Origin: an uncultured Candidatus Saccharibacteria bacterium
GTDB taxonomy: Bacteria; Patescibacteriota; Minisyncoccia; Phycocordibacterales; UBA12088
Length of the DNA: 64,000 nucleotides
Assembly: GCA_964567265.1 (NCBI GenBank)
Contig: CAZMLK010000001.1
Location: 91,311 to 155,310, forward strand
Direction of reading: 5' to 3'
Shown here: positions 1-64,000 of the stretch, piece after piece
Numbering within the stretch: position 1 is the stretch's first letter
Layout: each line of letters starts with the position of its first letter
Program-made: the position numbers and the translations under genes
The notes under the pieces: generated by a model
Told to the model about the DNA's origin: nothing
The model's database searches: none
Seen by the model: only the letters and a program-made list of their open reading frames with translations

Positions 1-213
1 GCGCCGCCGCAAGCGCCGCGCGGAGCGGAAGCGCATGCGTCACGCGAAGCATCATCATACGGAATAATTACGCGACGCTCAGGCTTCGTGGTCGTTCATA
101 ACCCCAGTGCACTTGATTGGGTTTTTCAACCGCCCTCTGTGCTTTAGGCGGGAAATCCTTGACACATCATTATAATAATTGTAGGTTGCGCAGAGTCTTG
201 AGGGAGGAAGAAT

Positions 214-654
214 ATGGCTCAAGAGACGCAATCGGCCATCGTGACCAAGCTCGGGCTCCTGGTAGCCGGCATGCACCGGCTGATCGAGCTCGAATTCCAT
301 GTGAAGCCGAAAGTGACCGGGGACCGGGCCCTCATATTGCTCGAGCTTCATAAATTAGGCGGCAGCGTGACGAACAAGTACTTCGTGGCCGCCGGGGTGT
401 ATGCCGGTGCGAACATCGCATATAACTTGGACAAGCTGCATCAGGACGGGTACATAATCCGTTCGACCTCACAGATTGACGCGCGAGAAACCGAGCTGCG
501 CATCACCGAGAAAGGGACACGGCTCGCAAAGAGAGTGCAAGAGTTCTTGGAGCCACTCGAGCAGTTGCTCATCGATGCGGGATTTACGCACGATGCTCTC
601 ATCAAGCTCGCGCGCGACATCGAGGATCGGTACCGTCCGGTCCGTATCTTATAG
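214..654 (+). CDS. MarR-family winged-helix transcriptional regulator
   Basis: 146 aa with a wHTH-like core (RALILLELHKLGGSVTNKYFVAAGVYAGANIAYNLDKLHQDGYIIR) typical of MarR; size fits. Confidence 0.5.
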   Translation: MAQETQSAIVTKLGLLVAGMHRLIELEFHVKPKVTGDRALILLELHKLGGSVTNKYFVAAGVYAGANIAYNLDKLHQDGYIIRSTSQIDARETELRITEKGTRLAKRVQEFLEPLEQLLIDAGFTHDALIKLARDIEDRYRPVRIL

Positions 655-755
655 ACCTGCGTTGAGATGCGGGCAGCGCAAGCTGCCCGTTTTTCTTTTT
701 GTAACTGCAGATGAATCCAAAAAAAGGGCAGCCTCACGGCCGCCCTTTTGCATGT

Positions 756-1235
756 TCACCAGCTCCCGATGATCGCCCCCATCACGATCATGACGATCAG
801 GGAACACGCGCTCTCGAAGAGCCAGAGCTTCGCACTCCGTCCCATCCAAATGACTTCAATCGACGTTGCAGGAACGAGGAAGCCGGCCCATGCCCAGAGT
901 GCGCAGATGATTCCGCCCGTCATCCCGACTCCCCCGAGATAGGGAGACGTCGATGCGAGCAAATAAAAGACCGCGAGCCCGTATGCGGTTGCAAGATTCG
1001 CGACGAAGTTCCACACCAACTTCGGGATCATGTCCGCGAATTTCTCGTTTCCCGTCGGATGGATGTTGGCGAGCTTCATCCACAATTTCCCGGATATCGG
1101 GCCGTGGAACAAGAATCCGAGGATGAACGCGGCGACTGCCGCAAGGACGACAGCGATCAGATTGATCGGCAACATAGACGTTGTATTAGAAACAGATAGT
1201 AATACCCAGTAACCCCACAATCGTATCAAATCCAC
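756..1235 (-). CDS. DUF1761-family integral membrane protein
   Basis: 159 aa, four hydrophobic helices; resembles the paralog at 18622-19029 (SPK/YxxxxGKLWMKL motif). Confidence 0.5.
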   Translation of the reverse strand: MDLIRLWGYWVLLSVSNTTSMLPINLIAVVLAAVAAFILGFLFHGPISGKLWMKLANIHPTGNEKFADMIPKLVWNFVANLATAYGLAVFYLLASTSPYLGGVGMTGGIICALWAWAGFLVPATSIEVIWMGRSAKLWLFESACSLIVMIVMGAIIGSW

Positions 1236-1244
1236 TGGAAGTGG

Positions 1245-1799
1245 CTACATCTCCGCGAGCTTGCGCACCGTGTTCACATTGCGGCCCGTCATGTTCTTGT
1301 ATACCGCGGTTCCGATGAATTTCCGCATCCCGCTCTTGTTGTAGTCAGTCAATTTCACGTTCCAGATGATCGCGCCGTCGACATACTTCAAACGGTCGAC
1401 ATCCCCGTTTTGATGAATGAGCGCGAGCGTCTTCTTGCTATCAAATTCCTTCCACAAGAAAAGCACATCGGTCTTCTGCCCGTCGCCATTGATCCAGTCT
1501 GCTGGAATCGCCTTCGCCACCTTCCGGATATTCTTGATCTCGCGAAGCACGATACGGACAGGGAAGCCCAACCGCTTCTTGAGCGCCTTCTCGATATCCA
1601 ACAAGAGCGCGTCCGCTTCTTCAACGCTGTCGAAGATGACATTCCCGGAATTGATGTAGGTGACGACGTCCGTGCAGCCGAGCTTCGTGAAGAGTGTCTT
1701 CAGCTTCGACATCTCTACCTTGTTGTTCCCGCCGACGTTGATCCCGCGGAGGAGCGCGACGTATCGGGTGCTTTTTGTTTTAGCCGAGGCTTTCTTCAT
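1245..1799 (-). CDS. DUF1697-family protein
   Basis: The ORF track extends to 1964, but the likely start is the internal MKKASAKTK (rc ATG at 1797-1799). ALLRGINVGGNNKVEMSKLK is the hallmark N-terminus of DUF1697. Confidence 0.6.
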   Translation of the reverse strand: MKKASAKTKSTRYVALLRGINVGGNNKVEMSKLKTLFTKLGCTDVVTYINSGNVIFDSVEEADALLLDIEKALKKRLGFPVRIVLREIKNIRKVAKAIPADWINGDGQKTDVLFLWKEFDSKKTLALIHQNGDVDRLKYVDGAIIWNVKLTDYNKSGMRKFIGTAVYKNMTGRNVNTVRKLAEM

Positions 1800-1813
1800 G
1801 GAGTAGAAGAAAG

Positions 1814-1990
1814 CTACGCTCGTATTTCTACGTTTTTTGTGAGCGTCTTGAAACGCTCCCCGTTTGCTTGGAGGACCGTGATGGTCACGTGGCCGGTTTT
1901 GCTCGTCTTGATATCCTTGACCACGCCGGACTTGCCCGCGTGCGTGCCGCCGATGACTTTGCATTTTGCTCCATCCTTCAATCCTTTCAT
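1814..1990 (-). CDS. small KOW/Tudor-like (DUF2945-like) protein
   Basis: Start taken at internal MKGLKDG. The GAKCKVIGGTHAGKSGVVKDI...GHVTITV beta-rich motif resembles small hypervirulence-associated Tudor-like proteins. Confidence 0.4.
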   Translation of the reverse strand: MKGLKDGAKCKVIGGTHAGKSGVVKDIKTSKTGHVTITVLQANGERFKTLTKNVEIRA

Positions 1991-2172
1991 ATGAATATTG
2001 TTGCGTGTTCTGTGCTGGTTGTCGAGGGGCTGGCGAGCGAGCTCATGAGCCATACGACACCAACCCTTTCCGTACCGAGTCGCCTCCCCTTGAAGAAACT
2101 TCCGGTGAGTGCTTTTTCAGTACGATGCGCGTATAATTGGTGTCCGACTAATCGCTCCTAAGCAAATTTTGC

Positions 2173-3378
2173 ATGATTACTCAACGCGAAAAAGACGACA
2201 CCAAAACCACAAAGGAGCTGCTGGAAGCATTCCGACTCCGCCTCGCTTTGTATTTAGAAGATCATGCCGTTCCAATCGAACAAGCGTCGACCAAGCGCCA
2301 TGTCGAACTCATCGAAGGTGTGTCAGAAAACCTTACGTTCATCCGTTCGGTATCGGATCAGCATCAGGCCGTGGTCAGGCGCATCGCTGAGGAGTTGAAA
2401 AACCCCAAGCCGTTGATCGATGACTACCGTCAATTCGGCAAGCAGTTCGCGACCACTGCCGTTGAAAAGAACCTTTCACTCCGCGACGCGATCGACGGCA
2501 TCTTGTTTCTCAAAAGCGAGATACTCCAAGAGATTGCAGAAGGAGATTTTCTTCAGGAGCTCAGCAGCATGGAGCTGAAGAGCCTTATGGATTTCATCGG
2601 GACACGTATCGACGTGCTCTTTGCCGAGCTTGCCGTTTCCTACCACCGCAATTTTACTGAAATCCTAGAAGGAGAACTGAAGCACCGGGAGAAACAGAAC
2701 CGGCAGAAAGATCTCTTCATCAGGATCGCTTCGCATGAGATCCGCAATCCGCTCGCGAGCGCCCTCGCGGTGTGCGAGCTAGCGGAATTCGAGAGCGTGC
2801 AGGCAGGGCAGAAAGATGGAGCGGTGTTGCCTGCTTTCCATGAGATCAAAGGCAACCTCGATCTGATCAGCCGCCATCTGAGCCAGCTCCTGACCATGTC
2901 CCTGCTTGAAGACGATACGATCGATGTGAAAAAAGAGCTGACCGACCTGCCTGAACTCTTGGAGCGCATCAAGACTTCCTTTGAACGGATCAGAAAGGGG
3001 TGCGTCATCGTGTTCACGCATCCGGCCTCGCTGCGTATCAACACCGATCCTGACAAGGTTGATCAAATAATCTCAAACCTCCTTCAGAATGCGGTGAAAT
3101 ACTGCCCCGAGGGCAGAGAAATCCAGCTATCGCTTGTCGAGGAAGGAGACCATGCGCTGATTTCGGTCACCGACTTCGGCAAAGGGATAGACGAGGAGAA
3201 TCTGGAAAGAATTTTCGACCCCTATGCTCGGCTCTCGGGCAACGATCCAGGCATCGAAGGCCTTGGACTCGGCTTATATATCTGCCGGACGCTTTCCCGA
3301 GCGCTCGACGGAACGCTCACGGTGAAAAGCGCAGTCGGTGAAGGCTCTACCTTTACGCTTACACTCCCGCTCGAATAA
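2173..3378 (+). CDS. sensor histidine kinase (cytoplasmic, no TM segment)
   Basis: HisKA H-box IASHEIRNPLASAL. HATPase_c N, G1 and G2 boxes (LLQNAVKYCPEG, VTDFGKGIDEENLERIFDPY, GLGLGLYICR). Confidence 0.85.
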   Translation: MITQREKDDTKTTKELLEAFRLRLALYLEDHAVPIEQASTKRHVELIEGVSENLTFIRSVSDQHQAVVRRIAEELKNPKPLIDDYRQFGKQFATTAVEKNLSLRDAIDGILFLKSEILQEIAEGDFLQELSSMELKSLMDFIGTRIDVLFAELAVSYHRNFTEILEGELKHREKQNRQKDLFIRIASHEIRNPLASALAVCELAEFESVQAGQKDGAVLPAFHEIKGNLDLISRHLSQLLTMSLLEDDTIDVKKELTDLPELLERIKTSFERIRKGCVIVFTHPASLRINTDPDKVDQIISNLLQNAVKYCPEGREIQLSLVEEGDHALISVTDFGKGIDEENLERIFDPYARLSGNDPGIEGLGLGLYICRTLSRALDGTLTVKSAVGEGSTFTLTLPLE

Positions 3379-3415
3379 GGAGCACCTCCTGGTGGCGGTG
3401 TCCGTGTTTACTAAA

Positions 3416-4021
3416 TCACTCTGCCGCCTTGAGCGCGCCTGCAGGCTCGTAGGTTGCGAAGATGAGCCCAGTCTTTCCGATCTTCGAATCAACCAGCTTG
3501 AAATTTTCTGCCTGCGTCCCCTCCGCGAATAGTTTCTTGCCGGTCCCGATCGTGATCGGGTGTATCCAGAGATGCATCTTGTCGATCAGGCCGTGCTTCA
3601 GTAATGTCTGGATGAAGTTCCCGCTGCCATACACCCATAGATCCGGACCGTCCTGTTCCTTCAACTTCTTGAGCTCCGCGAGCACATCGCCCGAAATGCA
3701 GGTCGAATTGTTCCATGAAGGCTCGAACGATTCATGGGACACGACGTATTTCCTCGTCTTGTTGAAGGGAACCGCAACCTCGAGATCGGTATCTGCGTTC
3801 GGCCAGAATGCGGCGAAGATGTCATAGGTGGTCTTGCCGAGGAGAAGCTCGAACGGGATCTTGAAGAATCCGCTGAGGATTGCATTCAGCTCTTCGTCGT
3901 GAGGGAACGTGAGCTGCCAGCCGCCATACGCGAATCCGCCTGCCGTGTCCTCATCCGCGCCTCCCGGCGCTTGCATCACGCCGTCGAGCGTGACGAATGT
4001 AGTGGTGATGATTTTTCTCAT
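3416..4021 (-). CDS. dihydrofolate reductase family protein (RibD C-terminal domain-like)
   Basis: 201 aa with MRKIITTTFVTLDGVMQAPGG... and YGSGNFIQTLLKHGLIDKMHLWIHPITIGTGKKLF, typical of the RibD_C/DHFR-like family. Confidence 0.65.
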   Translation of the reverse strand: MRKIITTTFVTLDGVMQAPGGADEDTAGGFAYGGWQLTFPHDEELNAILSGFFKIPFELLLGKTTYDIFAAFWPNADTDLEVAVPFNKTRKYVVSHESFEPSWNNSTCISGDVLAELKKLKEQDGPDLWVYGSGNFIQTLLKHGLIDKMHLWIHPITIGTGKKLFAEGTQAENFKLVDSKIGKTGLIFATYEPAGALKAAE

Positions 4022-4121
4022 ATTGATACTATATCAAATCGAGCCTGTTGCGCTGACCACGTCTCTGGACGAGTGTACGCCGCCTGTCGAAACATTGCAG
4101 AAGTCCCGCACTCATTGGCAG

Positions 4122-4862
4122 CTATTGTTGCTCCCTATTTCCTCCTTCATTCGGATTTGGACGAATGAACCGCTCGAATTCCTGATAAATGGCATAACGG
4201 AAATTTGTATCCTCTTCGGAATCACCCCATATGCCGTGCGGCGCGTCTTTCAGGATAAAAAGTGAAAGCCCTCCGTCTTTTTTCACCTCCTTGTATTTGT
4301 GGATAACAGGACTGGGTATTACTTCATCCTTTTCAGACTCGATGAGTAGCACGGGATGTTCGTACATGCGCAACCACTCGAACGAGTGAGAGTCACGCCA
4401 GCTTCCTTCTTTCCGGATCTCGTCGGTGAAACCTTTCCCGAATGGCACGTTGTGGACCGAGCGGGCATACGCCGCAGGCGCATGAAGGATAAGTGCACCG
4501 AATACATCCGGCTTTTCTTGGATCAGTCCGAGTGCTATGTAGCCCCCCATGCTTGCTCCATAGAGGACGCGCCGGTGCGCCGGCATCTGTTCAGTCATCC
4601 AGTCAGTAACGTGGACCGCCTCCTCGATACGCGATTTCAGCGAACTTTCCTCGAGAGGTACGCCTGAGCCGTTCACTCCGGAATAATCAAAGCTCACGGA
4701 GCTTATACCTGCCGTAGCCAATCCTTCTTGCCACTCATGATAGCGTTCCTTGCCCACGGTGAGGCTGCCTCCGGAAAGAAAAAGGACGCACTCTCTCGAG
4801 CCCTCTGCCCTGATCACGGTCGCGTTCAAGGCGGTTGTTCCGGCTTGTATCTCGATTTCCAT
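4122..4862 (-). CDS. alpha/beta hydrolase
   Basis: GxSxG nucleophile elbow GASMGGYIAL. C-terminal D and H (DEVIPSP...APHG). Confidence 0.65.
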   Translation of the reverse strand: MEIEIQAGTTALNATVIRAEGSRECVLFLSGGSLTVGKERYHEWQEGLATAGISSVSFDYSGVNGSGVPLEESSLKSRIEEAVHVTDWMTEQMPAHRRVLYGASMGGYIALGLIQEKPDVFGALILHAPAAYARSVHNVPFGKGFTDEIRKEGSWRDSHSFEWLRMYEHPVLLIESEKDEVIPSPVIHKYKEVKKDGGLSLFILKDAPHGIWGDSEEDTNFRYAIYQEFERFIRPNPNEGGNREQQ

Positions 4863-4893
4863 TAGTTGCCTATTCTAGCAGTTTTTTGCTAGA

Positions 4894-5775
4894 GTGCTCG
4901 CGGCTCGTAAACGACAGGAGAATCTCGTGACACTTTCGAGACGAATGGCGATGCCTCAGACAGAAGCGGATTGGCTCAACACGGGCAGGTTCACTGTCGA
5001 ATATGTCACCGTCCGGGGCATATCGATAAAATGCGCGCTTGTGCCAAGCAAGGAAAGGGGCCGGCTGGTCACCATGATCGGCGGCATACCCCGTGAACCC
5101 GATAGGCAGCGCAACCTGCCCTTGGTGAATAAGTTGTATGGACAGCTCTCGATAGAACTGGCGGCCTGCGGAGTGAGCAGTCTGCTCTACAACCAACCCG
5201 CAACCGGCGGCTCCGGGGGAGCATGGGAGAAAGAAACCATTGCATCACGGACCGAGGTGCTTGCGGAACTGGTCATGCATTTCAGCAAGCGTCTCTCTGT
5301 AACAGACAATGCCCTGGTAGGTTCCAGTGCGGGTGCGTATATGGCGGTAGGTGCCCTCGAGCACGTGCGGCCCCATGGCGAGCTCGTCTCAAAGCTGATC
5401 CTCCTCTCTCCGGCAGCGTATCCAGAAAAGATTGAGTCGGTGTCCTATGGTCCGGAATTCAGCCAGCTCATCCGGGAGCCTTGGGACGTATCGACATCGC
5501 CGGTCTTCGAAAGGCTCGCGAAATTCGCGCGTGATGGCGGGGAAGCCCTCACCTGCTTTTTCGAAGCAGATGACCCGCCCATTCCGATGTTCATTCAAGA
5601 GTATTACCGGGATCACGCGAGACAGATTTTTGCGAAGAGAGGTGGCGGGTCCGTCATCACCATTCCGGGTGTGGCGCACAACTTCCGTAAGCTCAAAAGG
5701 GCGCGGAGAGAGAATGTCACCGACGATGACAGCATACGGGCCACCGCCCATACGTTCCTCGAATTCTTACGGTGA
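4894..5775 (+). CDS. alpha/beta hydrolase family protein
   Basis: GxSxG GSSAGAYMAV, and the size of the hydrolase fold. The true start may be an internal Met. Confidence 0.5.
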   Translation: MLAARKRQENLVTLSRRMAMPQTEADWLNTGRFTVEYVTVRGISIKCALVPSKERGRLVTMIGGIPREPDRQRNLPLVNKLYGQLSIELAACGVSSLLYNQPATGGSGGAWEKETIASRTEVLAELVMHFSKRLSVTDNALVGSSAGAYMAVGALEHVRPHGELVSKLILLSPAAYPEKIESVSYGPEFSQLIREPWDVSTSPVFERLAKFARDGGEALTCFFEADDPPIPMFIQEYYRDHARQIFAKRGGGSVITIPGVAHNFRKLKRARRENVTDDDSIRATAHTFLEFLR

Positions 5776-5953
5776 GCATGCTCACGAGAAACCGCCGGCT
5801 CCACGCCGGCGGTTTACATTATCCAAGCGACAACCGTGCCACCCTCACGCAATCAAAGCCTACGTCCAAATACCCAAAATAACGATAAATACATATTGAC
5901 AAACGATAAGTACTGGATTACGATCGAAGCATATACAGGTATAAGCAGTAACT

Positions 5954-6430
5954 ATGAAAAGAAGCTCGACAGTTTTTCTGCAGGTGGTCATCGTGGCTCT
6001 CGGCATCGGCGCGCTCGCGCTCCTGCTTGCCGAACCGCACTTCGAGGGCGTGAACGCGAACAAGACATTCTTCGCGGTGTATCTTGATCCCTTTATCGCG
6101 CTCGTCTACGCAGGTTCTATTCCTTTTTTCGTAGCGCTCTGCCAGGCGTTCAAGGTTCTGGGGTATGCGGGACAAAACAAGGTATTCTCGCCGGAAGCCG
6201 TGAAAGCCCTGCGCACCATAAAATACTGCGCGCTCGCCATCGTCGGCTTCGTCGTCTTAGAAGAGATTTTCATCATGCTGAATCATGGAAGCGATGACGC
6301 TGCGGGCGGCATTTTCATGGGCATCCTCATCACGTTCGGCTCAATCGTGATTGCGACAGCTGCTGCGATGTTCGAACGGATCTTGCAAAACGCCGTCGAC
6401 ATAAAGTCCGAGAACGACTTGGTGGTGTAA
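5954..6430 (+). CDS. DUF2975-family membrane protein
   Basis: Four-TM small protein immediately upstream of an XRE HTH gene, the conserved YozG/DUF2975 pairing. Confidence 0.6.
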   Translation: MKRSSTVFLQVVIVALGIGALALLLAEPHFEGVNANKTFFAVYLDPFIALVYAGSIPFFVALCQAFKVLGYAGQNKVFSPEAVKALRTIKYCALAIVGFVVLEEIFIMLNHGSDDAAGGIFMGILITFGSIVIATAAAMFERILQNAVDIKSENDLVV

Positions 6431-6440
6431 CGAAACCCCT

Positions 6441-6644
6441 ATGGCAATCATCATAAATATCGACGTCATGCTGGCGAAGCGGAAGATGAGCGTCACCGAG
6501 CTCGCCGAGAAAGTCGGCATCACGATGGCCAACATTTCTGTCTTGAAGAATGGCAAGGCGAAGGCCGTCCGCCTCTCGACCCTGGAGGCGATCTGCAAAG
6601 CCCTCAAGTGCCAGCCGGGAGACATCCTCGAATACACCGATTAG
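6441..6644 (+). CDS. XRE-family HTH transcriptional regulator (YozG-like)
   Basis: 67 aa with MLAKRKMSVTELAEKVGITMANISVLKNGKAKAVRLSTLEAICKALKCQPGDILEY, the canonical YozG-type HTH. Confidence 0.8.
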   Translation: MAIIINIDVMLAKRKMSVTELAEKVGITMANISVLKNGKAKAVRLSTLEAICKALKCQPGDILEYTD

Positions 6645-6794
6645 CTCGTTCACGGAGCGAATGGATTTAGCGCCCCAAGTAACGTATATTGGACTCAGTG
6701 GACATACGTGGATCATCTTGCGGCCGACGCTTCGGGCATTTCGCAGGCCACTCCCCACATTGAAATCGAAGCGAATTACCAGCTAATACGTGTA

Positions 6795-6980
6795 GCCATG
6801 AATCTGAAAGAGATGCATGACGAGCACACCCGCGACTGGTACGACCCCAAGGACGGCATCAAGTATGGCCTCGCAGCCATGAAATGGTACGGCTGGGGTT
6901 CGCCGGTGGGCTTAGGCCTATTTTTCCTGTCGGTCGCGGGAGTCATCTATCTCCTGCACCTCGCAGGCTTGATAGGGTAG
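6795..6980 (+). CDS. small membrane protein (hypothetical)
   Basis: Internal ATG at 6795. C-terminal hydrophobic helix. Followed by the intrinsic terminator at 6984-7017. Confidence 0.3.
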   Translation, partial: AMNLKEMHDEHTRDWYDPKDGIKYGLAAMKWYGWGSPVGLGLFFLSVAGVIYLLHLAGLIG

Positions 6981-6983
6981 CAG

Positions 6984-7017
6984 AAAAAGACCCGGGGGAA
7001 TTCCTCCGGGTCTTTTT
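6984..7017. terminator. bidirectional intrinsic terminator
   Basis: aaaagacccggggg-aattcc-tccgggtcttttt hairpin with flanking A/T runs, between convergent genes. Confidence 0.6.
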
Positions 7018-7052
7018 CATTTGCGTCTCAGCTCGAGTTACTGCTACCTGTT

Positions 7053-7466
7053 CTACTTCGCGTCGACGTCGATCATCCATTCGATACCGTATTTGTCCCT
7101 GAACATTGCAAAAGCACTGTTACCGGAGGGCGCAATCTCAACCGTTCCGCCTTCCGAAAGCCCTTTGAATAGCTTGTCGGCTTCTTCGCGGCTTTCCGCG
7201 CTGATTGATATCTTGGATCGGTTCTCGTTCTCGTTCGTCCGCCCCATGCTTTCCGGGACGTCATTGGCCTTCAGCGTGTTCGGGCCGATGGGGAGCGCGA
7301 TCAGTATTACTTTATTCTCTTCCTGGGGTGCGACAGGGAATTCAGCGCTTGCGATGTCCTTGAAACGAGTAATTTTTGAGATTTCTCCGCCGAATACCGA
7401 CTTGTAAAAAGTGAACGCTTCTTCGGCATTGCCGTTGAAGTTGATGTAGGGATTGATGAGTGCCAT
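7053..7466 (-). CDS. VOC/glyoxalase-family protein (PhnB-like)
   Basis: 137 aa, MALINPYINFNGNAEEAFTFYKSVFGG ... GIEWMIDV, matching the PhnB/VOC N- and C-terminal signatures. Confidence 0.7.
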   Translation of the reverse strand: MALINPYINFNGNAEEAFTFYKSVFGGEISKITRFKDIASAEFPVAPQEENKVILIALPIGPNTLKANDVPESMGRTNENENRSKISISAESREEADKLFKGLSEGGTVEIAPSGNSAFAMFRDKYGIEWMIDVDAK

Positions 7467-7550
7467 ATGCGTGGATTATATCTTATTTTACTAATTCCTC
7501 CAGCGGAGGGGGCCAATACGTACCTTTGAGTCCTCTCTCTGTCAAAAATG

Positions 7551-7584
7551 AAAAGCCCCGAGCAGCTTCGCTGCTCGGGGCTTG
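7551..7584 (-). terminator. intrinsic terminator of the protease gene
   Basis: gccccgagcagc-ttcg-gctgctcggggc hairpin followed (minus strand) by a U-run. Confidence 0.6.
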
Positions 7585-7598
7585 ATCCCACCGTTCAA

Positions 7599-8720
7599 TC
7601 ACTGAAACGGTGTTTGTATTTGCGGCAATCCTCCGACCGAAGGTTCCGCTCCATCACTTCTAGTACGACTGAACGCTTGGAGCGCCTCCCATGCTTTTTG
7701 TAATTCGGCGGCATTTCCGCCGCCAGTCTCAACTGCTCGCCTTGCAGCATCCGTCACTGCATTCATGAGCGTCGTGAGCTGATCATCAACGGAAACTCCT
7801 ACGGGTGCAGTCGGTACCTCATGTGTCGGCAGAATCAAATTTGGTGCCACACCATTCTTTTGCCTCAGGATCGAAGAAGCGCTGACCGCAAAATTATTCG
7901 CTTGGCCCCACGGTGGCGGGACATTCAATGAACCGAACGCCGCTACATTCATTGGACGGCTTGCGTAATCCTGCACGGTCGCAACGACCTGTCCCACACA
8001 ATCAAAGACAGGTGCACCTGACGCGCCGCGATTCAAGACATCACGGTGGTTATTTCTGTCGCCCACATCAAGGGGAATGTATGGGGGCGGTTCCTTTGCT
8101 TTGTCGCTCCTCGCATCTTCCGAGGGAGTCGGATATCGAACGTTCCCCAGCGCGATTCGGAGCACTGGATCAGGATCGGGTGTTGCGTACGCAGTAAGCG
8201 CTCGACTTCCATCGGGCGCGGGATACGCGAGTGCGACAATTGGCTCATTTTGCCGGAGCGGCGCATAGCGAATCTTCGCGATCTGCGCACCCTCGACCAC
8301 GTCTTTGAGTTCTAGCGCGACAATCACTTCTGCGCCGGGATCTCCCGCAAACACATTTGCGATTCTCGCCCGTGTTTCGAGTACGTGAGCAGATTTGCCT
8401 CCTTCCGCATCGCTCCAAAAGAACGTGACGGGTCTCCATTCGGTCGCGCTCAAATGCGCCGCGACCACCACATGCTCTATCGTAACGAGCGTTTTCTTAT
8501 CAAGAAACCATGCGGTCCCCCCGATCCCGTTGGTATACGCATTGGGACGCTCATCTTCTTTGAGCGGTACTTGCATTCCGACTGTGGTGCGAATGAGCCT
8601 TGTCGGCAACAGCTCATCCGGACATTTCTCGTACTGTTCAAACGCTCTTGGCGTCGCCGCACTTACGCTCGGCGTCGCGGCAAACAACAAGGCAAAAGCA
8701 CAAAGGGACGTACGCCACAT
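7599..8720 (-). CDS. secreted trypsin-like serine peptidase
   Basis: Signal peptide MWRTSLCAFALLFAATPSVSA. GASGAPVFD matches the GDSGGP-type catalytic Ser motif. His and Asp candidates lie upstream. Confidence 0.55.
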   Translation of the reverse strand: MWRTSLCAFALLFAATPSVSAATPRAFEQYEKCPDELLPTRLIRTTVGMQVPLKEDERPNAYTNGIGGTAWFLDKKTLVTIEHVVVAAHLSATEWRPVTFFWSDAEGGKSAHVLETRARIANVFAGDPGAEVIVALELKDVVEGAQIAKIRYAPLRQNEPIVALAYPAPDGSRALTAYATPDPDPVLRIALGNVRYPTPSEDARSDKAKEPPPYIPLDVGDRNNHRDVLNRGASGAPVFDCVGQVVATVQDYASRPMNVAAFGSLNVPPPWGQANNFAVSASSILRQKNGVAPNLILPTHEVPTAPVGVSVDDQLTTLMNAVTDAARRAVETGGGNAAELQKAWEALQAFSRTRSDGAEPSVGGLPQIQTPFQ

Positions 8721-9367
8721 CGAACTTCTCCAGAGCTAGAGTCACTTCTGGCCTGAGGATAGCATACAATTTCTGGGTGTACATTTGGCGTTGCGCCATT
8801 CTTCCTACCCTCCGTCTCGTCACTTCGTTTCGGCGGGCACGCCGCAGTTAGCAACCGGAGCTGGTATCGAGAAGCGCGAGCTTATGGGGTGGTTCAAATC
8901 GCGAGTAAAGATCACGAAGGGCGTAGTTCCCCTGGGATAGTGCGAGGCCAAAACTCCACCTTTGAGTTGAAATTCGGCGTTGCGTTTGCGGAACAGAGGG
9001 AATTCCAGGAGGAAATAATGCACACAAGGTTATATAGTTCATTTCAATCCCTATCCCTATCCCTAGGAATATGCATAATACCCTTATATAAGAAGGTATT
9101 TCAACTATATAGATATGCTACGCGTTCAGTAAAACCAGATAACCCATAGTGTGTCCGTTCCTGCTGGTAGCGGATCCTTTCCGCTAGCGTAACGCCGGAT
9201 TTCAACGACTCGGAAGGTCATTACCCCTTTACAATTGTGTCAGGAAGGTGATTTAATGGCTGAGATCGGCTCGCGCTTGGACCGGGTATTGACGCGCTCG
9301 AAGCTGGGTGTACACTAACTAGCAGTTCATAAACGCAGTACTCACTATCACTTTCAAAGTAAACATC

Positions 9368-9766
9368 ATGGCAAAGACTAACGATCCCCTCGCTTCTCTC
9401 ATCTCAAGCGATGCGAAGGCGACAGACAGGAAGAAGCTCGCTGAACTTGTGGGTCCATACATGGTCATAGACCAGGACTCACGGGAGTTCAGTTTTCACT
9501 CGATGCTACACGACGTAGACGGCAATGATACAAAAATTGAGATCCTTCTCGCAGGCGCAAAAGCGCGCTCTCTGTACTTCGATATGACCGACGGCCTGTT
9601 GCCCGGTGAAGTGCAGGCCGCCGGACTCATGCCCGAAGGTAGCGTGAAAACCAGCCTCAAAAAACTTTTCGATAGCCACCGTATAAAAAAGGACAAGGAA
9701 GGCAGGTACTTCCTCCCGGCACACCGCATCCAAGAACTTATTAAGAAACTCAATGGTCTTCAATAA
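9368..9766 (+). CDS. hypothetical protein (possible wHTH)
   Basis: 132 aa. First gene of a lower-GC four-gene operon. The C-terminus resembles a winged helix. Confidence 0.45.
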   Translation: MAKTNDPLASLISSDAKATDRKKLAELVGPYMVIDQDSREFSFHSMLHDVDGNDTKIEILLAGAKARSLYFDMTDGLLPGEVQAAGLMPEGSVKTSLKKLFDSHRIKKDKEGRYFLPAHRIQELIKKLNGLQ

Positions 9767-9769
9767 CAT

Positions 9770-10180
9770 ATGAACAAACTTCAAGATCAGGTTCACGCTC
9801 TCGAGGAACGAGTCGCCAAACTCGAACGGGTTTTACTCTCTGCACAGGAGAGCGGCGCGTCTCCAGCAAAGACAAAAAAATCATCTGCAAAAGAGTTCCT
9901 CATGACCAAGGCACTGAAAACTGAAACGCAAAAGGTGCTCGCACTCGGTTACTTCCTTGAGTACATGGGGAACATGGAATCATTCAACGTAAATGACCTG
10001 GAGACGGTCTTCCGTTCGGCAAAAGAGCGGGTGCCGAAAAACATGAACGACGCGGTCAACAAAAACATCGCCCGCGGATTCCTTATGGAAGCGGCCGGAA
10101 AGAAGGATGCGAAGAAGGCGTGGTGCCTAACGTCAACCGGAGAAAAGTATCTCGAAGACGACCTTACAACTAACCGATAA
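9770..10180 (+). CDS. hypothetical protein with N-terminal coiled coil
   Basis: 136 aa. Starts 4 nt after the previous stop. The C-terminal KKAWCLTSTGEKYL resembles KNAWLTSGDVGKV in the next gene. Confidence 0.45.
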   Translation: MNKLQDQVHALEERVAKLERVLLSAQESGASPAKTKKSSAKEFLMTKALKTETQKVLALGYFLEYMGNMESFNVNDLETVFRSAKERVPKNMNDAVNKNIARGFLMEAAGKKDAKKAWCLTSTGEKYLEDDLTTNR

Positions 10181-10185
10181 TCGCC

Positions 10186-10665
10186 ATGTCCGATACACTC
10201 AAAAATAAACTCGACACCATTCGCGACCTCGTCGACGAGTGCCTCACGGAACTCGGTTCAGGAAAAGTGGCAAAGGCTAGGCCGGCGAAGTCAGCAGCTG
10301 TGGACTCGGCAGACACCAATCCCGATACGGTACTCCGAATCGTCAATAAGGTTGGCGACTGTGATGAGGCAACCGCAATTGAGAAACACGTGCTTAATAC
10401 GCGAGGATCCGAAGGTAGGGTCCTCTTGGCCTTCTACATCGCCCACAAATACTTCAAGAACGCATGGCTCACCAGTGGCGACGTGGGAAAAGTTACCGCT
10501 GACCTGGGAATAAAAATCGACAAGAAAAACGTCTCTAACTACCTCGTGACGTACCGGAAGTACCTCGAGAGCGGTGCTGTTAGAAAGAAGGGTCAATCAA
10601 CCCCCTACCGCATGAACCGGGCGGGAGCGAAGCGTTTCGAAGAAATAATTCATGAAAAAGAGTAG
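10186..10665 (+). CDS. hypothetical protein (paralogous C-terminal module)
   Basis: 159 aa. Shares the AW(C)LTS-G motif with the upstream gene. Confidence 0.45.
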   Translation: MSDTLKNKLDTIRDLVDECLTELGSGKVAKARPAKSAAVDSADTNPDTVLRIVNKVGDCDEATAIEKHVLNTRGSEGRVLLAFYIAHKYFKNAWLTSGDVGKVTADLGIKIDKKNVSNYLVTYRKYLESGAVRKKGQSTPYRMNRAGAKRFEEIIHEKE

Positions 10666-11323
10666 CGACAAATCTGAGAAGGTGCCGGATATACTCCGCG
10701 TCCTTTGGCAACAAGGCTTCTTCAAAGAGTGGAAGAATCAGGAAGATGTCGCGACTCATCTCTCTGGGAACGGCCAAAATCTCCGTCCAAATACTCTTAG
10801 CGTTGCACTGCTGCGCGCGGACTATCTAACAAGCAAGAAGCAGAACGGTTCAAAGAAGTATATTCAAACGAAACCTGCCATAAGCAAGGCAATTGATAGG
10901 ATTGAGGACGATCTTTTCGAAGACGCGCTGTTAAAGAAATTTGGAAAGGAATTTGAGGTTGAGATAGCGGACCTTCGGCATAACTTTGGAGTTAGCGGGA
11001 ACTGCACCGCATTCCTTCTGCGTAAAATTCTTGAGAAACTTATCTTCATTACGTTTGCGCGGCATGGGATGCAGGCAAAACTCGAAGATCCTAAAACTCC
11101 CGGGACCGGCAGGCTGATCGGACTGGAGGCCATGATAAACGCTGCAGCAAGAGAGAAGGTAAACGGAATACCATTACTTACGTCGCATACCGCACAAGAA
11201 GTACGTGGGGTGAAGTTCCTTGGTGATGCTTCGGCACACAACCCACTCACCGAGGTCGATATGAAGACAATCATTCCTCAAATGCCGTTTATCATCACAG
11301 CATACAAGGAACTATTACGCTGA
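10652..11323 (+). CDS. hypothetical protein
   Basis: 223 aa. Overlaps the previous gene by 14 nt. No recognisable motif. Ends 54 nt before tRNA-Ser. Confidence 0.45.
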   Translation: MKKSSDKSEKVPDILRVLWQQGFFKEWKNQEDVATHLSGNGQNLRPNTLSVALLRADYLTSKKQNGSKKYIQTKPAISKAIDRIEDDLFEDALLKKFGKEFEVEIADLRHNFGVSGNCTAFLLRKILEKLIFITFARHGMQAKLEDPKTPGTGRLIGLEAMINAAAREKVNGIPLLTSHTAQEVRGVKFLGDASAHNPLTEVDMKTIIPQMPFIITAYKELLR

Positions 11324-11376
11324 AGATTGGGACTAACTCTAGCCCTCGGCATACCTCCGATACAAAAAACTTCCTG

Positions 11377-11461
11377 CGGAGGGTAGGAGATTCGAACTCC
11401 TGAGACCTTGCGGCCTACACGCTTTCCAAGCGTGCGCACTCGACCACTATGCGAACCCTCC
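11377..11461 (-). tRNA. tRNA-Ser (anticodon GGA)
   Basis: The reverse complement folds as a class II tRNA. Acceptor GGAGGGT/ACCCTCC. Anticodon loop TTGGAAA. Long variable arm. T-loop TTCGAAT. Confidence 0.8.
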
Positions 11462-11592
11462 TCGTATTCGTTTTTTTCCCCGCCAAATCGTTCCTGTTAT
11501 AGCACACCCCCTTGGGGTTCCAAAAGAAACAGCACCCTTGCGGGTGCTGCATTAGGGTCGTGATTCGAGCTGCTTTTATTCTTTTCGTTTCC

Positions 11593-11895
11593 TCAGTATA
11601 CGGCGGCAATTTCGACGGCCGGGACTTTGCCTGGGCGACGCCTATTCGTGCGAGCCTTGCGGCTCGTTGGTGAATTCGGGTGTCTGTGTTTTCGCCAGAT
11701 CTCTTCCATTACTTTGTACTGTTTCGTCCAGTTTGCGAGTGTTCGAACGGCGCGCGTGTGCACGTTGCCGATGCCATGTGCGTTACCTTCATCAAGAGCG
11801 GCAAGCTCGGCGAGCAGCCTCACCGCTTTCTCGAGCTGCGTGCGTGCATCCTGCATTCCAATGACTGCATGTACCAACGGGGTGTCGGGAAGCAT
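11593..11895 (-). CDS. hypothetical protein
   Basis: 100 aa ORF in the lower-GC island with a basic C-terminal tail. No motif recognised. Confidence 0.3.
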   Translation of the reverse strand: MLPDTPLVHAVIGMQDARTQLEKAVRLLAELAALDEGNAHGIGNVHTRAVRTLANWTKQYKVMEEIWRKHRHPNSPTSRKARTNRRRPGKVPAVEIAAVY

Positions 11896-11992
11896 CAGAA
11901 TCTCCTATTTCAACTTCGGCACTATATAAGCACACTAAATTGATTCCACAAATGTACTTTTTTTGGGTTTTAGACTATATTCGAGATTACCT

Positions 11993-12592
11993 ATGAAAAA
12001 ATACACCCTCTACATACTCGTGGCCATCGCCCTGATTCTACTTGGTGCTGGCGCATACTATCTCCGGCTTAAGCAGGAGGGAATGTCGATTGCTGAAAGC
12101 AAGCCTGGAGTGTATCAAAATGATGACTACAATTTTTGTATCCGTTATCCCGAAAGCTACAAGTTGACCACGTTGCCTGAAGGGGTGAACCCGCCTGCAG
12201 TTCTCTCGCTCAGCATCAGCGCATCTGCGCCATCTACGGGACAAGACCCAGAAACAAATGCAGGAATTGATTCGATGCATTCGATGTTGCTTACAGTGAA
12301 TACTCCCGCTTCAGCTGACCTCCACAGTCATGTGGCAACGATGATCGAGAAGCAGTTCTTAGTCTCTGAAACGGATACGTCAATAAATGGACTGTCGGCG
12401 GTTGCAGTGAGTGCGAAGTCGGCATTCGATGGGACTCCTTACAAGGCAACCTACCTATTCTTGCCTGCATCGGGAAATGTTGGGGATTCTTTGGTGACGA
12501 CAAGCTATGCAGATGGGACTGAATACACAACGAAATTTGATGAGACGGTTTTGAGTATAAAGAAAAAGGACCCGGGCGTGGACTGCAATTAA
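11993..12592 (+). CDS. membrane-anchored/secreted hypothetical protein
   Basis: Start at MKKYTLYILVAIALILLGAGAYY (signal anchor). Ser/Thr-rich extracellular region. Lower GC than the flanks. Confidence 0.5.
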   Translation: MKKYTLYILVAIALILLGAGAYYLRLKQEGMSIAESKPGVYQNDDYNFCIRYPESYKLTTLPEGVNPPAVLSLSISASAPSTGQDPETNAGIDSMHSMLLTVNTPASADLHSHVATMIEKQFLVSETDTSINGLSAVAVSAKSAFDGTPYKATYLFLPASGNVGDSLVTTSYADGTEYTTKFDETVLSIKKKDPGVDCN

Positions 12593-12634
12593 GAAGCAGT
12601 ACCAACACCCAAGGTCACTCAAGTCAGTAGAGGA

Positions 12635-13231
12635 TCAGTAGTAGCTCAACTGAGCTGGATTGATGAACGATTCGCTAAAGGCTGGGTAGCCGTCACATGC
12701 GGATTGCGGAAGCGCTCCGGCAACAGACACCCTTGAATTGTACGGAGCCATCCGTACGCCGAAGTGCAGATGGGTATTGGAACCCATGTTCGCAACGGTG
12801 GCGATTCTGGTCCCTGCGACCACTTGGACACCCGCGCCGGCTGATGGAATTGGCTCGATGTGCCAGTACACTGTCGTGAACTGACCACAATGGTCGATGA
12901 CCATCCCGTATCGCCATCCCGTGTTGTCGAACACGAATTGTACGATAGTGCCGTCCCATGCCGCGTACACTGGTGAACCGGGTGAGGTGTTGCTCCCGTC
13001 CACAATGTCGATGCCGTTGTGCTTCTTTATTCTCCCTGTGCACGGATCCGTACGTACCCAATTGGCTCCAAAGCCAAGGGTAATACGCGATGAGTTGAAG
13101 ACTCCATTCAGAGGATATTTGAAGCTTACTGGCGTCTGGCACCGGATGACCACCGCCTTTGCGGGAGTTATAACTGATTGTGCGAGTGACAAAGCGCTGA
13201 GACCGAATACGGCTCCACGACGTGTGAGCAC
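12635..13231 (-). CDS. secreted M23-family metallopeptidase
   Basis: Signal peptide. HNGIDI ... HIEP ... NTHLHFGV matches the HxxxD / HxH zinc ligands of LytM/M23. Confidence 0.75.
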   Translation of the reverse strand: MLTRRGAVFGLSALSLAQSVITPAKAVVIRCQTPVSFKYPLNGVFNSSRITLGFGANWVRTDPCTGRIKKHNGIDIVDGSNTSPGSPVYAAWDGTIVQFVFDNTGWRYGMVIDHCGQFTTVYWHIEPIPSAGAGVQVVAGTRIATVANMGSNTHLHFGVRMAPYNSRVSVAGALPQSACDGYPAFSESFINPAQLSYY

Positions 13232-13366
13232 GACAGCTTCCTTTCAGTAAGGAACGGGATGTTCCGTCCGTTGGCCACAGTATCCTAGAAATGATCAAGC
13301 ATCAATTCAGCATGTCTATACAAAACCGGAAAATTCTGGTTTGATAGGCCTTTCAGGTTCTCCTTT

Positions 13367-15121
13367 ATGGCTAGAGACGCTTCAACACAAAACAAACCGA
13401 CACCGGGGCCGAGCTTGATCGCGCTCCTCCGGCCGTACCGCGGGCAGATCGCCTTGCTGGTGGTTTTGACCTTGATCGCGAACGCGCTCAACCTCGCGGT
13501 GCCGAAGATATTGGCCCGCGGGATCGACACCTTCGCGCGCGGCAATTTCAATCTCGACGCGCTCATCATCGAGTTCTCGCTCGTGGCTTTTTTCATCTTC
13601 GTATTCACGTATCTCCAGAACGTCGTCCAGGTGTACGCCTCGGAGCGGGTCGCGCGCGATCTCCGGAACGAGCTCTCGGCGAAGATCTCGGTCCAGACCT
13701 ATGCATATATAGAGAAGGTGACGCCGTCGAAGCTGCTCACGAATCTCACCTCCGACATCGACTCCATCAAGACCTTCGTCTCGATGGCGATCGCGTCGAT
13801 CATCTCCTCGGCGTTCCTCATCATCGGCGCGTCGGTACTCCTCTTGCTCATCGACTGGAAGCTCGCGCTCGCGGTCCTCGCGACCCTGCCCTTGATCGCC
13901 GGCACTTTCTACTATGTGCTTGCCAAGGTGCGGCTCCTCTTCAAGCGCTCGCAGGAGGCGATCGACTGGCTCAACAAGGTCATCAATGAAAGCATCCTCG
14001 GCGCGGCGCTGATCCGCCTCCTCGATTCGCATGCATCCGAATACCAGAAGTTCCTCCGCGCGAACGAGGAAGCGAAGACCATCGGCCTCTCTATCCTCCG
14101 CCTCTTCGCGAGCTTGATCCCCGTGATCACGTTCTGCACCAACTTCGCGACCTTGATCATCCTCACGCTCGGCGGGCACTTCGTCATCCAGGGCTCCATG
14201 TCGCTCGGCGATTTCGCGGCGTTCAACAGCTACCTCGCTATCCTCATCTTCCCGATCCTCATCATCGGATTCATGAGCAATGTCATCGCGCAGGCATCGG
14301 CCTCGTACGCACGCGTGGCGGAAGTCTTGAATGCGCCGGAGCATGAGAAGACGGGCGGCATCGTCGCGCCGGTCCGCGGTGACATCGAGGCCAGGGATGT
14401 GAACGTGATGTTCGGCGAGAAGGCGGCACTCAAGGACGTGTCGTTCAAGGTGAAGGCGGGAACGCGGACCGCGATCATCGGCCCCACGGCCGCCGGGAAG
14501 ACGCAGCTCCTCTATCTCCTCACCGGGCTTCTCGGCCCCACTTCGGGCACCATACTCTTCGACGGCAAGGACGTGAACGAATACAACAAGGAGAACCTCC
14601 ACGCGCAGGTCGGCTTCGTGTTCCAGGACAGCGTGATGTTCAACCTCTCGGTGCGCGAGAACATCGCGTTCAGCAACACGGTCGGCGACGCGCATCTCGA
14701 GAAGGCGGTCCGCACGGCGGAACTCGAGGATTTCATCCAAGCGCTTCCGGAGAAGTACGACACCATCGTCTCGGAGCGCGGCAGCAGCCTCTCGGGCGGG
14801 CAGAAGCAGCGCATCATGCTCGCACGCGCGCTCGCGCTCGATCCGAAGGTGCTCCTCCTCGATGACTTCACCGCACGCGTCGATACCTCGACCGAGCGGA
14901 AGATCCTCGAGAATATTGGAAAGGAATATCCCGGCATCACGCTCATCTCGGTGACGCAGAAGATCTCTTCGGTCGAGCACTACGATCAGATCATCCTCCT
15001 CATGGAGGGCGAGATCCTTGCGTCTGGCACCCATGACGAGCTCATGCACAGCTCGCCCGAGTACGTGCAGATCTTCGAGTCGCAGCGGAGTACCAGCGAG
15101 TACGAAGCGACTGAGGCATAA
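13367..15121 (+). CDS. ABC transporter ATP-binding/permease (exporter half-transporter)
   Basis: Six-TM N-terminal domain. Walker A GPTAAGKTQL, signature LSGGQKQR, Walker B LLLDD. Confidence 0.9.
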   Translation: MARDASTQNKPTPGPSLIALLRPYRGQIALLVVLTLIANALNLAVPKILARGIDTFARGNFNLDALIIEFSLVAFFIFVFTYLQNVVQVYASERVARDLRNELSAKISVQTYAYIEKVTPSKLLTNLTSDIDSIKTFVSMAIASIISSAFLIIGASVLLLLIDWKLALAVLATLPLIAGTFYYVLAKVRLLFKRSQEAIDWLNKVINESILGAALIRLLDSHASEYQKFLRANEEAKTIGLSILRLFASLIPVITFCTNFATLIILTLGGHFVIQGSMSLGDFAAFNSYLAILIFPILIIGFMSNVIAQASASYARVAEVLNAPEHEKTGGIVAPVRGDIEARDVNVMFGEKAALKDVSFKVKAGTRTAIIGPTAAGKTQLLYLLTGLLGPTSGTILFDGKDVNEYNKENLHAQVGFVFQDSVMFNLSVRENIAFSNTVGDAHLEKAVRTAELEDFIQALPEKYDTIVSERGSSLSGGQKQRIMLARALALDPKVLLLDDFTARVDTSTERKILENIGKEYPGITLISVTQKISSVEHYDQIILLMEGEILASGTHDELMHSSPEYVQIFESQRSTSEYEATEA

Positions 15122-15126
15122 CCCCT

Positions 15127-16893
15127 ATGAAAAATTACGCGCTCACAAAAGCAGATCAGGACAAGGAGAAAGAGAAGGGCGTGCTTGGCACTGCCTGGCG
15201 GCGGCTCGTGCCCCTCATGGCGACCGAGAAGAAATCGGTCCTGATCGCGCTCGCCGCGATCTTCATCAACTCCGCCTCGACGCTGATCGCGCCGACACTC
15301 ATCGCGCGGTCGGTGGATACGTATATCGCCGGAAAGGATTTTGGCGGTGTGCTCATGTATGCGGGAATCCTCCTCGTGGTCTTCGCGATCGGCGGCGCGG
15401 CGAGCTACGTGCAGGTGCGCACCATGGGCGGCGTCGGGCGGCGCATCCTCTTCGCGCTCCGCAACAACATCTTCCTGAAACTGCAGGAGCTCCCGGTCGC
15501 GTTCTTCAATGCCAACAAGGCGGGCGACCTCATCTCGCGCATCAATAATGACACCGACAAGCTCAATCAGTTCTTCGCGCAGGCGCTGATGCAGTTCATT
15601 GGGAACTCGGTCCTCATCGTCGGTACCGGCATCTTTATTTTGGTCCTCAATCCGAAGCTCGGCGCGGCAGCGCTCGTGCCTGCGCTCGCGGTCCTTATCA
15701 TCACGCCGATCATCTCGCCGTGGGTGAAGCGATCGAGCCTCCGGAGCCTCCGCACCGTCGGCGGCATGAGCGGCGAGATCTCGGAGAGCCTTTCGAACTT
15801 CAAGGTCATCGTCGCGTTCAACCGCCTCGATTATTTCCGTACCAAATTCAAGGAGGCGAACGAGGAGAACTACAAGGCATCGATTACGGCCGGCATCGCG
15901 AGCAACATCTTCACGCCGCTCTACACCTTCGCCTCCGTCGCCGCGCAGGTCATCGTGCTCTCGTACGGCATCACCTTGATCGGCGACAACCAGCTCACGA
16001 TCGGCCTCCTCATCGGATTCTTCCTCTATGTGAACAATTTCTATATGCCGCTCCGCCAGCTCGCGCAGGTGTGGTCGTCGTTCCAGCTCGCGCTCGCCGG
16101 CCTCGATCGCATCTCCGAAGTCCTCGCGCTCTCGACCGACATGGAACAGCTGCCGCATGCGGAGAAGGTCTCGGACACGCTCCTTGAATTCAAGGATGTC
16201 TCGTTCCACTACCCGAGCGGGAAGGAAGTGCTTCGCCACGTGAATCTCACCCTCGAACAGGGGAAGACGTACGCGCTCGTCGGCCCGACTGGCGGCGGCA
16301 AGACGACGACCGCGTCCCTCATGGCGCGTCTCTATGATCCAAGCGAGGGCACCGTGCTCCTCGACGGCAAGGACATCCGCTCGTACACGCCCGCAGAGCG
16401 CACCAAGAAAATCGGATTCATCCTCCAGGAGCCGTTCCTCTTTTCGGGCACGGTCCGCGAGAACATCCTCTATGGCAACGACGAGTACCAGGGCCATTCG
16501 AGCGAGCAGCTCCTCGCCGAGCTCGAGAAGGCGAATCTCGGGAAACTCCTCTCGCGTTTCTCTGAAGGGCTTGATACGCCGGTCGCATCGAGCGGCGATT
16601 CGGTGAGCCTCGGCCAGAAGCAGCTGATCGCGTTCATGCGCGCGGCGCTCCGCCGTCCGGAACTCCTCATCCTCGACGAGGCGACCGCGAACATCGACAC
16701 CGTGACCGAGCAGCTCCTCGAAGAGATCTTGGAGAAGCTGCCGAAGACCACGACCCGCGTCGTCATCGCGCACCGCCTCAATACTATTGAGAACGCCGAT
16801 CTCATCTTCTTCGTGAACGGCGCCGAGGTCACGCCTGCGGGCGACATGGAGCACGCTGTCGAGATGCTCCTCCACGGCAAGCGCCAAAGTTAG
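15127..16893 (+). CDS. ABC transporter ATP-binding/permease (partner half-transporter)
   Basis: Six-TM domain. Walker A GPTGGGKTT, degenerate signature VSLGQKQL, Walker B LILDE. Starts 6 nt after the previous gene, so a heterodimeric pair. Confidence 0.9.
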   Translation: MKNYALTKADQDKEKEKGVLGTAWRRLVPLMATEKKSVLIALAAIFINSASTLIAPTLIARSVDTYIAGKDFGGVLMYAGILLVVFAIGGAASYVQVRTMGGVGRRILFALRNNIFLKLQELPVAFFNANKAGDLISRINNDTDKLNQFFAQALMQFIGNSVLIVGTGIFILVLNPKLGAAALVPALAVLIITPIISPWVKRSSLRSLRTVGGMSGEISESLSNFKVIVAFNRLDYFRTKFKEANEENYKASITAGIASNIFTPLYTFASVAAQVIVLSYGITLIGDNQLTIGLLIGFFLYVNNFYMPLRQLAQVWSSFQLALAGLDRISEVLALSTDMEQLPHAEKVSDTLLEFKDVSFHYPSGKEVLRHVNLTLEQGKTYALVGPTGGGKTTTASLMARLYDPSEGTVLLDGKDIRSYTPAERTKKIGFILQEPFLFSGTVRENILYGNDEYQGHSSEQLLAELEKANLGKLLSRFSEGLDTPVASSGDSVSLGQKQLIAFMRAALRRPELLILDEATANIDTVTEQLLEEILEKLPKTTTRVVIAHRLNTIENADLIFFVNGAEVTPAGDMEHAVEMLLHGKRQS

Positions 16894-17012
16894 GCGATTG
16901 TAGGTGGGAAAGGGAAATCTGCTATACTGTGGCACCTGTCATTTCTGGCAGGTGTTTCTATACCGCTGAACATAGCCCTCCGGGGCACTTTTACTACCTG
17001 GCTTTCATACCT

Positions 17013-18227
17013 ATGCAATCACAAAGACGAGTGCTTCCGATCCTCTTCGCCACGCTCCTTCTCGACATGATCGGGATCGGGATGGTGATCCCGATCATCC
17101 CGATCATCTTCACCGATCCGTCGTCGCCGTCGTTCCTGCTCCAGGGCTATTCGCAGACCTGGCAGTACATCATCGCGGGCCTCGTGACCGCGCTCTTCGG
17201 GCTCATGCAGTTCATCGCCGCGCCGATGCTCGGCGAGCTTTCTGACTTCTATGGACGGAAGAAGATCCTCGCGGTCGGTGTCGGCGTTCTCGCGATCTCA
17301 CAATTTTTCTTCGGCTTCGGCATCCTCGCGGGATCGATCGTGATCCTGCTCGTCAGTCGCGCGATCGCCGGGCTTGCAGGCGCAAACTTCTCGATCGCGC
17401 AGGCTTCGATCGCGGACGTGACAGAACCCAAGGACCGCTCGAAGAACTTCGGGCTTATCGGTGCCGCGTTCGGTACTGGGTTCCTCCTCGGTCCGATCCT
17501 CGGCGGCTGGATCGCGCACCTCACCGGAAGCCCGGCATCACCGTTCTGGTGCGCAGGCGCGCTCGGCGTCCTCAACCTCGCGTTCCTCTATTTCTTCCTT
17601 CCGGAAACGCGCGTCACGAACGGCGAGAAGCATCACTTCACGATCTGGAAGGGAATCCAGAACGTCCGCTCCGCGATCCGCGACAAGGATGCGCGGCCGG
17701 TGTACCTCGCGAGCTTCCTCACTGTCTGCGGCTTCTCATTCTTCACGTCATTCATCGGCGTCCTCCTCGTGTCGCGCTTCGGCATGACTGCCTCCGGCAT
17801 CGGCACGTTCTTCGGCGCGGTCGGCGCATGGGTGATCGTGACGCAGCTCGGCGTCCTCCGCATCCTTTCGCGCCGTTACAACGAGCGCACGATCCTCCGC
17901 GTGTCCCTCCTCGTGTTCGCATTCGCGATCGCGCTCTATCCGTTCGCGCCGACCATCGGCATCCTCTATCTCCTCGTGCCGCTCCTCGCGATTCCGCAGG
18001 GACTTTCGCTCGCTAACATGACCGCGCTCGTGAGCAAGAGCGTCTCCGCTGACAAGCAGGGAGCGGCGCTCGGCATCAATGGATCCCTCTTCGCGCTCGC
18101 GCAGGGCGTGATCCCAATCGCCGCCGGCTTCGCATCGGGCCTCATCGGCATCGAGACGCCGTTCCTCGCAGGCGCCATCCTCGTCGTCATCGCTTGGAGT
18201 ACACTGTTCATCTTCAAGCCGCGCTGA
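17013..18227 (+). CDS. MFS transporter
   Basis: 12 predicted TM helices. GELSDFYGRKK (MFS motif A). Start taken at the internal ATG 17013 (MQSQRRVLPILF). Confidence 0.8.
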   Translation: MQSQRRVLPILFATLLLDMIGIGMVIPIIPIIFTDPSSPSFLLQGYSQTWQYIIAGLVTALFGLMQFIAAPMLGELSDFYGRKKILAVGVGVLAISQFFFGFGILAGSIVILLVSRAIAGLAGANFSIAQASIADVTEPKDRSKNFGLIGAAFGTGFLLGPILGGWIAHLTGSPASPFWCAGALGVLNLAFLYFFLPETRVTNGEKHHFTIWKGIQNVRSAIRDKDARPVYLASFLTVCGFSFFTSFIGVLLVSRFGMTASGIGTFFGAVGAWVIVTQLGVLRILSRRYNERTILRVSLLVFAFAIALYPFAPTIGILYLLVPLLAIPQGLSLANMTALVSKSVSADKQGAALGINGSLFALAQGVIPIAAGFASGLIGIETPFLAGAILVVIAWSTLFIFKPR

Positions 18228-18621
18228 CCCCTTGTCCCCCTCGTACCCCTAGCGCATCCCAAAAGGACGTTGTATAGTTGCGTCGGTCACCTTTTTCAGT
18301 GGAGGTTCTCAATGAGCGCAACCGTGTCTGATCTTTGGGCTGCCGCGCCGCCCCTTCGGCAAACAGAGAATCCAGACGGATCGTATACGGTCGATGCCAG
18401 TATTTCGGCATCGGCTCCGGTTCAACAGACTGCCGTTTCGAGAGACGGTGACGACGACGATTTCAAGCCCGGCGTTACCATGGCCTGGTTCGGGCAAGGC
18501 AAGGATCCCCGCCCGTACAAAGACTGAATCCGCCTCGTTTCCGGCGACTGCACTCCATGTGCGGCCGCCGGTTTTGCTTCGTGGTAGCATTTAGAAGTCA
18601 TTAGCATTCTCATATTTCTAT

Positions 18622-19029
18622 ATGGATATTTCAGTGAATCTGCTCTGGGTCCTCGTCGCCACCGTCGCCGGGGTTGCCATCGGCATGGCGTGGTATTCGC
18701 CGAAGCTTTTCGGGAACCAGTGGATGAAGCTCTCCGGCATCACGCCGGACCCAGCGGACAAGAAGGGGATGTACCAAGGCATCGCGATCGGATTCGCTGC
18801 GAATTTCTTCCGCGCGTACATCCTCGCGCACTTCGTCTACATCGTCGCCTCGATGGACTGGATGGAAGCGCTGGTGCTCGCGTTCTGGCTCTGGCTCGGC
18901 TTCGTCGCGACCACGCTCAGCAACATCGTCGCGTGGGAAGGAAAGTCGTGGAAGCTCTTCGCCCTCCATGGTGCGTATCATTTCGTCTCGCTCGCGGCGA
19001 TGGCGATCATCCTGACCTATTTCGCGTAG
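18622..19029 (+). CDS. DUF1761-family integral membrane protein
   Basis: 135 aa with four helices. WYSPKLFGNQWMKL motif is shared with the 756-1235 paralog. Confidence 0.55.
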   Translation: MDISVNLLWVLVATVAGVAIGMAWYSPKLFGNQWMKLSGITPDPADKKGMYQGIAIGFAANFFRAYILAHFVYIVASMDWMEALVLAFWLWLGFVATTLSNIVAWEGKSWKLFALHGAYHFVSLAAMAIILTYFA

Positions 19030-19066
19030 CCCCGGCATCTTCGGTATACTGGGCGCTACCATTCAT

Positions 19067-21448
19067 ATGAAACGATTCCGCCCGCCAAGCGCACGAACAC
19101 TTCTCCCCGCGGTCGTCTTCGTGACGGGCGCTGCGGTCTTGATCGTCGAAGTCGTCGCGGTCCGCCTTCTCTCTCCATACTTCGGGAACACGCTCTATAC
19201 GTTCTCGAGCGTCCTCAGCGTCATCCTCGCGGCGCTCGCGATCGGATACCGCCAGGGCGGGCGGCTCGCGGACCGTCGCGGGACGTACGGCCTCTTCTTC
19301 GCGATCATCGCGGCGGGCGGTTTCTCTATATTGGTGCTCCTCGGGCTCGGCCGGATCTCACTGCCAGTCCTTAGCGCTGCATTCTCGCTCTCGCTTGGCC
19401 CCTTGGTCGCCTCGATGCTCCTTTTTTCCGCGCCCGCATTTCTCCTTGGCATGCTCTCGCCGTTCGCGGTGAAGCTCGCGGCGCTTGATACGCCCCATGC
19501 AGGCGTCGGCGGCGCGGCCGGGAGCATGTTCTTCTACTCGACGCTCGGCAGCATCGCGGGAAGCCTCTCTTCAGGATTCTTCCTCATCCCGTTCGTCGGC
19601 GTGTCGCATACGCTGATCGCGACCGCGACGGTCCTCGTGATCATGGGCGCGGCGGGCGCAATCGAGAGCGGGGATTTTCCAAAATCAAAGATAAAAAGCT
19701 GGGGGCTCGGCGTCGTACTCCTTTTCTTTTTCCTCGTATGGACGCTTCTCCGGCTGCCTGCGTATGCCGATTTTCCGGGAGTGACGCTCCATCAGGAAGA
19801 TGGGAGGTATGAGCAGATCACGGTCCTTGAGACAGAGTACAGAGGCAAGCGGGCACGGATACTCGCACTCGACCGGGGGTTCTCCTCCGGTATTTTTGTT
19901 GATTCCGGCGCGCTCGCGTTCGAATACACGCCGTACTACAAATTCGCGCATTTCCTCGAGGAGCCTATGGAGAAGGCGCTCGTGATCGGTGGCGGTACCT
20001 TCACGGTGCCGAAAGCGCTCGCGGACGAATTCCCGGATGCATCAGTGGATGTCGTCGAGGTGGAGCCGGCGCTCTATGGCCTCGCGCAGAAATATTTCGG
20101 CCTGGTCCCGACTCCTCGGATCCGCAACATCACCGCGGACGGCCGCCAATTCATCCGCGGCTCGAAGGAGAGATACGATTTCATATTCGGCGATGCGTAC
20201 TCGAGCCTCTATTCGCTTCCGCCGCATCTCACGACGAAGGAATATTACGACCTCGTCGCGAATCATCTCTCCGAGGGCGGCATCTACATCGAGAATTTCA
20301 TCGGGTCGCTGTCGGAGACGGATCCATCACTCATTTATTCGAGCATCCGAACGATGCAGGAAGTCTTTCCGGAAGTCTCAGTGTTTGCAGTCACGGTGCC
20401 GGGAAGCATCTCGCCGCAGAACATCATGCTCGTGGGACATTCGCGGCCGCTCCCGGAACGATACCCGACGGATGCATTCCTCGATGACGCGCTCCAGGCG
20501 CATACAGTCGCTATTGATCACCTGCCGCTCTCACGCTTCCCGATCATCACGGACGACAAGGCACCTGCGGAGTATTTCGCTGCGAAGCTCCTCTCGAACC
20601 TCGAATCGCGCGACATGAGCTTTGATGGGGACGAGGCGCTCGCGCGGATCGAGAGCCAGCTCGCGTTCGGTCCGCGGTACCCGGGGAGCGAGGGGCATGC
20701 CGCGACGGAACGCTATATCAAAGGAGAACTCGAGAAGTACGGCATCCCCGTCGCGCTCGACACCTTCACGCCGAATGGGAGCGCGCAACGCTACACGAAT
20801 ATCATCGGACATTTCGGGTCTTCATCGAAGCGCATCATCCTTGGCGCGCACTATGATACGAAGCGCCATGCCGATCTCGATCCACGGCATCCGGAAGACG
20901 CGCTTCCGGGCGCGAATGACGGCGCATCCGGCGTCGCCGTCCTCCTCGAGCTCGCGCGCATCCTTTCGATACATGGATACGGGAACGTCGGTATTGATTT
21001 CGTCTTCTTTGATGGAGAGGAGGGAGCACCGGACATCGACTCGCGCACCTTCCTCGGCTGGCAGCCGATCGGCTCGACTCATTTCGCGGAAAATATCCAG
21101 AAGCAATATCCGGGTCAGAAGCCGGCATTCGGCATCGTGGTTGATATGGTCTGCGACCGCGACCTTCATATATATCGCGAGCGGAATTCCGACACGGCGG
21201 CGCCCGAGGTGATCGCGAAACTCATCGCGGAAGGTGATGCACTTTTTCCTGGGAAATTCCATGACACAGAGCGGGGCGTGATTGAGGACGATCACAGCGC
21301 GCTCACGCGTGCGGGCATTCCCTCGGTCCTCCTCATCGATCTCGACTATCCCGCATACCACACCACCGGCGATACGATTTCAAAATGCTCGAGCGAGAGC
21401 CTCTCCGCGGTTGGCGTCACGCTCCAGAAATACCTGAAGGGGTTGTAG
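19067..21448 (+). CDS. fusion protein: polytopic membrane domain + spermidine-synthase-like methyltransferase fold + C-terminal M28-family peptidase domain
   Basis: N-terminal ~230 aa with multiple TM helices. Middle: VIGGGTFTVPKAL...VDVVEVEPAL...GDAY (SpeE-like Rossmann motif). C-terminal: GAHYDTK...DGASGVAVLLELARIL...FVFFDGEE (M28 zinc-ligand pattern). Confidence 0.7.
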   Translation: MKRFRPPSARTLLPAVVFVTGAAVLIVEVVAVRLLSPYFGNTLYTFSSVLSVILAALAIGYRQGGRLADRRGTYGLFFAIIAAGGFSILVLLGLGRISLPVLSAAFSLSLGPLVASMLLFSAPAFLLGMLSPFAVKLAALDTPHAGVGGAAGSMFFYSTLGSIAGSLSSGFFLIPFVGVSHTLIATATVLVIMGAAGAIESGDFPKSKIKSWGLGVVLLFFFLVWTLLRLPAYADFPGVTLHQEDGRYEQITVLETEYRGKRARILALDRGFSSGIFVDSGALAFEYTPYYKFAHFLEEPMEKALVIGGGTFTVPKALADEFPDASVDVVEVEPALYGLAQKYFGLVPTPRIRNITADGRQFIRGSKERYDFIFGDAYSSLYSLPPHLTTKEYYDLVANHLSEGGIYIENFIGSLSETDPSLIYSSIRTMQEVFPEVSVFAVTVPGSISPQNIMLVGHSRPLPERYPTDAFLDDALQAHTVAIDHLPLSRFPIITDDKAPAEYFAAKLLSNLESRDMSFDGDEALARIESQLAFGPRYPGSEGHAATERYIKGELEKYGIPVALDTFTPNGSAQRYTNIIGHFGSSSKRIILGAHYDTKRHADLDPRHPEDALPGANDGASGVAVLLELARILSIHGYGNVGIDFVFFDGEEGAPDIDSRTFLGWQPIGSTHFAENIQKQYPGQKPAFGIVVDMVCDRDLHIYRERNSDTAAPEVIAKLIAEGDALFPGKFHDTERGVIEDDHSALTRAGIPSVLLIDLDYPAYHTTGDTISKCSSESLSAVGVTLQKYLKGL

Positions 21449-21473
21449 GAAGGTTTTTTCTGTTGTACAGTGT

Positions 21474-21900
21474 CTGTTGTTTCGTGCCGGGCAGCCGCGC
21501 TGGAAATGGGGATACGTTCCTGTTCCGGTGAGGAAAGTCCGAACTGAGCGAATCCCGCCCCGAATCGAAGGTTCGCTTGCGAACCTTCGATTCGGGGCGG
21601 GAGGGGACGAGTAGCGGGTAACCCCCGTCCGGAGCGATCCGAGAGGTGCGAGCAGAGACGCCTGATGGCGAAAGCCAAGGGCATCTCCGGCCTCGCAAGA
21701 GGCCGGAGATGAGCCGCCCTAGCGATAGGGAGGGTGAAACGGCAAAATCCTTACTTCTCCGCAAGGCCGTGCCCTGGGCAACCAGGGAGTGCCGCTTGAG
21801 GCTTCCCGCAAGGGAAGTCCTAGATAAATGGCTGCCGCGTCCGGACGTTTCCAAAAGAAATCACGGGCGTACAGAATTCGGCTTATAGGCACGAGACAGA
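21474..21900 (+). ncRNA. rnpB: RNase P RNA (rnpB, bacterial type A)
   Basis: Conserved elements GAGGAAAGTCCG (P4 5' strand), GGGTGAAACGGC, and ACAGAATTCGGCTTATAGG (P4 3' strand). Terminal P1 pairing tgtttcgtgcc/ggcacgagaca. The overlapping ORFs are spurious. Confidence 0.75.
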
Positions 21901-21940
21901 ACATGAAAAAGGACTCCGCAAGGAGTCCTTTTTCATGTTC
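21901..21940 (+). terminator. intrinsic terminator after rnpB
   Basis: Perfect hairpin catgaaaaaggactcc-gcaa-ggagtcctttttcatg. Confidence 0.6.
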
Positions 21941-22038
21941 TCATTGTCATGTTCTGCCAGTTATCCTTCTTGAACAAAGTAACGGGGTTCTAGTACACTA
22001 GGCAGGTAGTCGATTTCATTAATTCATTAAGCACGGGT

Positions 22039-24420
22039 ATGTTCAACCAAGCAGGAGAGCAGAACTCTCATGAAATCGCACGTCCACAAGCTGTTTCATT
22101 TGACGGGGTTGCCGTAATCATGCTCGCGGTGTTCGCGGGTCTCGCGCCGTTCTTCTTTATTCCGACGTCGTCGTTCCCGCTGCAGCTCACGAAGGTCGTC
22201 TTCGTCGCGCTCGCAGCGCTTCTGACGCTCGCGTGCTTCATCGCGGGCCGGATGAAAGAGCGGCGGATCTCGCTTCCAGTGCATCCGCTGTTCTTCGCAG
22301 CGTTTGCGATCCCGGTCGCGTACCTCATATCAGCATCGTTCTCAAGTAATGTGTGGCTCTCGCTCGCGGGCGGAGGTCTCGGCACCGACTCAGTCGCGTT
22401 CATCGCGATTTTGACGTTGCTGTTCGCGCTCCCGGCGCTCGTCATCCGCTCGAAAGAGAAGCTCTTGCAGCAGTACCTCGCGATCCTCGCAGGCGGCGGC
22501 ATCTTGGCGCTCTTCCAGGGGCTGCGGCTCATGATTGATCCGGGAACGCTATCGTTCGGCGTGCTCGATTCACGGACGACGACACTTCTCGGCTCCTGGT
22601 ACGGCATTTCCGTATTCTTCGGACTCATCATCATCCTCTGCCTCGTCACGTTGATTGCCGTCCGGCTCGAAGGAATGCTCAAGTGGTTCGTCACCGGAGC
22701 GATCGTGGTCTCTTTGATTTTCCTTTCGGTCGTCAACTTCGCGCTCACGTGGTGGCTGGTCGGCGGCTTCGCGCTCGCCGTCTTCGTGTACTCGATCTCG
22801 ATCGGCAGCTATTCTCGCGGTGGGGGAACCGGCATGTCATTCGCCGCGCTCCTCGTCCTCGCGTTTGCCATCGTCTTCCTCGTAGGCGGAGAGAATCTCC
22901 AGAATACGCTCGCGAACTCATTCGGCGTCGCGCATGTCGAAGTGCGCCCGTCTTGGCAGAGCACTGTCGATATCGCGCGCGCGACGCTGGGCACCGATTT
23001 CTTCTTCGGTTCCGGTCCGGGCACGTTCGGCAAGCAGTGGCTTCTCTACAAGCCGCAGATCGTGAACCAGACCAATTTCTGGAATGCTGATTTCGCAAGC
23101 GGCATCGGCTACGTGCCTTCGACGATCGCGACGACCGGCCTCCTCGGCCTCATCGCATGGATCCTTTTCTTCAGCGCATTCCTCTATGCAGGTTTCCGCG
23201 CGCTTCTCGGAAAGGGAAGCTCTGAGGATCCGATTGCGTACTACCTTTCGCTCTCGACCTTCCTCGGTGCGCTCTATCTCTGGCTGTTCGCGATCCTCTA
23301 TATGCCGGGGCCAGTCCTCCTCGCGTTCGCATTCTTCATGACCGGCCTCTTCCTCGCGTCGCTCCGCATGCGCGAGGGCCAGCTCCGCGAGTGGCGCCTG
23401 TCATTCGTTGATACGCCGCGCCTCGGATTCCTCGCAGTCCTCTTCCTCACAATCGCGTTCCTCGGTTCGGTCGCAAGCATCTTCTCGGTCGGACAGGTCT
23501 TCGCGAGCGGCGTCTACTTCCAGAAGGCGGCCGTGACTCTGAATCAGACCGGCGACCTCACCACCGCTGAAGCGCTCACCCGCCAGGCGATCTCGTTCGG
23601 CCCGCAGGACCAGCACTACCGGCTCATCGCAGCGATCAATATCGCCAAGCTGAACGCGCTCGGCACCAAGACCGATCTTCCGCCCGAGCAGCTCCGCACT
23701 GAATTCCAGAATGATCTCGCGACAGCGGTCGCAGCCGCACAGGCGGGCGTCGCGTACGATTCGCGCGACTACCAGAACTGGCTGACTCTTGCGCAGGTCT
23801 ACCAGACGGTCGTCCCTCTCAAGATCGAAGGCGCATACGACAATGCCAAGAAGGCGTATGAGCAGGCGATCGCGCTCAATCCGCAAAGCCCGGCGCTTCT
23901 CCTCAGGCAGGCAGAGCTCGAGCTCCTCAATGGCAACCGTGACGCTGCGGAAAAGCAGGTCGTCGCTGCGATCGAAAAGAAGAACAACTACACCGACGCA
24001 ATCTTCCTCCTTTCCCAGATCCAGATCGAAGAGGGCAAGATCGATGAGGCGATCCAGGCAGTCGATGCTGCGACCATCATCGATCCGTCGAATCCGGTCG
24101 CCTTCTTCCAGCTCGGCCTCCTCCGCTACAGCAAGAAGGACTTCACGAACGCAGCCGCTGCGCTTGAGAAGGCGGTCGCACTCAGCGCCGACTACTCGAA
24201 CGCGCGCTACTTCCTCGGACTCTCGTATGCTGAGCTCGGCCATCCGGACGATGCCATCAAGCAGTTCGAGCGTATCGAGAACCTCAATCCTGACAATCAG
24301 GAAGTAAAATCGATTCTTGAGAATCTTCGTGCGGGAAAGCCAGCATTCGGCACCACGCAGACAGCAAAGGTCGAAACGCTGAAGGGTGTCCCTGTTCCTG
24401 ACGCGAAGGCAGCAGAGTAG
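22039..24420 (+). CDS. O-antigen ligase/Wzy-like polytopic membrane protein with C-terminal TPR repeats
   Basis: About 12 TM helices in the first 470 aa. The C-terminal 300 aa are TPR-like (AIALNPQSPALLLRQAELELLNG..., YFLGLSYAELGHPDDAIKQFERIENLNPDN). Confidence 0.6.
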   Translation: MFNQAGEQNSHEIARPQAVSFDGVAVIMLAVFAGLAPFFFIPTSSFPLQLTKVVFVALAALLTLACFIAGRMKERRISLPVHPLFFAAFAIPVAYLISASFSSNVWLSLAGGGLGTDSVAFIAILTLLFALPALVIRSKEKLLQQYLAILAGGGILALFQGLRLMIDPGTLSFGVLDSRTTTLLGSWYGISVFFGLIIILCLVTLIAVRLEGMLKWFVTGAIVVSLIFLSVVNFALTWWLVGGFALAVFVYSISIGSYSRGGGTGMSFAALLVLAFAIVFLVGGENLQNTLANSFGVAHVEVRPSWQSTVDIARATLGTDFFFGSGPGTFGKQWLLYKPQIVNQTNFWNADFASGIGYVPSTIATTGLLGLIAWILFFSAFLYAGFRALLGKGSSEDPIAYYLSLSTFLGALYLWLFAILYMPGPVLLAFAFFMTGLFLASLRMREGQLREWRLSFVDTPRLGFLAVLFLTIAFLGSVASIFSVGQVFASGVYFQKAAVTLNQTGDLTTAEALTRQAISFGPQDQHYRLIAAINIAKLNALGTKTDLPPEQLRTEFQNDLATAVAAAQAGVAYDSRDYQNWLTLAQVYQTVVPLKIEGAYDNAKKAYEQAIALNPQSPALLLRQAELELLNGNRDAAEKQVVAAIEKKNNYTDAIFLLSQIQIEEGKIDEAIQAVDAATIIDPSNPVAFFQLGLLRYSKKDFTNAAAALEKAVALSADYSNARYFLGLSYAELGHPDDAIKQFERIENLNPDNQEVKSILENLRAGKPAFGTTQTAKVETLKGVPVPDAKAAE

Positions 24421-24423
24421 GGA

Positions 24424-26097
24424 ATGGTCTCACGATTCTTCAAGTTCTTATCGCAAGAGGTACGCGGTCTCCATGAGGCTGCGTACCTTTTGGCTTTCTT
24501 CTCGCTCCTCTCCCAGCTCCTCGCGCTCCTCCGGGATCGGCTGCTCGCCGGCGCCTTCGGCGCCGGCGAGACCCTCGATCTCTACTACGCAGCATTCCGC
24601 ATTCCTGACCTCGTCTTCGTCGGCGTCGCATCGCTCGTCTCGGTGTACGTCCTCATTCCATTCCTTGCGGAGCGGATGGATAACCTCGATGCCCTCCGCG
24701 CGTTCTTGAAGAGTGCGGCATCCTTCTTCGGCGGGCTCGTGCTCGTCGTCACCATCCCGCTTGCCCTCCTCGCTCCTTGGCTCCTCCACTGGTTTTTCCC
24801 GATCATCATGGAGGGTCCGCGCGCCGATGAGCTTGTGCTCCTCACGCGCATCCTGCTCCTCCAACCGATACTCCTCGGATTCTCGAGCCTTTTCGCGAGC
24901 GTGACGCAGGCGTACCACAAGTTCGTGCTCTACTCGGCGAGCCCGATCCTCTACAATCTCGGCATCATCGCCGGCATCATCGCCTTCTATCCGATCTTCG
25001 GCGTCGCGGGTCTCGGATATGGAGTCGTTCTCGGGGCATTCCTCCATCTCGCTATCCAGGCACCGTTCCTGATCGGGGAGGGGCTCTTGCCGCTCCCAAC
25101 GGTCCGGGTGCGCGTTCGAGAAATGGTGGCGGTCATCAGGACGTCCCTGCCGCGCACCCTCGCGCTCTCGGTAAGCCAGCTCATCCTCCTCGCCCTGGTC
25201 GCCTTCGCGTCGCGGCTCACGGAAGGCTCGATCGCCGTCTTCACGTTCGGCTTCAACCTCCACGCCGTCCCGCTCACGATCATCGGCGTGTCGTACTCGG
25301 TCGCGGCATTCCCGACCTTGGCGCGGCTTTTCTCGACAGGAGATCGTGAGGCATTCTTCGCGCAGATAGTCACCGCGTCCCGGCACATCATCTTCTGGTC
25401 GTTCCCCGCGATCGTCCTCTTCATCGTCCTACGCGCGCAGATCGTCCGCGTCATCCTCGGGAGCGGGCACTTCGACTGGTCGGACACACGCCTCACGGCC
25501 GCCGCGCTCGCGCTCTTCGTGATCTCGATTTCCGCGCAGGCGCTCGTCCTCCTCATCACGCGCGGGTACTATGCGGCAGGGCATACGGCCAAGCCGCTCA
25601 TGGTGAATCTCTCGACCTCGGCATTCTCGGTCCTCATCTCGTGGCTCCTCCTCCAGGAGTTCCAGTCGAATCTCGCGTGGCAGCATTTCTTCGAGAGCGT
25701 GCTCCGCGTCGAAGGCATCCCCGGCACCGCGCTCCTCATGCTCCCCTTAGGATATTCGATCGGCGCGTTCCTCAATTCGGTCGTCCTCCTCAGCCTCTTC
25801 CAGCATGACTTCCAGCAATTCTCCGAGGCGCTCACGCCCGTCGTCCTCAAGACTGCATTCGCCTCCTTCATGGCGGGACTCGCGGCCTATCTCGGCCTTC
25901 AGCTCCTCGCGGATGTCTTCAACATCAATACCTTCCTCGGCATCTTCTCGCAGGGAGCGCTCGCGGGCATCGCAGGCCTCATCTCAGGTATTGCCGCACT
26001 TCGCCTCACCAACAGCAGGGAACTCGACGAGACCTGGAGGGCGCTCCGGAGCAAGATCTGGAAGCCGCCGGTCGTCCTTCCCGAGCAGGAAGTCTAG
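24424..26097 (+). CDS. murJ: lipid II flippase MurJ
   Basis: 557 aa with 14 TM. N-terminal SRFLGFLRDxLLAxxFGAG-like motif (SQLLALLRDRLLAGAFGAGETLD) characteristic of MurJ/MviN. Confidence 0.8.
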   Translation: MVSRFFKFLSQEVRGLHEAAYLLAFFSLLSQLLALLRDRLLAGAFGAGETLDLYYAAFRIPDLVFVGVASLVSVYVLIPFLAERMDNLDALRAFLKSAASFFGGLVLVVTIPLALLAPWLLHWFFPIIMEGPRADELVLLTRILLLQPILLGFSSLFASVTQAYHKFVLYSASPILYNLGIIAGIIAFYPIFGVAGLGYGVVLGAFLHLAIQAPFLIGEGLLPLPTVRVRVREMVAVIRTSLPRTLALSVSQLILLALVAFASRLTEGSIAVFTFGFNLHAVPLTIIGVSYSVAAFPTLARLFSTGDREAFFAQIVTASRHIIFWSFPAIVLFIVLRAQIVRVILGSGHFDWSDTRLTAAALALFVISISAQALVLLITRGYYAAGHTAKPLMVNLSTSAFSVLISWLLLQEFQSNLAWQHFFESVLRVEGIPGTALLMLPLGYSIGAFLNSVVLLSLFQHDFQQFSEALTPVVLKTAFASFMAGLAAYLGLQLLADVFNINTFLGIFSQGALAGIAGLISGIAALRLTNSRELDETWRALRSKIWKPPVVLPEQEV

Positions 26098-26191
26098 GGA
26101 ATGGGTGTTCGGAGTGTGCCGAAGGTCTTGCGGACATCGGTTTTTCGATGCGCTGTCAATTCCGCCTCATTTACGCTAGAATCGGCACTAC

Positions 26192-27985
<1,794 letters not shown>

Positions 27986-28024
27986 CCAAAAAGCCCCGCA
28001 AGCAGAGCTTGCGGGGCTTTTTGT
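27986..28024. terminator. intrinsic terminator after lepA (bidirectional)
   Basis: aagccccgcaagc-agag-cttgcggggctt + tttg. Confidence 0.65.
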
Positions 28025-28029
28025 TCGCG

Positions 28030-28140
28030 TTAGCGATACAAGGATGGGATGTACAAGCCGATCATGCTGACGATGACCATAACCGAGAGGACGATCCAAA
28101 TCACCCGTGCGGCGCTCTTCGTTTTCTTGTGGAATAGCAT
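28030..28140 (-). CDS. possible 36-aa small membrane protein
   Basis: rc ATG at 28138-28140, stop at 28030. MLFHKKTKSAARVIWIVLSVMVIVSMIGLYIPSLYR is a single TM helix. No clear RBS. Confidence 0.3.
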   Translation of the reverse strand: MLFHKKTKSAARVIWIVLSVMVIVSMIGLYIPSLYR

Positions 28141-28268
28141 GGTAATACTGATTTTCTAACGTCCCTATCTGGTGTACTATTGCGTGTGATGATAACGCTT
28201 CCGGGTATTCTCGGCAAGCCTTGTCGTATTGTATGGTTGAGTTCTACCAGAAAAGACGCCTTAAGCGC

Positions 28269-28607
28269 ATGATGTACTCGCCGCCTGTGCTTGCGGTCGT
28301 GGCGCTCGTGGTCGGGCTCCTGGCTTCGGGTGCCTGGAGCGCGTACAACAAGCAGGCAGAGACCGGGAAGAAGCGGGCAGCCGCAGCGGCAGAGCTCGCG
28401 CTCTTGTCGGCCCGCGAGGAATCGCTGAAGGCGGACCTCGCGAAGCTCGACACCGATGCCGGCGTCGAATCGGAGATCCGCCAACGCTTCGAGGTGGGGA
28501 AGGAGCAGGAGCATATGATCGTCGTGGTGGATCCGCCCGCTCCGCAGGCATCCTCGACCCCTGAGGAGCCGAAGCGTTGGTGGAATCGGCTCTTCTCGTG
28601 GTTCTAA
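28269..28607 (+). CDS. FtsB/DivIC-like septum formation initiator
   Basis: N-terminal TM (MMYSPPVLAVVALVVGLLASGAW), coiled coil, and C-terminal IRQRFEVGKEQEHMIVVVD matching the FtsB C-terminal motif. Confidence 0.5.
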   Translation: MMYSPPVLAVVALVVGLLASGAWSAYNKQAETGKKRAAAAAELALLSAREESLKADLAKLDTDAGVESEIRQRFEVGKEQEHMIVVVDPPAPQASSTPEEPKRWWNRLFSWF

Positions 28608-28619
28608 ATTAAAATAATC

Positions 28620-28712
28620 GCGGATATAGTTTAGTGGTTCAGAATCATGAATCCTTCCCCGAAGGATTCATTTCCCAAGCATAGGGCGGGAGTTCTTCAA
28701 CAATTGATGACC
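28620..28712 (+). pseudogene. tRNA-Gly-derived pseudo-tRNA / structured element
   Basis: The first 18 nt (GCGGATATAGTTTAGTGG) are identical to the tRNA-Gly immediately downstream. Then a perfect 10-bp hairpin ATGAATCCTT-CCCCG-AAGGATTCAT, then TTCCCAAGCAT (identical to the tRNA-Gly anticodon-loop segment). There is no canonical T-arm. Confidence 0.3.
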
Positions 28713-28783
28713 GCGGATATAGTTTAGTGGCAGAACTGGTGCTTCCCAAGCATCGGACGGGGGTTCGATTCCCCCTATCCGCA
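28713..28783 (+). tRNA. tRNA-Gly (anticodon CCC)
   Basis: Acceptor GCGGATA/TATCCGC. D-arm GTTTAGTGGCAGAAC. Anticodon stem-loop GGTGC-TTCCCAA-GCATC. T-arm GGGGG-TTCGATT-CCCCC. 71 nt. Confidence 0.85.
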
Positions 28784-28844
28784 CAATTTTCTCAAACTTG
28801 CTGAAGTGGTATACTACCCGGACTTGATTAGTTAAGAAATCCGT

Positions 28845-29144
28845 ATGCAAGACGCACCAGTCCTTCAAACTGAAGTCGCGACACCGCCGGCAGCAGCCGA
28901 AGGCGCAGCCAATGTCGTCATCTACTCGACACCGTCGTGCCATTTCTGCGCGATGGCGAAGACCTTCCTCCAAGGCCACGAAATTCCATACACTGAATAC
29001 AATGTAGCCGCTGATCCCGCGAAGCGCGCGGAAATGATCGAGCTTTCTGGACAGATGGGCGTGCCGGTGATCGTCATTAACGACAATCTCGTCGTCGGCT
29101 TCAACAAGCCGAAGATCATGGACCTTCTCGGGGTGTCGGAATAA
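28845..29144 (+). CDS. glutaredoxin-like thiol-disulfide oxidoreductase
   Basis: 99 aa. VVIYSTPSCHFCAMAK (CxxC). GVPVIVIND (cis-Pro loop region) of the thioredoxin fold. Confidence 0.8.
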   Translation: MQDAPVLQTEVATPPAAAEGAANVVIYSTPSCHFCAMAKTFLQGHEIPYTEYNVAADPAKRAEMIELSGQMGVPVIVINDNLVVGFNKPKIMDLLGVSE

Positions 29145-29170
29145 CAGATGGAAATGGGAAAAACCGCCCC

Positions 29171-29207
29171 GGGCCGAAGGCCCGGGGCGGTTTTTCGTGG
29201 GCGATTC
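29171..29207 (+). terminator. intrinsic terminator after the glutaredoxin gene
   Basis: aaaaccgccccgggcc-gaag-gcccggggcggtttttc. Confidence 0.65.
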
Positions 29208-29272
29208 CGCATGCTACATTGCAGGGAAGTCCGAGGGACGCTTCGCAATGAAGCTCCCCCCGGAACTTCATT

Positions 29273-29344
29273 GCCCCCGTAGCTCAATGGATAGAGCAGT
29301 CCCGTCCTAAGGGAAAGATATGAGTTCGATTCTTGTCGGGGGCA
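29273..29344 (+). tRNA. tRNA-Arg (anticodon CCT)
   Basis: Acceptor GCCCCCG/CGGGGGC. D-arm GCTCAATGGATAGAGC. Anticodon loop GTCCTAA. T-loop TTCGATT. 72 nt. Confidence 0.8.
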
Positions 29345-29353
29345 CCCAGAATC

Positions 29354-29510
29354 AAAAGACCGGATTTACTCCGGTCTTTTGATTCTGCAGGGGTGGGCGA
29401 GAATCGAAGGTCGGAGAACAGGCTTCGGGGAAGCCTGTTCGAGGCGGGGTCGCGAGCACTTAGCCGCTTGCGGCTTAGTGACTTGTGACCGATTCTTGTT
29501 CCAAAAAAAC
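29354..29510 (+). repeat. tRNA-linked structured element, copy 1 (terminator hairpin + ~120-nt conserved RNA-like module)
   Basis: aaaagaccgg-atttact-ccggtctttt hairpin, then an outer stem agaatcg...cgattct enclosing hairpin aacaggcttc-ggg-gaagcctgtt and the core GGGGTCGCGAGCACTTAGCCGCTTGCGGCTTAGTGACTTGTGACC. It is paralogous to 32485-32648 with compensatory base changes. Confidence 0.55.
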
Positions 29511-29702
29511 CGCAAGGTGTGGTCCTGTAAGGGCCGATGGAAAGGGTGCCAGCGTTCCAAAGGCGGCATAAATACTTAGGTGAAATGATTCGGGGAATCA
29601 TTTCACGGTGACCGATTCTTACCAAGGACGCATCCCTTGACAGAATCACTCCGAAGTAATCTAATTTCCCCAGACCTAAACCCTTCAGAGGAGTTTCGAA
29701 CC

Positions 29703-30545
29703 ATGCCTCGATTGGTGTATCAGATTCAAGGAATTGGATCCGCGAGTGCGCGCAATCCACTGTTTCACTCCGGCGGGATGTTCGTATCAGCAGACAACCG
29801 AGACGGTCCTGTGAATCGGCTGCTGTACGAATGCGGTGCCGATATCTTGAGCCGGCTTGATCAGTTCGGAAAGAGGCCTGCTGACTTCGGGTCACTCTTG
29901 GTGACCCACCAACATGCAGACCATATCGGCGGGCTGGAGCACTTCGCATACGAGACCTGTTTTGATTCCAAGTATGTCGGTGACGGCGGTCCTCCTGGTG
30001 CAGTATTTCCGTCGTCATTTCGCCCGAAGCTCTATCTGCCCGTGGACGCGGTCCCGTTCGTCGAAGCGTGGGCGGAGCGGGGAGGGCTGTACCACCCGAA
30101 ACTCGGCATCACCTCCCCGTACCGCTTCTTCGATATCGAGCCTATCCACGACACGATGGAATTTGAATGGGGCGGCGCACTCTTTACAGTCATCCAGGTG
30201 CCGCATGTCAGCGGTAGCACGGGCAGCCTGTGTTCCCATGCGCTTTTCGTACGCAAGGGAAGGCAGAACCTGCTCTTGACCGGCGATCTCAGTCTGGAAG
30301 GCTGCAACGTCCTCATTCCGTGGTATGAGCAGGCGACCTGGATCATTCAGGACTGCGATATCATGGGAATATCCGAAGTGCATCCTTCGTATGAGATGTT
30401 GCGATCCGGGGCGTCCGATAAGATGCGAAAGAAGATGATTCTCACGCATCACATCGCTCGGATGACCGATGGGCTGCCGGACGCGGTCGCGGATGGATTC
30501 CATGGCTACGCGTACCAGGGCCAGCAGATTCGTTTCGAGCCGTAG
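29703..30545 (+). CDS. MBL-fold metallo-hydrolase
   Basis: HQHADHIGGLEHF (HxHxDH motif), plus later His and Asp ligands. Start taken at MPRLVYQ (29703). Confidence 0.7.
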   Translation: MPRLVYQIQGIGSASARNPLFHSGGMFVSADNRDGPVNRLLYECGADILSRLDQFGKRPADFGSLLVTHQHADHIGGLEHFAYETCFDSKYVGDGGPPGAVFPSSFRPKLYLPVDAVPFVEAWAERGGLYHPKLGITSPYRFFDIEPIHDTMEFEWGGALFTVIQVPHVSGSTGSLCSHALFVRKGRQNLLLTGDLSLEGCNVLIPWYEQATWIIQDCDIMGISEVHPSYEMLRSGASDKMRKKMILTHHIARMTDGLPDAVADGFHGYAYQGQQIRFEP

Positions 30546-30617
30546 AAGTTCATTGCAGCCAACGCCGCGTTTTCCCCTCCGGGGAAAACGCGGCGTTTTG
30601 CTATACTACTCACAATC

Positions 30618-32027
30618 ATGCACGAGGGCGCTCCTGTTGAAACTGAAAAGAAGAACCCACGCCGCCATCTCGGCGTGAAGGAAGCTGCGCTTGCGGCGAC
30701 GGTCGCATTTACCTCTGCAGCCTCGGAAGGAAAATCCTTCCAGCACTTACGCGGCACGCATGAATCGGCGACGCAAGAAGGTGATCTCAAGTTCAGAGAA
30801 CAGTTCCAAAGCCTCAACAGCACGCTCCGCGTCTTGGATGCAGGGCCGATCGTCGATGATATCCTCTCCGAGATGGATACGATCCGCCGCGGATCGACCG
30901 GGAAGATCCACTATGAAGAGACACTCCGTTCGCTGTATGAGCGGCACATCGTACGCGACATCTTCGAGGATCTCGCGATCGACCGTGAGCGGCTCATGGG
31001 GCGCATCGTGAGCGAGGCAGGCTCTACGCGGAATGAAGCCATCCATGAACTCAGGAATCTTGGTGAGAAAGTGTTGCGGATCGCCAAGGCGGCCGAAGAG
31101 GCAGGGGTCGAGATTGATGGAGCGGACATACCGTACCTCTCTCCCGAAGCGCTTGATGCCGTCAAGGAATACGATAACGGCCTCAGGAATGCCGTAGACG
31201 AAGTGCTCTCATTTTTCCGTCAAAGCGGCCTTCCGGGAGGTACGTTTGAGCAAGATCTCCTTTCAGAGGGACGCATGAATCCCGAGGCGGATTTCGAGCG
31301 CACGCGCGAACTCATTGATGTCTACGCCGATCGCCTCGGCGCCAGGCTCGAATACATCCTTTCGAGCCGCGAACGGACAGGCTCGGATGCCTATCAATCG
31401 GTCATTACTGAAGATCTGTATGGTATTACAGAGACGACCGCTGCGTTCCGTGGCTTCCGGGAACGATTTTATGCGGCACACGGTGAAGAGGTCTCACCAC
31501 TCGACAGTGCAGCTTTTGAGGCGCTTGCCGCGCTTAATCCGGAATCTAATCCAGATGCTGCTGAAAGTGCGCGCCTCGCCCTCAGCGAAGCGCTCGCGCC
31601 GCATCTTGATGCGGCCAAGGACGCGCTCAAGGAAGTGATCCTCGCGACCATGTACGGCGATCCATTGGAAGTGGATCGCCGCGTTGCATCCTTTCGATTC
31701 ACGGGCGAGACCATTGCCGAAGCGGAATGGTACTTGGGTAGCGTGAAGCGCCTCGAGAACGAGCTTGAGAAGCAGCTTGCATGGGAAATCACGAATGCGG
31801 AAAGCCAGATCGCGCGTGAACCCACCATGCTCACCGAAGAAGCGCTCGCGAATAACCGCCTCCGCGTCTGGACGCTCTTCCGTGCGATCAAGCAACTCTC
31901 TGATCATGTCGCCGAGCCGCTCGCAGGCATTCTCGGCTATCCCGATATGGAAGTCGGCTTCTCAGAAGAGCTCCTGGCGCGGTTCCATGCGCTGAAACAG
32001 GGACTGCACGAGGAGGAGCCGATCTAG
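30618..32027 (+). CDS. hypothetical acidic alpha-helical protein
   Basis: 469 aa. Uninterrupted ORF with codon usage like its neighbours. No recognisable catalytic motif. Confidence 0.5.
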   Translation: MHEGAPVETEKKNPRRHLGVKEAALAATVAFTSAASEGKSFQHLRGTHESATQEGDLKFREQFQSLNSTLRVLDAGPIVDDILSEMDTIRRGSTGKIHYEETLRSLYERHIVRDIFEDLAIDRERLMGRIVSEAGSTRNEAIHELRNLGEKVLRIAKAAEEAGVEIDGADIPYLSPEALDAVKEYDNGLRNAVDEVLSFFRQSGLPGGTFEQDLLSEGRMNPEADFERTRELIDVYADRLGARLEYILSSRERTGSDAYQSVITEDLYGITETTAAFRGFRERFYAAHGEEVSPLDSAAFEALAALNPESNPDAAESARLALSEALAPHLDAAKDALKEVILATMYGDPLEVDRRVASFRFTGETIAEAEWYLGSVKRLENELEKQLAWEITNAESQIAREPTMLTEEALANNRLRVWTLFRAIKQLSDHVAEPLAGILGYPDMEVGFSEELLARFHALKQGLHEEEPI

Positions 32028-32067
32028 CCGGCATTGGTTCGTAAAAGCGGCCTTTGTTGGTATACTT

Positions 32068-32394
32068 TTGGATATGGAAATGGACGAAGAAGGGAAACGT
32101 CTCCTCCGGGAGACGCTTGCGGTTGAAAAGGAAAACAACCTGATGCTCCGGAAGATGCGTCGAGACGCGGTCGTCGGCCGCATCATGACCCTGGTCTTTT
32201 GGGCGATCACGCTTGGCCTCCCGATCGTCATCTATTACTACTTCCTCTCGCCATACGTCGCCCAGATCACGGCGACCTACCAGAGCATGGAGCAGAATGC
32301 CAAGCAGATGGAGGCCCTCAAGGCCGATCTCCCCGATTGGGCGCGCAATTTGTTCGATAAGGCATTTTCTGGTACAACAACTGATGCGAGGTAG
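32068..32394 (+). CDS. small membrane protein (hypothetical)
   Basis: 108 aa with a central TM helix RIMTLVFWAITLGLPIVIYYYFL. Ends 9 nt before tRNA-Phe. Confidence 0.45.
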   Translation: MDMEMDEEGKRLLRETLAVEKENNLMLRKMRRDAVVGRIMTLVFWAITLGLPIVIYYYFLSPYVAQITATYQSMEQNAKQMEALKADLPDWARNLFDKAFSGTTTDAR

Positions 32395-32402
32395 GGGGCA
32401 TG

Positions 32403-32475
32403 CCGAGGTAGCTCAGTTGGTTAGAGCATTTGTCTGAAGAACAAAGGGTCGGCGGTTCGAATCCGCCCCTCGGCA
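32403..32475 (+). tRNA. tRNA-Phe (anticodon GAA)
   Basis: Acceptor GCCGAGG/CCTCGGC. D-arm GCTCAGTTGGTTAGAGC. Anticodon stem-loop TTTGT-CTGAAGA-ACAAA. T-arm GGCGG-TTCGAAT-CCGCC. Confidence 0.85.
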
Positions 32476-32484
32476 CATGAATAC

Positions 32485-32648
32485 AAAAGACCGGCTCAAA
32501 GCCGGTCTTTTGTATTCACAAATGCCGCCGCGGGGCGGATTCGAAAAGCGGAAAACAAAGGTTCGGGGAACCTTTGTTTGAGCTGGGGTCGCGAGCACTT
32601 AGCCGCTTGCGGCTTAGTGACTCGTGACCGAATCCGCCCCTCGCGAAC
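32485..32648 (+). repeat. tRNA-linked structured element, copy 2
   Basis: aaaagaccgg-ctcaaa-gccggtctttt hairpin. Outer stem ggggcggattcg...cgaatccgcccc. Internal hairpin aacaaaggttc-ggg-gaacctttgtt. Same 45-nt core as copy 1. The 3' end mimics the tRNA-Phe T-arm/acceptor 3' half. Confidence 0.55.
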
Positions 32649-32713
32649 GATTAGCAACTGACGACCAAACCACTATAAAAACATCCGGCAAGTGCCGGAT
32701 GTTTTTATCGCTT

Positions 32714-33235
32714 TTAGTTCGCCTTCACCTTCAGCTTGGTCTGCTTCGCCTTGTCGATCTTCGGGAGTCGGATGGTGAGGAGGCCGTGCTTCTCGATCGC
32801 TTCCGCTTCCTCGACTTCGATTTCCTGAGGAAGGAGGATTGTCCGGGAGAATGACCCCCAGTAGAGCTCGCGGTAGAAGTAGTTGTCGTCGGAGACTTCG
32901 CGTGCATCCTCGCGCTTTCCGCGGATGGTCACCATGTCGCGGGTGATTGAGACATCGAGATCCTCAGGGCGCACTCCGGCGACGATAGCTTTGATGACGA
33001 TCTCATCCGGGTCCTGATAGACGTCCACGGTGAGCTGACCTTCAAGCTCTTCCTCTGGTTCCTGGAACTGCTGCTGTGGCGCTGCCATCATTTGCGCACG
33101 CTCCTGAGGGCGCTGAGAAGCGCCGGGAGCCATCCGCGCGGATGATGCCATCGGCTGGTCCTCGAACTCATCGTAGTCATCCATCTCCACCGATCCGGTG
33201 AGCCGCTCGAAGAATGAACGCTTTTCTCGTGCCAT
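32714..33235 (-). CDS. Hsp20/alpha-crystallin family small heat-shock protein
   Basis: 173 aa. The C-terminal alpha-crystallin domain ends ...GSFSRTILLPQEIEVEEAEAIEKHGLLTIRLPKI (the I/LxI/L-like tail). Confidence 0.85.
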   Translation of the reverse strand: MAREKRSFFERLTGSVEMDDYDEFEDQPMASSARMAPGASQRPQERAQMMAAPQQQFQEPEEELEGQLTVDVYQDPDEIVIKAIVAGVRPEDLDVSITRDMVTIRGKREDAREVSDDNYFYRELYWGSFSRTILLPQEIEVEEAEAIEKHGLLTIRLPKIDKAKQTKLKVKAN

Positions 33236-33252
33236 AAGGAATTTTCTAAGTG

Positions 33253-33948
33253 CTAATGCGGTCTCGCGATGCGTTTTACTTTCTCAAAAGAGAGGAACAG
33301 GATTATGATACCGACCCAGACGAAATAGAAGACACGGAAAACTTCCTGGACCCCTGCTCCGGTACTCCCGATTATAAAAAAGTTAAAGAGAGCATGCAAT
33401 GCTATAGCCGCACCCGTGCCTGTTAATAAGTACCAATGGCGCCGGCTGGACTTCATGTAGAAGGAGAGCGCCAAGGAGAGTCCGATTACTGAAGATGACA
33501 GGACATGGAGGAGCGAGGCGCCGAGGAATCGCAGATTCCCCGTGAGGATGCTCCGGGTGAAGTCCTCATTGAGGAGGGGGCCGAGCACGAAGAGCGCGTT
33601 CTCGGCCGCGGCGAAGCCGAGCGCGACCGTGATCATGTAGATCATGGCATCTATAGGCTCGTCCACTGACGAGCGCCAGAGGACCGTCAGATATGCCGCC
33701 ATGAGCTTGAATATCTCCTCAGCGGCCGCCCAGGCGATGATAAGGGGCGTCCCGACGAGGAACCCGAGCGAGAACCGCTCAACGGGGATGACGAATGCGA
33801 CCGCGACCATGCCGCCGATGAATGTAAGGAGGATCAGCGGGCGCGGTTCCGGATGCGTGCTGTCCTCGCGGCGGAACAGCCACAGCCAGAGGAGCGCCGG
33901 AAGGAGGCCTGCGAGGAGGGCGTACGCTATAGAGAGGGCAGGGTGCAT
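33253..33948 (-). CDS. PrsW-like intramembrane metalloprotease (CPBP/PrsW superfamily)
   Basis: Polytopic. Motifs AAAEEIFK (EExxK), GFAAAENALF (FxxxE), and HALFNFFII (HxxxN/D). Confidence 0.55.
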   Translation of the reverse strand: MHPALSIAYALLAGLLPALLWLWLFRREDSTHPEPRPLILLTFIGGMVAVAFVIPVERFSLGFLVGTPLIIAWAAAEEIFKLMAAYLTVLWRSSVDEPIDAMIYMITVALGFAAAENALFVLGPLLNEDFTRSILTGNLRFLGASLLHVLSSSVIGLSLALSFYMKSSRRHWYLLTGTGAAIALHALFNFFIIGSTGAGVQEVFRVFYFVWVGIIILFLSFEKVKRIARPH

Positions 33949-33980
33949 TGGAGGTTTGGCGTCCTCTCAGTATACCTCGA

Positions 33981-34017
33981 AAGCCCCGCCCAAAAATTTC
34001 ATTTTTGGGCGGGGCTT
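33981..34017 (-). terminator. terminator downstream of valS
   Basis: aagccccgcccaaaaat-ttc-atttttgggcggggctt hairpin. Confidence 0.5.
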
Positions 34018-34043
34018 ATCCACATCCTGGCATTGCTTCTCTA

Positions 34044-36155
34044 CTACTTCCCAGACGGCCACTCTTCAACCATGAGAATCGACTGCTTGCCCATGGACTG
34101 CCAGATTTCTTCCGTCACGAACGGCATGAAGGGGTGGAGGAGCTTAAGAGAGGTCTCGAGGATGGTGAGGAGCGTGTACTGTCGAGATGTACGGGCATCA
34201 GCGTCGGAACCGTTCAATAGCGCCTTGCTGTCCTCAAGGATGTCGTCGGCAAGCGTATGCCAGACATAGTGATAGAGCTTCTCGCCCGCGAGGTAAAAAC
34301 GGTATTCGTCGATTTCCTTGGTGACTTCGCGGGAGAGCGACCACAGGTTCGCGAGAAGTGTCGCATCTACGGGAGTCAGTACTGGATTCTTTGAGGTATC
34401 AAAATCTTCCGCGTTCGAGAGCACGAAGCGGGCAATGTTCCAGAGCTTGTTGGCGAACAGTTTGTAGGCCTTGATCTTCTCTTCATAGAGTGCGCTTGAG
34501 GTTCCCGGCGTATTGCCGATCGTGAGGCCCATACGGAGCGCATCGGTGCCGTATTTCTGCGAAAGCTCCAAGGGGGAAATGACATTGCCCTTCGACTTCG
34601 ACATCTTCTTGCCATCCTTCGCGGTCACGATGCCATGGAGATAGACGGTGGTGAATGGGAGCCGACCGGTGCGGTACTTGCCGAGCATGAGCATGCGCGA
34701 CACCCAGAAGAAGATGATCTCGCCCGCGGTCTCCATGACTTGCGTGGGGTAGAAGGTTTTGAAATCCTCGCTGTCGGGGAATCCGAGCGTCGCGAATGGC
34801 CACTGGCCGGACGAGAACCAGGTGTCAAAGGTGTCTGTTTCCCGCGTCCAGCCATCGCCTGGAGCGGTTTCGCCGACATGCACTTCGCCATTCTTGTACC
34901 AGGCGGGAATCGGGATGCCCCACACAATCTGTCGGGAGACATTCCAATCCTCGATATTGGTGAGCCAGTGGAGGGTGATCTTCTTGTAGTGTTCCGGGTA
35001 GAACACGATTTCATCTGCTTCGATTGCCTCGATAACGGGCGCCGCGAGGCTCTTCATGCTGACGAACCACTGCGGGAGGACACGTGGCTCGAGGACACGC
35101 TCGCACTTGTAGCATTTCTTGACCGCATGCTTGTACTCAAGATCAACCTTGACCATGAGGCCGGCCTTCTCGAGATCTTCCGCGACCTGTTTTCGTGCGT
35201 CCTCGACCTTGAGCCCGGCATACTTGCCGCACTTGTCGTTCAATTTGCCGAACTGGTCGATGACCTCGACGATCGGCAGATTGTGGCGCTTGGCGATCGC
35301 GAAGTCATTCGGATCGTGGGCGGGGGTGATCTTCACGACGCCGGTCCCGAATTCGGGATCGACGTAGTCGTCCGCGATCACTTTGAGCTTGATGGGGCCC
35401 AAGAGTCCTTCGAATTCGATCTCCTTGCCGATCCATTCCTTGTATCGCTCGTCATTCGGATTCACCGCGACCGCTGTGTCGCCGAACTTGGTCTCCGGGC
35501 GGACGGTCGCAAGAGTGAACGGCCCGTACTGCATATAGTAGAGAGGGTCGACACGTTCCTCGCTGATGGTCTCCAGTTCTGAAAGGGAGGTCTGATGCTT
35601 GGTGCACCAATTGATGCTTTTCTCGCTCCGATAGACGAGTCCGTCGGCGTAGAGTTGCTCGAAGGTGCCATAGACCGTCTTCACGACGTCCTGGTCGAGC
35701 GTGAATTTCTCACGACTCCAGTCGCAGGACGCCCCGAGTTCTCGCAATTGGCCTTCCATGAACTGCTTGTTATGGAGCGTGAAGTCGAGGATTTCTTTTC
35801 GGAGCGCTTCTGGATCCATACCGAAGCGCGAGCGGCCTTCCTTCTCGAGCTTCTTCTCGTACACCACCTGTGTCTCGAAGCCCGCGTGATCGGCACCGGG
35901 GAGCCACAATGTCTTGAAGCCCTGCATGCGCTTGTAGCGGATCAACAGGTCCTCGATGGTCACGAATACCGCGTGGCCGGCGTGGAGGGAGCCGTTCGCA
36001 TTCGGCGGCGGCATGATGATGGTGTAGGGCAGCGCCCGATCTCCTGGCAGATTGTCAGGATTGAAGTAGCCCGATTCGTCCCAGAGCTGATAGATCCGCT
36101 TCTCGGTTTCCTCGGGGTTGTAGGGCTTGAGAAATTTCTCGTCCATTGCAGCCAT
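34044..36155 (-). CDS. valS: valine--tRNA ligase (short form lacking the C-terminal coiled coil)
   Basis: HIGH region PPPNANGSLHAGHA. KMSKS motif KMSKSKGNVI. The editing-domain insertion is present. 703 aa is short for ValRS. Confidence 0.8.
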   Translation of the reverse strand: MAAMDEKFLKPYNPEETEKRIYQLWDESGYFNPDNLPGDRALPYTIIMPPPNANGSLHAGHAVFVTIEDLLIRYKRMQGFKTLWLPGADHAGFETQVVYEKKLEKEGRSRFGMDPEALRKEILDFTLHNKQFMEGQLRELGASCDWSREKFTLDQDVVKTVYGTFEQLYADGLVYRSEKSINWCTKHQTSLSELETISEERVDPLYYMQYGPFTLATVRPETKFGDTAVAVNPNDERYKEWIGKEIEFEGLLGPIKLKVIADDYVDPEFGTGVVKITPAHDPNDFAIAKRHNLPIVEVIDQFGKLNDKCGKYAGLKVEDARKQVAEDLEKAGLMVKVDLEYKHAVKKCYKCERVLEPRVLPQWFVSMKSLAAPVIEAIEADEIVFYPEHYKKITLHWLTNIEDWNVSRQIVWGIPIPAWYKNGEVHVGETAPGDGWTRETDTFDTWFSSGQWPFATLGFPDSEDFKTFYPTQVMETAGEIIFFWVSRMLMLGKYRTGRLPFTTVYLHGIVTAKDGKKMSKSKGNVISPLELSQKYGTDALRMGLTIGNTPGTSSALYEEKIKAYKLFANKLWNIARFVLSNAEDFDTSKNPVLTPVDATLLANLWSLSREVTKEIDEYRFYLAGEKLYHYVWHTLADDILEDSKALLNGSDADARTSRQYTLLTILETSLKLLHPFMPFVTEEIWQSMGKQSILMVEEWPSGK

Positions 36156-36260
36156 GATGGGGCAATCGTAGCAGAAATAAGCCCTTTTTTAAAGCGTTTG
36201 ACAGGGCTGTGGGGAGGCGTACTCTTCTCTCTATACCTTTTTGTTCAGAGGAGTGTCCCC

Positions 36261-36431
36261 ATGAGTGCATGGCCTATCGCGCCACTTCCGCACACGCCGC
36301 GAAAAGAGAACTGGATCGGCAGGTTCGCCGTAAATCACCCGCTCATCACGTTCTTCGCAGCTGCCAGCGTGGTTATCGTGACCCTCTTGTACCTTGCGGT
36401 CTTCGGGTTCCATCCCCCCAGGGGATGGTGA
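36261..36431 (+). CDS. 56-aa small membrane protein
   Basis: RBS agaggag 8 nt upstream of ATG 36261. One TM helix (ITFFAAASVVIVTLLYLAVFGF). Immediately followed by the gcggcggccgac-ttgtc-ggccgccgc terminator hairpin. Confidence 0.45.
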   Translation: MSAWPIAPLPHTPRKENWIGRFAVNHPLITFFAAASVVIVTLLYLAVFGFHPPRGW

Positions 36432-36545
36432 GTACCGTCGAACGCGGCGGCCGACTTGTCGGCCGCCGCGTTCTCTTTTTGTTTGACAAACCTTTGCCTG
36501 CGTCCTCGATCTATTTGACAACCAATGCGCTTTTCTCTATCGTGC

Positions 36546-36680
36546 AGCGAGCGGTACCTTTCATAGGTACCGCTTCAGCTTTTGAAAAGCGGATACGAAG
36601 AACCCGCACATGGACGCTCAATTCTGATCCGGAAGGATCGTTTCCCCAATTGAGCGTCCGTGTGCGGATTTTTGCTTGGC
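36546..36680 (+). ncRNA. candidate small structured RNA (standalone transcription unit)
   Basis: Upstream TTGACA boxes at 36483 and 36515. Hairpin gcggtacc-tttcata-ggtaccgc, with an alternative pairing ccgctt...aagcgg. Then a 19-bp stem cgcacatggacgctcaatt / aattgagcgtccgtgtgcg enclosing a small hairpin, followed by GATTTTTGC. Confidence 0.35.
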
Positions 36681-37054
36681 AGAACACACGGAGGAGGAAT
36701 ATGTCTAGTTGACTGGCCGTGTCACGAGTATATCATTTCTCCATACACCACTGATAGATGTCTCGTTGGGGAAACCGGGACACCATTGTGGAAACGATGG
36801 TGGAACGTTTCTTCACAGCGAGCACAACAAAAACTGTGCAGCGCGACGAGCGCTCGTACTTTTGTCGTGCAGATCAAATAGAGTCGTAGAGAACACACCC
36901 CGCTTCGCGCATGCGAAGCGGGGTGTGCGCTTTATCGAAAGGTGAAGGTGCACGCGGTCGATACAGCAGGGGTCCATTTGTTCCGTTTGCCCTTAAGGGA
37001 CGGAAGAAATGCCCGCTAACAAATTTACAAGTTCAAAATATTTAGAGACAACAT

Positions 37055-38098
37055 ATGTCAACTTCAAAGAAGGTCGCGATCCTCGGCGTACTTCCGAGCC
37101 TCGCACTCGGTCTCGCAGCACTTCCGGCGTTCGCATACACGCCGGCAGCAGATGTGACGACTGTCTCGGTCTCGAATGTGAACAAGGCAACCGTCACAAA
37201 CTCGGTCACCCTCACGTCGACGACGGGATACAACACCGCGAATGGCGGTAATGGCGCAAACGGGGGCAAGGGCGGAAGCTCAGGCTCGAATGCAGGTAAC
37301 GGCGGCAAGGGCGGTAACGGCGGTGATGCTTCAGGCACCGGAGACAATTTCGGTGGTACGGGCTCCATGGGTGGTAACGGCGGTTGGACCGGCGATGCTG
37401 GCATGGGCGGTAACGGTGGTATGGGCGGCCTCGGCGGCTTGATCATCACTGGCGATGCATCAGCTGCATCTGCTATCTCGAACGACGTTAACTACAATTC
37501 TACGAAGGTTACTCTCCAGGACTGCGGCTGCGATCGCTACAATGTCTGGACAAAGGACACGTGGCTCGCAAAGTCGAGCACGAACGGTGGCCATGGCCAT
37601 CACGGCAGCTCGAACAGCTCAGCGCTCGAGAAGTCTTCGAATGAATACAAGAAGACGGCAGTTCCTCAGATCGTCACGGTCGCTGTCGGTAACGACAACA
37701 CCGCAGAAGTCATCAACTCAGTTGGTGGCGCTGTAGACACTGGTATGAACACCGCGAATGGCGGCAATGCAGGCAAGGGTGGCAAGGGCGGAAGCTCAGG
37801 CTCAGCTGCAGGCAATGGCGGTCAGGGCGGCAACGGTGGTGATGCCACTGGCAGCACCTCGACCGGCCACGGACACAGCTGTTCTCACAGCTGCGGTACG
37901 ACGGCAGGCACCAACCTCGGCGGCGATGCAGGCATGGGTGGCGTTGGCGGTTCAACCGGCGATGCTGCAGCAGCAGGCAACGGCGGCGATGGCGCAATGG
38001 GCGGCACGGTCTCGACAGGCAAGGCAGATGTACTTTCTGCAATTGCAAACGTCGTCAACAAGAACGTGACTCGCATCGTTCGCGGCGCAGGTCTCTAG
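37055..38098 (+). CDS. secreted Gly/Asn-rich repeat protein (family member 1)
   Basis: Signal peptide. Two copies of the module N-[KT]-A-[TE]-V-x-N-S-V...T(G)-x-NTANGGN followed by GGNGGKGG-type tracts. Confidence 0.7.
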   Translation: MSTSKKVAILGVLPSLALGLAALPAFAYTPAADVTTVSVSNVNKATVTNSVTLTSTTGYNTANGGNGANGGKGGSSGSNAGNGGKGGNGGDASGTGDNFGGTGSMGGNGGWTGDAGMGGNGGMGGLGGLIITGDASAASAISNDVNYNSTKVTLQDCGCDRYNVWTKDTWLAKSSTNGGHGHHGSSNSSALEKSSNEYKKTAVPQIVTVAVGNDNTAEVINSVGGAVDTGMNTANGGNAGKGGKGGSSGSAAGNGGQGGNGGDATGSTSTGHGHSCSHSCGTTAGTNLGGDAGMGGVGGSTGDAAAAGNGGDGAMGGTVSTGKADVLSAIANVVNKNVTRIVRGAGL

Positions 38099-38183
38099 TT
38101 TCTTTCTGAATGGTGCGGAATCGCTTCTCGCGACTCCGCCCTTCGGATGCGGTCTTGAATGATTCGAGGCTGCATGAGAGGGA

Positions 38184-38804
38184 ATGGATAGAAACACCAC
38201 ATGGATTCGTACATTGAAAGCGGCCCCGATCGCGGTGCTGCTCTCGGGGGTGGTGGTGCCTGCAGCATTGCCGGCACTTGCAGACACCGCGACGGTCAAC
38301 AACTCGGTCGAGATCCATGCCAACAGCGGCGGGAATGCGGGCGCGTCGGTCACGAATGGCTCGGTTTCGCGGACTGTTGATGTCACCACGATCGTGAACG
38401 GCGAGGTCGTGACCGATATCCACGAGCGCGCGCTCGAAAACGGGACGACGACCGTCAAGGTGACCTATGCAGCAGGCGGCATCTCCGCAAATGGCGCGGA
38501 CGGGCAGGATGGCGCTGACGGACTCCCGGGATCAAGCGGAAGCGACGGATCGAATGGCCAGGCAGCTGTCGTCGTGCTCGCGGCCTCGAGCACGACACCG
38601 GCCGAAGCCGTTCAGAAATCAGTGCCGCATGTCCCGAAGTTGAAAGCGAAGGAGATGGAGCCGATCCCCGTCACCTTCACGGCATCCGTTTCCGAAGCGA
38701 ATGCCTCCGGGTTCAAGGAGACGTTCATCCCGAAGACCTTCCATCGCATCGAATCCTTCTTCTCATATATGTTCGCCTCGATTATCACGATTTTTATCCA
38801 CTAG
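38184..38804 (+). CDS. secreted Gly/Asp-rich protein (family member 2)
   Basis: Signal peptide. DTATVNNSVEIHANSGGNAGASV module. GADGQDGADGLPGSSGSDGSNG tract. Confidence 0.6.
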   Translation: MDRNTTWIRTLKAAPIAVLLSGVVVPAALPALADTATVNNSVEIHANSGGNAGASVTNGSVSRTVDVTTIVNGEVVTDIHERALENGTTTVKVTYAAGGISANGADGQDGADGLPGSSGSDGSNGQAAVVVLAASSTTPAEAVQKSVPHVPKLKAKEMEPIPVTFTASVSEANASGFKETFIPKTFHRIESFFSYMFASIITIFIH

Positions 38805-38813
38805 AATCCCCGT

Positions 38814-41800
38814 ATGACAGAATTCCTCGCACGCATCCTCACGGTTGCACTCATGGTCGGGACGGTCGTGTTCACGAACCCGATCCTTCCGATCTTTGCC
38901 GAAGAAGTGGCGACGCCGCCTGCTGAGACTCCCGCGCCGAGCGGCGAGTCGACGACCGTACCCGATGCGGCAAGCACCTCGGGCACGAGCGGAGGTACCG
39001 CGTCCGGTGACGCCGTGATCGTGACGGGAGATGCTGCGTCGGTCGGCGATACGACGACGAGCGCCAACACCAACGACACCAATGTCGGCGGCGGCACGAC
39101 GGGCGGAACCACGGGAGGGATTCCTGAGGGAGCGACGCCGGTCCCGAGCGAGACCACGACGACAACCACGAACGACAACACGGCGGCCGCGACGACCGAC
39201 TCGACCGTGACTGCAGATACAGGGAACAACACTGCTGATGCGTCAGCAGGCGTGGGTGGCGGAGGCGGTTCCGCAAACCAGGTGTCCACTCCAGGCACCG
39301 AGGGCGGCAGCGGCGGGGGAGGCGGAGCTACGGCTTCTTCGGGTGGCGGCAACGCGACGGTCGCGACGGGGAATGCGTATGCGGCGGCGAACGTCATCAA
39401 CGTCCTCAATACCAACATCTTCAATTCGAACGGATTCTTCCTCTTCCTCAACTCATTCTTCGGCGGCGGCACGCTCGATCTCTCGAAGCTCGATTTCCTT
39501 TCTGCTCCGGAGAGCGCGCCCACCGGCACGACCTACTGCTCGCTCGGCGGCTGCCCGGAAGGCGGCGCGAGCTACGTGATGATGAACAACAATACGGCGA
39601 CCATCGATAACGCGGTGGTGGTCCGCTCGAACACGGGCGGCAATGTCGCAGCGGGAGATGGAAATGCGACCGTCGCGACCGGCAACGCCTACGCAGCGGC
39701 AAACGTGGTCAATGTCGCGAATTCCAACTTCGTCGACTCAAACTACCTGCTCCTTTCATTCAACAATTTCGGGAACATGGATGGCGACATCGTCCTCCCC
39801 AACAGTGATTTCTTCGCGAAATACTTCCATGGCGGCGCGCTCTCGACCGGCGCATCGAACACAGTCACGAACACGAATACTGCTGAGGTCACGAACGCTG
39901 TCGGCGTGACTGCGGACACGGGAAACAACTCCGCGTCATCAAACGGGGGGAACGCCGTCATCGCTACGGGGAATTCAAGCGCGAACGGAGCCGTCACGAA
40001 CGTCATCAACACGAACGAATTCGGTGGCGACAAGGTCTTCATGCTCTTCCGCGTCTTCGGCAACTGGGCAGGGAACATCTATAATGCGCCGAAGGGTATC
40101 GAGTGGGCGCCGACCGCGACAGGCGTCGAGCTCTTTTCCACCGATGCGGATACCGCCGGCGGCAGCGCGAATCCGCTCCAGAACCTGAAATCGTTGAACA
40201 GCAACAGCGCGACCGTGAAGAACGATGTGCAGGTCTACGCGCTCACGGGCGACAACCGGGTCGATGCGGGTACCGGCAACGGGACCGTCGTCACCGGGGA
40301 TGCGTATGCGGCAGCGAACGTCACCAACGTCGTCAATACGAACGTCGTCGGTCGCAACTGGATCTTCGCGATCTTCAACATCTTCGGCGACTTCAATGGC
40401 AGCATCTCGTTCGGTCGTCCTGACCTTTGGCTCGGGGCAGTCGCAGACAGCAACGGGCATCCATATGGACCGGGACAGGATGTCACCTATACATTCACGA
40501 TCACCAACCACGGCGACGCGGATGCATCGAACGTGCACCTGAAGGCCGCGTTCAACCACAATCTCCTCCAGTTCATGGACGGCGATGAGTGGGATCTGGG
40601 AGCGCTCGCGAAGAACCAGACGGTTGAAGTCGTGAAGCACGCGAAGGTGACCGGAAGCCTCGGGGTCGGGGACACGCCGATCCCTGTCGATGCGTCGGTC
40701 TCGCTCCACGAATCCGATGCGGACATGACCGATAACTACGAGGAGGTCACCATCGTCGGCCAGTACTATCCGACCGGCATGATCGGCGCGGTCCGTCCTG
40801 GTCCTGAGACTCCGGATCCGATCTGGAAACTCAAGAAGACAGTCTCGACGCCGACGACGGTCGCGAGCTCGACGGTCGACTATGCGATCCAGATCCTGAA
40901 CGATGGCGGTCCGGCATACAACGCAGTCCTCTTCGATTCGGTCACGGATTCCGATGGGGATGTCGTCTTCGAGCAGTCGTGGGATCTGGGAATGGTGCAG
41001 GCAAACGAGGAAATCAACGTCACCTACTCGGTGTTCTTCCATGACAATATCCCTCCCGGCGTGTACACCAACCATGCGTTCATCCGCGCGCTCGGCCGCT
41101 CTCCGGCACCCCAGTACGCGGTCTCGAAGGACTCTGGAGTCGTCTCTGCGGCCGTCACGATCACCGCTCCGGTCGCGGAAGGCGCGGACCAGCCCGAGGT
41201 AGTGCTTGCTCCTGAGGAACCGCGCTCGTGCGACCAGTATATCTACGAGTCGATCCGATCGGGCGCACGGAACAACCCCGAGGAGGTCCGGAAGCTCCAG
41301 AACTTTCTCAACAAATTCGCCGGATTCACGGGCATCGGCGAGACCGGCATCTACGACAAGGCCACGGAGGCAGCCGTGAAGAAGTTCCAGGAGGAGAATA
41401 CGGATGAGGTTTTGAGCCCTTGGGGACTCGACGGACCGACCGGATACGTGTACATTACTACACGGAAGAAAATAAATGACATCTATTGTCAAGGGCAGGC
41501 GGAATTCCCCCTCTCCGATGGGGAAGTGACTGAAATTAACGGTTTTAAGGGCTATCTCATGTCCCTCCGGTCGCTCCGGATCAAGGGCTCAGAGAGCGTC
41601 CTCCGCACGCCTCCGGCTTCGGTGACCAATCCGGTGCCCGTTCCTGAAGAATTCGAGGGCTCGCCATCTCCGACCACGAGCAGCGAGACGGCGCCGTCGG
41701 TCGTCGAATCCGCGACGACCTCGCTCATCGGGACCACAAGCGCCATCTTCGGCAAGGTCGCCTCGACCGCCCTCGACTCGATCGCGGGAGCAGCCGGAAG

Positions 41801-41903
41801 CCTCGACAATCTGCGGCAATGGCTGGCCTCGATGGCAGGATCGCTCCGCAACATCCTCTCCACGCTCATGGTGAGCCACGAGAAAACGCTCGGCAGCCTC
41901 TAG
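38814..41903 (+). CDS. large secreted surface protein with 4x GN(A/G)TVATGNAYAAANVxNVxNTN repeats, DUF11-like domains and a C-terminal peptidoglycan-binding-like domain
   Basis: 1029 aa. Signal anchor. Four near-identical 25-aa repeats. VTYTFTITNHGDADASNV and VDYAIQILNDGGPAYN (DUF11-like). C-terminal ...VRKLQNFLNKFAGFTGIGETGIYDKATEAAVKKFQEEN (PG_binding_1-like). Confidence 0.8.
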   Translation: MTEFLARILTVALMVGTVVFTNPILPIFAEEVATPPAETPAPSGESTTVPDAASTSGTSGGTASGDAVIVTGDAASVGDTTTSANTNDTNVGGGTTGGTTGGIPEGATPVPSETTTTTTNDNTAAATTDSTVTADTGNNTADASAGVGGGGGSANQVSTPGTEGGSGGGGGATASSGGGNATVATGNAYAAANVINVLNTNIFNSNGFFLFLNSFFGGGTLDLSKLDFLSAPESAPTGTTYCSLGGCPEGGASYVMMNNNTATIDNAVVVRSNTGGNVAAGDGNATVATGNAYAAANVVNVANSNFVDSNYLLLSFNNFGNMDGDIVLPNSDFFAKYFHGGALSTGASNTVTNTNTAEVTNAVGVTADTGNNSASSNGGNAVIATGNSSANGAVTNVINTNEFGGDKVFMLFRVFGNWAGNIYNAPKGIEWAPTATGVELFSTDADTAGGSANPLQNLKSLNSNSATVKNDVQVYALTGDNRVDAGTGNGTVVTGDAYAAANVTNVVNTNVVGRNWIFAIFNIFGDFNGSISFGRPDLWLGAVADSNGHPYGPGQDVTYTFTITNHGDADASNVHLKAAFNHNLLQFMDGDEWDLGALAKNQTVEVVKHAKVTGSLGVGDTPIPVDASVSLHESDADMTDNYEEVTIVGQYYPTGMIGAVRPGPETPDPIWKLKKTVSTPTTVASSTVDYAIQILNDGGPAYNAVLFDSVTDSDGDVVFEQSWDLGMVQANEEINVTYSVFFHDNIPPGVYTNHAFIRALGRSPAPQYAVSKDSGVVSAAVTITAPVAEGADQPEVVLAPEEPRSCDQYIYESIRSGARNNPEEVRKLQNFLNKFAGFTGIGETGIYDKATEAAVKKFQEENTDEVLSPWGLDGPTGYVYITTRKKINDIYCQGQAEFPLSDGEVTEINGFKGYLMSLRSLRIKGSESVLRTPPASVTNPVPVPEEFEGSPSPTTSSETAPSVVESATTSLIGTTSAIFGKVASTALDSIAGAAGSLDNLRQWLASMAGSLRNILSTLMVSHEKTLGSL

Positions 41904-41990
41904 GCGAATCGACCACAACTGCATATCCTCCCACTCTGTCCGCTGGACACCGTACGCTTCCGATTCGCGAGAAGCACGCGGTGTCTCAGT

Positions 41991-44159
41991 GTGAATGAGG
42001 ACGCTTTCAAGAACATGGTTTTTTACGACAAGTCACAAAAAAGAACGCAGTATTTCCACGCATCCCTGATCGGATTCGGCTGCTTCGTGTTCATCTCGGT
42101 CGCGTTCGCGCTCGCAGGCCTCTCGTTCCAGAAAGTCGGTGAGTACCGCACGGCAAAGGATGTCGCGTACAAACAGACCAATGACAAGGTCTTGGCGCTC
42201 ACGTTCGACGACGGACCGGATCCGGTCTTCACGCCGGAAATCCTCGCGATCCTGAAAGAAGAGAAGGTGCCGGGCACCTTCTTCGTGATCGGCGAGCACG
42301 TCATGGAGCATCCGAGCATCATCCGCGACATCAACGAGGCAGGGTTCGAGATCGGCAACCACACATACACCCACTCAGAGGCAGTGCATAATTCGCCGGC
42401 ACGCCTCCAGATCGAGCTCACGGCGACGGCGAAGGCGGTGGGGCAGATCACGGGCACGATGCCGCTCATGTATCGCCCGCCGTTCCTCCAGGACATCGGA
42501 CTCACCATGAACGGCGGACCGGTGCGCGAAGAGCAGCTTGAGGTCGCGCGCCAGCTCGGCTACGTCGTCGTCGGCGCCGACATCGAATCGCGCGACTGGG
42601 ATGCGGGCTCGGCCGAGCAGGTCGAGCAGATGGTGCGCGACAACCTGAAGGAAGGGCGGCACGTCATCCTCTTCCACGACGGCGGCGGTCCGGACCGCAC
42701 CAACACCATCAAGGCGCTCAAGAAGCTCATCCCTGAACTCAAGGCGGAAGGCTACACGTTCGTGCCCGCGTCCTATTTCTTCGGACTGAGCCAGAAGGAG
42801 GTAATGCCGCCGATCTCGTCGGTCACATCAATCGGTGACGGCGTCCTCTTTACCTACCTCCTCTTGATGGCGAAGCTCTCGGGAGCCATCGGCATCATCA
42901 CGCTCGCTGTCCTCGTGCTCACGTTCTTCCGCATCTCGACGATGCTCATCATGCGCTACGTGTTCGTCGCGGAGCAGAAGACCTACGGCAAGAAGCACGG
43001 CTATCGCGGAGCGGTCGCGGTCATCATTCCCGCATACAATGAAGAGGCGAACATCGATGCGACGATCACCAGCGTCATCGAGAACAGCCATCCGCCGGAC
43101 CAGGTCATCGTCGTCGACGACGGCTCGAAGGACAAGACGGCGGAGCGCGTGCGCGCGCTCATCGAGCACTATGGTGATCGGCTGCAGCTCATCCAGGTCA
43201 CGAACGGCGGCAAGGCGCGTGCGCTCAATATCGGCATCGCGTACGCACGCCCGAACATCGTCATCTGCATCGACGGCGACACCATTTTCCATCATGACGC
43301 GATCGCGAAGCTGATCCGCCATTTCGATGATCCGAAGGTCGGCGTTGTCGCTGGCAAGGTGGTGCCGGTCCGCGAGGAGACGCTCCTCGACAAGTTCCAG
43401 ATCGTCGAGTACATGATCGGGCAGAACATCGAGAAGGAAGTGCTCGCGGTCATGAACGCGGTCGGCGTGGTGCCGGGCGCGGTCGGCGCATGGCGGAAGA
43501 GCGTGATCCGCGCGCGCGATGGGTATCCGGAAGATACGATTGTCGAGGACCAGGACCTCACCCTCTCGTTCCTCGTGCAGGGGTACAAGATCGTGTACGA
43601 AGGGGAAGCGATCGCGTACACCGAGGCGCCGAACAACATCAAGGATTTCATGAAGCAGCGCTCGCGCTGGGTGTTCGGAACCTTCCAGTGCTTCTGGAAA
43701 TACCGGAAGCATGTGGGAAGCATGGAGCGTCCCAGCCTCGGCTGGATCGTGCTCCCGAACATCCTGCTTTTCAATACCATCCTCCCGCTCCTCACGCCGT
43801 TCATGGATATCTTCGCGCTGGTCACCATCCTCGAGGGCGGCGGCTTCAAAGGAGCTGTGATCGCGTTCTTCGTGTTCACGCTCATCGATATGACCTATGC
43901 CGCCCTCGCGATCGCGAGCGATCAGAATCCGCCGTACCGCCTCATCTGGACGGTAATCATCCAGCGCATCTTCTACCGCTACGCCATGTTCTATGTGGTC
44001 TCAGAAAGCATGATCAAGGCGATAAAGGGCAACATCGCGCCGAAGTCGCGCTGGAAGCCGCCGACCCGCCAGGGTCATGCGCAGGCAGCATTCGATGGCG
44101 TCAACCGGCTCGGCGGCCGGCCCGTCAAGCAGCCGATCACCGCGAGCATGTCGTCATAA
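41991..44159 (+). CDS. fused polysaccharide deacetylase (NodB/CE4) + processive family-2 glycosyltransferase (PgaB/PgaC- or IcaB/IcaA-like)
   Basis: N-terminal LTFDDGPDP...PGTFFVIGEH...NHTYTH (CE4 motifs). C-terminal VIIPAYNEE, VVDDGSKD, ICIDGDT, QRSRWVFGTFQ (QxxRW) with flanking TM helices. Confidence 0.85.
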   Translation: MNEDAFKNMVFYDKSQKRTQYFHASLIGFGCFVFISVAFALAGLSFQKVGEYRTAKDVAYKQTNDKVLALTFDDGPDPVFTPEILAILKEEKVPGTFFVIGEHVMEHPSIIRDINEAGFEIGNHTYTHSEAVHNSPARLQIELTATAKAVGQITGTMPLMYRPPFLQDIGLTMNGGPVREEQLEVARQLGYVVVGADIESRDWDAGSAEQVEQMVRDNLKEGRHVILFHDGGGPDRTNTIKALKKLIPELKAEGYTFVPASYFFGLSQKEVMPPISSVTSIGDGVLFTYLLLMAKLSGAIGIITLAVLVLTFFRISTMLIMRYVFVAEQKTYGKKHGYRGAVAVIIPAYNEEANIDATITSVIENSHPPDQVIVVDDGSKDKTAERVRALIEHYGDRLQLIQVTNGGKARALNIGIAYARPNIVICIDGDTIFHHDAIAKLIRHFDDPKVGVVAGKVVPVREETLLDKFQIVEYMIGQNIEKEVLAVMNAVGVVPGAVGAWRKSVIRARDGYPEDTIVEDQDLTLSFLVQGYKIVYEGEAIAYTEAPNNIKDFMKQRSRWVFGTFQCFWKYRKHVGSMERPSLGWIVLPNILLFNTILPLLTPFMDIFALVTILEGGGFKGAVIAFFVFTLIDMTYAALAIASDQNPPYRLIWTVIIQRIFYRYAMFYVVSESMIKAIKGNIAPKSRWKPPTRQGHAQAAFDGVNRLGGRPVKQPITASMSS

Positions 44160-44162
44160 ACA

Positions 44163-44207
44163 AAAAACCCACCGATTTGCACTAGTGCAAATCGGTGGGT
44201 TTTTTTG
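44163..44207. terminator. bidirectional intrinsic terminator
   Basis: aaaaaacccaccgatttgcac-tagt-gcaaatcggtgggttttttt between convergent genes. Confidence 0.7.
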
Positions 44208-44221
44208 ATGTGTGAAGTGAA

Positions 44222-45022
44222 TTATCGTCTCGTCGTCACCACCTTGGTCCAGGGACCCTTCGGCACCGCCGTGTCTTCGACGAAGCGCCACTCGACGTCT
44301 GAGATGTCGCCGACGCCGAGGCAGTCGCGCATCGCGGGCGAGAGGTCGATGCCTGCGCCCGCATCGAACGTGTTCTTCGATTTCATGTTGGTCCCGAATA
44401 CGTATGCGACATCGTCCTCCTCGAACGGACCGACATCTTGCCACTGCCCGTAGCAGGTCTTGTTTTTTCGCGTGACTTCGATCCAGTGGTTCTTGAGGAT
44501 CGATTTGCCGGCGCTGAGACTGAGCGCCTTCCCGGAATACCAATGCACGAGTGCAGCATTGTCCTTGCGGTCGCCTTCTTCGTCGAGATCGTTGTAGGGA
44601 AGCGCCACGTAGAACGGATTCTCCTTCGCGACGAACCGGCAGGGGTTGTATCCCGAGCGGCAGTCTGGGTCGTCGATGCCGCCATAGTGTTCCATCCACT
44701 GCTCGTCCCAGGCGCTCATGGCATTCGGAATGAAGTCGTTCGAGGCGTCCGCCTCTTCGCCTACCCAGAACACGGTCGCAATCGCGCTCTTGTAGCCGGT
44801 CTTGGTTGTCGTGGTAGTTGCGGTCGAGGTTGCAGTGGTCGTTCCTGCCAGCAATCCCTCAGGAGTGGTCGAGCTCGTTTCAGAAGATACAGAGGTGCTG
44901 GCGAATTCGAGGAAATTGTCATCGCTCGTGATTGGAGCAGTTTTGATGCCGTAGGCGAGGTATGCTGCCGCAGCGCCCACCGCCAACACAAAAAAGCCCA
45001 ATATCCCGAGCCATATTTTCAT
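44222..45022 (-). CDS. membrane-anchored secreted protein (hypothetical, Thr-rich linker + Cys-containing globular domain)
   Basis: Start at MKIWLGILGFFVLAVGAAAAYLAY. TTATSTATTTTTKTG linker. The C-terminal domain has conserved Cys (CRSGYNPC, CYGQWQDVGP, CLGVGD). Confidence 0.55.
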   Translation of the reverse strand: MKIWLGILGFFVLAVGAAAAYLAYGIKTAPITSDDNFLEFASTSVSSETSSTTPEGLLAGTTTATSTATTTTTKTGYKSAIATVFWVGEEADASNDFIPNAMSAWDEQWMEHYGGIDDPDCRSGYNPCRFVAKENPFYVALPYNDLDEEGDRKDNAALVHWYSGKALSLSAGKSILKNHWIEVTRKNKTCYGQWQDVGPFEEDDVAYVFGTNMKSKNTFDAGAGIDLSPAMRDCLGVGDISDVEWRFVEDTAVPKGPWTKVVTTRR

Positions 45023-45127
45023 GTGTGTTGTCAGCATAGAACCGCATGATACCATGGCAGCCGCAGCTCCCAAACGCCCGCGGTTGAGGCCCGATTTATT
45101 GGCAATCCATGTCCGAAATGGCAAGAT

Positions 45128-47845
45128 GTGGATACCACTTATTCATATCTATCCAGACTTTTCATGCACACATTCATGGCCCGTGCGCTGACCTCGGGAT
45201 TACTCGCATTGGTTGCGTTCTTCCCTACAGGAGCCCTGCTTGCCGAAACGGCCCCGGTGGCCGAGCCGCAAGCTACGGAGGCGGTCGCACCAGCTGCCGC
45301 CCCGCTCGATGGCCGGGGAAGCTCGATTCTTGTCGTGAAGGCGGCAAGCAACCCCTTCAGCGCATACTACGCCGAGATACTGCGCGCGGAGGGCTTCAAC
45401 AGCTTCACGTCGCTGGATCTTTCTCAAGTCACCGCGTCAGTCCTTTCGAGCTTCGATGTGGTCATCGTCGGCGACCTCTCGCTCACAGCCGCGCAGGTGA
45501 CGCTTTTCACGAATTACGTGAATGCGGGCGGCAACCTGATCGCGATGAGTCCGGACAAGAAGCTCTCCCCCTTGCTCGGCCTCACCGATGCATCCTCGAC
45601 CAGATCGAATGCGTATCTCCTCGTGAACACCGCGAATGATCCGGGAAAGGGAATCGTCGGTCAGACCATCCAGTATCACGGAAGCGCGGACCGCTATACC
45701 TTGAATGGCGCAACTGCGGTCGCTTCGATCTACTCGAGCGCGGCGACCAGCACTACGAATCCTGCGGTCTCCATCCGCTCGGTCGGCGGGAGCGGCGGAC
45801 AGGCAGCGGCATTCACGTTCGATCTCGCAAAATCCATCGTCTATTCGAGGCAGGGAAATCCGGCATGGTCCGGACTCGAGCGCGATGGCTCGGCACCCAT
45901 TCGTCCGAACGATCTTTTCTTCCCGGATTGGGTGAACTTGGACAAGGCGGTGATCCCGCAGGCGGATGAGCTCCAACGGCTCCTCGGCAACATGATCATA
46001 TATATGAATCAGGACAAGAAGCCGCTTCCGCGCTTCTGGTATTTCCCGAGCATGAAAAAAGCGGTCATCCTTATGAGCGGGGACGATCATGGGACCGTAG
46101 CGGGGACCAAGACCACATTCAATAATCTGATTGCGGCAAGCGCGCCTGGATGCGTCGTTGCGAATTGGGAATGCTACCGCGCGACATCGTGGCTCTATAC
46201 GAGCTCGCCGCTCACCAATGCCGAAGCGCTCGCGTATCACAACCAAGGATTCGAGATCGGCGTCCACGTGAGCACGAACTGCGCCGACTGGACTCCTGCG
46301 ACGCTTCCTGGATTCTTTACCAATGACCTCGCTGCGTTTGCTGCGAAGTACACCAGTCTTCCCGTGCAGCAGACCAGCCGCACGCACTGCATCGCCTGGA
46401 GCGATTATGCGACGCAGCCGAAGGTGGAACTCCAGAAAGGGATCCGGCTCGATGAGAACTATTACTACTGGCCGGCATCATGGGTCCAGAATCGCCCTGG
46501 CTTCATGACGGGTTCCGGCATCCCGATGCGGTTCGCCGATACGAATGGCGCACTCATCGATGTGTACCAGCAGCCGTCACATCTGGTGAATGAGAACGAC
46601 GTCAGCTATCCGGCCGGCATCAACAGCATGCTGGACAGGGCGCTCGGCGCTGAAGGGTACTACGGCGTCTTCGGCACGCACTACGACCACAGCGATGCGT
46701 TCGACAGCCAGCTCCTCGCGTCCGCGCAGACGCGGGGAGTCTCGCTGATTTCTGCCAAGCAGCTCCTCACGTGGTTGGATGGCCGTAATAATTCGACGTT
46801 CGGCACGACCACCTGGAACGGCAGCACGCTGACCTTCCCGGTAGTCGTCAGATCAGGCGCAGTGAACCTCTACACGATGATCCCGTTCAAGTCAGGCACG
46901 CTCCAGGTGACCGGCGTCAAGATCGGCGGATCGTCGGTCCCTTTCACCACCGACACGATCAAGGGCCGCGTGTACGCGCTCTTCAAGGTCACGAGCGGCA
47001 CGGTCGTCGCGACGTATGCGGCCGATACCGCGGCGCCAACGGTCGTCAGCGTCTCGCCCGCGAATGGCGCTCAGAATGTGAGCAGCAGTACGAATATCCT
47101 GATTACCTTCTCGGAAGCGATGACGGCCTCCTCGATCGGCACCTCGACCATCGAGCTCCGTGATCCCGCGAATGCGCTCGTCGCGCGTGCAGTGACTTAC
47201 AACACGGCCACCTTCACCGCGACGCTGAATCCGAACGCGAACTTACGCGCCTCGACGACCTACACCGTGAAGGTGAAGGGCGGCGCGACCGACCCGCGCG
47301 CGAAGGATGCATCGGGGAATGCGCTTGCCGTGAATTTCACGTCGACCTTCAAGATCTCCGCGACCGGCCAGGCGCCGACGGTGAGCCTCTGGAGCAGCAC
47401 CACGACTCCGGCTGTCGCCTCCGTGAATGATCCGAACGCGATCGAGCTCGGTGTGCGATTCCGTTCATCGGTCGCGGGTACGATTACCGGCATCAGGTTC
47501 TACAAGGGCGCTGCGAATACCGGCACGCATACAGGCACGCTCTGGAATGCGTCCGGGACATCGCTCGCGACAGGAACCTTTTCGGCAGAAAGCGCGACCG
47601 GCTGGCAGACGCTCATCTTCGCGAGTCCGGTCGCCATCACCGCGAACACGGACTACGTAGCCTCGTACTTCACCCCGACGGGGAATTACGCGGCCGACAG
47701 TAATTATTTTGCCGCAGCGCGCGTGAACGGCGTCTTGTCCGCGACGGCGGTCGTGAACGGGCTCTTCTCATACGGCCCGCACGCATTCCCGACTCAGAAT
47801 TTCCAGGCGACCAACTACTGGGTGGATGTGATCTTCCAGCCGTAG
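45128..47845 (+). CDS. large secreted surface protein with bacterial Ig-like domain and DUF4082
   Basis: Signal peptide. Ig-like segment TAAPTVVSVSPANGAQNVSSSTNILITFSEAM...TYTVKVKGGATD. DUF4082-like ELGVRFRSSVAGTITGIRFYKGAANTGTHTGTLW...TDYVASYF. Confidence 0.8.
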   Translation: MDTTYSYLSRLFMHTFMARALTSGLLALVAFFPTGALLAETAPVAEPQATEAVAPAAAPLDGRGSSILVVKAASNPFSAYYAEILRAEGFNSFTSLDLSQVTASVLSSFDVVIVGDLSLTAAQVTLFTNYVNAGGNLIAMSPDKKLSPLLGLTDASSTRSNAYLLVNTANDPGKGIVGQTIQYHGSADRYTLNGATAVASIYSSAATSTTNPAVSIRSVGGSGGQAAAFTFDLAKSIVYSRQGNPAWSGLERDGSAPIRPNDLFFPDWVNLDKAVIPQADELQRLLGNMIIYMNQDKKPLPRFWYFPSMKKAVILMSGDDHGTVAGTKTTFNNLIAASAPGCVVANWECYRATSWLYTSSPLTNAEALAYHNQGFEIGVHVSTNCADWTPATLPGFFTNDLAAFAAKYTSLPVQQTSRTHCIAWSDYATQPKVELQKGIRLDENYYYWPASWVQNRPGFMTGSGIPMRFADTNGALIDVYQQPSHLVNENDVSYPAGINSMLDRALGAEGYYGVFGTHYDHSDAFDSQLLASAQTRGVSLISAKQLLTWLDGRNNSTFGTTTWNGSTLTFPVVVRSGAVNLYTMIPFKSGTLQVTGVKIGGSSVPFTTDTIKGRVYALFKVTSGTVVATYAADTAAPTVVSVSPANGAQNVSSSTNILITFSEAMTASSIGTSTIELRDPANALVARAVTYNTATFTATLNPNANLRASTTYTVKVKGGATDPRAKDASGNALAVNFTSTFKISATGQAPTVSLWSSTTTPAVASVNDPNAIELGVRFRSSVAGTITGIRFYKGAANTGTHTGTLWNASGTSLATGTFSAESATGWQTLIFASPVAITANTDYVASYFTPTGNYAADSNYFAAARVNGVLSATAVVNGLFSYGPHAFPTQNFQATNYWVDVIFQP

Positions 47846-48410
47846 AGGGAGGAAACCGGAATGAGACAAATCCCCGCACGGCGCTGCCGTGCGGGGATTT
47901 TGATTCTTGAAAAAAGAAAATCGGCGGGTCGTGAGACCCGCCGACGATCGCAGTCGTGCCGTGCACAAGGTGCAGGAGCGGCGTCGATTGCGTGCAGTGC
48001 TGGAACGCGATCTTCCGATTCTCGGTTCCGCCCATGCGGCGGTCGAGTTCTGCGACAAGAGCGTCTTGCGCATCCCGAGCAATCTTCCCATCTGCCTGAT
48101 GGAAAATCGCAGGTTCCGGGCTGCCGCTGAGCTGGATCACCCAGTATTCCTCGCGTGCAGTATTCCGACCGGCGAGCGGAGCCTTCGCGGAGGCGAATGG
48201 TTTCCCATTCAGCTTGAAGACAGGTCCTTCGCTGTCCTGACCACGGACATACTCCATGCTGAAGGGTCCGCAGGTCAGGCTGGATACGGTCGTGTCCTCG
48301 TCGGAGACAAGGGGGGTAAGCCGCGTGGTCTGAAGGAAGCGATCATGAGTTGCCGCGCAGCCGCCTAGGCCGAGAATGCCGCAAACGACCAGCAGGACGA
48401 TTCGGAGCAT
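47670..48410 (-). CDS. putative lipoprotein (3' end uncertain; ORF reads through a terminator hairpin)
   Basis: Start taken at MLRIVLLVVCGILGLGGCAA (lipobox). The ORF has no stop until 47670, overlapping the 45128-47845 gene. The distal part is low-complexity Arg/Ser/Pro, so the true stop may be missing through a frameshift. Confidence 0.35.
   Translation of the reverse strand: MLRIVLLVVCGILGLGGCAATHDRFLQTTRLTPLVSDEDTTVSSLTCGPFSMEYVRGQDSEGPVFKLNGKPFASAKAPLAGRNTAREEYWVIQLSGSPEPAIFHQADGKIARDAQDALVAELDRRMGGTENRKIAFQHCTQSTPLLHLVHGTTAIVGGSHDPPIFFFQESKSPHGSAVRGFVSFRFPPSTAGRSHPPSSWSPGNSESGMRAGRMRRARSRPPSRTRRRSRALRQNNYCRPRNSPSG
47868..47902. terminator. intrinsic terminator hairpin
   Basis: aaatccccgcacggc-gctgc-cgtgcggggatttt. 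Confidence 0.6.
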
Positions 48411-48552
48411 CGGAGCAATCTCCAAGGTGGTGGTTCCTGATAATATGGAACCACGCTCATAGATTACTGTCAATGGATGCTCAAACTTAAAAAAATGCCG
48501 CCAAGGGAACCTTGGCGGCGGGGTTCTGCCTGAATCGGCAGGAATGAGGACG

Positions 48553-49083
48553 TTATGCCCTAGTGCGATATTCCGCGTGCATTTCTCGAATTGCGTCGTT
48601 ACAGGTTTTGAATGCCTGGTCGCCGTCTGCGTCCGGTGCGAGATAGGGGTCGAGGACGGCTCCGGCCAGGCGCCTGGCTTCCGTGTCCGTGTGGGGGTGC
48701 GGATTCACCATGTTAAGGAAGTCCGATGGGCGGCCCGTATGCAGGAATTGATACGTGACGATTTCATTTTCGCCCACCTTCTTGATGATCAGATAGAAGG
48801 CGAGCTGTCGTGAACTGGAATCCCTGTCGACCACGAAGTCGTAGACTGCGGCGTCGTTGAACTGGCGCCACACGACCACGACCGGCAGAGTGCCGCACCG
48901 GACAACGGCGGTCGGTGCCGACGCGTATGCTTCCGCCGAAACGCCGAATGGACCTTCTGTTGGTCGCGTGTCGATCCCGACGGCTCCCGAAACGGGGACG
49001 CCGCCACCGGTGGATGCGCAGCCGGGAAGGAGGGCGAGCAAGGAAAGCGCGAGAAATACCGGAATCGATTGATTGAGTCGCAT
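48553..49083 (-). CDS. lipoprotein (hypothetical)
   Basis: MRLNQSIPVFLALSLLALLPGCAS lipobox. Confidence 0.55.
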   Translation of the reverse strand: MRLNQSIPVFLALSLLALLPGCASTGGGVPVSGAVGIDTRPTEGPFGVSAEAYASAPTAVVRCGTLPVVVVWRQFNDAAVYDFVVDRDSSSRQLAFYLIIKKVGENEIVTYQFLHTGRPSDFLNMVNPHPHTDTEARRLAGAVLDPYLAPDADGDQAFKTCNDAIREMHAEYRTRA

Positions 49084-49227
49084 GCGCGAATCTCCGTGTG
49101 ATGAACAGGCAAGAATGCCTGACGCATAGTCACATGGATGGATGGCTCCGTCAATGTGCGCGAGATGGAATGAAAATACCGCCGCTTTGACCTGCAGGTC
49201 AAAGCGGCGGTAGGGATCCCCCTGTAC

Positions 49228-49821
49228 TCAGGGCGGGGGTTCGGGTGGGGCAGGCAGTTGTTCATATGGCTGGCCGGGCACATGCTCGCGGCCTGCTTCA
49301 GTAAGCGCGCGCATCCGTGCGTCGTAGGTGAGTTCAGGCTTCGGTGCCGTGACCTGCAGATTTTCCATTTGAGCAAGGCATGCCTTGATGACCGTGTCCG
49401 TCCTAAGGACGCCGGTCTCAGAAAGATACTTCACCATAAGGCGACGCAGATTCTGATCATCGGTTTCGTCATCCTGTTTGGCATCTTCCAACCTGGAGAA
49501 TACCACCCGCTCCTCTGCGTCCTCGCGCTGGACTTCGAAGTAGAAGATCTTTTCGCCGACGAGGTATTCAAGTACCCGTTGTTTGTTGGGAAGGGGGCTG
49601 AGGTATCGTTTGACCTTGAGCGGTGCCGAATCGCACACGATGTCCATCGGCCAGCCCGCATACCAAGCGACCGAACGCTGTGCGGCTTCGGCGGACAGCA
49701 CTGTGACGAGCATCAACAGAAGCGTGATTGCTGACCTCTGAATGAGATGCACGGTATCCTCCGGATCGATTTCCTGTTTCTTTCCTGGCCGTACAATGTC
49801 TCTGATTTCAACAGACGTCAA
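49228..49821 (-). CDS. signal-anchored hypothetical protein
   Basis: Internal TM LLLMLVTVLSAEAA. Terminator hairpin downstream at 49164-49207. Confidence 0.45.
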   Translation of the reverse strand: MTSVEIRDIVRPGKKQEIDPEDTVHLIQRSAITLLLMLVTVLSAEAAQRSVAWYAGWPMDIVCDSAPLKVKRYLSPLPNKQRVLEYLVGEKIFYFEVQREDAEERVVFSRLEDAKQDDETDDQNLRRLMVKYLSETGVLRTDTVIKACLAQMENLQVTAPKPELTYDARMRALTEAGREHVPGQPYEQLPAPPEPPP

Positions 49822-49877
49822 GCGGGGTAAATGAGAAGGCGCCGGCTTGGGGATGCAATCCCCAAGCCGGCGCCGCG

Positions 49878-50396
49878 CTAGAAGTCAGTCCGCTCTACGA
49901 TCGTTGTGCAGGTGTTGATGATGCTATCGAGAGCCGCGACATCAGCGAGTCCGAGCTTGACTCGTGTCGCTTCGAGTACCATGCGAGATTCTCCCCATAC
50001 ACCGCCGGGAGCTGTCTCGACCGCAATATACTGATCACTTTCCACATCACCCGCAGCATCCTCGACCTGCATGATCTGAGGCTGCTCGGATTTCCAGGTG
50101 TTGCCGAAAAGCGCGAAGACCTTGTTTGAAAGCGTATTGTCCTCGTAGGAAAAAGAGAAGACACCGACGGGCAATCCATCCACACGGAATTCCATCATCG
50201 TGTCAGCGTTCGAGGGGTGGAAGCGCTCCACCGTGCTGAAGCGGGGTGAGCAATGCATTTCGATCCAGACCCAATCTTTTGTATCAGGGAGATCGGGCGG
50301 TAGGGTTGCAGCGACCATCGGTTGCGGTGGGGTTGGAGGTGCGGTCGCGCATCCGGAAAGGAGGAGCAAGGCAAGCGCGCAGAATCGCGAGTCCAT
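49878..50396 (-). CDS. lipoprotein (hypothetical)
   Basis: MDSRFCALALLLLSGCATAPP lipobox. Terminator downstream at 49838-49878. Confidence 0.55.
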   Translation of the reverse strand: MDSRFCALALLLLSGCATAPPTPPQPMVAATLPPDLPDTKDWVWIEMHCSPRFSTVERFHPSNADTMMEFRVDGLPVGVFSFSYEDNTLSNKVFALFGNTWKSEQPQIMQVEDAAGDVESDQYIAVETAPGGVWGESRMVLEATRVKLGLADVAALDSIINTCTTIVERTDF

Positions 50397-50533
50397 CGAT
50401 ATCTTCCTTCTGATCGAGGTGGAGACAGTAAATGTCTAGGAGAGAGCGTAGCATGAAGATTCCAAGCTGTCAGTGGATCGAAAATGAAGTGCCCCCGCCA
50501 GAACTGAAAGTTCTGGCGGGGGCATGGATATTC

Positions 50534-51076
50534 CTACGAGCTCGTGCGCGCCGGTACCTCGAACGCGCCAGGAGCACAATCTCCGAGGCGTTCGAGCGGA
50601 TTCGGCGCCGTGAACCCATCACGGATTGCGTATAACATCCACCGTTTCCGATTGTCAGAATCGGGCGACTCCATCGTGTGCCACGAGTCGCCATAAAAAG
50701 CATGAAAGGTGCGCTCGGGTTCCAGTGTCACGAGTTGAGGGGCTGACGGCGGAAGCACGGCGACCTCGACGACGAGCAGCGTGCCGTCCCGCTTAGTGAG
50801 TTCGGTCACCTGGAGGGTCCAGGCGATGTTCGTCATTGCTTCGTATCGGCGCGCGAAGAGATAGCTCCCGCACCTGAGCTCGGCCGATCTGAGCGACCGG
50901 TAGTTGCTCGGAAGCGAGGGCGTCTGTCCGTCAGTGCCGACGCCCATAAATTGCGACTCGCTCATGAGGAGGAATGTGGGGCCTGCATGCGTGATCGGAG
51001 GGAAGGCCCAGTCGGCGCGGACGCTGAAGAGGGAGGTGCATGTCCAGAGTACGATGGCAGCAATGAGTGCGTGCAT
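50534..51076 (-). CDS. secreted hypothetical protein
   Basis: Signal peptide MHALIAAIVLWTCTSLFSVRA. Terminator hairpin at 50489-50521. Confidence 0.5.
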   Translation of the reverse strand: MHALIAAIVLWTCTSLFSVRADWAFPPITHAGPTFLLMSESQFMGVGTDGQTPSLPSNYRSLRSAELRCGSYLFARRYEAMTNIAWTLQVTELTKRDGTLLVVEVAVLPPSAPQLVTLEPERTFHAFYGDSWHTMESPDSDNRKRWMLYAIRDGFTAPNPLERLGDCAPGAFEVPARTSS

Positions 51077-51233
51077 TTCAAATCTCCCTTCTGGAGTTTG
51101 GATAGGAAGAAGAGCGCTCTGGAATCACTCTGATCTTGTTTCCAGCAAGCGTCAAGTAACGGGAAAGAGAAAGCGCCTCGGGATTGCTCCCGAGGCGCTG
51201 GTGCCGGTTTCTAGAGCCGGCGATTGGGCTCTG

Positions 51234-51626
51234 TCAGTTGTCGACGACGACGTCTGCCTCCGGAACGACGCTGCCGACGATAAGCTTTCCGTTGTCTTCC
51301 CAGTCGACGACGATCGTGACGCGTTCGTCCTTGCAGTACGCGTTACTGACGCGACCCCGGGCGTCTGCCGTAAGCGTTGCATTCTGGTTGAGCAGCTTGT
51401 CGGTCGGCTGGACCAGCTTCCCGCTGTAGATATCGGGGACCAGACAGATCTTTCCAATGACATCGGGCGGGAAGTTATAGAACTGGCCGAGACCGGAACC
51501 ATCCGCCGCATGTGCGGATGGGATGGCGAGAAGGCGGGAGCCGATCTCGAATGCTCCGAGTAAGGTGCTGCCGATCACCAGTGTAGCTCCGGCGACTACG
51601 AAGCGGGCCTTGAGGTGCTTGGTCAT
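51234..51626 (-). CDS. secreted hypothetical protein
   Basis: Start at MTKHLKARFVVAGATLVIGSTLLGAFEIGSRLLAIPSAHA (signal peptide). Terminator at 51168-51200. Confidence 0.5.
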   Translation of the reverse strand: MTKHLKARFVVAGATLVIGSTLLGAFEIGSRLLAIPSAHAADGSGLGQFYNFPPDVIGKICLVPDIYSGKLVQPTDKLLNQNATLTADARGRVSNAYCKDERVTIVVDWEDNGKLIVGSVVPEADVVVDN

Positions 51627-52431
51627 GGACTGTACTCCAAGTGGTTGAGTTCGGTACCTACCGCTTGTTGTCGTTCCCCGAAAGGAAGGACAGGAAGAGC
51701 GTGAAGCCGACCATGGTCTCGTAGTACTGGCCGACCACGTTGCGGAGAACCGCATAGCCGATGATGCGCATACGCGCTTGGATACGGAACCAGAACAAGA
51801 TGCGTTTCGCGTTCCGGAGGTCACGATTGATCTCGCGGAGCTTTGTCTGGTCAACGGGCGTCAGCATGGAAATCACCCTCTTTTTAGCTGTCGAAGAAGT
51901 CGAATTTGTCTGGGGAAAACATACCACGAATACGTAGTAATGTCAATATGTGGAAGGAAGGGAGTGAATCGATGCTCACCCCACTTTTTGACCAAAATCA
52001 ATTTCGTGCCCCGCGAATTTTTGAAAAAATTCGCGGGGCACTCTTCAAACACGCACGCAACACGAAAATAGCAAGTATGAATTCTTCATGCTCTCAAGGA
52101 CACGCTATCGGACACGGAAATTGGCGGCTCCATAGAGCCGTTTTGTCTCAGCCAAAACGGTTTGTTTGACAGTCTTTTAGTGTCGTTTTCCTCACGAAAG
52201 GTGTGTATTACTTCCTCACATTTTCCTCATACTCGATTGCTATTATGTTGCTCTCACCAAGGAATGGAGCAGGCGAATGTAGCCAGTGCCGGAAGCTCTA
52301 CCCCTTAATTCAGTCCCCGACTTGGGGGCGAGAGTTACCGAGCGGTGGCATATGGGAGGTCGGTTCCATAGGCTCCTTCCGAAAAGGTGAAGAACATTAC
52401 AAGCACTGATTAGCTATAAATTTACGTCTCA

Positions 52432-53970
52432 ATGAAAAGAATACTTCTCGGTATCGGGATGATCGTCTTCGTCAGCGCGATTGCTGCCGGAGCGACGGGC
52501 GCGTTTTTCTCTGATACGGAGACTTCGACCGGCAACACCTTCACTGCCGGAGCGATTGATCTCAAGGTGGACTCGACGCAGCATTACAACAACGCGGTCT
52601 GTACCAATGGCGTCTGGGTACTCGCGGCTGGCCAAACCATCGCCGTGGACCAGTATCCGGTCCTTGGAAGCGCATGTACTGGTTCATGGACCCTGACTGA
52701 TCTCGGGCCGACGAACCAGTTTTTTAATTTCGGCGACGTGAAGCCGGGCGATCGCGGCGAGAACACTGTTTCTCTCCACATCGATAACAACAATGCGTGG
52801 GCATGTCTTGATCTCCGCACCACAGGCAACAACGAGAATACGCTCGTCGAGCCGGAGTCGGATGCAGGTGATGTGACGCTTGATCCGTCAGGCGGTGAGC
52901 TCGCGCAGAACATCAAGGTGTTCTCATGGCTCGACAATGCATCTACGAGTGGTGCTATCCCAGGTGACAACATCTGGCAGGCAGGCGAGCCGATGTTGTT
53001 CTCGCCGGTCGCGCTTTCAGGTCTTGGCTCGACCACGACGCTTCCGCTTGCTGACTCAGTCACCAACGGCGGCGCGACGATGGCGCCGGGCGTGACGAGC
53101 TACATCGGCCTCTTCTGGTGCGCAGGCAACCTGACCGCGGTCGCCGGTGTCATCACTTGCGACGGCTCAGCGATGGGCAACCAGTCGCAGACGGACTCCG
53201 CAACGACCACGGTCTCATTCCGCGTCGTGCAGTCCCGGAACAATCCGACCTTCCAGTGCAGCAATCAGGTGGTCGTTGAGGAGCCAATCACGGTTACCGT
53301 GACGGCAAATGATCTCGATGCAGGACCTGCGGCTTCCGCCGCAACGAATGGTCTCGGCAAGTGGTTCATGTACAACGACACGACCGACGTGATCGATAAC
53401 AACCTCGGTACCTTCGTTGCAGGTCCGGCTGGAGTACCGAATGGCGCAAATAGCATCCAGTTCGTACTCGGTGCAAGCCCGCTTGATCGGAAGAATATCG
53501 CCACCTTCAAGTTCCAGGGAACAGTACTCTCGACCATCACTCAGATGGGCTTCGGGGTGTACTCGCACGGAGGAACAGGCGGAGCGGGTCCGAATGAGTC
53601 ACCATTCCTCGCATTCAATGTCGACTTCTTCAACACGGGCGTCTTCCAGAATCGCCTCGTCTATGTCCCGACCATCAATACCGGGGCAGTGCCGCAGGAC
53701 ACTTGGAATTCATATGACGTGATTGCAGGAGGCGCAGCGAAGTGGGTCTACTCAGGTGCAAACTGGCCAGCTCCAAACGCGCAGCCAGGCACTACGCCGA
53801 AGACATGGGCGCAGATCCTTGCTGATTATCCGAGCGCCAAGATTCTTGGACTCGGCGGATGGCTCGGAATCCGTGTCGGCGAGCCAGGACCGACCAACTA
53901 CATCGGCAATGTCGACTTCTTCAAGATCGCGACAGGCGGACCGGTGACGACGTACGACTTCGGCAACTAG
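52432..53970 (+). CDS. TasA/camelysin-like (peptidase M73 family) secreted protein with SipW-cognate signal peptide, paralog 1
   Basis: MKRILLGIGMIVFVSAIAAGATGAFFSDTETSTGNTFTAGAIDLKVD matches the SipW-cognate class leader (AFFSD-E-S-N-F-AG-LDL). Downstream FNFGDVKPGD matches the TasA NLSNLKPGD box. Confidence 0.8.
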   Translation: MKRILLGIGMIVFVSAIAAGATGAFFSDTETSTGNTFTAGAIDLKVDSTQHYNNAVCTNGVWVLAAGQTIAVDQYPVLGSACTGSWTLTDLGPTNQFFNFGDVKPGDRGENTVSLHIDNNNAWACLDLRTTGNNENTLVEPESDAGDVTLDPSGGELAQNIKVFSWLDNASTSGAIPGDNIWQAGEPMLFSPVALSGLGSTTTLPLADSVTNGGATMAPGVTSYIGLFWCAGNLTAVAGVITCDGSAMGNQSQTDSATTTVSFRVVQSRNNPTFQCSNQVVVEEPITVTVTANDLDAGPAASAATNGLGKWFMYNDTTDVIDNNLGTFVAGPAGVPNGANSIQFVLGASPLDRKNIATFKFQGTVLSTITQMGFGVYSHGGTGGAGPNESPFLAFNVDFFNTGVFQNRLVYVPTINTGAVPQDTWNSYDVIAGGAAKWVYSGANWPAPNAQPGTTPKTWAQILADYPSAKILGLGGWLGIRVGEPGPTNYIGNVDFFKIATGGPVTTYDFGN

Positions 53971-54096
53971 CAGGTTTTCTCTCTAGCCGTCGAGGAGCGG
54001 AACATCCGCTCCTCAGGGCTGGAGGGAATCCAGTCAAACGAAATTATCAGGATTATTACTAACCCGTGCGCGTAGGCGCACCTAACACAAGAACAG

Positions 54097-54999
54097 ATGA
54101 AAAGAATTCTTCTCGGAATGGGCATGATTATCTTCGTCTCGGCAATCGCCGCCGGAGCAACGGGAGCCTTCTTCTCCGACACGGAGACCTCGACAGGCAA
54201 CACCTTCACGGCGGGCGCGATCGACCTCACGGTCGACTCGACGCAGCACTACAACAATGCGATCTGTAAGGAGGTGACTGCAGGAATCTTCCAGTGGCAG
54301 CTTGCTCCAAACGCAGTGTTGGCAGTCGATCAGTATCCCGTTATCGGTACCCCATGTACGGGTACTTGGGCAGCGACCAATCTGGGTGCGCAGTTCCAGT
54401 TCTTCAACTTCGGTGACGTGAAGCCGGGAGATCAGGGCGAGAACACCGTTTCTCTCCACATTGAGAACAATCCGGCATGGGCATGTGCCTTCATCAAGAC
54501 GACGGGCAACAATGAGAACGATCTCATCGAGCCGGAAGCAGATGCGGGTGATGTGACCTTTGGTGCTGGAAATGGTGAGCTCGCGCAGAACATCTCGGTG
54601 TTCGGCTGGCTCGACAATGCATCCACCAGCGGTGCAGTCGTTGGTGACAACATCTGGCAGGCAGGCGAGCTCGCGCTCTTTGCAACGACGACACTCAGTG
54701 GTCTCGGCGGTGCAACAACGACGCTTCCGCTCGCAGATTCACTGAACGGCAATACGCCGCTTGCAGGCGGCTCGACCAGCTACATCGGCCTCTACTGGTG
54801 CGCAGGTACGCTGAACGCGGGCACTCCGGGTTCAGTGACGTGTAACGGCGCATCGATGGGCAATCAGGCGCAGACTGACTCTGCGACGACAACGGTCAGC
54901 TTCTATGTGGAGCAGGCCCGCAACAATCCAAACTTCACCTGTGCAGCGCACAGCGGAAATCCGGTACAGGTCAGTTTGATTGATGAATCAAATTTCTAG
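54097..54999 (+). CDS. TasA/camelysin-like secreted protein, paralog 2
   Basis: The N-terminal 60 aa are near-identical to paralog 1 (MKRILLGMGMIIFVSAIAAGATGAFFSDTETSTGNTFTAGAIDLTVD). FNFGDVKPGD box. Confidence 0.8.
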   Translation: MKRILLGMGMIIFVSAIAAGATGAFFSDTETSTGNTFTAGAIDLTVDSTQHYNNAICKEVTAGIFQWQLAPNAVLAVDQYPVIGTPCTGTWAATNLGAQFQFFNFGDVKPGDQGENTVSLHIENNPAWACAFIKTTGNNENDLIEPEADAGDVTFGAGNGELAQNISVFGWLDNASTSGAVVGDNIWQAGELALFATTTLSGLGGATTTLPLADSLNGNTPLAGGSTSYIGLYWCAGTLNAGTPGSVTCNGASMGNQAQTDSATTTVSFYVEQARNNPNFTCAAHSGNPVQVSLIDESNF

Positions 55000-55137
55000 C
55001 TTCTAGTTTCTCTCTAGCCGTTCAGGGGCGACCATTTCCCCGTCGCTCCTGCGGGCTGGAGAGACCCCGACTCTCATTCAGCTCCAGGCTTTATTATCGC
55101 GACGGGGAAATCGCGGACAGTTAAGACAAGAACAGCG

Positions 55138-56568
55138 ATGAAAAAGATCTTACTCAGCATTGCGATGGTGGCGCTCCTCTCGGGCGGCGTCATCGGCGCG
55201 ACCGGTGCATTCTTCAGTGACACCGAGACCTCAAGCGGCAATACCTTTGCCGCCGGCGCGATCGACCTCAAGGTCGACAACGAGTCGTATTACAACGGCA
55301 ACAAGTGCGTGGACGCGGACGGTGACGGACCGGGCCTCGAGCACATCTGGCAGGGTGCCGCGCTCTACCCGTCACCGGGCAGCGAATGCGATACGTCGTT
55401 CCCAGCGAGCGATCTCGACAACGGTCTCTTCTTCTTCCACTTCGAGGACCTGAAGCCGGATGATGAAGGCGAGGACACTATCTCGCTCCATGTCGACAAC
55501 AATGATGCCTACGCCTGCATGGATCTCACGCTCACCTCGAATGATGACAAATCATCGAATGAGCCTGAGCTCGAAGTCGATGCGCCTGAGGATATCAACA
55601 ACACCTGGGATGGCGAGCTTGCGGGCGCGCTCCAGTTCTTCTGGTGGGCGGACGACGGCGACAATGTCTATGAAGACAATGAGCAGACGATTTCCGGCGG
55701 CGTGAAGACGCTTATGGATCTCGCATCGACGACGGGACCGTTCTCAGTCGCGCTTGCAGACTCGGTATCGAATGTCTGGGGCACTCCGGGTCCGATTCCT
55801 GGCAATCAGACGAGGTACATCGGCAAGGCGTGGTGCTTCGGAACGCTGACCTTGAACCCGCTTCCACAGGGGCAGGGACTGAGTCCGTCAGTCGCAACCG
55901 GCGTCACTTGTAACGGCACTTCGCTCGGCAATCTCTACCAGACGGACGGCGTGACGCTTGATGTCGCGTTCCGCACCGTGCAGGCCCGCCACAATCCGAC
56001 CTTCCAGTGCGGTAATACGCAGACTCGGACCGCGAAATTGACGGTCGTGAAGCAGATCATCAATGACAACGGCGGCAACAATGTTGTCCCAGACTTCCAG
56101 CTCAAGGTGGTTGGCACGGTGGTGACTCCGGTCACGAGCGGTGCGACGACCACTCTTGCGGTCGGAAACTACACGGTCACTGAGACGGGCGTCTCCGGGT
56201 ACGTTGCCTCATTCAGCGGCGATTGTAATGCATCCGGACAGATCACGCTTGTAGCAGGCGATGAGAAGATTTGTTACATCACCAACAATGACCTTCCAGC
56301 GAATATCACGCTGATAAAGAACGTCGTTGGCGGAGTTGCGGACCCCGTCCAGTTCTCGATGCGCGTTGATGCAGGTCTCGTGCAGAACAACACGTCGGTC
56401 GCGGTCACCTCGAATGCAGTGCACACAATCACTGAAGATGCGTTCCCTGGGTATCACTTCACCTCGATCACTGGCGCGGGCTGCCCAGCAACGCTTCCAG
56501 GTAATGTCAGTTTGACCGAAGGACAGGCAATCGTTTGTACGATTACGAACACGGCAAACGGAAACTAG
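55138..56568 (+). CDS. TasA/camelysin-like secreted protein, paralog 3, with two C-terminal Ig/prealbumin-like beta-sandwich repeats
   Basis: MKKILLSIAMVALLSGGVIGATGAFFSDTETSSGNTFAAGAIDLKVD. FEDLKPDD box. C-terminal tandem ~85-aa repeats, each ending C-x-ITN. Confidence 0.8.
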   Translation: MKKILLSIAMVALLSGGVIGATGAFFSDTETSSGNTFAAGAIDLKVDNESYYNGNKCVDADGDGPGLEHIWQGAALYPSPGSECDTSFPASDLDNGLFFFHFEDLKPDDEGEDTISLHVDNNDAYACMDLTLTSNDDKSSNEPELEVDAPEDINNTWDGELAGALQFFWWADDGDNVYEDNEQTISGGVKTLMDLASTTGPFSVALADSVSNVWGTPGPIPGNQTRYIGKAWCFGTLTLNPLPQGQGLSPSVATGVTCNGTSLGNLYQTDGVTLDVAFRTVQARHNPTFQCGNTQTRTAKLTVVKQIINDNGGNNVVPDFQLKVVGTVVTPVTSGATTTLAVGNYTVTETGVSGYVASFSGDCNASGQITLVAGDEKICYITNNDLPANITLIKNVVGGVADPVQFSMRVDAGLVQNNTSVAVTSNAVHTITEDAFPGYHFTSITGAGCPATLPGNVSLTEGQAIVCTITNTANGN

Positions 56569-56651
56569 TTGAAATGGAATCCCGAGCGGCGAAGCCGCGC
56601 GGGGCCATTCCCAAAAATCGCATCATCCTCTAGCTCTCTCACACGTTCCCC

Positions 56652-57200
56652 GTGAAGACACTCACAAACATCTTCTACACAATCTTCGTAGCGCTCCTCA
56701 TTGGGATCGCGCTCATGCTCCTTGCCACGATGGTACCGATTCCCGGCAACATCGAGGTCAAGATCGTGAAGTCGGGCTCGATGGAGCCGACCATCCACAC
56801 GGGCTCCCTCGTCGTGGTGAAGCCGGAGGCTGACTACAAGGTCGGCGACATCATCACATTCGGGGCGGATACGAAGACGCAGATCCCGACGACGCACCGC
56901 ATCATCGCGGACCAGGTCGCGGACGGGAAGATCTACTACACCACCAAGGGTGATGCGAACGAGGAGCAGGATTCGAACAAGACCCCGAAGGAGCTCGTGA
57001 TCGGGAAGGTGATCTTCACCCTCCCGTACGCGGGATTCATCACGGACTTCGCTCGGACCAAGCTCGGCTTCGTGCTCTTGATTGCGCTCCCGGCAGGCAT
57101 CGTCATCATCGACGAGCTCATGACCATCTGGGGCGAGGCAGCCGCGCTCCGCAGGAAGAAGAAAGCCGTCGTGGCGGAAGACACACGCAATGATTCCTAG
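56652..57200 (+). CDS. sipW: type I signal peptidase, SipW/archaeal-eukaryal (SPC18-like) type
   Basis: N-terminal TM. IVKSGSMEPTIHTGSLVVV (SGSMEP Ser box with downstream His). GDIITF. C-terminal TM LGFVLLIALPAGIVII. 182 aa. Confidence 0.8.
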   Translation: MKTLTNIFYTIFVALLIGIALMLLATMVPIPGNIEVKIVKSGSMEPTIHTGSLVVVKPEADYKVGDIITFGADTKTQIPTTHRIIADQVADGKIYYTTKGDANEEQDSNKTPKELVIGKVIFTLPYAGFITDFARTKLGFVLLIALPAGIVIIDELMTIWGEAAALRRKKKAVVAEDTRNDS

Positions 57201-59361
57201 TCCCTACCAAAAAAGCATAGTGAGCATGGATGGCGTCGTCCTCGTGGCGCGCCCGAAGAAGCAGGCGCTCCGCTCGCGCGCGTTCATGACGGACGGCATC
57301 CTGCCACCCGCGCGCCCGCTTGCGGCCGCGCGGGTGGCAGACGCGATCGTCGAGACCGCGCACGGCGTCGGCCGCGCCGCGAAGGGGCTCGCCTTCACCC
57401 TCCTCCTCTCCATCGTCTCGATCAACTTCACCGGCATCGGCTACACGCATGCGTACTTCAACGACAACGAGACCTCGACGAGTAACAAGTTCAACGCCGG
57501 CCTCATCGACTTCGACGCGCTCATCACCGCGAGCTCCTCAGCATTCGCGCGCATCAACTGCACGCCGCACGCGACCAGCTCGCAGATGATCGAGATCAAG
57601 CCGAACGCGAGCTCGAACCCGTTCAAGTACTATCCCGATGTCGACAACATGGGCGGCGACGAGTGCTTCTGCAACCAGATCGACGTCACCGCGTACCTGA
57701 ATGGCGTGAAGGTGTACAAGGGCCCGCTCGCAGGCCTCTCCTCGACCGCGACCACGACGACCGGCACGTGGAAATTCGAATTCTCGACCTCGGTCAACAC
57801 CGCGAACTACATGTGCTCCTATGATGTCGCCTTCAAGGGCTGGCAGACGCGCCACAACTATCCGTCGTACGAGCATGGCGGCTACACCGACATCGAGCGC
57901 GTGCACAATACGCTCTCCTCATGGGGCATCCGCATCAACAAGGTGTATGACGACGTCGGTCCCGGTCGCGGCGCCGAGGGCGACAACGAATGGGTGGAGC
58001 TTTACAACCAGACCAATACATCTATCAACCTCACGGGATGGAAGCTTTGCGACGGCGCGCTCTGTGATGCGTTCCCGACGACCACGAAGCGCATTCCTGC
58101 GGGAGGATTCGCGCTCGTGACCTCCGCGACCTCGACCTTCGACTACTGGAACGTGCCCTCCGGCATCCAGCGCATCGTGCTTCCGGACGGCCGCATCGGG
58201 GACGGCCTCGGCGATCACGCGGACATGCTCGTCCTCAAGCGTCCGGATGGCGCCATCGTCGATCAGATGAACTGGGGTACCATGAGCCCGGCATGGGTAA
58301 ACGTGAATGCGGATGTCTGGAGCCCGGGCGTCACCGATGATGCGGAAGGGAGCATGCTTGCCCGGAAGCCGACCGGATTCGACACGAACAGCGTCTCCGA
58401 CTGGGTGTCGCTCCTCCCGCCTGTCATCGATCTCGTGTCTCCTGACGAGGGTGACTTCGGCGCGATCTGGAAGCAGGGCGAGGTCCACAACATCCTCTGG
58501 ACTGCGCACAATCAGAACGGTCCGGATTCCGCACTCAAGATTGGCCTCTATCTCATCAAGGATACGAATGGCAACCATGTCATCGACAAGAATGACACCA
58601 TAAAAACCATCACCGCGAAGACCGACAATGACGGCCAGTACCAGTACAAGGTGCCGGGCGGATTCAAGGGCGACGCATGGATCCGCGCGATCGCGACGGG
58701 GCCTGAGAATCCGCTTGCGAACTCGATGACGACGAGCGGCAAGTTCACCATCGAGAAGCCGAAGAAGGGCGGCGGCGGGAATGACAATAGCGGCGAATGC
58801 GCGCTCGGCGATTTCGCACCCGATGATGACAGCGACTACGGCCACGACAAGCTCTTCGGGAAGATCGACGAGAAGATGAATTTCCTCGATGGCATCAACG
58901 CGGAGCTTGAGGAAAAAATCAACGACAAGCTTGATGATCTGCAGAGCAAGGTCGATGGACTCCTCGCGGGCGCGGGTGCCGCTGACTTCGGCGATGACGA
59001 CGAAGATGCCGCTCCGGCTGCAAGCGCGGATACGTCCTCAACCGGGACGACCACTGAAGCAGCTGCTCCGGAAAAGCCAGAGAAGCCGACGGCACCGGAG
59101 AAGCCCGAAAAGCCGAGCGATGTGGAGGAGCATATCGCGCCGAAGCAGGATGACGGCGGTTCGACTGCGGATGTTCCCGCTGATACGGGAAAAGCGCCTG
59201 GCTCGGATGATGACGAGACCGCGCTCCACGAGGACCAGAAAGATACGGTCGTGTCAGAGGCGCATGACAATACGTCGCCGGTCGTTCCGCCGACTCCGGT
59301 TGCACCCGAAAAGCCGACGGCACCAGTCAAGCCGACCGCGCCAACGAAGCCGACACACTAG
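57190..59361 (+). CDS. secreted protein with SipW-cognate-like leader, lamin-tail domain (LTD) and Pro/Lys/Thr-rich C-terminal tail
   Basis: Leader ...LLLSIVSINFTGIGYTHAYFNDNETSTSNKFNAGLIDF. LTD GEGDNEWVELYNQTNTSINLTGWKLCDG. C-terminal PEKPEKPTAPEKPEKP low complexity. Confidence 0.75.
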   Translation: MIPSPYQKSIVSMDGVVLVARPKKQALRSRAFMTDGILPPARPLAAARVADAIVETAHGVGRAAKGLAFTLLLSIVSINFTGIGYTHAYFNDNETSTSNKFNAGLIDFDALITASSSAFARINCTPHATSSQMIEIKPNASSNPFKYYPDVDNMGGDECFCNQIDVTAYLNGVKVYKGPLAGLSSTATTTTGTWKFEFSTSVNTANYMCSYDVAFKGWQTRHNYPSYEHGGYTDIERVHNTLSSWGIRINKVYDDVGPGRGAEGDNEWVELYNQTNTSINLTGWKLCDGALCDAFPTTTKRIPAGGFALVTSATSTFDYWNVPSGIQRIVLPDGRIGDGLGDHADMLVLKRPDGAIVDQMNWGTMSPAWVNVNADVWSPGVTDDAEGSMLARKPTGFDTNSVSDWVSLLPPVIDLVSPDEGDFGAIWKQGEVHNILWTAHNQNGPDSALKIGLYLIKDTNGNHVIDKNDTIKTITAKTDNDGQYQYKVPGGFKGDAWIRAIATGPENPLANSMTTSGKFTIEKPKKGGGGNDNSGECALGDFAPDDDSDYGHDKLFGKIDEKMNFLDGINAELEEKINDKLDDLQSKVDGLLAGAGAADFGDDDEDAAPAASADTSSTGTTTEAAAPEKPEKPTAPEKPEKPSDVEEHIAPKQDDGGSTADVPADTGKAPGSDDDETALHEDQKDTVVSEAHDNTSPVVPPTPVAPEKPTAPVKPTAPTKPTH

Positions 59362-59363
59362 AT

Positions 59364-60815
59364 ATGCACGCACTTCGAAATCTATTCCTCGGGTTCTCCG
59401 CATTCCTGGTCCTTGCTGGGAGCGCTCCCTATGTCGCGAACGCAGCGAATCTCGATGTCGTCTTCGAAGCGACGCCGCTTTTCAGCGAGGCGAACATCTT
59501 GCCCGGTGATACGGTGACGAGAAGTGCGCAGGTCTCGAACCTCACCGACGCGCCGCAGGATGTGTACGTGAAGGCGGTGAACGCTGCATTCTCAGGCACG
59601 CTCTCGGACGCGCTCACGATTACGGTGAAGAAGGGCGCGACGACGTATTTCTCCGAAAGCCTCACTGCATTCCTCGATGGCACCCCGCGCGCGCTGACCC
59701 AAGATCTTGCCGCATCTGATAGCGAGGAGTACGCGTTCATCGTCTCCTTCGCACCCGGCTCGGCCAATGAGTACCAGGATGATTCCGTCGTATTTGATTT
59801 CTGTATTGGATTCGCAGGCGGTCCGAACACTTGTATCACTGACGGTGTGGGTGGCGACAAGGGCGAAGCGACAATCGCCTCCTTTGGGGGCGAGTCACAT
59901 GGAGGCGGAGACGGGCCGAATGCATCGAGGGCGGCTGACAGCGGCTCTGGAGGCGGAAACGGAGGAGGTGGAACAGGTGGAAACGGCGGCGGTGCGGGTG
60001 CGCTCGTCATCTTCAACGAGAAGGCGAGCGGTATCAATGATGCTGCGGGAAATGCCGCGATCACTTGGAACACCAACATGCCGGCGACCAGCCGCGTGGT
60101 GTATGGCCCGCGTCCGGACGCCGCGGTCCCGTTCCCGTATGTGCTCGATGTGACCGATCAAAATTTTGGCTATCCGAATACGACGGTCGAGAATCCGCTC
60201 CTCGCGGAAATACATGGCGAGATTATTGAAGGGCTGGCGCCCGGGACCTACGTCGCACGTGTCGTGTCGCGCACGATTCCAGGCGGAGCGGAAACCGTCT
60301 CTCCGCAGTTCACCTTCACGCTCGCGCCGAATGGCACGCTGACGTTTGCACGCGCCGCCGGCACGACCGGAAGCGGGAATGTGTTTGGGAAGGGGGCCGG
60401 CGGCGGAAGCAGCGAAGCGACGACGACCGAGGAGGTCGGCGGATTCTTTGAGACGCTGACGCTTCCAGCCATCGACAATGGCGGTCCGATCGATCAGGCG
60501 GCTGCCGCCGCACTTTCGGTCCCCGCATGGCTCGCTGACAATCTTTCATGTCTTGCGATAGCGCTCGCCATACTCGTCTTCGCATACATCGCGTGGTCCC
60601 TCTTCGACCGCCGACGCGGCCACCACTATGACCACATCGAGCGCGCGAAGATCCGGAATGCATACTTCCTCGCGGGCTCATCGCTCGGGATCATTCTCAT
60701 GGCCGTTCTCGGATATCTCTGCGTCCTCCCGTTTCTCCTTTTCTTCGCGATCGTGTTCCTCATCTGGTACATCGTGCTCTTCTTCCAGGAGCGGGATGAG
60801 GAAGGGGATTGGTAA
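59364..60815 (+). CDS. secreted, C-terminally membrane-anchored protein (possible fibre anchor/assembly factor)
   Basis: Signal peptide. Gly-rich tract GGGNGGGGTGGNGGGAG. FN3-like segment ITWNTNMPATSRVVYG. Two C-terminal TM helices. Confidence 0.65.
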   Translation: MHALRNLFLGFSAFLVLAGSAPYVANAANLDVVFEATPLFSEANILPGDTVTRSAQVSNLTDAPQDVYVKAVNAAFSGTLSDALTITVKKGATTYFSESLTAFLDGTPRALTQDLAASDSEEYAFIVSFAPGSANEYQDDSVVFDFCIGFAGGPNTCITDGVGGDKGEATIASFGGESHGGGDGPNASRAADSGSGGGNGGGGTGGNGGGAGALVIFNEKASGINDAAGNAAITWNTNMPATSRVVYGPRPDAAVPFPYVLDVTDQNFGYPNTTVENPLLAEIHGEIIEGLAPGTYVARVVSRTIPGGAETVSPQFTFTLAPNGTLTFARAAGTTGSGNVFGKGAGGGSSEATTTEEVGGFFETLTLPAIDNGGPIDQAAAAALSVPAWLADNLSCLAIALAILVFAYIAWSLFDRRRGHHYDHIERAKIRNAYFLAGSSLGIILMAVLGYLCVLPFLLFFAIVFLIWYIVLFFQERDEEGDW

Positions 60816-61196
60816 TCGCGCAGATTGACCGGCGGATATTTTCATAGTAAAACGATGGCAGACAAACCAGCGGAGGGCTTTGCATGTTTGATCTGTTTAC
60901 TGCCCGAGACGCTACTCGGCAACTCATTGCGGCAGCACTGACCGCGATCGTCATTTCGCCATACGGCTACGCTCCTGGGGGGATGTACGCCGCGCCTTGG
61001 TGGGAGCCCAGCTGGTCCCGTGCATCTCCATCAGTCCCGTCATTTCGCAAAAAGAAGCGGAGGCTGTTGGCAGCGAAGCAAAAACGAAAGAAGCGTGTAC
61101 GGCCGAACAAGCGGTATCAGCGTTCACTGCGGTAACTTCGCAATCACACAAAGTGGCCTATGCCGAAAGAGTAGGGAGAATCTAGTATGGGCTGGG

Positions 61197-61340
61197 GATA
61201 TGCGTGGCGACATTGGGTGGCGCGGAAGCAGGCGCTTGCAAAGCGGAAGCGTCGCCAAATTGACCAGCTTGCCGCCGCGGAAGCGCAAGGGAAGCCGAAG
61301 CGCAGACGCGGCCCGATATCGTTGTGGTGATGGGGAAGCC
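61197..61340 (+). CDS. possible 47-aa basic Trp/Arg-rich small protein
   Basis: RBS gggaga upstream. MGWGYAWRHWVARKQALAKRKRRQIDQLAAAEAQGKPKRRRGPISLW. Strong terminator at 61332-61380. Confidence 0.35.
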
Positions 61341-61380
61341 CCCGGCCGGTCAGAATGACCGGCCGGGGGCGCACTTTTTG
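61332..61380 (+). terminator. intrinsic terminator
   Basis: ggggaagcccccggccggtc-agaat-gaccggccgggggcgc + actttttg. Confidence 0.7.
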
Positions 61381-61481
61381 ATTAGGCCACACGCCCATCG
61401 AATTGACAAGTGGCTACTTCTGTGGGTATACTTCTACTCGGACAGGAATAGTTCCTGCCGAAACGTTCGGGGTTTTTTCCG

Positions 61482-61757
61482 ATGAATGCCCACACACAAC
61501 AACAAACTCCCTTGTTCCCAGGATTTGGGATTCAGGAAGAGGATGTCGTTCGTCCGGAGAGAGACTTAGGCTACTTGAGCCTGTTGGCCTGCATCGAGCT
61601 GGATATGCTCAGGGCAGCTGAAGTCACTGTCGAAACGTATCTTTCGGAAAACGCAACGCAAGGTATGTGTGTTGATAGCCACGGTTGTGTCCATCGAATT
61701 ACGGCCATGAAAGATGGCGGTCCCACTTTGGACCGCATCAACGCCGCCTACCGCTAA
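61482..61757 (+). CDS. hypothetical protein
   Basis: 91 aa. Followed by the terminator gaggccgcggg-aaatt-cccgcggcctttt at 61785-61814. Confidence 0.45.
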   Translation: MNAHTQQQTPLFPGFGIQEEDVVRPERDLGYLSLLACIELDMLRAAEVTVETYLSENATQGMCVDSHGCVHRITAMKDGGPTLDRINAAYR

Positions 61758-61844
61758 TTTATATAGCGGAAGCAACAGATCACGGAGGCCGCGGGAAATT
61801 CCCGCGGCCTTTTACATTTCCATATTCAATTTTTCGAAGCCAAC

Positions 61845-63092
61845 CTAGTGCGGCGCGACCACTGCATTCAGCTTGAGATTTCCTTGGACGCGGAGAAGAT
61901 CGTCGAGCGGTGAAGGACCTTTCTCTCCGGTCATCTCATTCTTGAGGTGTCGGAAATAGCCGGCAGCCGCGATCATGATGCCGTTGTCAGTCGTAAGCTC
62001 AGGGGGCGGCATGTGGAGGCCGACATTCGGATAGTCAGCCTTGATCATCTTCTCGAACGCCGCGCGGATGGTGGTGTTCGCCGCGACGCCGCCGCCGATC
62101 ACGAGAGTCCGTGCGGCGTTCATGTCGAGCGCGCGCCTCGTCTTCGTGGTGAGTATTTCGGTGACCGAGTCCTCGAACTCCTTCGCAATCTTCTGCTTCG
62201 TCGGGAGATCCAATTTCTCGATGTCCTCGATCATGTAGAGGACAGCGGTCTTGAGTCCTGAGAATGAGAAGTCACAGCTCTCTGAGTGGAGCATCGGACG
62301 CGGGAGCGTGCAGTCGATGCTCATCGGATGATGGTATCCGCTGCCGCTGTGCGCGGCCGCGCGTCCTTGTTCTGCGAGATTCTGGAGGCCGACGCCGCCC
62401 GGGTATGGGAGGCCGAGGAGCCGTGCGACCTTGTCGAAGGCTTCGCCGACCGCGTCATCGCGGGTAGTGCCGATTGCCGTGTATTCCATCCATGAGTGCG
62501 CGAGGACGAGCTCCGTGTGGCCGCCGGAGATGAGGAGCGCGACCAGCGGGAACTCGATCTTCGAAAGCGTGTAGAGGTGTGTGTGCTCCTGATGCTTCAT
62601 GATCGAGGAGATCACGTGGCCTTCCATGTGATTGACCGGCACGAGGGGCTTGTTCCAGGCATAGGCGAGCGCGCGTGCCACGTTGAAACCGACCCAGAGC
62701 GCAGGCTCGAGTCCGGGCCCATGCGTGACGGCGATCGCGTCGATGTCGGGGATTGCTGAATGCTCGAGGAATTCGATCATCTTCTGGCGGAGGGTGACTT
62801 CTTTCACCAATATATTGATGAGCTGCGCTTTCTCTTCGTCAGGAATGACGCGCGGCTTCGGGAAATACAGCTTGGCTCCGATCAGCGCTTCCTCAAGCAG
62901 GGGGAGGATGTTCTCAGCGTGCTCGCGGCGCGCGAGCGACGGATGGACGCCGCCGAATTCAGCATGCTTCTCGATCTGCGAGTTGAGCGCGTTCCCGAGG
63001 ACGAGGAATTCAGCGCCGTCGAAATTGCCCGTCGCTTCAAGGATGCTGATCGCGGTCTCATCGCAGCTCGTCTCGATGCTGAGTATTTTCAT
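61845..63092 (-). CDS. tsaD: tRNA N6-adenosine threonylcarbamoyltransferase TsaD (Kae1/Gcp family)
   Basis: MKILSIETSCDETAISILE. LVPVNHMEGH (His-His metal site). GGVAAN C-terminal motif. 415 aa, slightly long because of internal insertions. Confidence 0.85.
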   Translation of the reverse strand: MKILSIETSCDETAISILEATGNFDGAEFLVLGNALNSQIEKHAEFGGVHPSLARREHAENILPLLEEALIGAKLYFPKPRVIPDEEKAQLINILVKEVTLRQKMIEFLEHSAIPDIDAIAVTHGPGLEPALWVGFNVARALAYAWNKPLVPVNHMEGHVISSIMKHQEHTHLYTLSKIEFPLVALLISGGHTELVLAHSWMEYTAIGTTRDDAVGEAFDKVARLLGLPYPGGVGLQNLAEQGRAAAHSGSGYHHPMSIDCTLPRPMLHSESCDFSFSGLKTAVLYMIEDIEKLDLPTKQKIAKEFEDSVTEILTTKTRRALDMNAARTLVIGGGVAANTTIRAAFEKMIKADYPNVGLHMPPPELTTDNGIMIAAAGYFRHLKNEMTGEKGPSPLDDLLRVQGNLKLNAVVAPH

Positions 63093-63113
63093 GGGGAAAT
63101 GGGAAGCAAGCGG

Positions 63114-64000
63114 CTAAAAGGATAGCAGTAGTATGCTTGAAAATGCGGCCGAAAGGAAGAGCGCGTGGAAGAGTTGCGCCGGCACGAAAATGGCGATCAG
63201 TGTCGCGAGCCCGTAGAGGAGGACGCGGCTCAGCATGAGCACCAGCTCGCGGAAGACGATGAATTCGGCGACGCCGCTCACCTTCGCGAGCCGGTAGACG
63301 CGGGCGTTGAATGGCACGGTCACGAGCGCCGAGAAGAATCCCGCGCCGACGCTGATGCCGTAGAGGAGGAGCTCGCTTTCAACAGTGCTCCGGAGTATCC
63401 AGACAAGCGCCATCGCGAGCGCGCCCGCGCGGAGGAATGCGAGCCCGCCCCTGCTGTCCGAGTATTTGCCAACGATCAAGGTCAGAATCGCGCTCCCGAT
63501 CCCGAGGAAGGTGCCGACGAGGCCGATCGAGAGGATGTTGTGGAACGTGAGGAAGAGGAAGATGGGCCAGAAGACGCCTTCAGGCTCCGCGAGAAATACA
63601 TCGAAGATCTGGAGGAGTACGTATTTTTTGTTGCCTTTGAAAATCGCAAAAAGCTTCGCGCCATGCATCGCGGGCGGCCGCTTGGAATCTCCCATCGCGA
63701 GGAGCGGGATCAGTGACACGAGATAGACAATCGCGACGAAGACGATGAGTGAGCCGAAGCCGAAGGTCGCGGTGATGACGCCGCCGAGCACGGGACCGAG
63801 TACTGAGAGGAGCTGCGGGAACGCGAAAAGCCGCGAGACCTCGCTCCCGACATTTTCTGCGTTCGCCGCTTCGCCGAAGAGGACCTGGATCGGATACCAG
63901 TAGAAGGCGATCTGGAGTCCGGCGAGAACGGCGAGGAAGGTGAGGGGGATGTGCCCGCCGGGAAGCTGATAGAGGCATGCAAGATAGCCGAAGAGGAACG
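63114..64000 (-). CDS. MFS-type transporter (partial; 5' end beyond the window)
   Basis: The ORF has no stop through 64000. Multiple TM helices. VGKYSDSRGG resembles MFS motif A. C-terminal half only. Confidence 0.55.
   Translation of the reverse strand, partial: FLFGYLACLYQLPGGHIPLTFLAVLAGLQIAFYWYPIQVLFGEAANAENVGSEVSRLFAFPQLLSVLGPVLGGVITATFGFGSLIVFVAIVYLVSLIPLLAMGDSKRPPAMHGAKLFAIFKGNKKYVLLQIFDVFLAEPEGVFWPIFLFLTFHNILSIGLVGTFLGIGSAILTLIVGKYSDSRGGLAFLRAGALAMALVWILRSTVESELLLYGISVGAGFFSALVTVPFNARVYRLAKVSGVAEFIVFRELVLMLSRVLLYGLATLIAIFVPAQLFHALFLSAAFSSILLLSF

Follow-up and report, generated by a model that had tools for sequence, protein, structure and literature searches.

The operons tapA-sipW-tasA of Bacillus subtilis and sipW-tasA-calY of Bacillus cereus each place a dedicated archaeal-type signal peptidase, SipW, beside its substrates, as does the locus described here, and the complementation of strands between TapA and TasA (PMC10151520; described in PMC11821415) is one precedent for the assembly considered below. 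The Tafi system of haloarchaea, in which roles are partly predicted, comprises the pilins TafA and TafE, a tip (TafC), an anchor (TafF) and a signal peptidase (TafD); TafF carries a Sec signal and a pilin-like N-domain and is held by three C-terminal transmembrane (TM) helices (PMC11821415, PMC12337348). In the sipW-bsaA-bsaB-bsaC locus of Clostridium perfringens, BsaA forms polymers that are locked by intermolecular isopeptide bonds (PMC11580942). For bacteria of the candidate phyla radiation (CPR), Wang et al. (2022) named Patescibacteria among the phyla that have PF12389 homologues (PMC9245690), and a literature search found nothing on TasA-like loci in CPR beyond that one sentence.

The window analysed is the whole stretch of 64,000 nucleotides, from a genome of the Patescibacteria. 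The locus comprises six open reading frames, all on the + strand and confirmed at the coordinates given by an earlier, sequence-only reading, and a hairpin downstream of them.

52432..53970, + strand: subunit A, 512 residues; leader (1–23), AFFSDTETSTGNTFTAGAIDL (24–44), predicted TasA-like core and C-terminal domain
54097..54999, + strand: subunit B, 300 residues; the minimal form, with leader, putative donor-strand motif and predicted TasA-like core only
55138..56568, + strand: subunit C, 476 residues; leader, putative donor-strand motif, predicted core and two SpaA_2/prealbumin-like (Ig-like) domains
56652..57200, + strand: sipW, 182 residues; predicted archaeal/ER-type signal peptidase I
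57190..59361, + strand: protein D, 723 residues, or 711 with a start at 57226; lamin tail domain
59364..60815, + strand: protein E, 483 residues; signal peptide, N-domain and three predicted C-terminal TM helices
61338..61370, + strand: strong intrinsic-terminator-like hairpin; 15-bp stem with 13 GC pairs, T tail

The sequence-only reading had begun the locus at 52170, but positions 52170–52431 are non-coding upstream sequence; a + strand scan of them found no sigma-70-like promoter upstream of A, such a scan being uninformative for CPR. No terminator-like site was found on the + strand from 52432 to 60815, and the hairpin 3′ of E is, judged by its sequence, the end of the operon's transcription unit; A–E and sipW are regarded as one unit. 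The CPR origin proposed earlier is borne out by the names of homologues and by the related loci.

Bacillus TasA has a leader and a mature N-terminal donor-strand motif homologous to those of A–C and is the best structural match of their core, and D resembles TapA in being an accessory protein that carries a SipW leader and might provide the first donor strand. As compared with the Bacillus operon, the core here is larger (~240 residues past the donor strand) and contains six invariant cysteines, the mature domains have no detectable sequence similarity, there is no TapA homologue, three putative shaft paralogs are present of which A and C have extra C-terminal domains, D carries a lamin tail, E is membrane-anchored, and the host belongs to Patescibacteria rather than Bacillota. 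With Tafi the operon shares several pilin-type paralogs, a dedicated signal peptidase and a putative tip that combines a pilin-like N-domain with an adhesive domain. TafF and E each have an ordinary Sec signal, which sets the anchor apart from the pilins, an N-domain of pilin-like type without donor strand, and three C-terminal TM helices, a likeness of architecture alone. Tafi pilins, however, have Tat signals whereas A–D have Sec-type SipW leaders, and TafD, a protein of four TM helices, acts together with TafG, whereas no counterpart of TafG or TafB was found in the present operon. The C. perfringens locus likewise combines sipW with tandem remote TasA homologues and a large accessory secreted protein, and its product is a polymer at the cell surface that forms by strand exchange, as is proposed for the present operon; but sipW comes first there and after A–C here, and BsaC is a vWA protein whose secretion is aided by type IV pilus genes. 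The archaeal bundling pili and threads AbpA (7UEG), Saci_0406 (7PNB) and CanX, from hyperthermophilic archaea, have subunits far smaller than A–C, use a general signal peptidase and lack a SipW-cognate motif. In the reading that we favor, with a probability of about 0.7, the operon of this monoderm Patescibacteria cell encodes a TasA-superfamily surface fibre that is assembled outside the membrane, with D as tip or primer, A, B and C as shaft and E as anchor.

The sipW product scored 114.7 bits against TIGR02228 (sigpep_I_arch, cut-off 51.85) and 32.2 bits against the bacterial LepB-type model TIGR02227, under its cut-off of 47. A full-length match to NF046067 (SipW-Bacillus, 120.4 bits) lies below the equivalog cut-off of 190, and these scores assign the protein to the same class as Bacillus SipW, outside the curated equivalog. 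It aligned to human SEC11C (E 6e-13) and SEC11A (2e-11) with SGSMEP, HR and KGDxN conserved; Ser43 (in SGSMEP), His82 (in PTTHR) and Asp101 (in KGDAN) fall on conserved SEC11 columns, which are those of the SEC11 catalytic residues, and there is no Ser-Lys dyad. The predicted topology is TM1 (residues 1–34), a catalytic domain on the outer side that holds Ser43, His82 and Asp101/Asp107, and TM2 (residues 133–161). Profile and alignment both place the protein in the archaeal/ER type of signal peptidase I, with a Ser-His pair, and the SipW-type peptidase placed at 56652–57200 by the sequence-only reading is borne out.

A, B and C have in common the leader GATGAFFSDTETS(T/S)GNTF(T/A)AGAIDL. The sequence GATGAFFSDTETSTGNTFTAGAIDL is present in both A and B, C has a version with two substitutions, GATGAFFSDTETSSGNTFAAGAIDL, and D carries a weaker copy, AYFNDNETSTSNKFNAGLIDF, at residues 88–108. 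The leaders of A–C begin MKRILLG or MKKILLS, no twin-arginine (RR) motif precedes the h-region in A–D, and the leaders match the Sec-type SipW class. TIGR04088 (cognate_SipW), a model that spans the h-region and the conserved post-cleavage motif and has a curated cut-off of 19 bits, scored 23.4 in A, 25.3 in B, 22.6 in C and 20.6 in D, with no match in E; on this profile A–D are assigned to the SipW-cognate signal class, including the fourth protein, for which a degenerate leader had been claimed. The leader copies are not a product of chance, because A, B and C are paralogous over ~285 residues (identity 72% over 284 residues for A/B, 43% for A/C and 38% for B/C) and all four proteins pass the TIGR04088 cut-off; the three tandem SipW-cognate paralogs of the earlier reading are thus upheld. 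Membership of Peptidase_M73 (PF12389), also suggested there, stands in that A (24.8 bits), B (25.9) and C (23.4) exceed the gathering score of 22.5, D falling short at 14.7, but the matches cover only residues ~2–50 (5–50 in A; profile positions 4–51 of 196) and leave the mature domain outside. In a profile-profile comparison (hhalign), residues 1–48 of the family aligned with B. subtilis TasA at E 9.2e-5, a stretch that takes in the signal and the experimentally defined mature N terminus of TasA, A28. The motif residues are mostly invariant or nearly so (34 homologues, mean column identity 56%), and the segment that follows the predicted cleavage site is disordered in both AF2 monomer models.

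Beyond the leader, the likeness to TasA is one of fold. The core of A is cysteine-rich and reaches about residue 285. In structure comparisons of the core, two independent methods both ranked the TasA fibre top, ahead of AbpA, the Saci_0406 thread and CanX, every one of them a donor-strand filament, and the models accordingly point to a TasA-like jelly-roll or β-sandwich fold for the A/B/C core, the fold for which the sequence-only reading had proposed a test. The structural similarity to TasA is moderate. Past residue ~48 there was no significant sequence similarity to TasA (hhalign of the A core against the TasA core, E 0.23), and the profile of the core family retrieved no TasA chain from the PDB at E ≤ 10; its matches to flavivirus E proteins (E about 0.6–0.8) were dismissed as chance. 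The N-terminal β-sandwiches of D and E (D-N and E-N) likewise had no significant hhalign match to the TasA core, the best of these runs being E-N (E 0.005, probability 7%), near the LPGD/KPGD box. The KPGD-type box reported earlier reads VKPGD in A and B and LKPDD in C, but its equivalence to the TasA box is below significance. The B. subtilis TasA equivalog NF046066 (cut-off 450 bits) gave 12.8 bits for C and no match for A or B, so that none of the three is a TasA orthologue. The absence of a TapA homologue also holds, with no TapA/YqxM family among the NCBIfam or Pfam matches of A–E at E ≤ 1. The C-terminal domain of A (~225 residues, fold unassigned) had no Pfam or PDB sequence match. In C, the Ig-like repeats ascribed to one paralog correspond to PF19403 (SpaA_2, E 1.9e-10), which matched two stretches, residues 298–381 and ~415–473.

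Protein D is predicted to begin with a long cytoplasmic pre-leader, followed by an h-region TM segment (residues 66–85), the donor-strand-like motif and D-N, which extends to about residue 245 and has two conserved cysteines. The D-N fold is generic. The lamin tail domain for which D had been noted (PF00932, residues 247–363) scored 47.7 bits (cut-off 34.3, E 2.3e-12) and was matched also in 111 of the best 150 relatives of D-N; a further β domain (residues ~405–525) and an acidic, Pro/Ala-rich disordered tail complete the protein. E has a predicted ordinary signal peptide (residues 1–27, VANA|AN), E-N, a Gly-rich linker, an FN3-like domain and hydrophobic segments at 386–416 and 432–477 that make up three predicted TM helices (386–477), in agreement with the C-terminal membrane anchoring claimed for the last protein; E homologues carry PF16656. 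With full-length E as the query, saturation of the word index by the Gly-rich linker kept the yield to 12 proteins, and a search from a 30-sequence D-N alignment gave only two true relatives; an exhaustive search of representatives with D-N overcame this and gave 729 cluster representatives. The E-N and D-N families matched each other in hhalign with 96.7–97.1% probability (E 1.6e-10 to 3.9e-10), and in a global alignment E has a gap exactly over YFNDxExSxxNxxxAG of D. By these alignments the two N-terminal β-sandwiches are homologous, and E lacks precisely the donor-strand motif. Neither D-N nor E-N matched the A/B/C core significantly (E 0.19 and 0.35), so that what links D and E to A–C is limited to the leader, their shared operon and a fold of similar class.

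Among 79 related Patescibacteria loci, 69 are informative, the contigs of the other 10 breaking off no more than 1.2 kb from the last of the TasA-like genes, and in all 69 two to four TasA-like genes lie directly upstream of sipW, which settles the earlier suggestion of a synteny comparison in favor of a conserved order. A D-like gene is present in 46, and an E-like gene in 16, of the 58 loci with enough downstream sequence; the E-like gene follows a separate D in 15 of its 16 loci, and since so few loci have one, an anchor of the E type is not a general feature. Some relatives encode SipW and a D-like substrate as a fusion in one open reading frame, in the order TM, catalytic domain, TM, charged linker, TM, cleavage motif, a predicted topology that fits external processing. 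B has more than 2,700 homologues, and species-representative genomes gave 330 matches. In Patescibacteria metagenome-assembled genomes NCBI names these proteins "SipW-dependent-type signal peptide-containing protein" or "TasA family protein." The protein family is thus already annotated in databases and has never been studied in Patescibacteria. The novelty claimed for the locus was overstated, because these names and PMC9245690 predate it, but the operon architecture, with tip-like D, anchor-like E and SipW-D fusions, seems to be undescribed.

In the assembly that we infer rather than observe, from processing to polymer, A, B, C and D would be exported by Sec and their leaders then cut by the operon's own SipW, in A–C probably after Gly23 and before Ala24 (GATG|AFFSD), as judged from an alignment to the cleavage site established for TasA. 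Cleavage would free the nearly invariant N-terminal segment AFFSDTETSTGNTFTAGAIDL, which is homologous to the TasA donor strand and lies outside the folded monomer in the structure models. The freed segment would become a β-strand in the sandwich of a neighboring subunit (donor-strand complementation), giving a linear A/B/C heteropolymer decorated by the C-terminal domain of A and the two Ig-like domains of C. D, with donor strand, small sandwich and lamin tail, would be the first and distal subunit, a primer and/or adhesive tip like TapA or TafC. E, which has the same small sandwich and an ordinary signal peptide but lacks a donor strand, and which ends in three TM helices, would receive the final donor strand and so hold the fibre at the membrane, in the manner of TafF. 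The fibre would probably serve, though this is speculation, to attach the cell to a host or a surface or to form a matrix.

It is unlikely, in our estimate, that A–E are instead non-polymerising secreted or surface proteins (adhesins, matrix or wall-associated proteins) that share only an export and processing signal for SipW, the motif being a recognition element and E unrelated. Such proteins would account for the confinement of TasA sequence similarity to the leader region, for the moderate structural similarity and generic D-N fold, and for C-terminal Ig-like, LTD and FN3-like domains, which are typical of monomeric adhesins. A plain recognition signal, however, hardly explains ~20 nearly invariant residues past the predicted cleavage site that are unstructured in monomer models, the four named filaments that rank highest all polymerise through donor strands, and multiple tandem paralogs are kept in every locus. 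Moreover, E is a D-N homologue minus exactly the motif, which is sensible only if the motif is a transferable strand.

A fibre whose subunits are also locked covalently, by intermolecular isopeptide bonds or disulfides, beyond donor-strand complementation alone, appears improbable. The six invariant cysteines of the A/B/C core, absent from TasA, could mean another way of stabilising or linking subunits, D-N adds its two, and BsaA, a distant relative of TasA that is encoded in a sipW operon, oligomerises by strand exchange followed by isopeptide bonds, which a conserved Asn/Lys/Glu triad forms between molecules (PMC11580942). The conserved cysteines, being even in number, would suit intramolecular disulfides equally well, however, and no sortase or isopeptide-domain profile (Pfam, NCBIfam) was detected in A–E. 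Camelysin-type metalloproteases or RiPP precursors, as implied by the Pfam name Peptidase_M73 and by the JGI name for homologues, [quoted passage not shown] were rejected as highly implausible, because A–E lack HExxH, the Pfam match covers only the leader, the products are folded β-sandwich proteins of 300–720 residues, and Pfam and NCBIfam profiles found no modifying enzymes in the operon.

Host attachment of the ultra-small, host-dependent CPR bacteria has been linked in Saccharibacteria to type IV pili; outside that group it is, to our knowledge, largely unexplained. A broader and distinctly tentative extension of the fibre reading is that a TasA-type pilus may be a second conserved appendage, besides type IV pili, in Patescibacteria, above all in Paceibacteria/Parcubacteria, with a lamin-tail tip that binds the host envelope or extracellular DNA in episymbiotic attachment, and that fused SipW may process its own C-terminal passenger in cis and so prime assembly. 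The accompanying picture, in which the pilus would be membrane-anchored and heteropolymeric and the peptidase and first subunit a single polypeptide in many lineages, is no less doubtful. The locus type is very common and its gene order highly conserved, and if the operon does build a fibre, this would be a major, unstudied surface structure of Paceibacteria-type cells. If so, the layout of tip, shaft and anchor, so far proposed only for haloarchaeal Tafi, would extend to bacteria, and the fusions would offer an unusual example in which a signal peptidase, SipW, is linked to the substrate that it cuts.

The six genes of the locus lie on the forward strand and form a single transcription unit, within which no terminator was found and which is closed by a strong terminator downstream of E.

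Components of the operon and its terminator
52432-53970 (+), A, TasA-like paralog and proposed shaft subunit, ORF of 512 aa
54097-54999 (+), B, TasA-like paralog and proposed shaft subunit, ORF of 300 aa
55138-56568 (+), C, TasA-like paralog and proposed shaft subunit, ORF of 476 aa
56652-57200 (+), sipW signal peptidase, ORF of 182 aa
57190-59361 (+), D, leader and lamin-tail (LTD) protein and proposed tip, ORF of 723 aa
59364-60815 (+), E, proposed membrane anchor, ORF of 483 aa
61338-61370 (+), strong terminator, hairpin 3' of E

A, B, and C are paralogous over ~285 residues, with identities of 72, 43, and 38%. The segment GATGAFFSDTETSTGNTFTAGAIDL is present in both A and B, the leader of C deviates from it at two positions, and in D a hydrophobic segment (residues 66-85) is followed by AYFNDNETSTSNKFNAGLIDF. 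On TIGR04088, which models SipW-cognate signals, the leaders of all four proteins score above the curated threshold; because of this, and because the paralogy of A-C extends along ~285 residues, the repetition of the leader is not due to chance. The ORFs of the three paralogs with a near-identical leader, and the degenerate leader of D, are as the sequence-only reading had described them. An additional 83-aa ORF with a very basic C terminus (KKKRRLLAAKQKRKKRVRPNKRYQRSLR) is located between E and the terminator (60884-61135, +); it was also gene-called in the Logan assembly (L080, 11521-11772) and may be a seventh gene of the operon.

The peptidase is of the SipW class and is not a Ser-Lys LepB enzyme, in agreement with its earlier description as archaeal-like. 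The archaeal-type signal peptidase I model TIGR02228 gives it 114.7 bits against a cut-off of 51.85, whereas its score with the LepB-type model of bacteria is no more than 32.2, and the human catalytic subunits SEC11C and SEC11A align with it at E values of 6e-13 and 2e-11. Ser43 (SGSMEP), His82 (PTTHR), and Asp101 (KGDAN) occupy columns conserved with SEC11, and two transmembrane segments are present (1-34 and 133-161). The score on the Bacillus SipW equivalog is 120 bits, below its cut-off of 190; since the equivalog cut-offs were not reached, the proteins here are not orthologues of TasA, Bacillus SipW, or TapA.

Membership of A-C in the TasA/camelysin family, as claimed from the sequence, holds for the leader region: all three reach the gathering score of Pfam Peptidase_M73, but over residues ~2-50 only. 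A profile of 34 family members was compared by hhalign with Bacillus subtilis TasA, whose sequence was verified against PDB entries 8AUR and 5OF1. The alignment is confined to residues 1-48 (E 9.2e-5), the comparison of the family core with the TasA core gave no significance, and no TasA chain was among the PDB matches of the family profile. Beyond the leader, A-C are not TasA-like by sequence. The expectation of a TasA fold is borne out in part, in that the structural comparison of the models shows a moderate resemblance, with a TasA-like fold as the best match. Because the 48 aligned residues include the known mature N terminus of TasA (A28), cleavage of A-C is likely to occur between Gly23 and Ala24. 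The leader and donor strand of the family are homologous to those of TasA. Most of the ~20 residues past this predicted site are invariant or nearly invariant across the family, and the same residues are disordered in the monomer model. A segment that is conserved yet predicted to be disordered would be expected of a strand destined for an adjacent subunit. That A-C are instead SipW-dependent surface proteins that do not polymerise seems unlikely.

The core family has six invariant cysteines (in B, C57, C87, C130, C235, C249, and C282), and C has four more within its Ig-like domains; the D-N family (the N-terminal domain of D and its relatives) has two, and TasA has none. These cysteines suggest that a CPR organism has extracellular domains stabilised by disulfide bonds. 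The C-terminal domain of A (53290-53967, ~225 aa) is common to family members of ~500-520 aa. This decoration of the presumed shaft has neither a Pfam match nor a sequence relative in the PDB.

In D, 65 residues precede the leader and donor-like motif, which are followed by the D-N β-sandwich, a lamin tail domain (E 2.3e-12), a further β domain, and a long acidic tail rich in Pro and Ala. The D-N family comprises 729 cluster representatives (E≤1e-3), and an LTD was found in 111 of the 150 best D-N relatives. The AF2 model of residues 61-260 is confident (pLDDT 85): the leader forms a helix, the donor motif is without structure, and eight strands make up the sandwich. In E, an ordinary signal peptide (VANA|AN) precedes the N-domain, which is followed by a linker rich in Gly, a domain resembling FN3 (PF16656 is found in homologues), and three C-terminal membrane helices, in line with its earlier designation as membrane-anchored. 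Its N-domain is homologous to D-N (profile-profile probability 96.7-97.1%, E about 1e-10), and in the global alignment a gap in E lies exactly opposite YFNDxExSxxNxxxAG of D, the sequences realigning at LDV/LDF. E is therefore a membrane-tied D-N-type domain that lacks the donor strand.

SipW ORFs in 24 related loci are 340-730 aa long (for example, L001 15261-16715, L016 14247-15800, and L075 14983-17178). At least 15 of the 24 carry a D-like extension composed of a charged linker, a transmembrane h-region, a SYFND-type motif, and a D-N domain; L001, the closest relative of the window, is among those with fused sipW and D. In the window the two genes overlap by 11 nt (57190-57200) in different frames, and the SipW tail and the pre-leader of D together amount to 86 aa, the length of the fusion linker. 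The identical split is present in an independent Logan assembly (SRR16481186), with which the window agrees exactly, as it does with an NCBI contig of 621,860 bp. Gene fission could account for the split, as could a frameshift or misassembly.

The homologues of B number 2751 at E≤1e-3. Those with names are from Patescibacteria (Minisyncoccia, Yonath-, Kaiser-, and Moraniibacteria), and the NCBI labels are "TasA family protein" and "SipW-dependent-type signal peptide-containing protein." When species-representative genomes were scanned, 330 matches were confirmed and 79 loci obtained, nearly all from CPR MAGs; the genes of these loci were identified by HMMs derived from the proteins of the window and from related sequences. 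In the synteny comparison suggested earlier, two (22 loci), three (35), or four (12) TasA-like genes directly precede sipW in 69 loci; the other 10 contigs all stop no more than 1.2 kb from their last TasA-like gene. In 58 loci the sequence extends for more than 2.5 kb beyond sipW; of these, 46 contain a gene like D and 16 a gene like E, and in 15 of these 16 E is accompanied by a separate D. The operon is conserved in related loci.

We propose that the operon works like the TasA/SipW fibre operon, in a scheme modelled on those published for TapA-TasA and for the haloarchaeal Tat-fimbriae (Tafi). The subunits would be exported by Sec and cleaved by SipW, and donor-strand complementation would join A-C into a heteropolymer, with D as the first, distal subunit (primer and/or adhesive tip) and E as terminal acceptor and anchor. 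In the former, TasA receives its first donor strand from TapA (PMC10151520, summarized in PMC11821415). In the Tafi model, TafC is the tip, TafE and TafA form the shaft, and TafF is the anchor (PMC11821415, PMC12337348); TafF, like E, has a Sec signal unlike that of the pilins, a pilin-like N-domain, and three transmembrane helices. The layout is alike, but the operon described here is not Tat-dependent. A fibre that is covalently locked, as in Clostridium perfringens BsaA (PMC11580942), is improbable. A protease or RiPP is hardly credible, and the protease reading is unsupported because the HExxH motif is absent from A-E.

Just upstream of the operon is a cluster of envelope or surface genes (38814-47845).

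Genes of the upstream cluster
38814-41903, DUF11 and PG_binding_1 protein, 1029 aa
41991-44159, polysaccharide deacetylase and GT2 fusion
45128-47845, Big_5 and DUF4082 protein, 905 aa

Three small ORFs on the minus strand (49878-51854) are divergent from the operon; the first of them (49878-50396) carries an LLSGC signal like that of a lipoprotein. Elsewhere in the window, a 793-aa protein (19067-21448) unusually has both a spermine/spermidine-synthase-like domain (residues 296-449) and, at its C terminus, an M28 peptidase domain (residues 578-786). G+C is 0.50-0.51 at 8001-12000 as compared with ~0.60 at 14001-28000, a marked compositional step inside one contig.

The novelty first attributed to the locus stands in part. 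PF12389 homologues in Patescibacteria were stated by Wang et al. 2022 (PMC9245690), and databases already contain the basic identification, as the NCBI names indicate; our literature searches found no study of TasA-like loci in CPR, and the assembly is inferred here. The family is very widespread, and the roles of its subunits are testable.

Follow-up and report, generated by a model that had tools for sequence, protein, structure and literature searches.

A protein encoded immediately after sipW in a cluster of TasA-like genes, carrying a lamin-tail domain (LTD) behind a SipW-type leader, is most likely a conserved accessory part of TasA-like fibre operons that is described in no paper we found. 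The window, i.e., the whole 64,000-nucleotide stretch of DNA analysed here (positions 91,311–155,310 of contig CAZMLK010000001.1), originates from an uncultured Candidatus Saccharibacteria bacterium. The preliminary description of the window had suggested a minor or adaptor role in the fibre for this LTD protein; this is the best-supported reading of the present results, the fibre being a predicted one.

The putative fibre locus and the start of the LTD gene

The locus contained the following features:

52432–53970, + strand: TasA-like paralog 1, 512 aa (TIGR04088, 23.4 bits; PF12389, 24.8 bits)
54097–54999, + strand: TasA-like paralog 2, 300 aa (TIGR04088, 25.3 bits; PF12389, 25.9 bits)
55138–56568, + strand: TasA-like paralog 3, 476 aa (TIGR04088, 22.6 bits; PF12389, 23.4 bits; PF19403, 41.6 bits)
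56652–57200, + strand: SipW-type (archaeal/ER-type) signal peptidase I, 182 aa (TIGR02228, 114.7 bits; cut-off, 51.85)
57190–59361, + strand: LTD protein gene, whole ORF including the stop codon, 723 aa, overlapping sipW by 11 nt
59364–60815, + strand: conserved downstream partner, 483 aa, syntenic in at least 17 loci
61338–61370, + strand: strong terminator-like hairpin (15-bp stem with 13 G–C pairs), the first such site 3′ of the cluster

Paralog 1 has a short leader (MKR...ATGA followed by FFSDTETSTGNTFTAGAIDL) and an extra C-terminal domain, paralog 2 is 71% identical to paralog 1, and paralog 3 carries C-terminal SpaA_2 prealbumin-like domains. The PF12389 matches of these major paralogs were confined to the leader and donor region; in paralog 1, the score exceeded the cut-off of 22.5 but covered profile positions 7–51 only. 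The signal peptidase matched NF046067 (E = 6.7e-35) with a score below the equivalog cut-off. Its translation contains the motifs SGSMEP, THRI and GDAN, N- and C-terminal transmembrane (TM) segments and a basic cytoplasmic C-tail.

The sipW stop codon ends at 57200 and the ATG of the LTD gene lies at 57190, in agreement with the 11-nt overlap given in the preliminary description. As no Shine–Dalgarno-like motif was found before any gene of the locus or any candidate LTD start, the start codon was chosen from comparative evidence. M1 is likely the start, because the alignment with L011, the nearest distinct homologue at 49% identity, begins at residue 1. The block DGVVLVAR, upstream of M33, is conserved as EGIVIVPR in L011, which has a single start codon upstream of this block (codon 30 being the next possibility in frame) and whose start also overlaps sipW. 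The public gene call of a 99% identical copy begins at M13. A true start at a downstream Met without a signal peptide had been named as a possible objection; M1, M13 and M33, however, all precede the TM leader.

Leader and domain architecture of the LTD protein

The LTD protein was divided into the following segments:

57190–57387, + strand: N-extension, aa 1–66, net charge +6, predicted cytoplasmic, low pLDDT
57388–57453, + strand: hydrophobic leader/TM segment, aa 67–88, ending in ...GYTHA, with a TIGR04088 match
57454–57513, + strand: donor-strand-like segment, aa 89–108, YFNDNETSTSNKFNAGLIDF, aligning with FFSDTETSTGNTFTAGAIDL of the paralogs
57514–57927, + strand: N-domain, aa 109–246, pilin-like β-sandwich with invariant C161 and C209 and conserved GWQTRHNYP
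57928–58401, + strand: LTD, aa 247–404 (Pfam match at aa 247–363)
58402–58770, + strand: Ig-like third domain, aa 405–527, of the Kre9/KNH/Psg1 type
58771–59358, + strand: acidic low-complexity disordered tail, aa 528–723, pLDDT < 50 except for a helix

The cognate_SipW model TIGR04088 (NCBIfam) matched aa 82–104 with 20.6 bits against a cut-off of 19 (E = 3.6e-4). Profile–profile alignment (hhalign) of the leader with those of the three upstream paralogs extended over 29 columns (E = 1.1e-6, probability 91%), pairing THAYFNDNETSTSNKFNAGLIDF in the LTD protein with TGAFFSDTETSTGNTFTAGAIDL in the paralogs. These matches bear out the proposed kinship with the paralogs' leaders. The leader had been called a degenerate TasA-type leader; its SipW type stands, whereas the term ‘degenerate’ does not, given a score above the curated cut-off and a donor-strand motif kept whole. 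The JGI name of P0006, a RiPP precursor, is the old title of TIGR04088 and was rejected, a 723-aa multidomain protein being no peptide precursor. Based on alignment to the TasA reference site A27↓A28-F29-N30-D31 (PMC9674648), the SipW cleavage site of the LTD protein is predicted at A88↓Y89. Conservation continues well past this site over the entire donor strand, with the equivalents of TasA F29 and F39, and all family members share D92, E94, N99 and F108. The donor motif nevertheless differs systematically from that of the major subunits, whose strands are almost invariant across genomes (AFFSDTETSTGNTFTAGAIDL); because of this near invariance, co-variation of the two kinds of strand per genome was uninformative. 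Residues 83–102 were disordered (pLDDT < 50) in both AlphaFold models, the three domains were modelled with confidence, and a helix was placed at residues 44–81.

The basic N-extension is a family trait, ranging in length from about 0 to 170 aa and mostly rich in K/R. In two relatives (L024 and L042), the segment corresponds to the linker of in-frame SipW fusions, and three others (L005, L008 and L010) have short, ordinary n-regions. The N-domain between the leader and the LTD was overlooked in the preliminary description, to which this 66-aa extension and the Ig-like domain after the LTD are also to be added.

The N-domain is probably a divergent TasA/camelysin-type domain, and its relatives match the TasA, camelysin and BsaA models (PF12389, NF046066 and TIGR04090). 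The LTD protein itself scored 14.7 bits against PF12389, below the cut-off of 22.5 and over aa 73–109 alone, that is, the leader and donor region. Searches of the PDB with N-domain profiles returned no chain at E up to 10, including those of TapA (6HQC and 6QAY), and sequence-profile searches of the PDB with the N-domain, the paralogs or the downstream family did not find TasA, TapA or camelysin. Likewise, no TapA model in Pfam or NCBIfam matched the LTD protein, and Foldseek with the whole model returned just multi-Ig strings such as macroglobulin and complement, at uninformative TM-scores of about 0.13. A probable TasA-like domain of its own counts against reading the LTD protein as an end subunit and would allow an in-chain position.

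The PF00932 match (aa 247–363, E = 2.3e-12) reached 47.7 bits against a gathering cut-off of 34.3, substantiating the clear lamin-tail domain that had been recognised by eye. The domain has an Ig-like β-sandwich fold like that of the lamin tail and was matched in all 33 of the aligned family members. The tail had been characterised as proline/lysine-rich. This holds for its PEKP repeats (59068–59115 and near the C-terminus; PEKPEKPTAPEKPEKP at aa 627–642 and PEKPTAPVKPTAPTKP at aa 706–721) but not for its overall composition, which is mainly acidic (residues 528–723: D 15%, A 13%, P 11%, E 9% and K 8%; net charge −31). A helix is predicted within it at aa 563–593 (58876–58968), and the C-termini of homologues are similarly acidic and rich in E/P/T.

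Conservation and gene order in Patescibacteria

The family has a fixed architecture in Patescibacteria, consisting of a basic N-extension, TM leader, donor-like segment, N-domain, LTD, Ig domain and acidic tail, and the leader, its motif and all domains are conserved in about 50 homologues. The gene order of TasA-like gene(s), sipW and LTD gene was shared by 26 distinct loci of Patescibacteria, the assignment to this phylum being based on the records of the homologues. At 17 or more of these loci, the gene for the membrane-anchored downstream protein comes next. Among the loci examined, LTD proteins outside Patescibacteria had no sipW nearby, except for one sipW–LTD locus (L035) in a MAG labelled Gammaproteobacteria. 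The proposed accessory subunit was present in sampled Kaiser-, Taylor-, Campbell-, Portnoy-, Gottesman-, Chisholm- and Roizmanbacteria, always with the LTD.

The sipW stop and the LTD start overlap by 4–26 nt in most loci, with a single possible start codon in several of them, and SipW, linker, leader and LTD are fused in frame in L024 and L042. The retention of these overlaps in many genomes, together with the fusions, backs the translational coupling to sipW that had been suggested earlier. SipW peptidase domains also occurred in two more proteins among 74 sampled relatives of the N-domain. At the other extreme of domain content, two minimal relatives (L040 and L048) consist of the leader, donor strand and LTD only, as does the LTD half of both fusions, and further relatives bear extra Ig, DUF5011 and CBM96 modules.

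In the downstream partner, an ordinary signal peptide is followed by an N-domain, then by a Gly-rich linker and an FN3-like domain, and TM segments lie at the C-terminus. Its N-domain starts straight at NLDVVFE...PLF...PGD, without a donor-strand segment. Members of this family matched PF16656 (6/10), fn3 (4/10) and PF12389 (1/10, E = 1e-3). Profile alignment (hhalign) of its N-domain with that of the LTD protein gave a probability of 22%, and alignment of the family with the paralogs gave 0.8%, values at which homology is not established; a profile search of the PDB with the family matched just Fn3 domains and Gly-linker noise. The downstream protein is a candidate for anchoring the fibre in the membrane or for terminating it, with a weak tie of its N-domain to TasA.

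Proposed role and comparison with known systems

We regard it as moderately probable that the LTD protein is a functional analogue of TapA and AbpB, cleaved by SipW after A88, providing the first strand for a major subunit and placing its LTD at one end of the fibre. For cleavage, strand donation, stoichiometry, fibre position and the role of the LTD, we infer the following course. Because its start overlaps the sipW stop, the LTD protein may be translated in step with SipW, and coupled translation would in turn hold its amount below that of the three major TasA-like paralogs. It would enter the membrane with the basic N-extension on the cytoplasmic side and be cut by SipW after A88 (THA↓YFND). 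The freed unstructured N-terminal strand (YFNDNETSTSNKF...) could then insert into the β-sandwich of a major subunit, thereby starting or capping the polymer, so that its own sandwich, probably TasA-like, might come to lie at one fibre end together with the LTD, the Ig-like domain and the acidic tail. There the LTD would bind as the head, acting as an adhesin or as an envelope anchor. The downstream membrane protein is likely an acceptor-only base anchor, as it has what may be a similar N-domain, without the donor strand, as well as C-terminal TM segments; with this protein at the base, the LTD protein is proposed to lie at the distal tip.

Alternatively, the LTD protein could be a regular in-chain subunit, which both donates and accepts strands and is interspersed among the others, its LTD and Ig modules decorating the shaft. 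A donor strand combined with a full, probably TasA-like sandwich would suit this position, and the ‘major’ paralogs 1 and 3 also possess extra C-terminal domains. However, each locus has one copy of the LTD gene, overlapping sipW, against one to three separately placed major-subunit genes; the donor motif departs from the major one as described above; and the minimal relatives, having no sandwich, cannot accept a strand. We judge an in-chain subunit distinctly unlikely. The protein might instead be an independent surface or matrix protein (an adhesin, a binder of extracellular polymer or DNA, or a wall-associated protein) that shares just export and processing with the fibre. What TIGR04088 defines is a class of signal peptides and not a fibre; many secreted and cell-surface proteins, nucleases among them, contain LTDs (PMC6085458); and the Ig, DUF5011 and CBM96 modules of relatives are as in adhesins. 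Nevertheless, the conservation beyond the cleavage site over the whole donor strand, with the equivalents of both TasA phenylalanines, and the strict synteny with TasA-like genes argue against such independence, which appears unlikely.

An uncleaved leader, in which the basic N-extension and the TM segment form a signal anchor and the LTD protein a membrane-tethered base holding the fibre to the cell, would account for a positive N-extension that is unusually long for a cleaved signal and conserved in the family. It would also accord with the co-localisation of TapA with the membrane (PMC10151520). We nonetheless consider it improbable to a high degree: the SipW cleavage motif is intact and is kept even in the SipW fusions, where the module can be freed in no other way than by cleavage; several relatives have short n-regions; and an uncleaved N-terminus could not act as a free donor strand. 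An annotation artefact, with the true start at a downstream Met lacking the signal or the ORF being no real gene, is already contradicted by the comparative sequence data and can be regarded as extremely improbable. The missing Shine–Dalgarno motifs and the public gene call at M13 would be compatible with it, but all candidate starts lie ahead of the TM leader, the leader, motif and domains are conserved in about 50 homologues, and the similarity to L011 begins at residue 1.

Patescibacteria represent a considerable part of bacterial diversity. They seem to live attached to host cells, and apart from type IV pili little is known of their attachment structures. The locus points to a second, TasA-type fibre system in these bacteria and offers a candidate full parts list of a polar donor-strand fibre, comprising major subunits, peptidase, cap and membrane anchor. 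A bolder and rather doubtful extension is that LTD-tipped TasA-like fibres are a phylum-wide organelle of Patescibacteria, whose LTD head binds the host envelope or extracellular DNA/polymer for epibiotic attachment or scavenging and not for biofilm scaffolding. If this were true, the SipW–leader–LTD fusions would be self-processing peptidase–substrate units, the downstream TM protein would act as a specialised anchor that only accepts strands, and the whole would form a complete polar donor-strand fibre system needing neither chaperone nor sortase. The accessory subunit gives the bacterial LTD a concrete, testable role, and the natural series from donor strand plus LTD to four-domain proteins and peptidase–substrate fusions could be useful in dissecting TapA-like initiators.

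The preliminary description had considered the protein not to be a described component of TasA operons. This is right for the LTD, for which we found no paper joining ‘lamin tail domain’ with SipW or TasA-type fibres and no mention in the top-ranked Patescibacteria/CPR papers, but not for the role, as TapA and AbpB are described analogues. Like other bacterial LTD proteins such as the extracellular nuclease ExeM, the protein carries a canonical LTD in a secreted or cell-surface context; bacterial LTDs have as yet no established role (PMC6085458). Unlike in ExeM-type proteins, no hydrolase domain is present and the LTD is tied to a SipW leader and a fibre operon; a nuclease- or hydrolase-linked LTD protein was rejected, as there is no catalytic domain. 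FimH, PapH and the basal pilins of chaperone–usher and sortase pili have unrelated assembly machinery, another strand polarity and another secretion route, and offer an analogy only. With the TasA/camelysin/BsaA family (PF12389, NF046066 and TIGR04090), the LTD protein shares the leader and donor-strand motif and, in its N-domain, a β-sandwich fold of similar size. It stays under the PF12389 cut-off, however, its ‘PGD’ strand motif is degenerate, and most of its mass (LTD, Ig domain and tail) has no counterpart in TasA. AbpB (Pcal_0909), the minor component of archaeal bundling pili, has been proposed as the source of the first complementing strand for a TasA-superfamily pilin, with its distal β-domains acting as adhesins (PMC9245690). 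AbpB differs in its archaeal origin and in lacking both an LTD and a dedicated SipW at its locus, and no sequence relationship was seen.

TapA (YqxM) of the Bacillus subtilis tapA-sipW-tasA operon is a SipW substrate, as proposed for the LTD protein, and for each, a single gene overlapping sipW accompanies the gene(s) of the major subunit. The N-terminal segment is flexible in both and similar to the donor strand of the major subunit; in TapA this segment donates a strand, and the disordered donor-like segment in our AlphaFold monomers mirrors it (PMC10151520; PMC9674648). Both also combine a stable β-sandwich bearing a Cys pair with a long charged disordered C-tail, which in TapA correspond to the C92–C188 disulfide and a dispensable tail (PMC10151520). 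The minimal relatives with a donor strand and LTD parallel the finding that TapA residues 44–57 suffice for biofilm formation (PMC10151520). In contrast, no sequence similarity was detected past the leader motif, and the LTD protein is not a TapA family member at the sequence level. Its gene follows sipW, whereas tapA precedes it; it is three times larger, with an LTD, a Kre9/KNH-like Ig domain and a 66-aa basic N-extension; and its sandwich is probably TasA-like, whereas that of TapA has been assigned a macroglobulin-like (PMC9245690) or V-set Ig fold (PMC10151520). Overall, the functional anatomy of the LTD protein agrees with the TapA pattern and supports the view that it may work like TapA, as distinct from belonging to the same family.

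Gene cluster and its surroundings

The lamin-tail domain (LTD) protein is encoded within six closely packed genes on the + strand, between 52.4 and 60.8 kb of the window, with successive intergenic spacers of 126, 138, 83, -11 and 2 nt.

Genes of the cluster
52432-53970, + strand, TasA-like paralog 1, paralog leader pattern
54097-54999, + strand, TasA-like paralog 2, paralog leader pattern
55138-56568, + strand, TasA-like paralog 3, paralog leader pattern
56652-57200, + strand, signal peptidase sipW, 182 aa
57190-59361, + strand, LTD protein ORF, 723 aa
59364-60815, + strand, downstream protein ORF, 483 aa

The three paralogs (major subunits) share the leader MK(R/K)ILL...ATGAFFSDTETS(T/S)GNTF(T/A)AGAIDL. 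Their matches to PF12389 (TasA/camelysin family) were confined to the leader and donor region, leaving the paralog cores unclassified; paralog 1 has an additional C-terminal domain of ~220 aa, and paralog 3 contains SpaA_2 prealbumin-like domains. The donor segment of the major subunits, AFFSDTETSTGNTFTAGAIDL, was near-identical between genomes (window 52432-56568; loci L001-L024), and the major subunit proteins of the same genomes were <50% identical outside it. The sipW product is an archaeal/ER-type signal peptidase I (TIGR02228, 114.7 bits vs. a cut-off of 51.85), for which SipW was the best named match (E=6.7e-35), yet under the SipW equivalog cut-off.

The first strong hairpin of terminator type on the + strand has a 15-bp stem (61338-61370). 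An 83-aa basic ORF (60884-61135) lies between the cluster and this hairpin; it had no Pfam match and is annotated as a gene in L007, a public copy. The ~575 nt ahead of the first TasA-like gene (51855-52431) contained no convincing ORF, and an Rfam scan of this interval returned nothing at gathering thresholds; the interval may serve the operon as a long promoter or regulatory leader. The window is chromosomal, also encoding LepA, MurJ, TsaD, ABC transporters and tRNAs, and its relatives were all Patescibacteria MAGs. Further large envelope genes were found nearby (38814-47845), encoding a 1029-aa protein with DUF11 and peptidoglycan-binding domains, a 722-aa polysaccharide-deacetylase/GT2 fusion and a 905-aa protein with Big_5 and DUF4082.

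Architecture of the LTD protein

A search over 5.8 billion proteins yielded 53 relatives, ~45 of which covered four fifths of the LTD protein at 35-50% identity; those with a named source were from Patescibacteria. The architecture below is based on the family alignment and on full-length and domain-only AlphaFold models.

Regions of the LTD protein
aa 1-66, basic N-extension (low confidence)
aa 67-88, hydrophobic leader
aa 89-108, donor-strand-like segment YFNDNETSTSNKFNAGLIDF; D92, E94, N99 and F108 invariant
aa 109-246, N-domain, eight-strand β-sandwich (confident, pLDDT 85-97)
aa 247-404, LTD
aa 405-527, Ig-like domain (confident model; Kre9_KNH and Psg1 matches in relatives)
aa 528-723, disordered acidic tail with a single predicted helix (aa 563-593)

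Profile searches recovered both the LTD and the SipW-type leader claimed in the preliminary description: PF00932 (LTD) matched aa 247-363 (E=2.3e-12; 47.7 bits vs. a gathering threshold of 34.3), and TIGR04088, the SipW-cognate signal-peptide model, matched aa 82-104 (20.6 bits vs. a cut-off of 19). Profile comparison aligned the leader with those of the paralogs over 29 columns spanning the cleavage site and further (E=1.1e-6). Both assignments, as an LTD protein and to the SipW-cognate signal class, are bona fide; judged by its sequence, the protein is not a member of the TapA family. TasA is cleaved at A27|A28, with residues 28-38 as donor strand (PMC9674648), and alignment with TasA places the predicted SipW site of the LTD protein at A88|Y89. 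Residues 83-102 had pLDDT <50 in both types of model. The N-extension ranges from ~0 to 170 aa within the family and is mostly K/R-rich, and the N-domain carries a GWQTRHNYP motif and two invariant cysteines (C161 and C209). The tail had been called proline/lysine-rich; this fits its PEKP repeats (aa 627-642 and 706-721) but not the tail overall, which is acidic (net charge -31; D+E 24% vs. K 8%).

As previously noted, the ATG of the LTD protein (57190) and the sipW stop share an overlap of 11 nt. Since no Shine-Dalgarno motif pointed to a start codon, the start was judged by comparative data. In the locus of the nearest distinct homologue (L011, 49% identity), the alignment runs from residue 1 and includes the block 5' of M33; L011 has a single start codon 5' of this conserved block, with codon 30 as its next in-frame candidate, and this single start overlaps sipW by 14 nt. 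A public annotation of a 99% identical copy starts the gene at M13. Since the transmembrane (TM) leader (aa 67-88) is retained with every start, the concern that the real start might lack a signal peptide does not hold. Comparative data also excluded an annotation artefact.

A sequence-profile search with the N-domain for solved structures gave no match, and only the leader and donor part of this region aligned with the paralogs. Matches for the N-domain included many donor-strand-complemented pilins, such as CfaE/CfaB, MyfA, EcpD, AggA and SafD. A leader-less profile of its core identified 1190 cluster representatives (50% identity; E≤1e-3) among 1.84 billion. Among 74 sampled representatives, an LTD was present in 43, a PF12389 match in 38 (best E=2.6e-10), a TIGR04088 match in 25 and a match to the TasA equivalog model in eight. 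When ten short relatives were scanned singly, PF12389 matched to profile position 79 in four and up to position 140 of 196 in one, thus extending past the leader; certain short relatives consist of nothing but leader, donor strand, N-domain and acidic tail. The N-domain probably belongs to the TasA/camelysin superfamily as a divergent member, with the LTD protein itself outside Pfam membership (14.7 bits vs. the PF12389 threshold of 22.5). LTD-less proteins of 190-290 aa with SipW leader, donor strand, N-domain and acidic tail (P0121, P0144, P0129, P0169 and P0114) resemble TapA counterparts in size and layout.

Conservation of the cassette in Patescibacteria

Gene context was surveyed by exact-protein look-ups and a scan at one genome per species, followed by phmmer over the fetched loci. 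The order TasA-like gene(s)-sipW-LTD gene occurred in 26 distinct Patescibacteria loci, with a homologue of the downstream membrane protein next in at least 17. No sipW was found near LTD proteins of Chloroflexota, archaea or Myxococcota. Most loci showed an overlap of 4-26 nt between the sipW stop and the LTD start, and several had just one possible LTD start codon. A second mini-cassette lies upstream of the main one on the same contig at L005:5718-7411 (also in L006 and L015); in it, a short S24/S26 peptidase of 135 aa immediately precedes a 428-aa protein with TM, LTD and Ig domain and without the FSD.E donor motif.

Single ORFs in L024 (Chisholmbacteria; 6194-7507) and L042 (6143-7474) joined SipW, a basic linker, a TM leader and an LTD, with the leader motif AFFSDTEQS or AFFQDDET; two further SipW-domain fusions were among the 74 sampled N-domain relatives. 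The L024 and L042 ORFs are natural peptidase-substrate fusions, which imply self-processing or trans-processing. Such in-frame fusions argue strongly that SipW processes the LTD protein, and they account for the basic N-extension, which would be the cytoplasmic loop linking the last SipW TM segment to the substrate leader. Minimal relatives, for example in L048 (234 aa) and L040, contained only leader, donor strand and LTD, as did the LTD half of both fusions. Because of these minimal relatives and fusions, the invariant, phylum-wide core of the family is, from sequence comparison, a predicted SipW-cleavable donor strand joined to an LTD. The donor strand of the major subunits was near-invariant across genomes, whereas that of the LTD proteins was recognisable and systematically different, ending for example in D-F rather than D-L.

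Possible role in the fibre

We propose that the LTD protein is the initiator or cap subunit of the fibre, displaying its LTD at one end. A decorated subunit within the chain is possible, given that the protein owns a sandwich, but the single sipW-coupled copy and the minimal forms without the sandwich count against it. Conservation of the entire donor strand and strict synteny likewise speak against an independent SipW-dependent surface protein. An uncleaved signal anchor is also disfavoured, as the cleavage motif is intact even in SipW fusions and some relatives have short n-regions.

The downstream protein has an ordinary signal peptide and conserved synteny. Its N-domain begins at the exact point where a donor strand would end (NLDVVFE...PLF...PGD); the protein also has a Gly-rich linker, an FN3/Pur_ac_phosph_N-like domain and TM segments at its C-terminus. 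Some Microgenomates carry this type of N-domain fused to an LTD (P0050, P0051, L025:6188-7495 and L024:7443-8843). The downstream protein is plausibly a membrane anchor that only accepts a strand, in which case the LTD protein would be located at the distal tip, an arrangement known from chaperone-usher and sortase pili. This placement is the least secure step of the proposal because the downstream protein is weakly similar to TasA-like domains.

Databases automatically give relatives the name 'lamin tail domain-containing protein' or that of TIGR04088. Our literature search found no paper combining LTD with SipW or linking LTD to TasA-type fibres, and its top-ranked Patescibacteria/CPR papers did not mention LTD; PF12389 homologues in Patescibacteria have already been noted (PMC9245690). 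What appears new here is a putative TapA/AbpB-like accessory subunit with an LTD head, kept across the sampled Patescibacteria lineages and including peptidase-substrate fusions. LTDs have been suggested to target proteins to membranes or membrane-associated structures, and an LTD contributes partially to ExeM nuclease activity (PMC6085458). With the present finding, bacterial LTDs gain a role that can be tested, and an understudied phylum gains a candidate attachment fibre.

We infer every functional step for the LTD protein. Bacillus TasA polymerises via N-terminal donor-strand exchange, and TapA, encoded by a gene overlapping sipW, is a SipW substrate of low abundance (PMC9674648, PMC10151520). 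The N-terminus of TapA is flexible and resembles the donor strand of TasA, its Ig-like domain is very stable and contains a disulfide, and its disordered tail is dispensable; as first strand donor, it can be placed only at the filament beginning (PMC9674648, PMC10151520). AbpB of archaeal bundling pili has been proposed to act like TapA, with distal β-domains as adhesins (PMC9245690). The LTD protein shares each of these anatomical features of TapA/AbpB, on which its proposed role as initiator or cap is based, and differs in its additional LTD and Ig domain.
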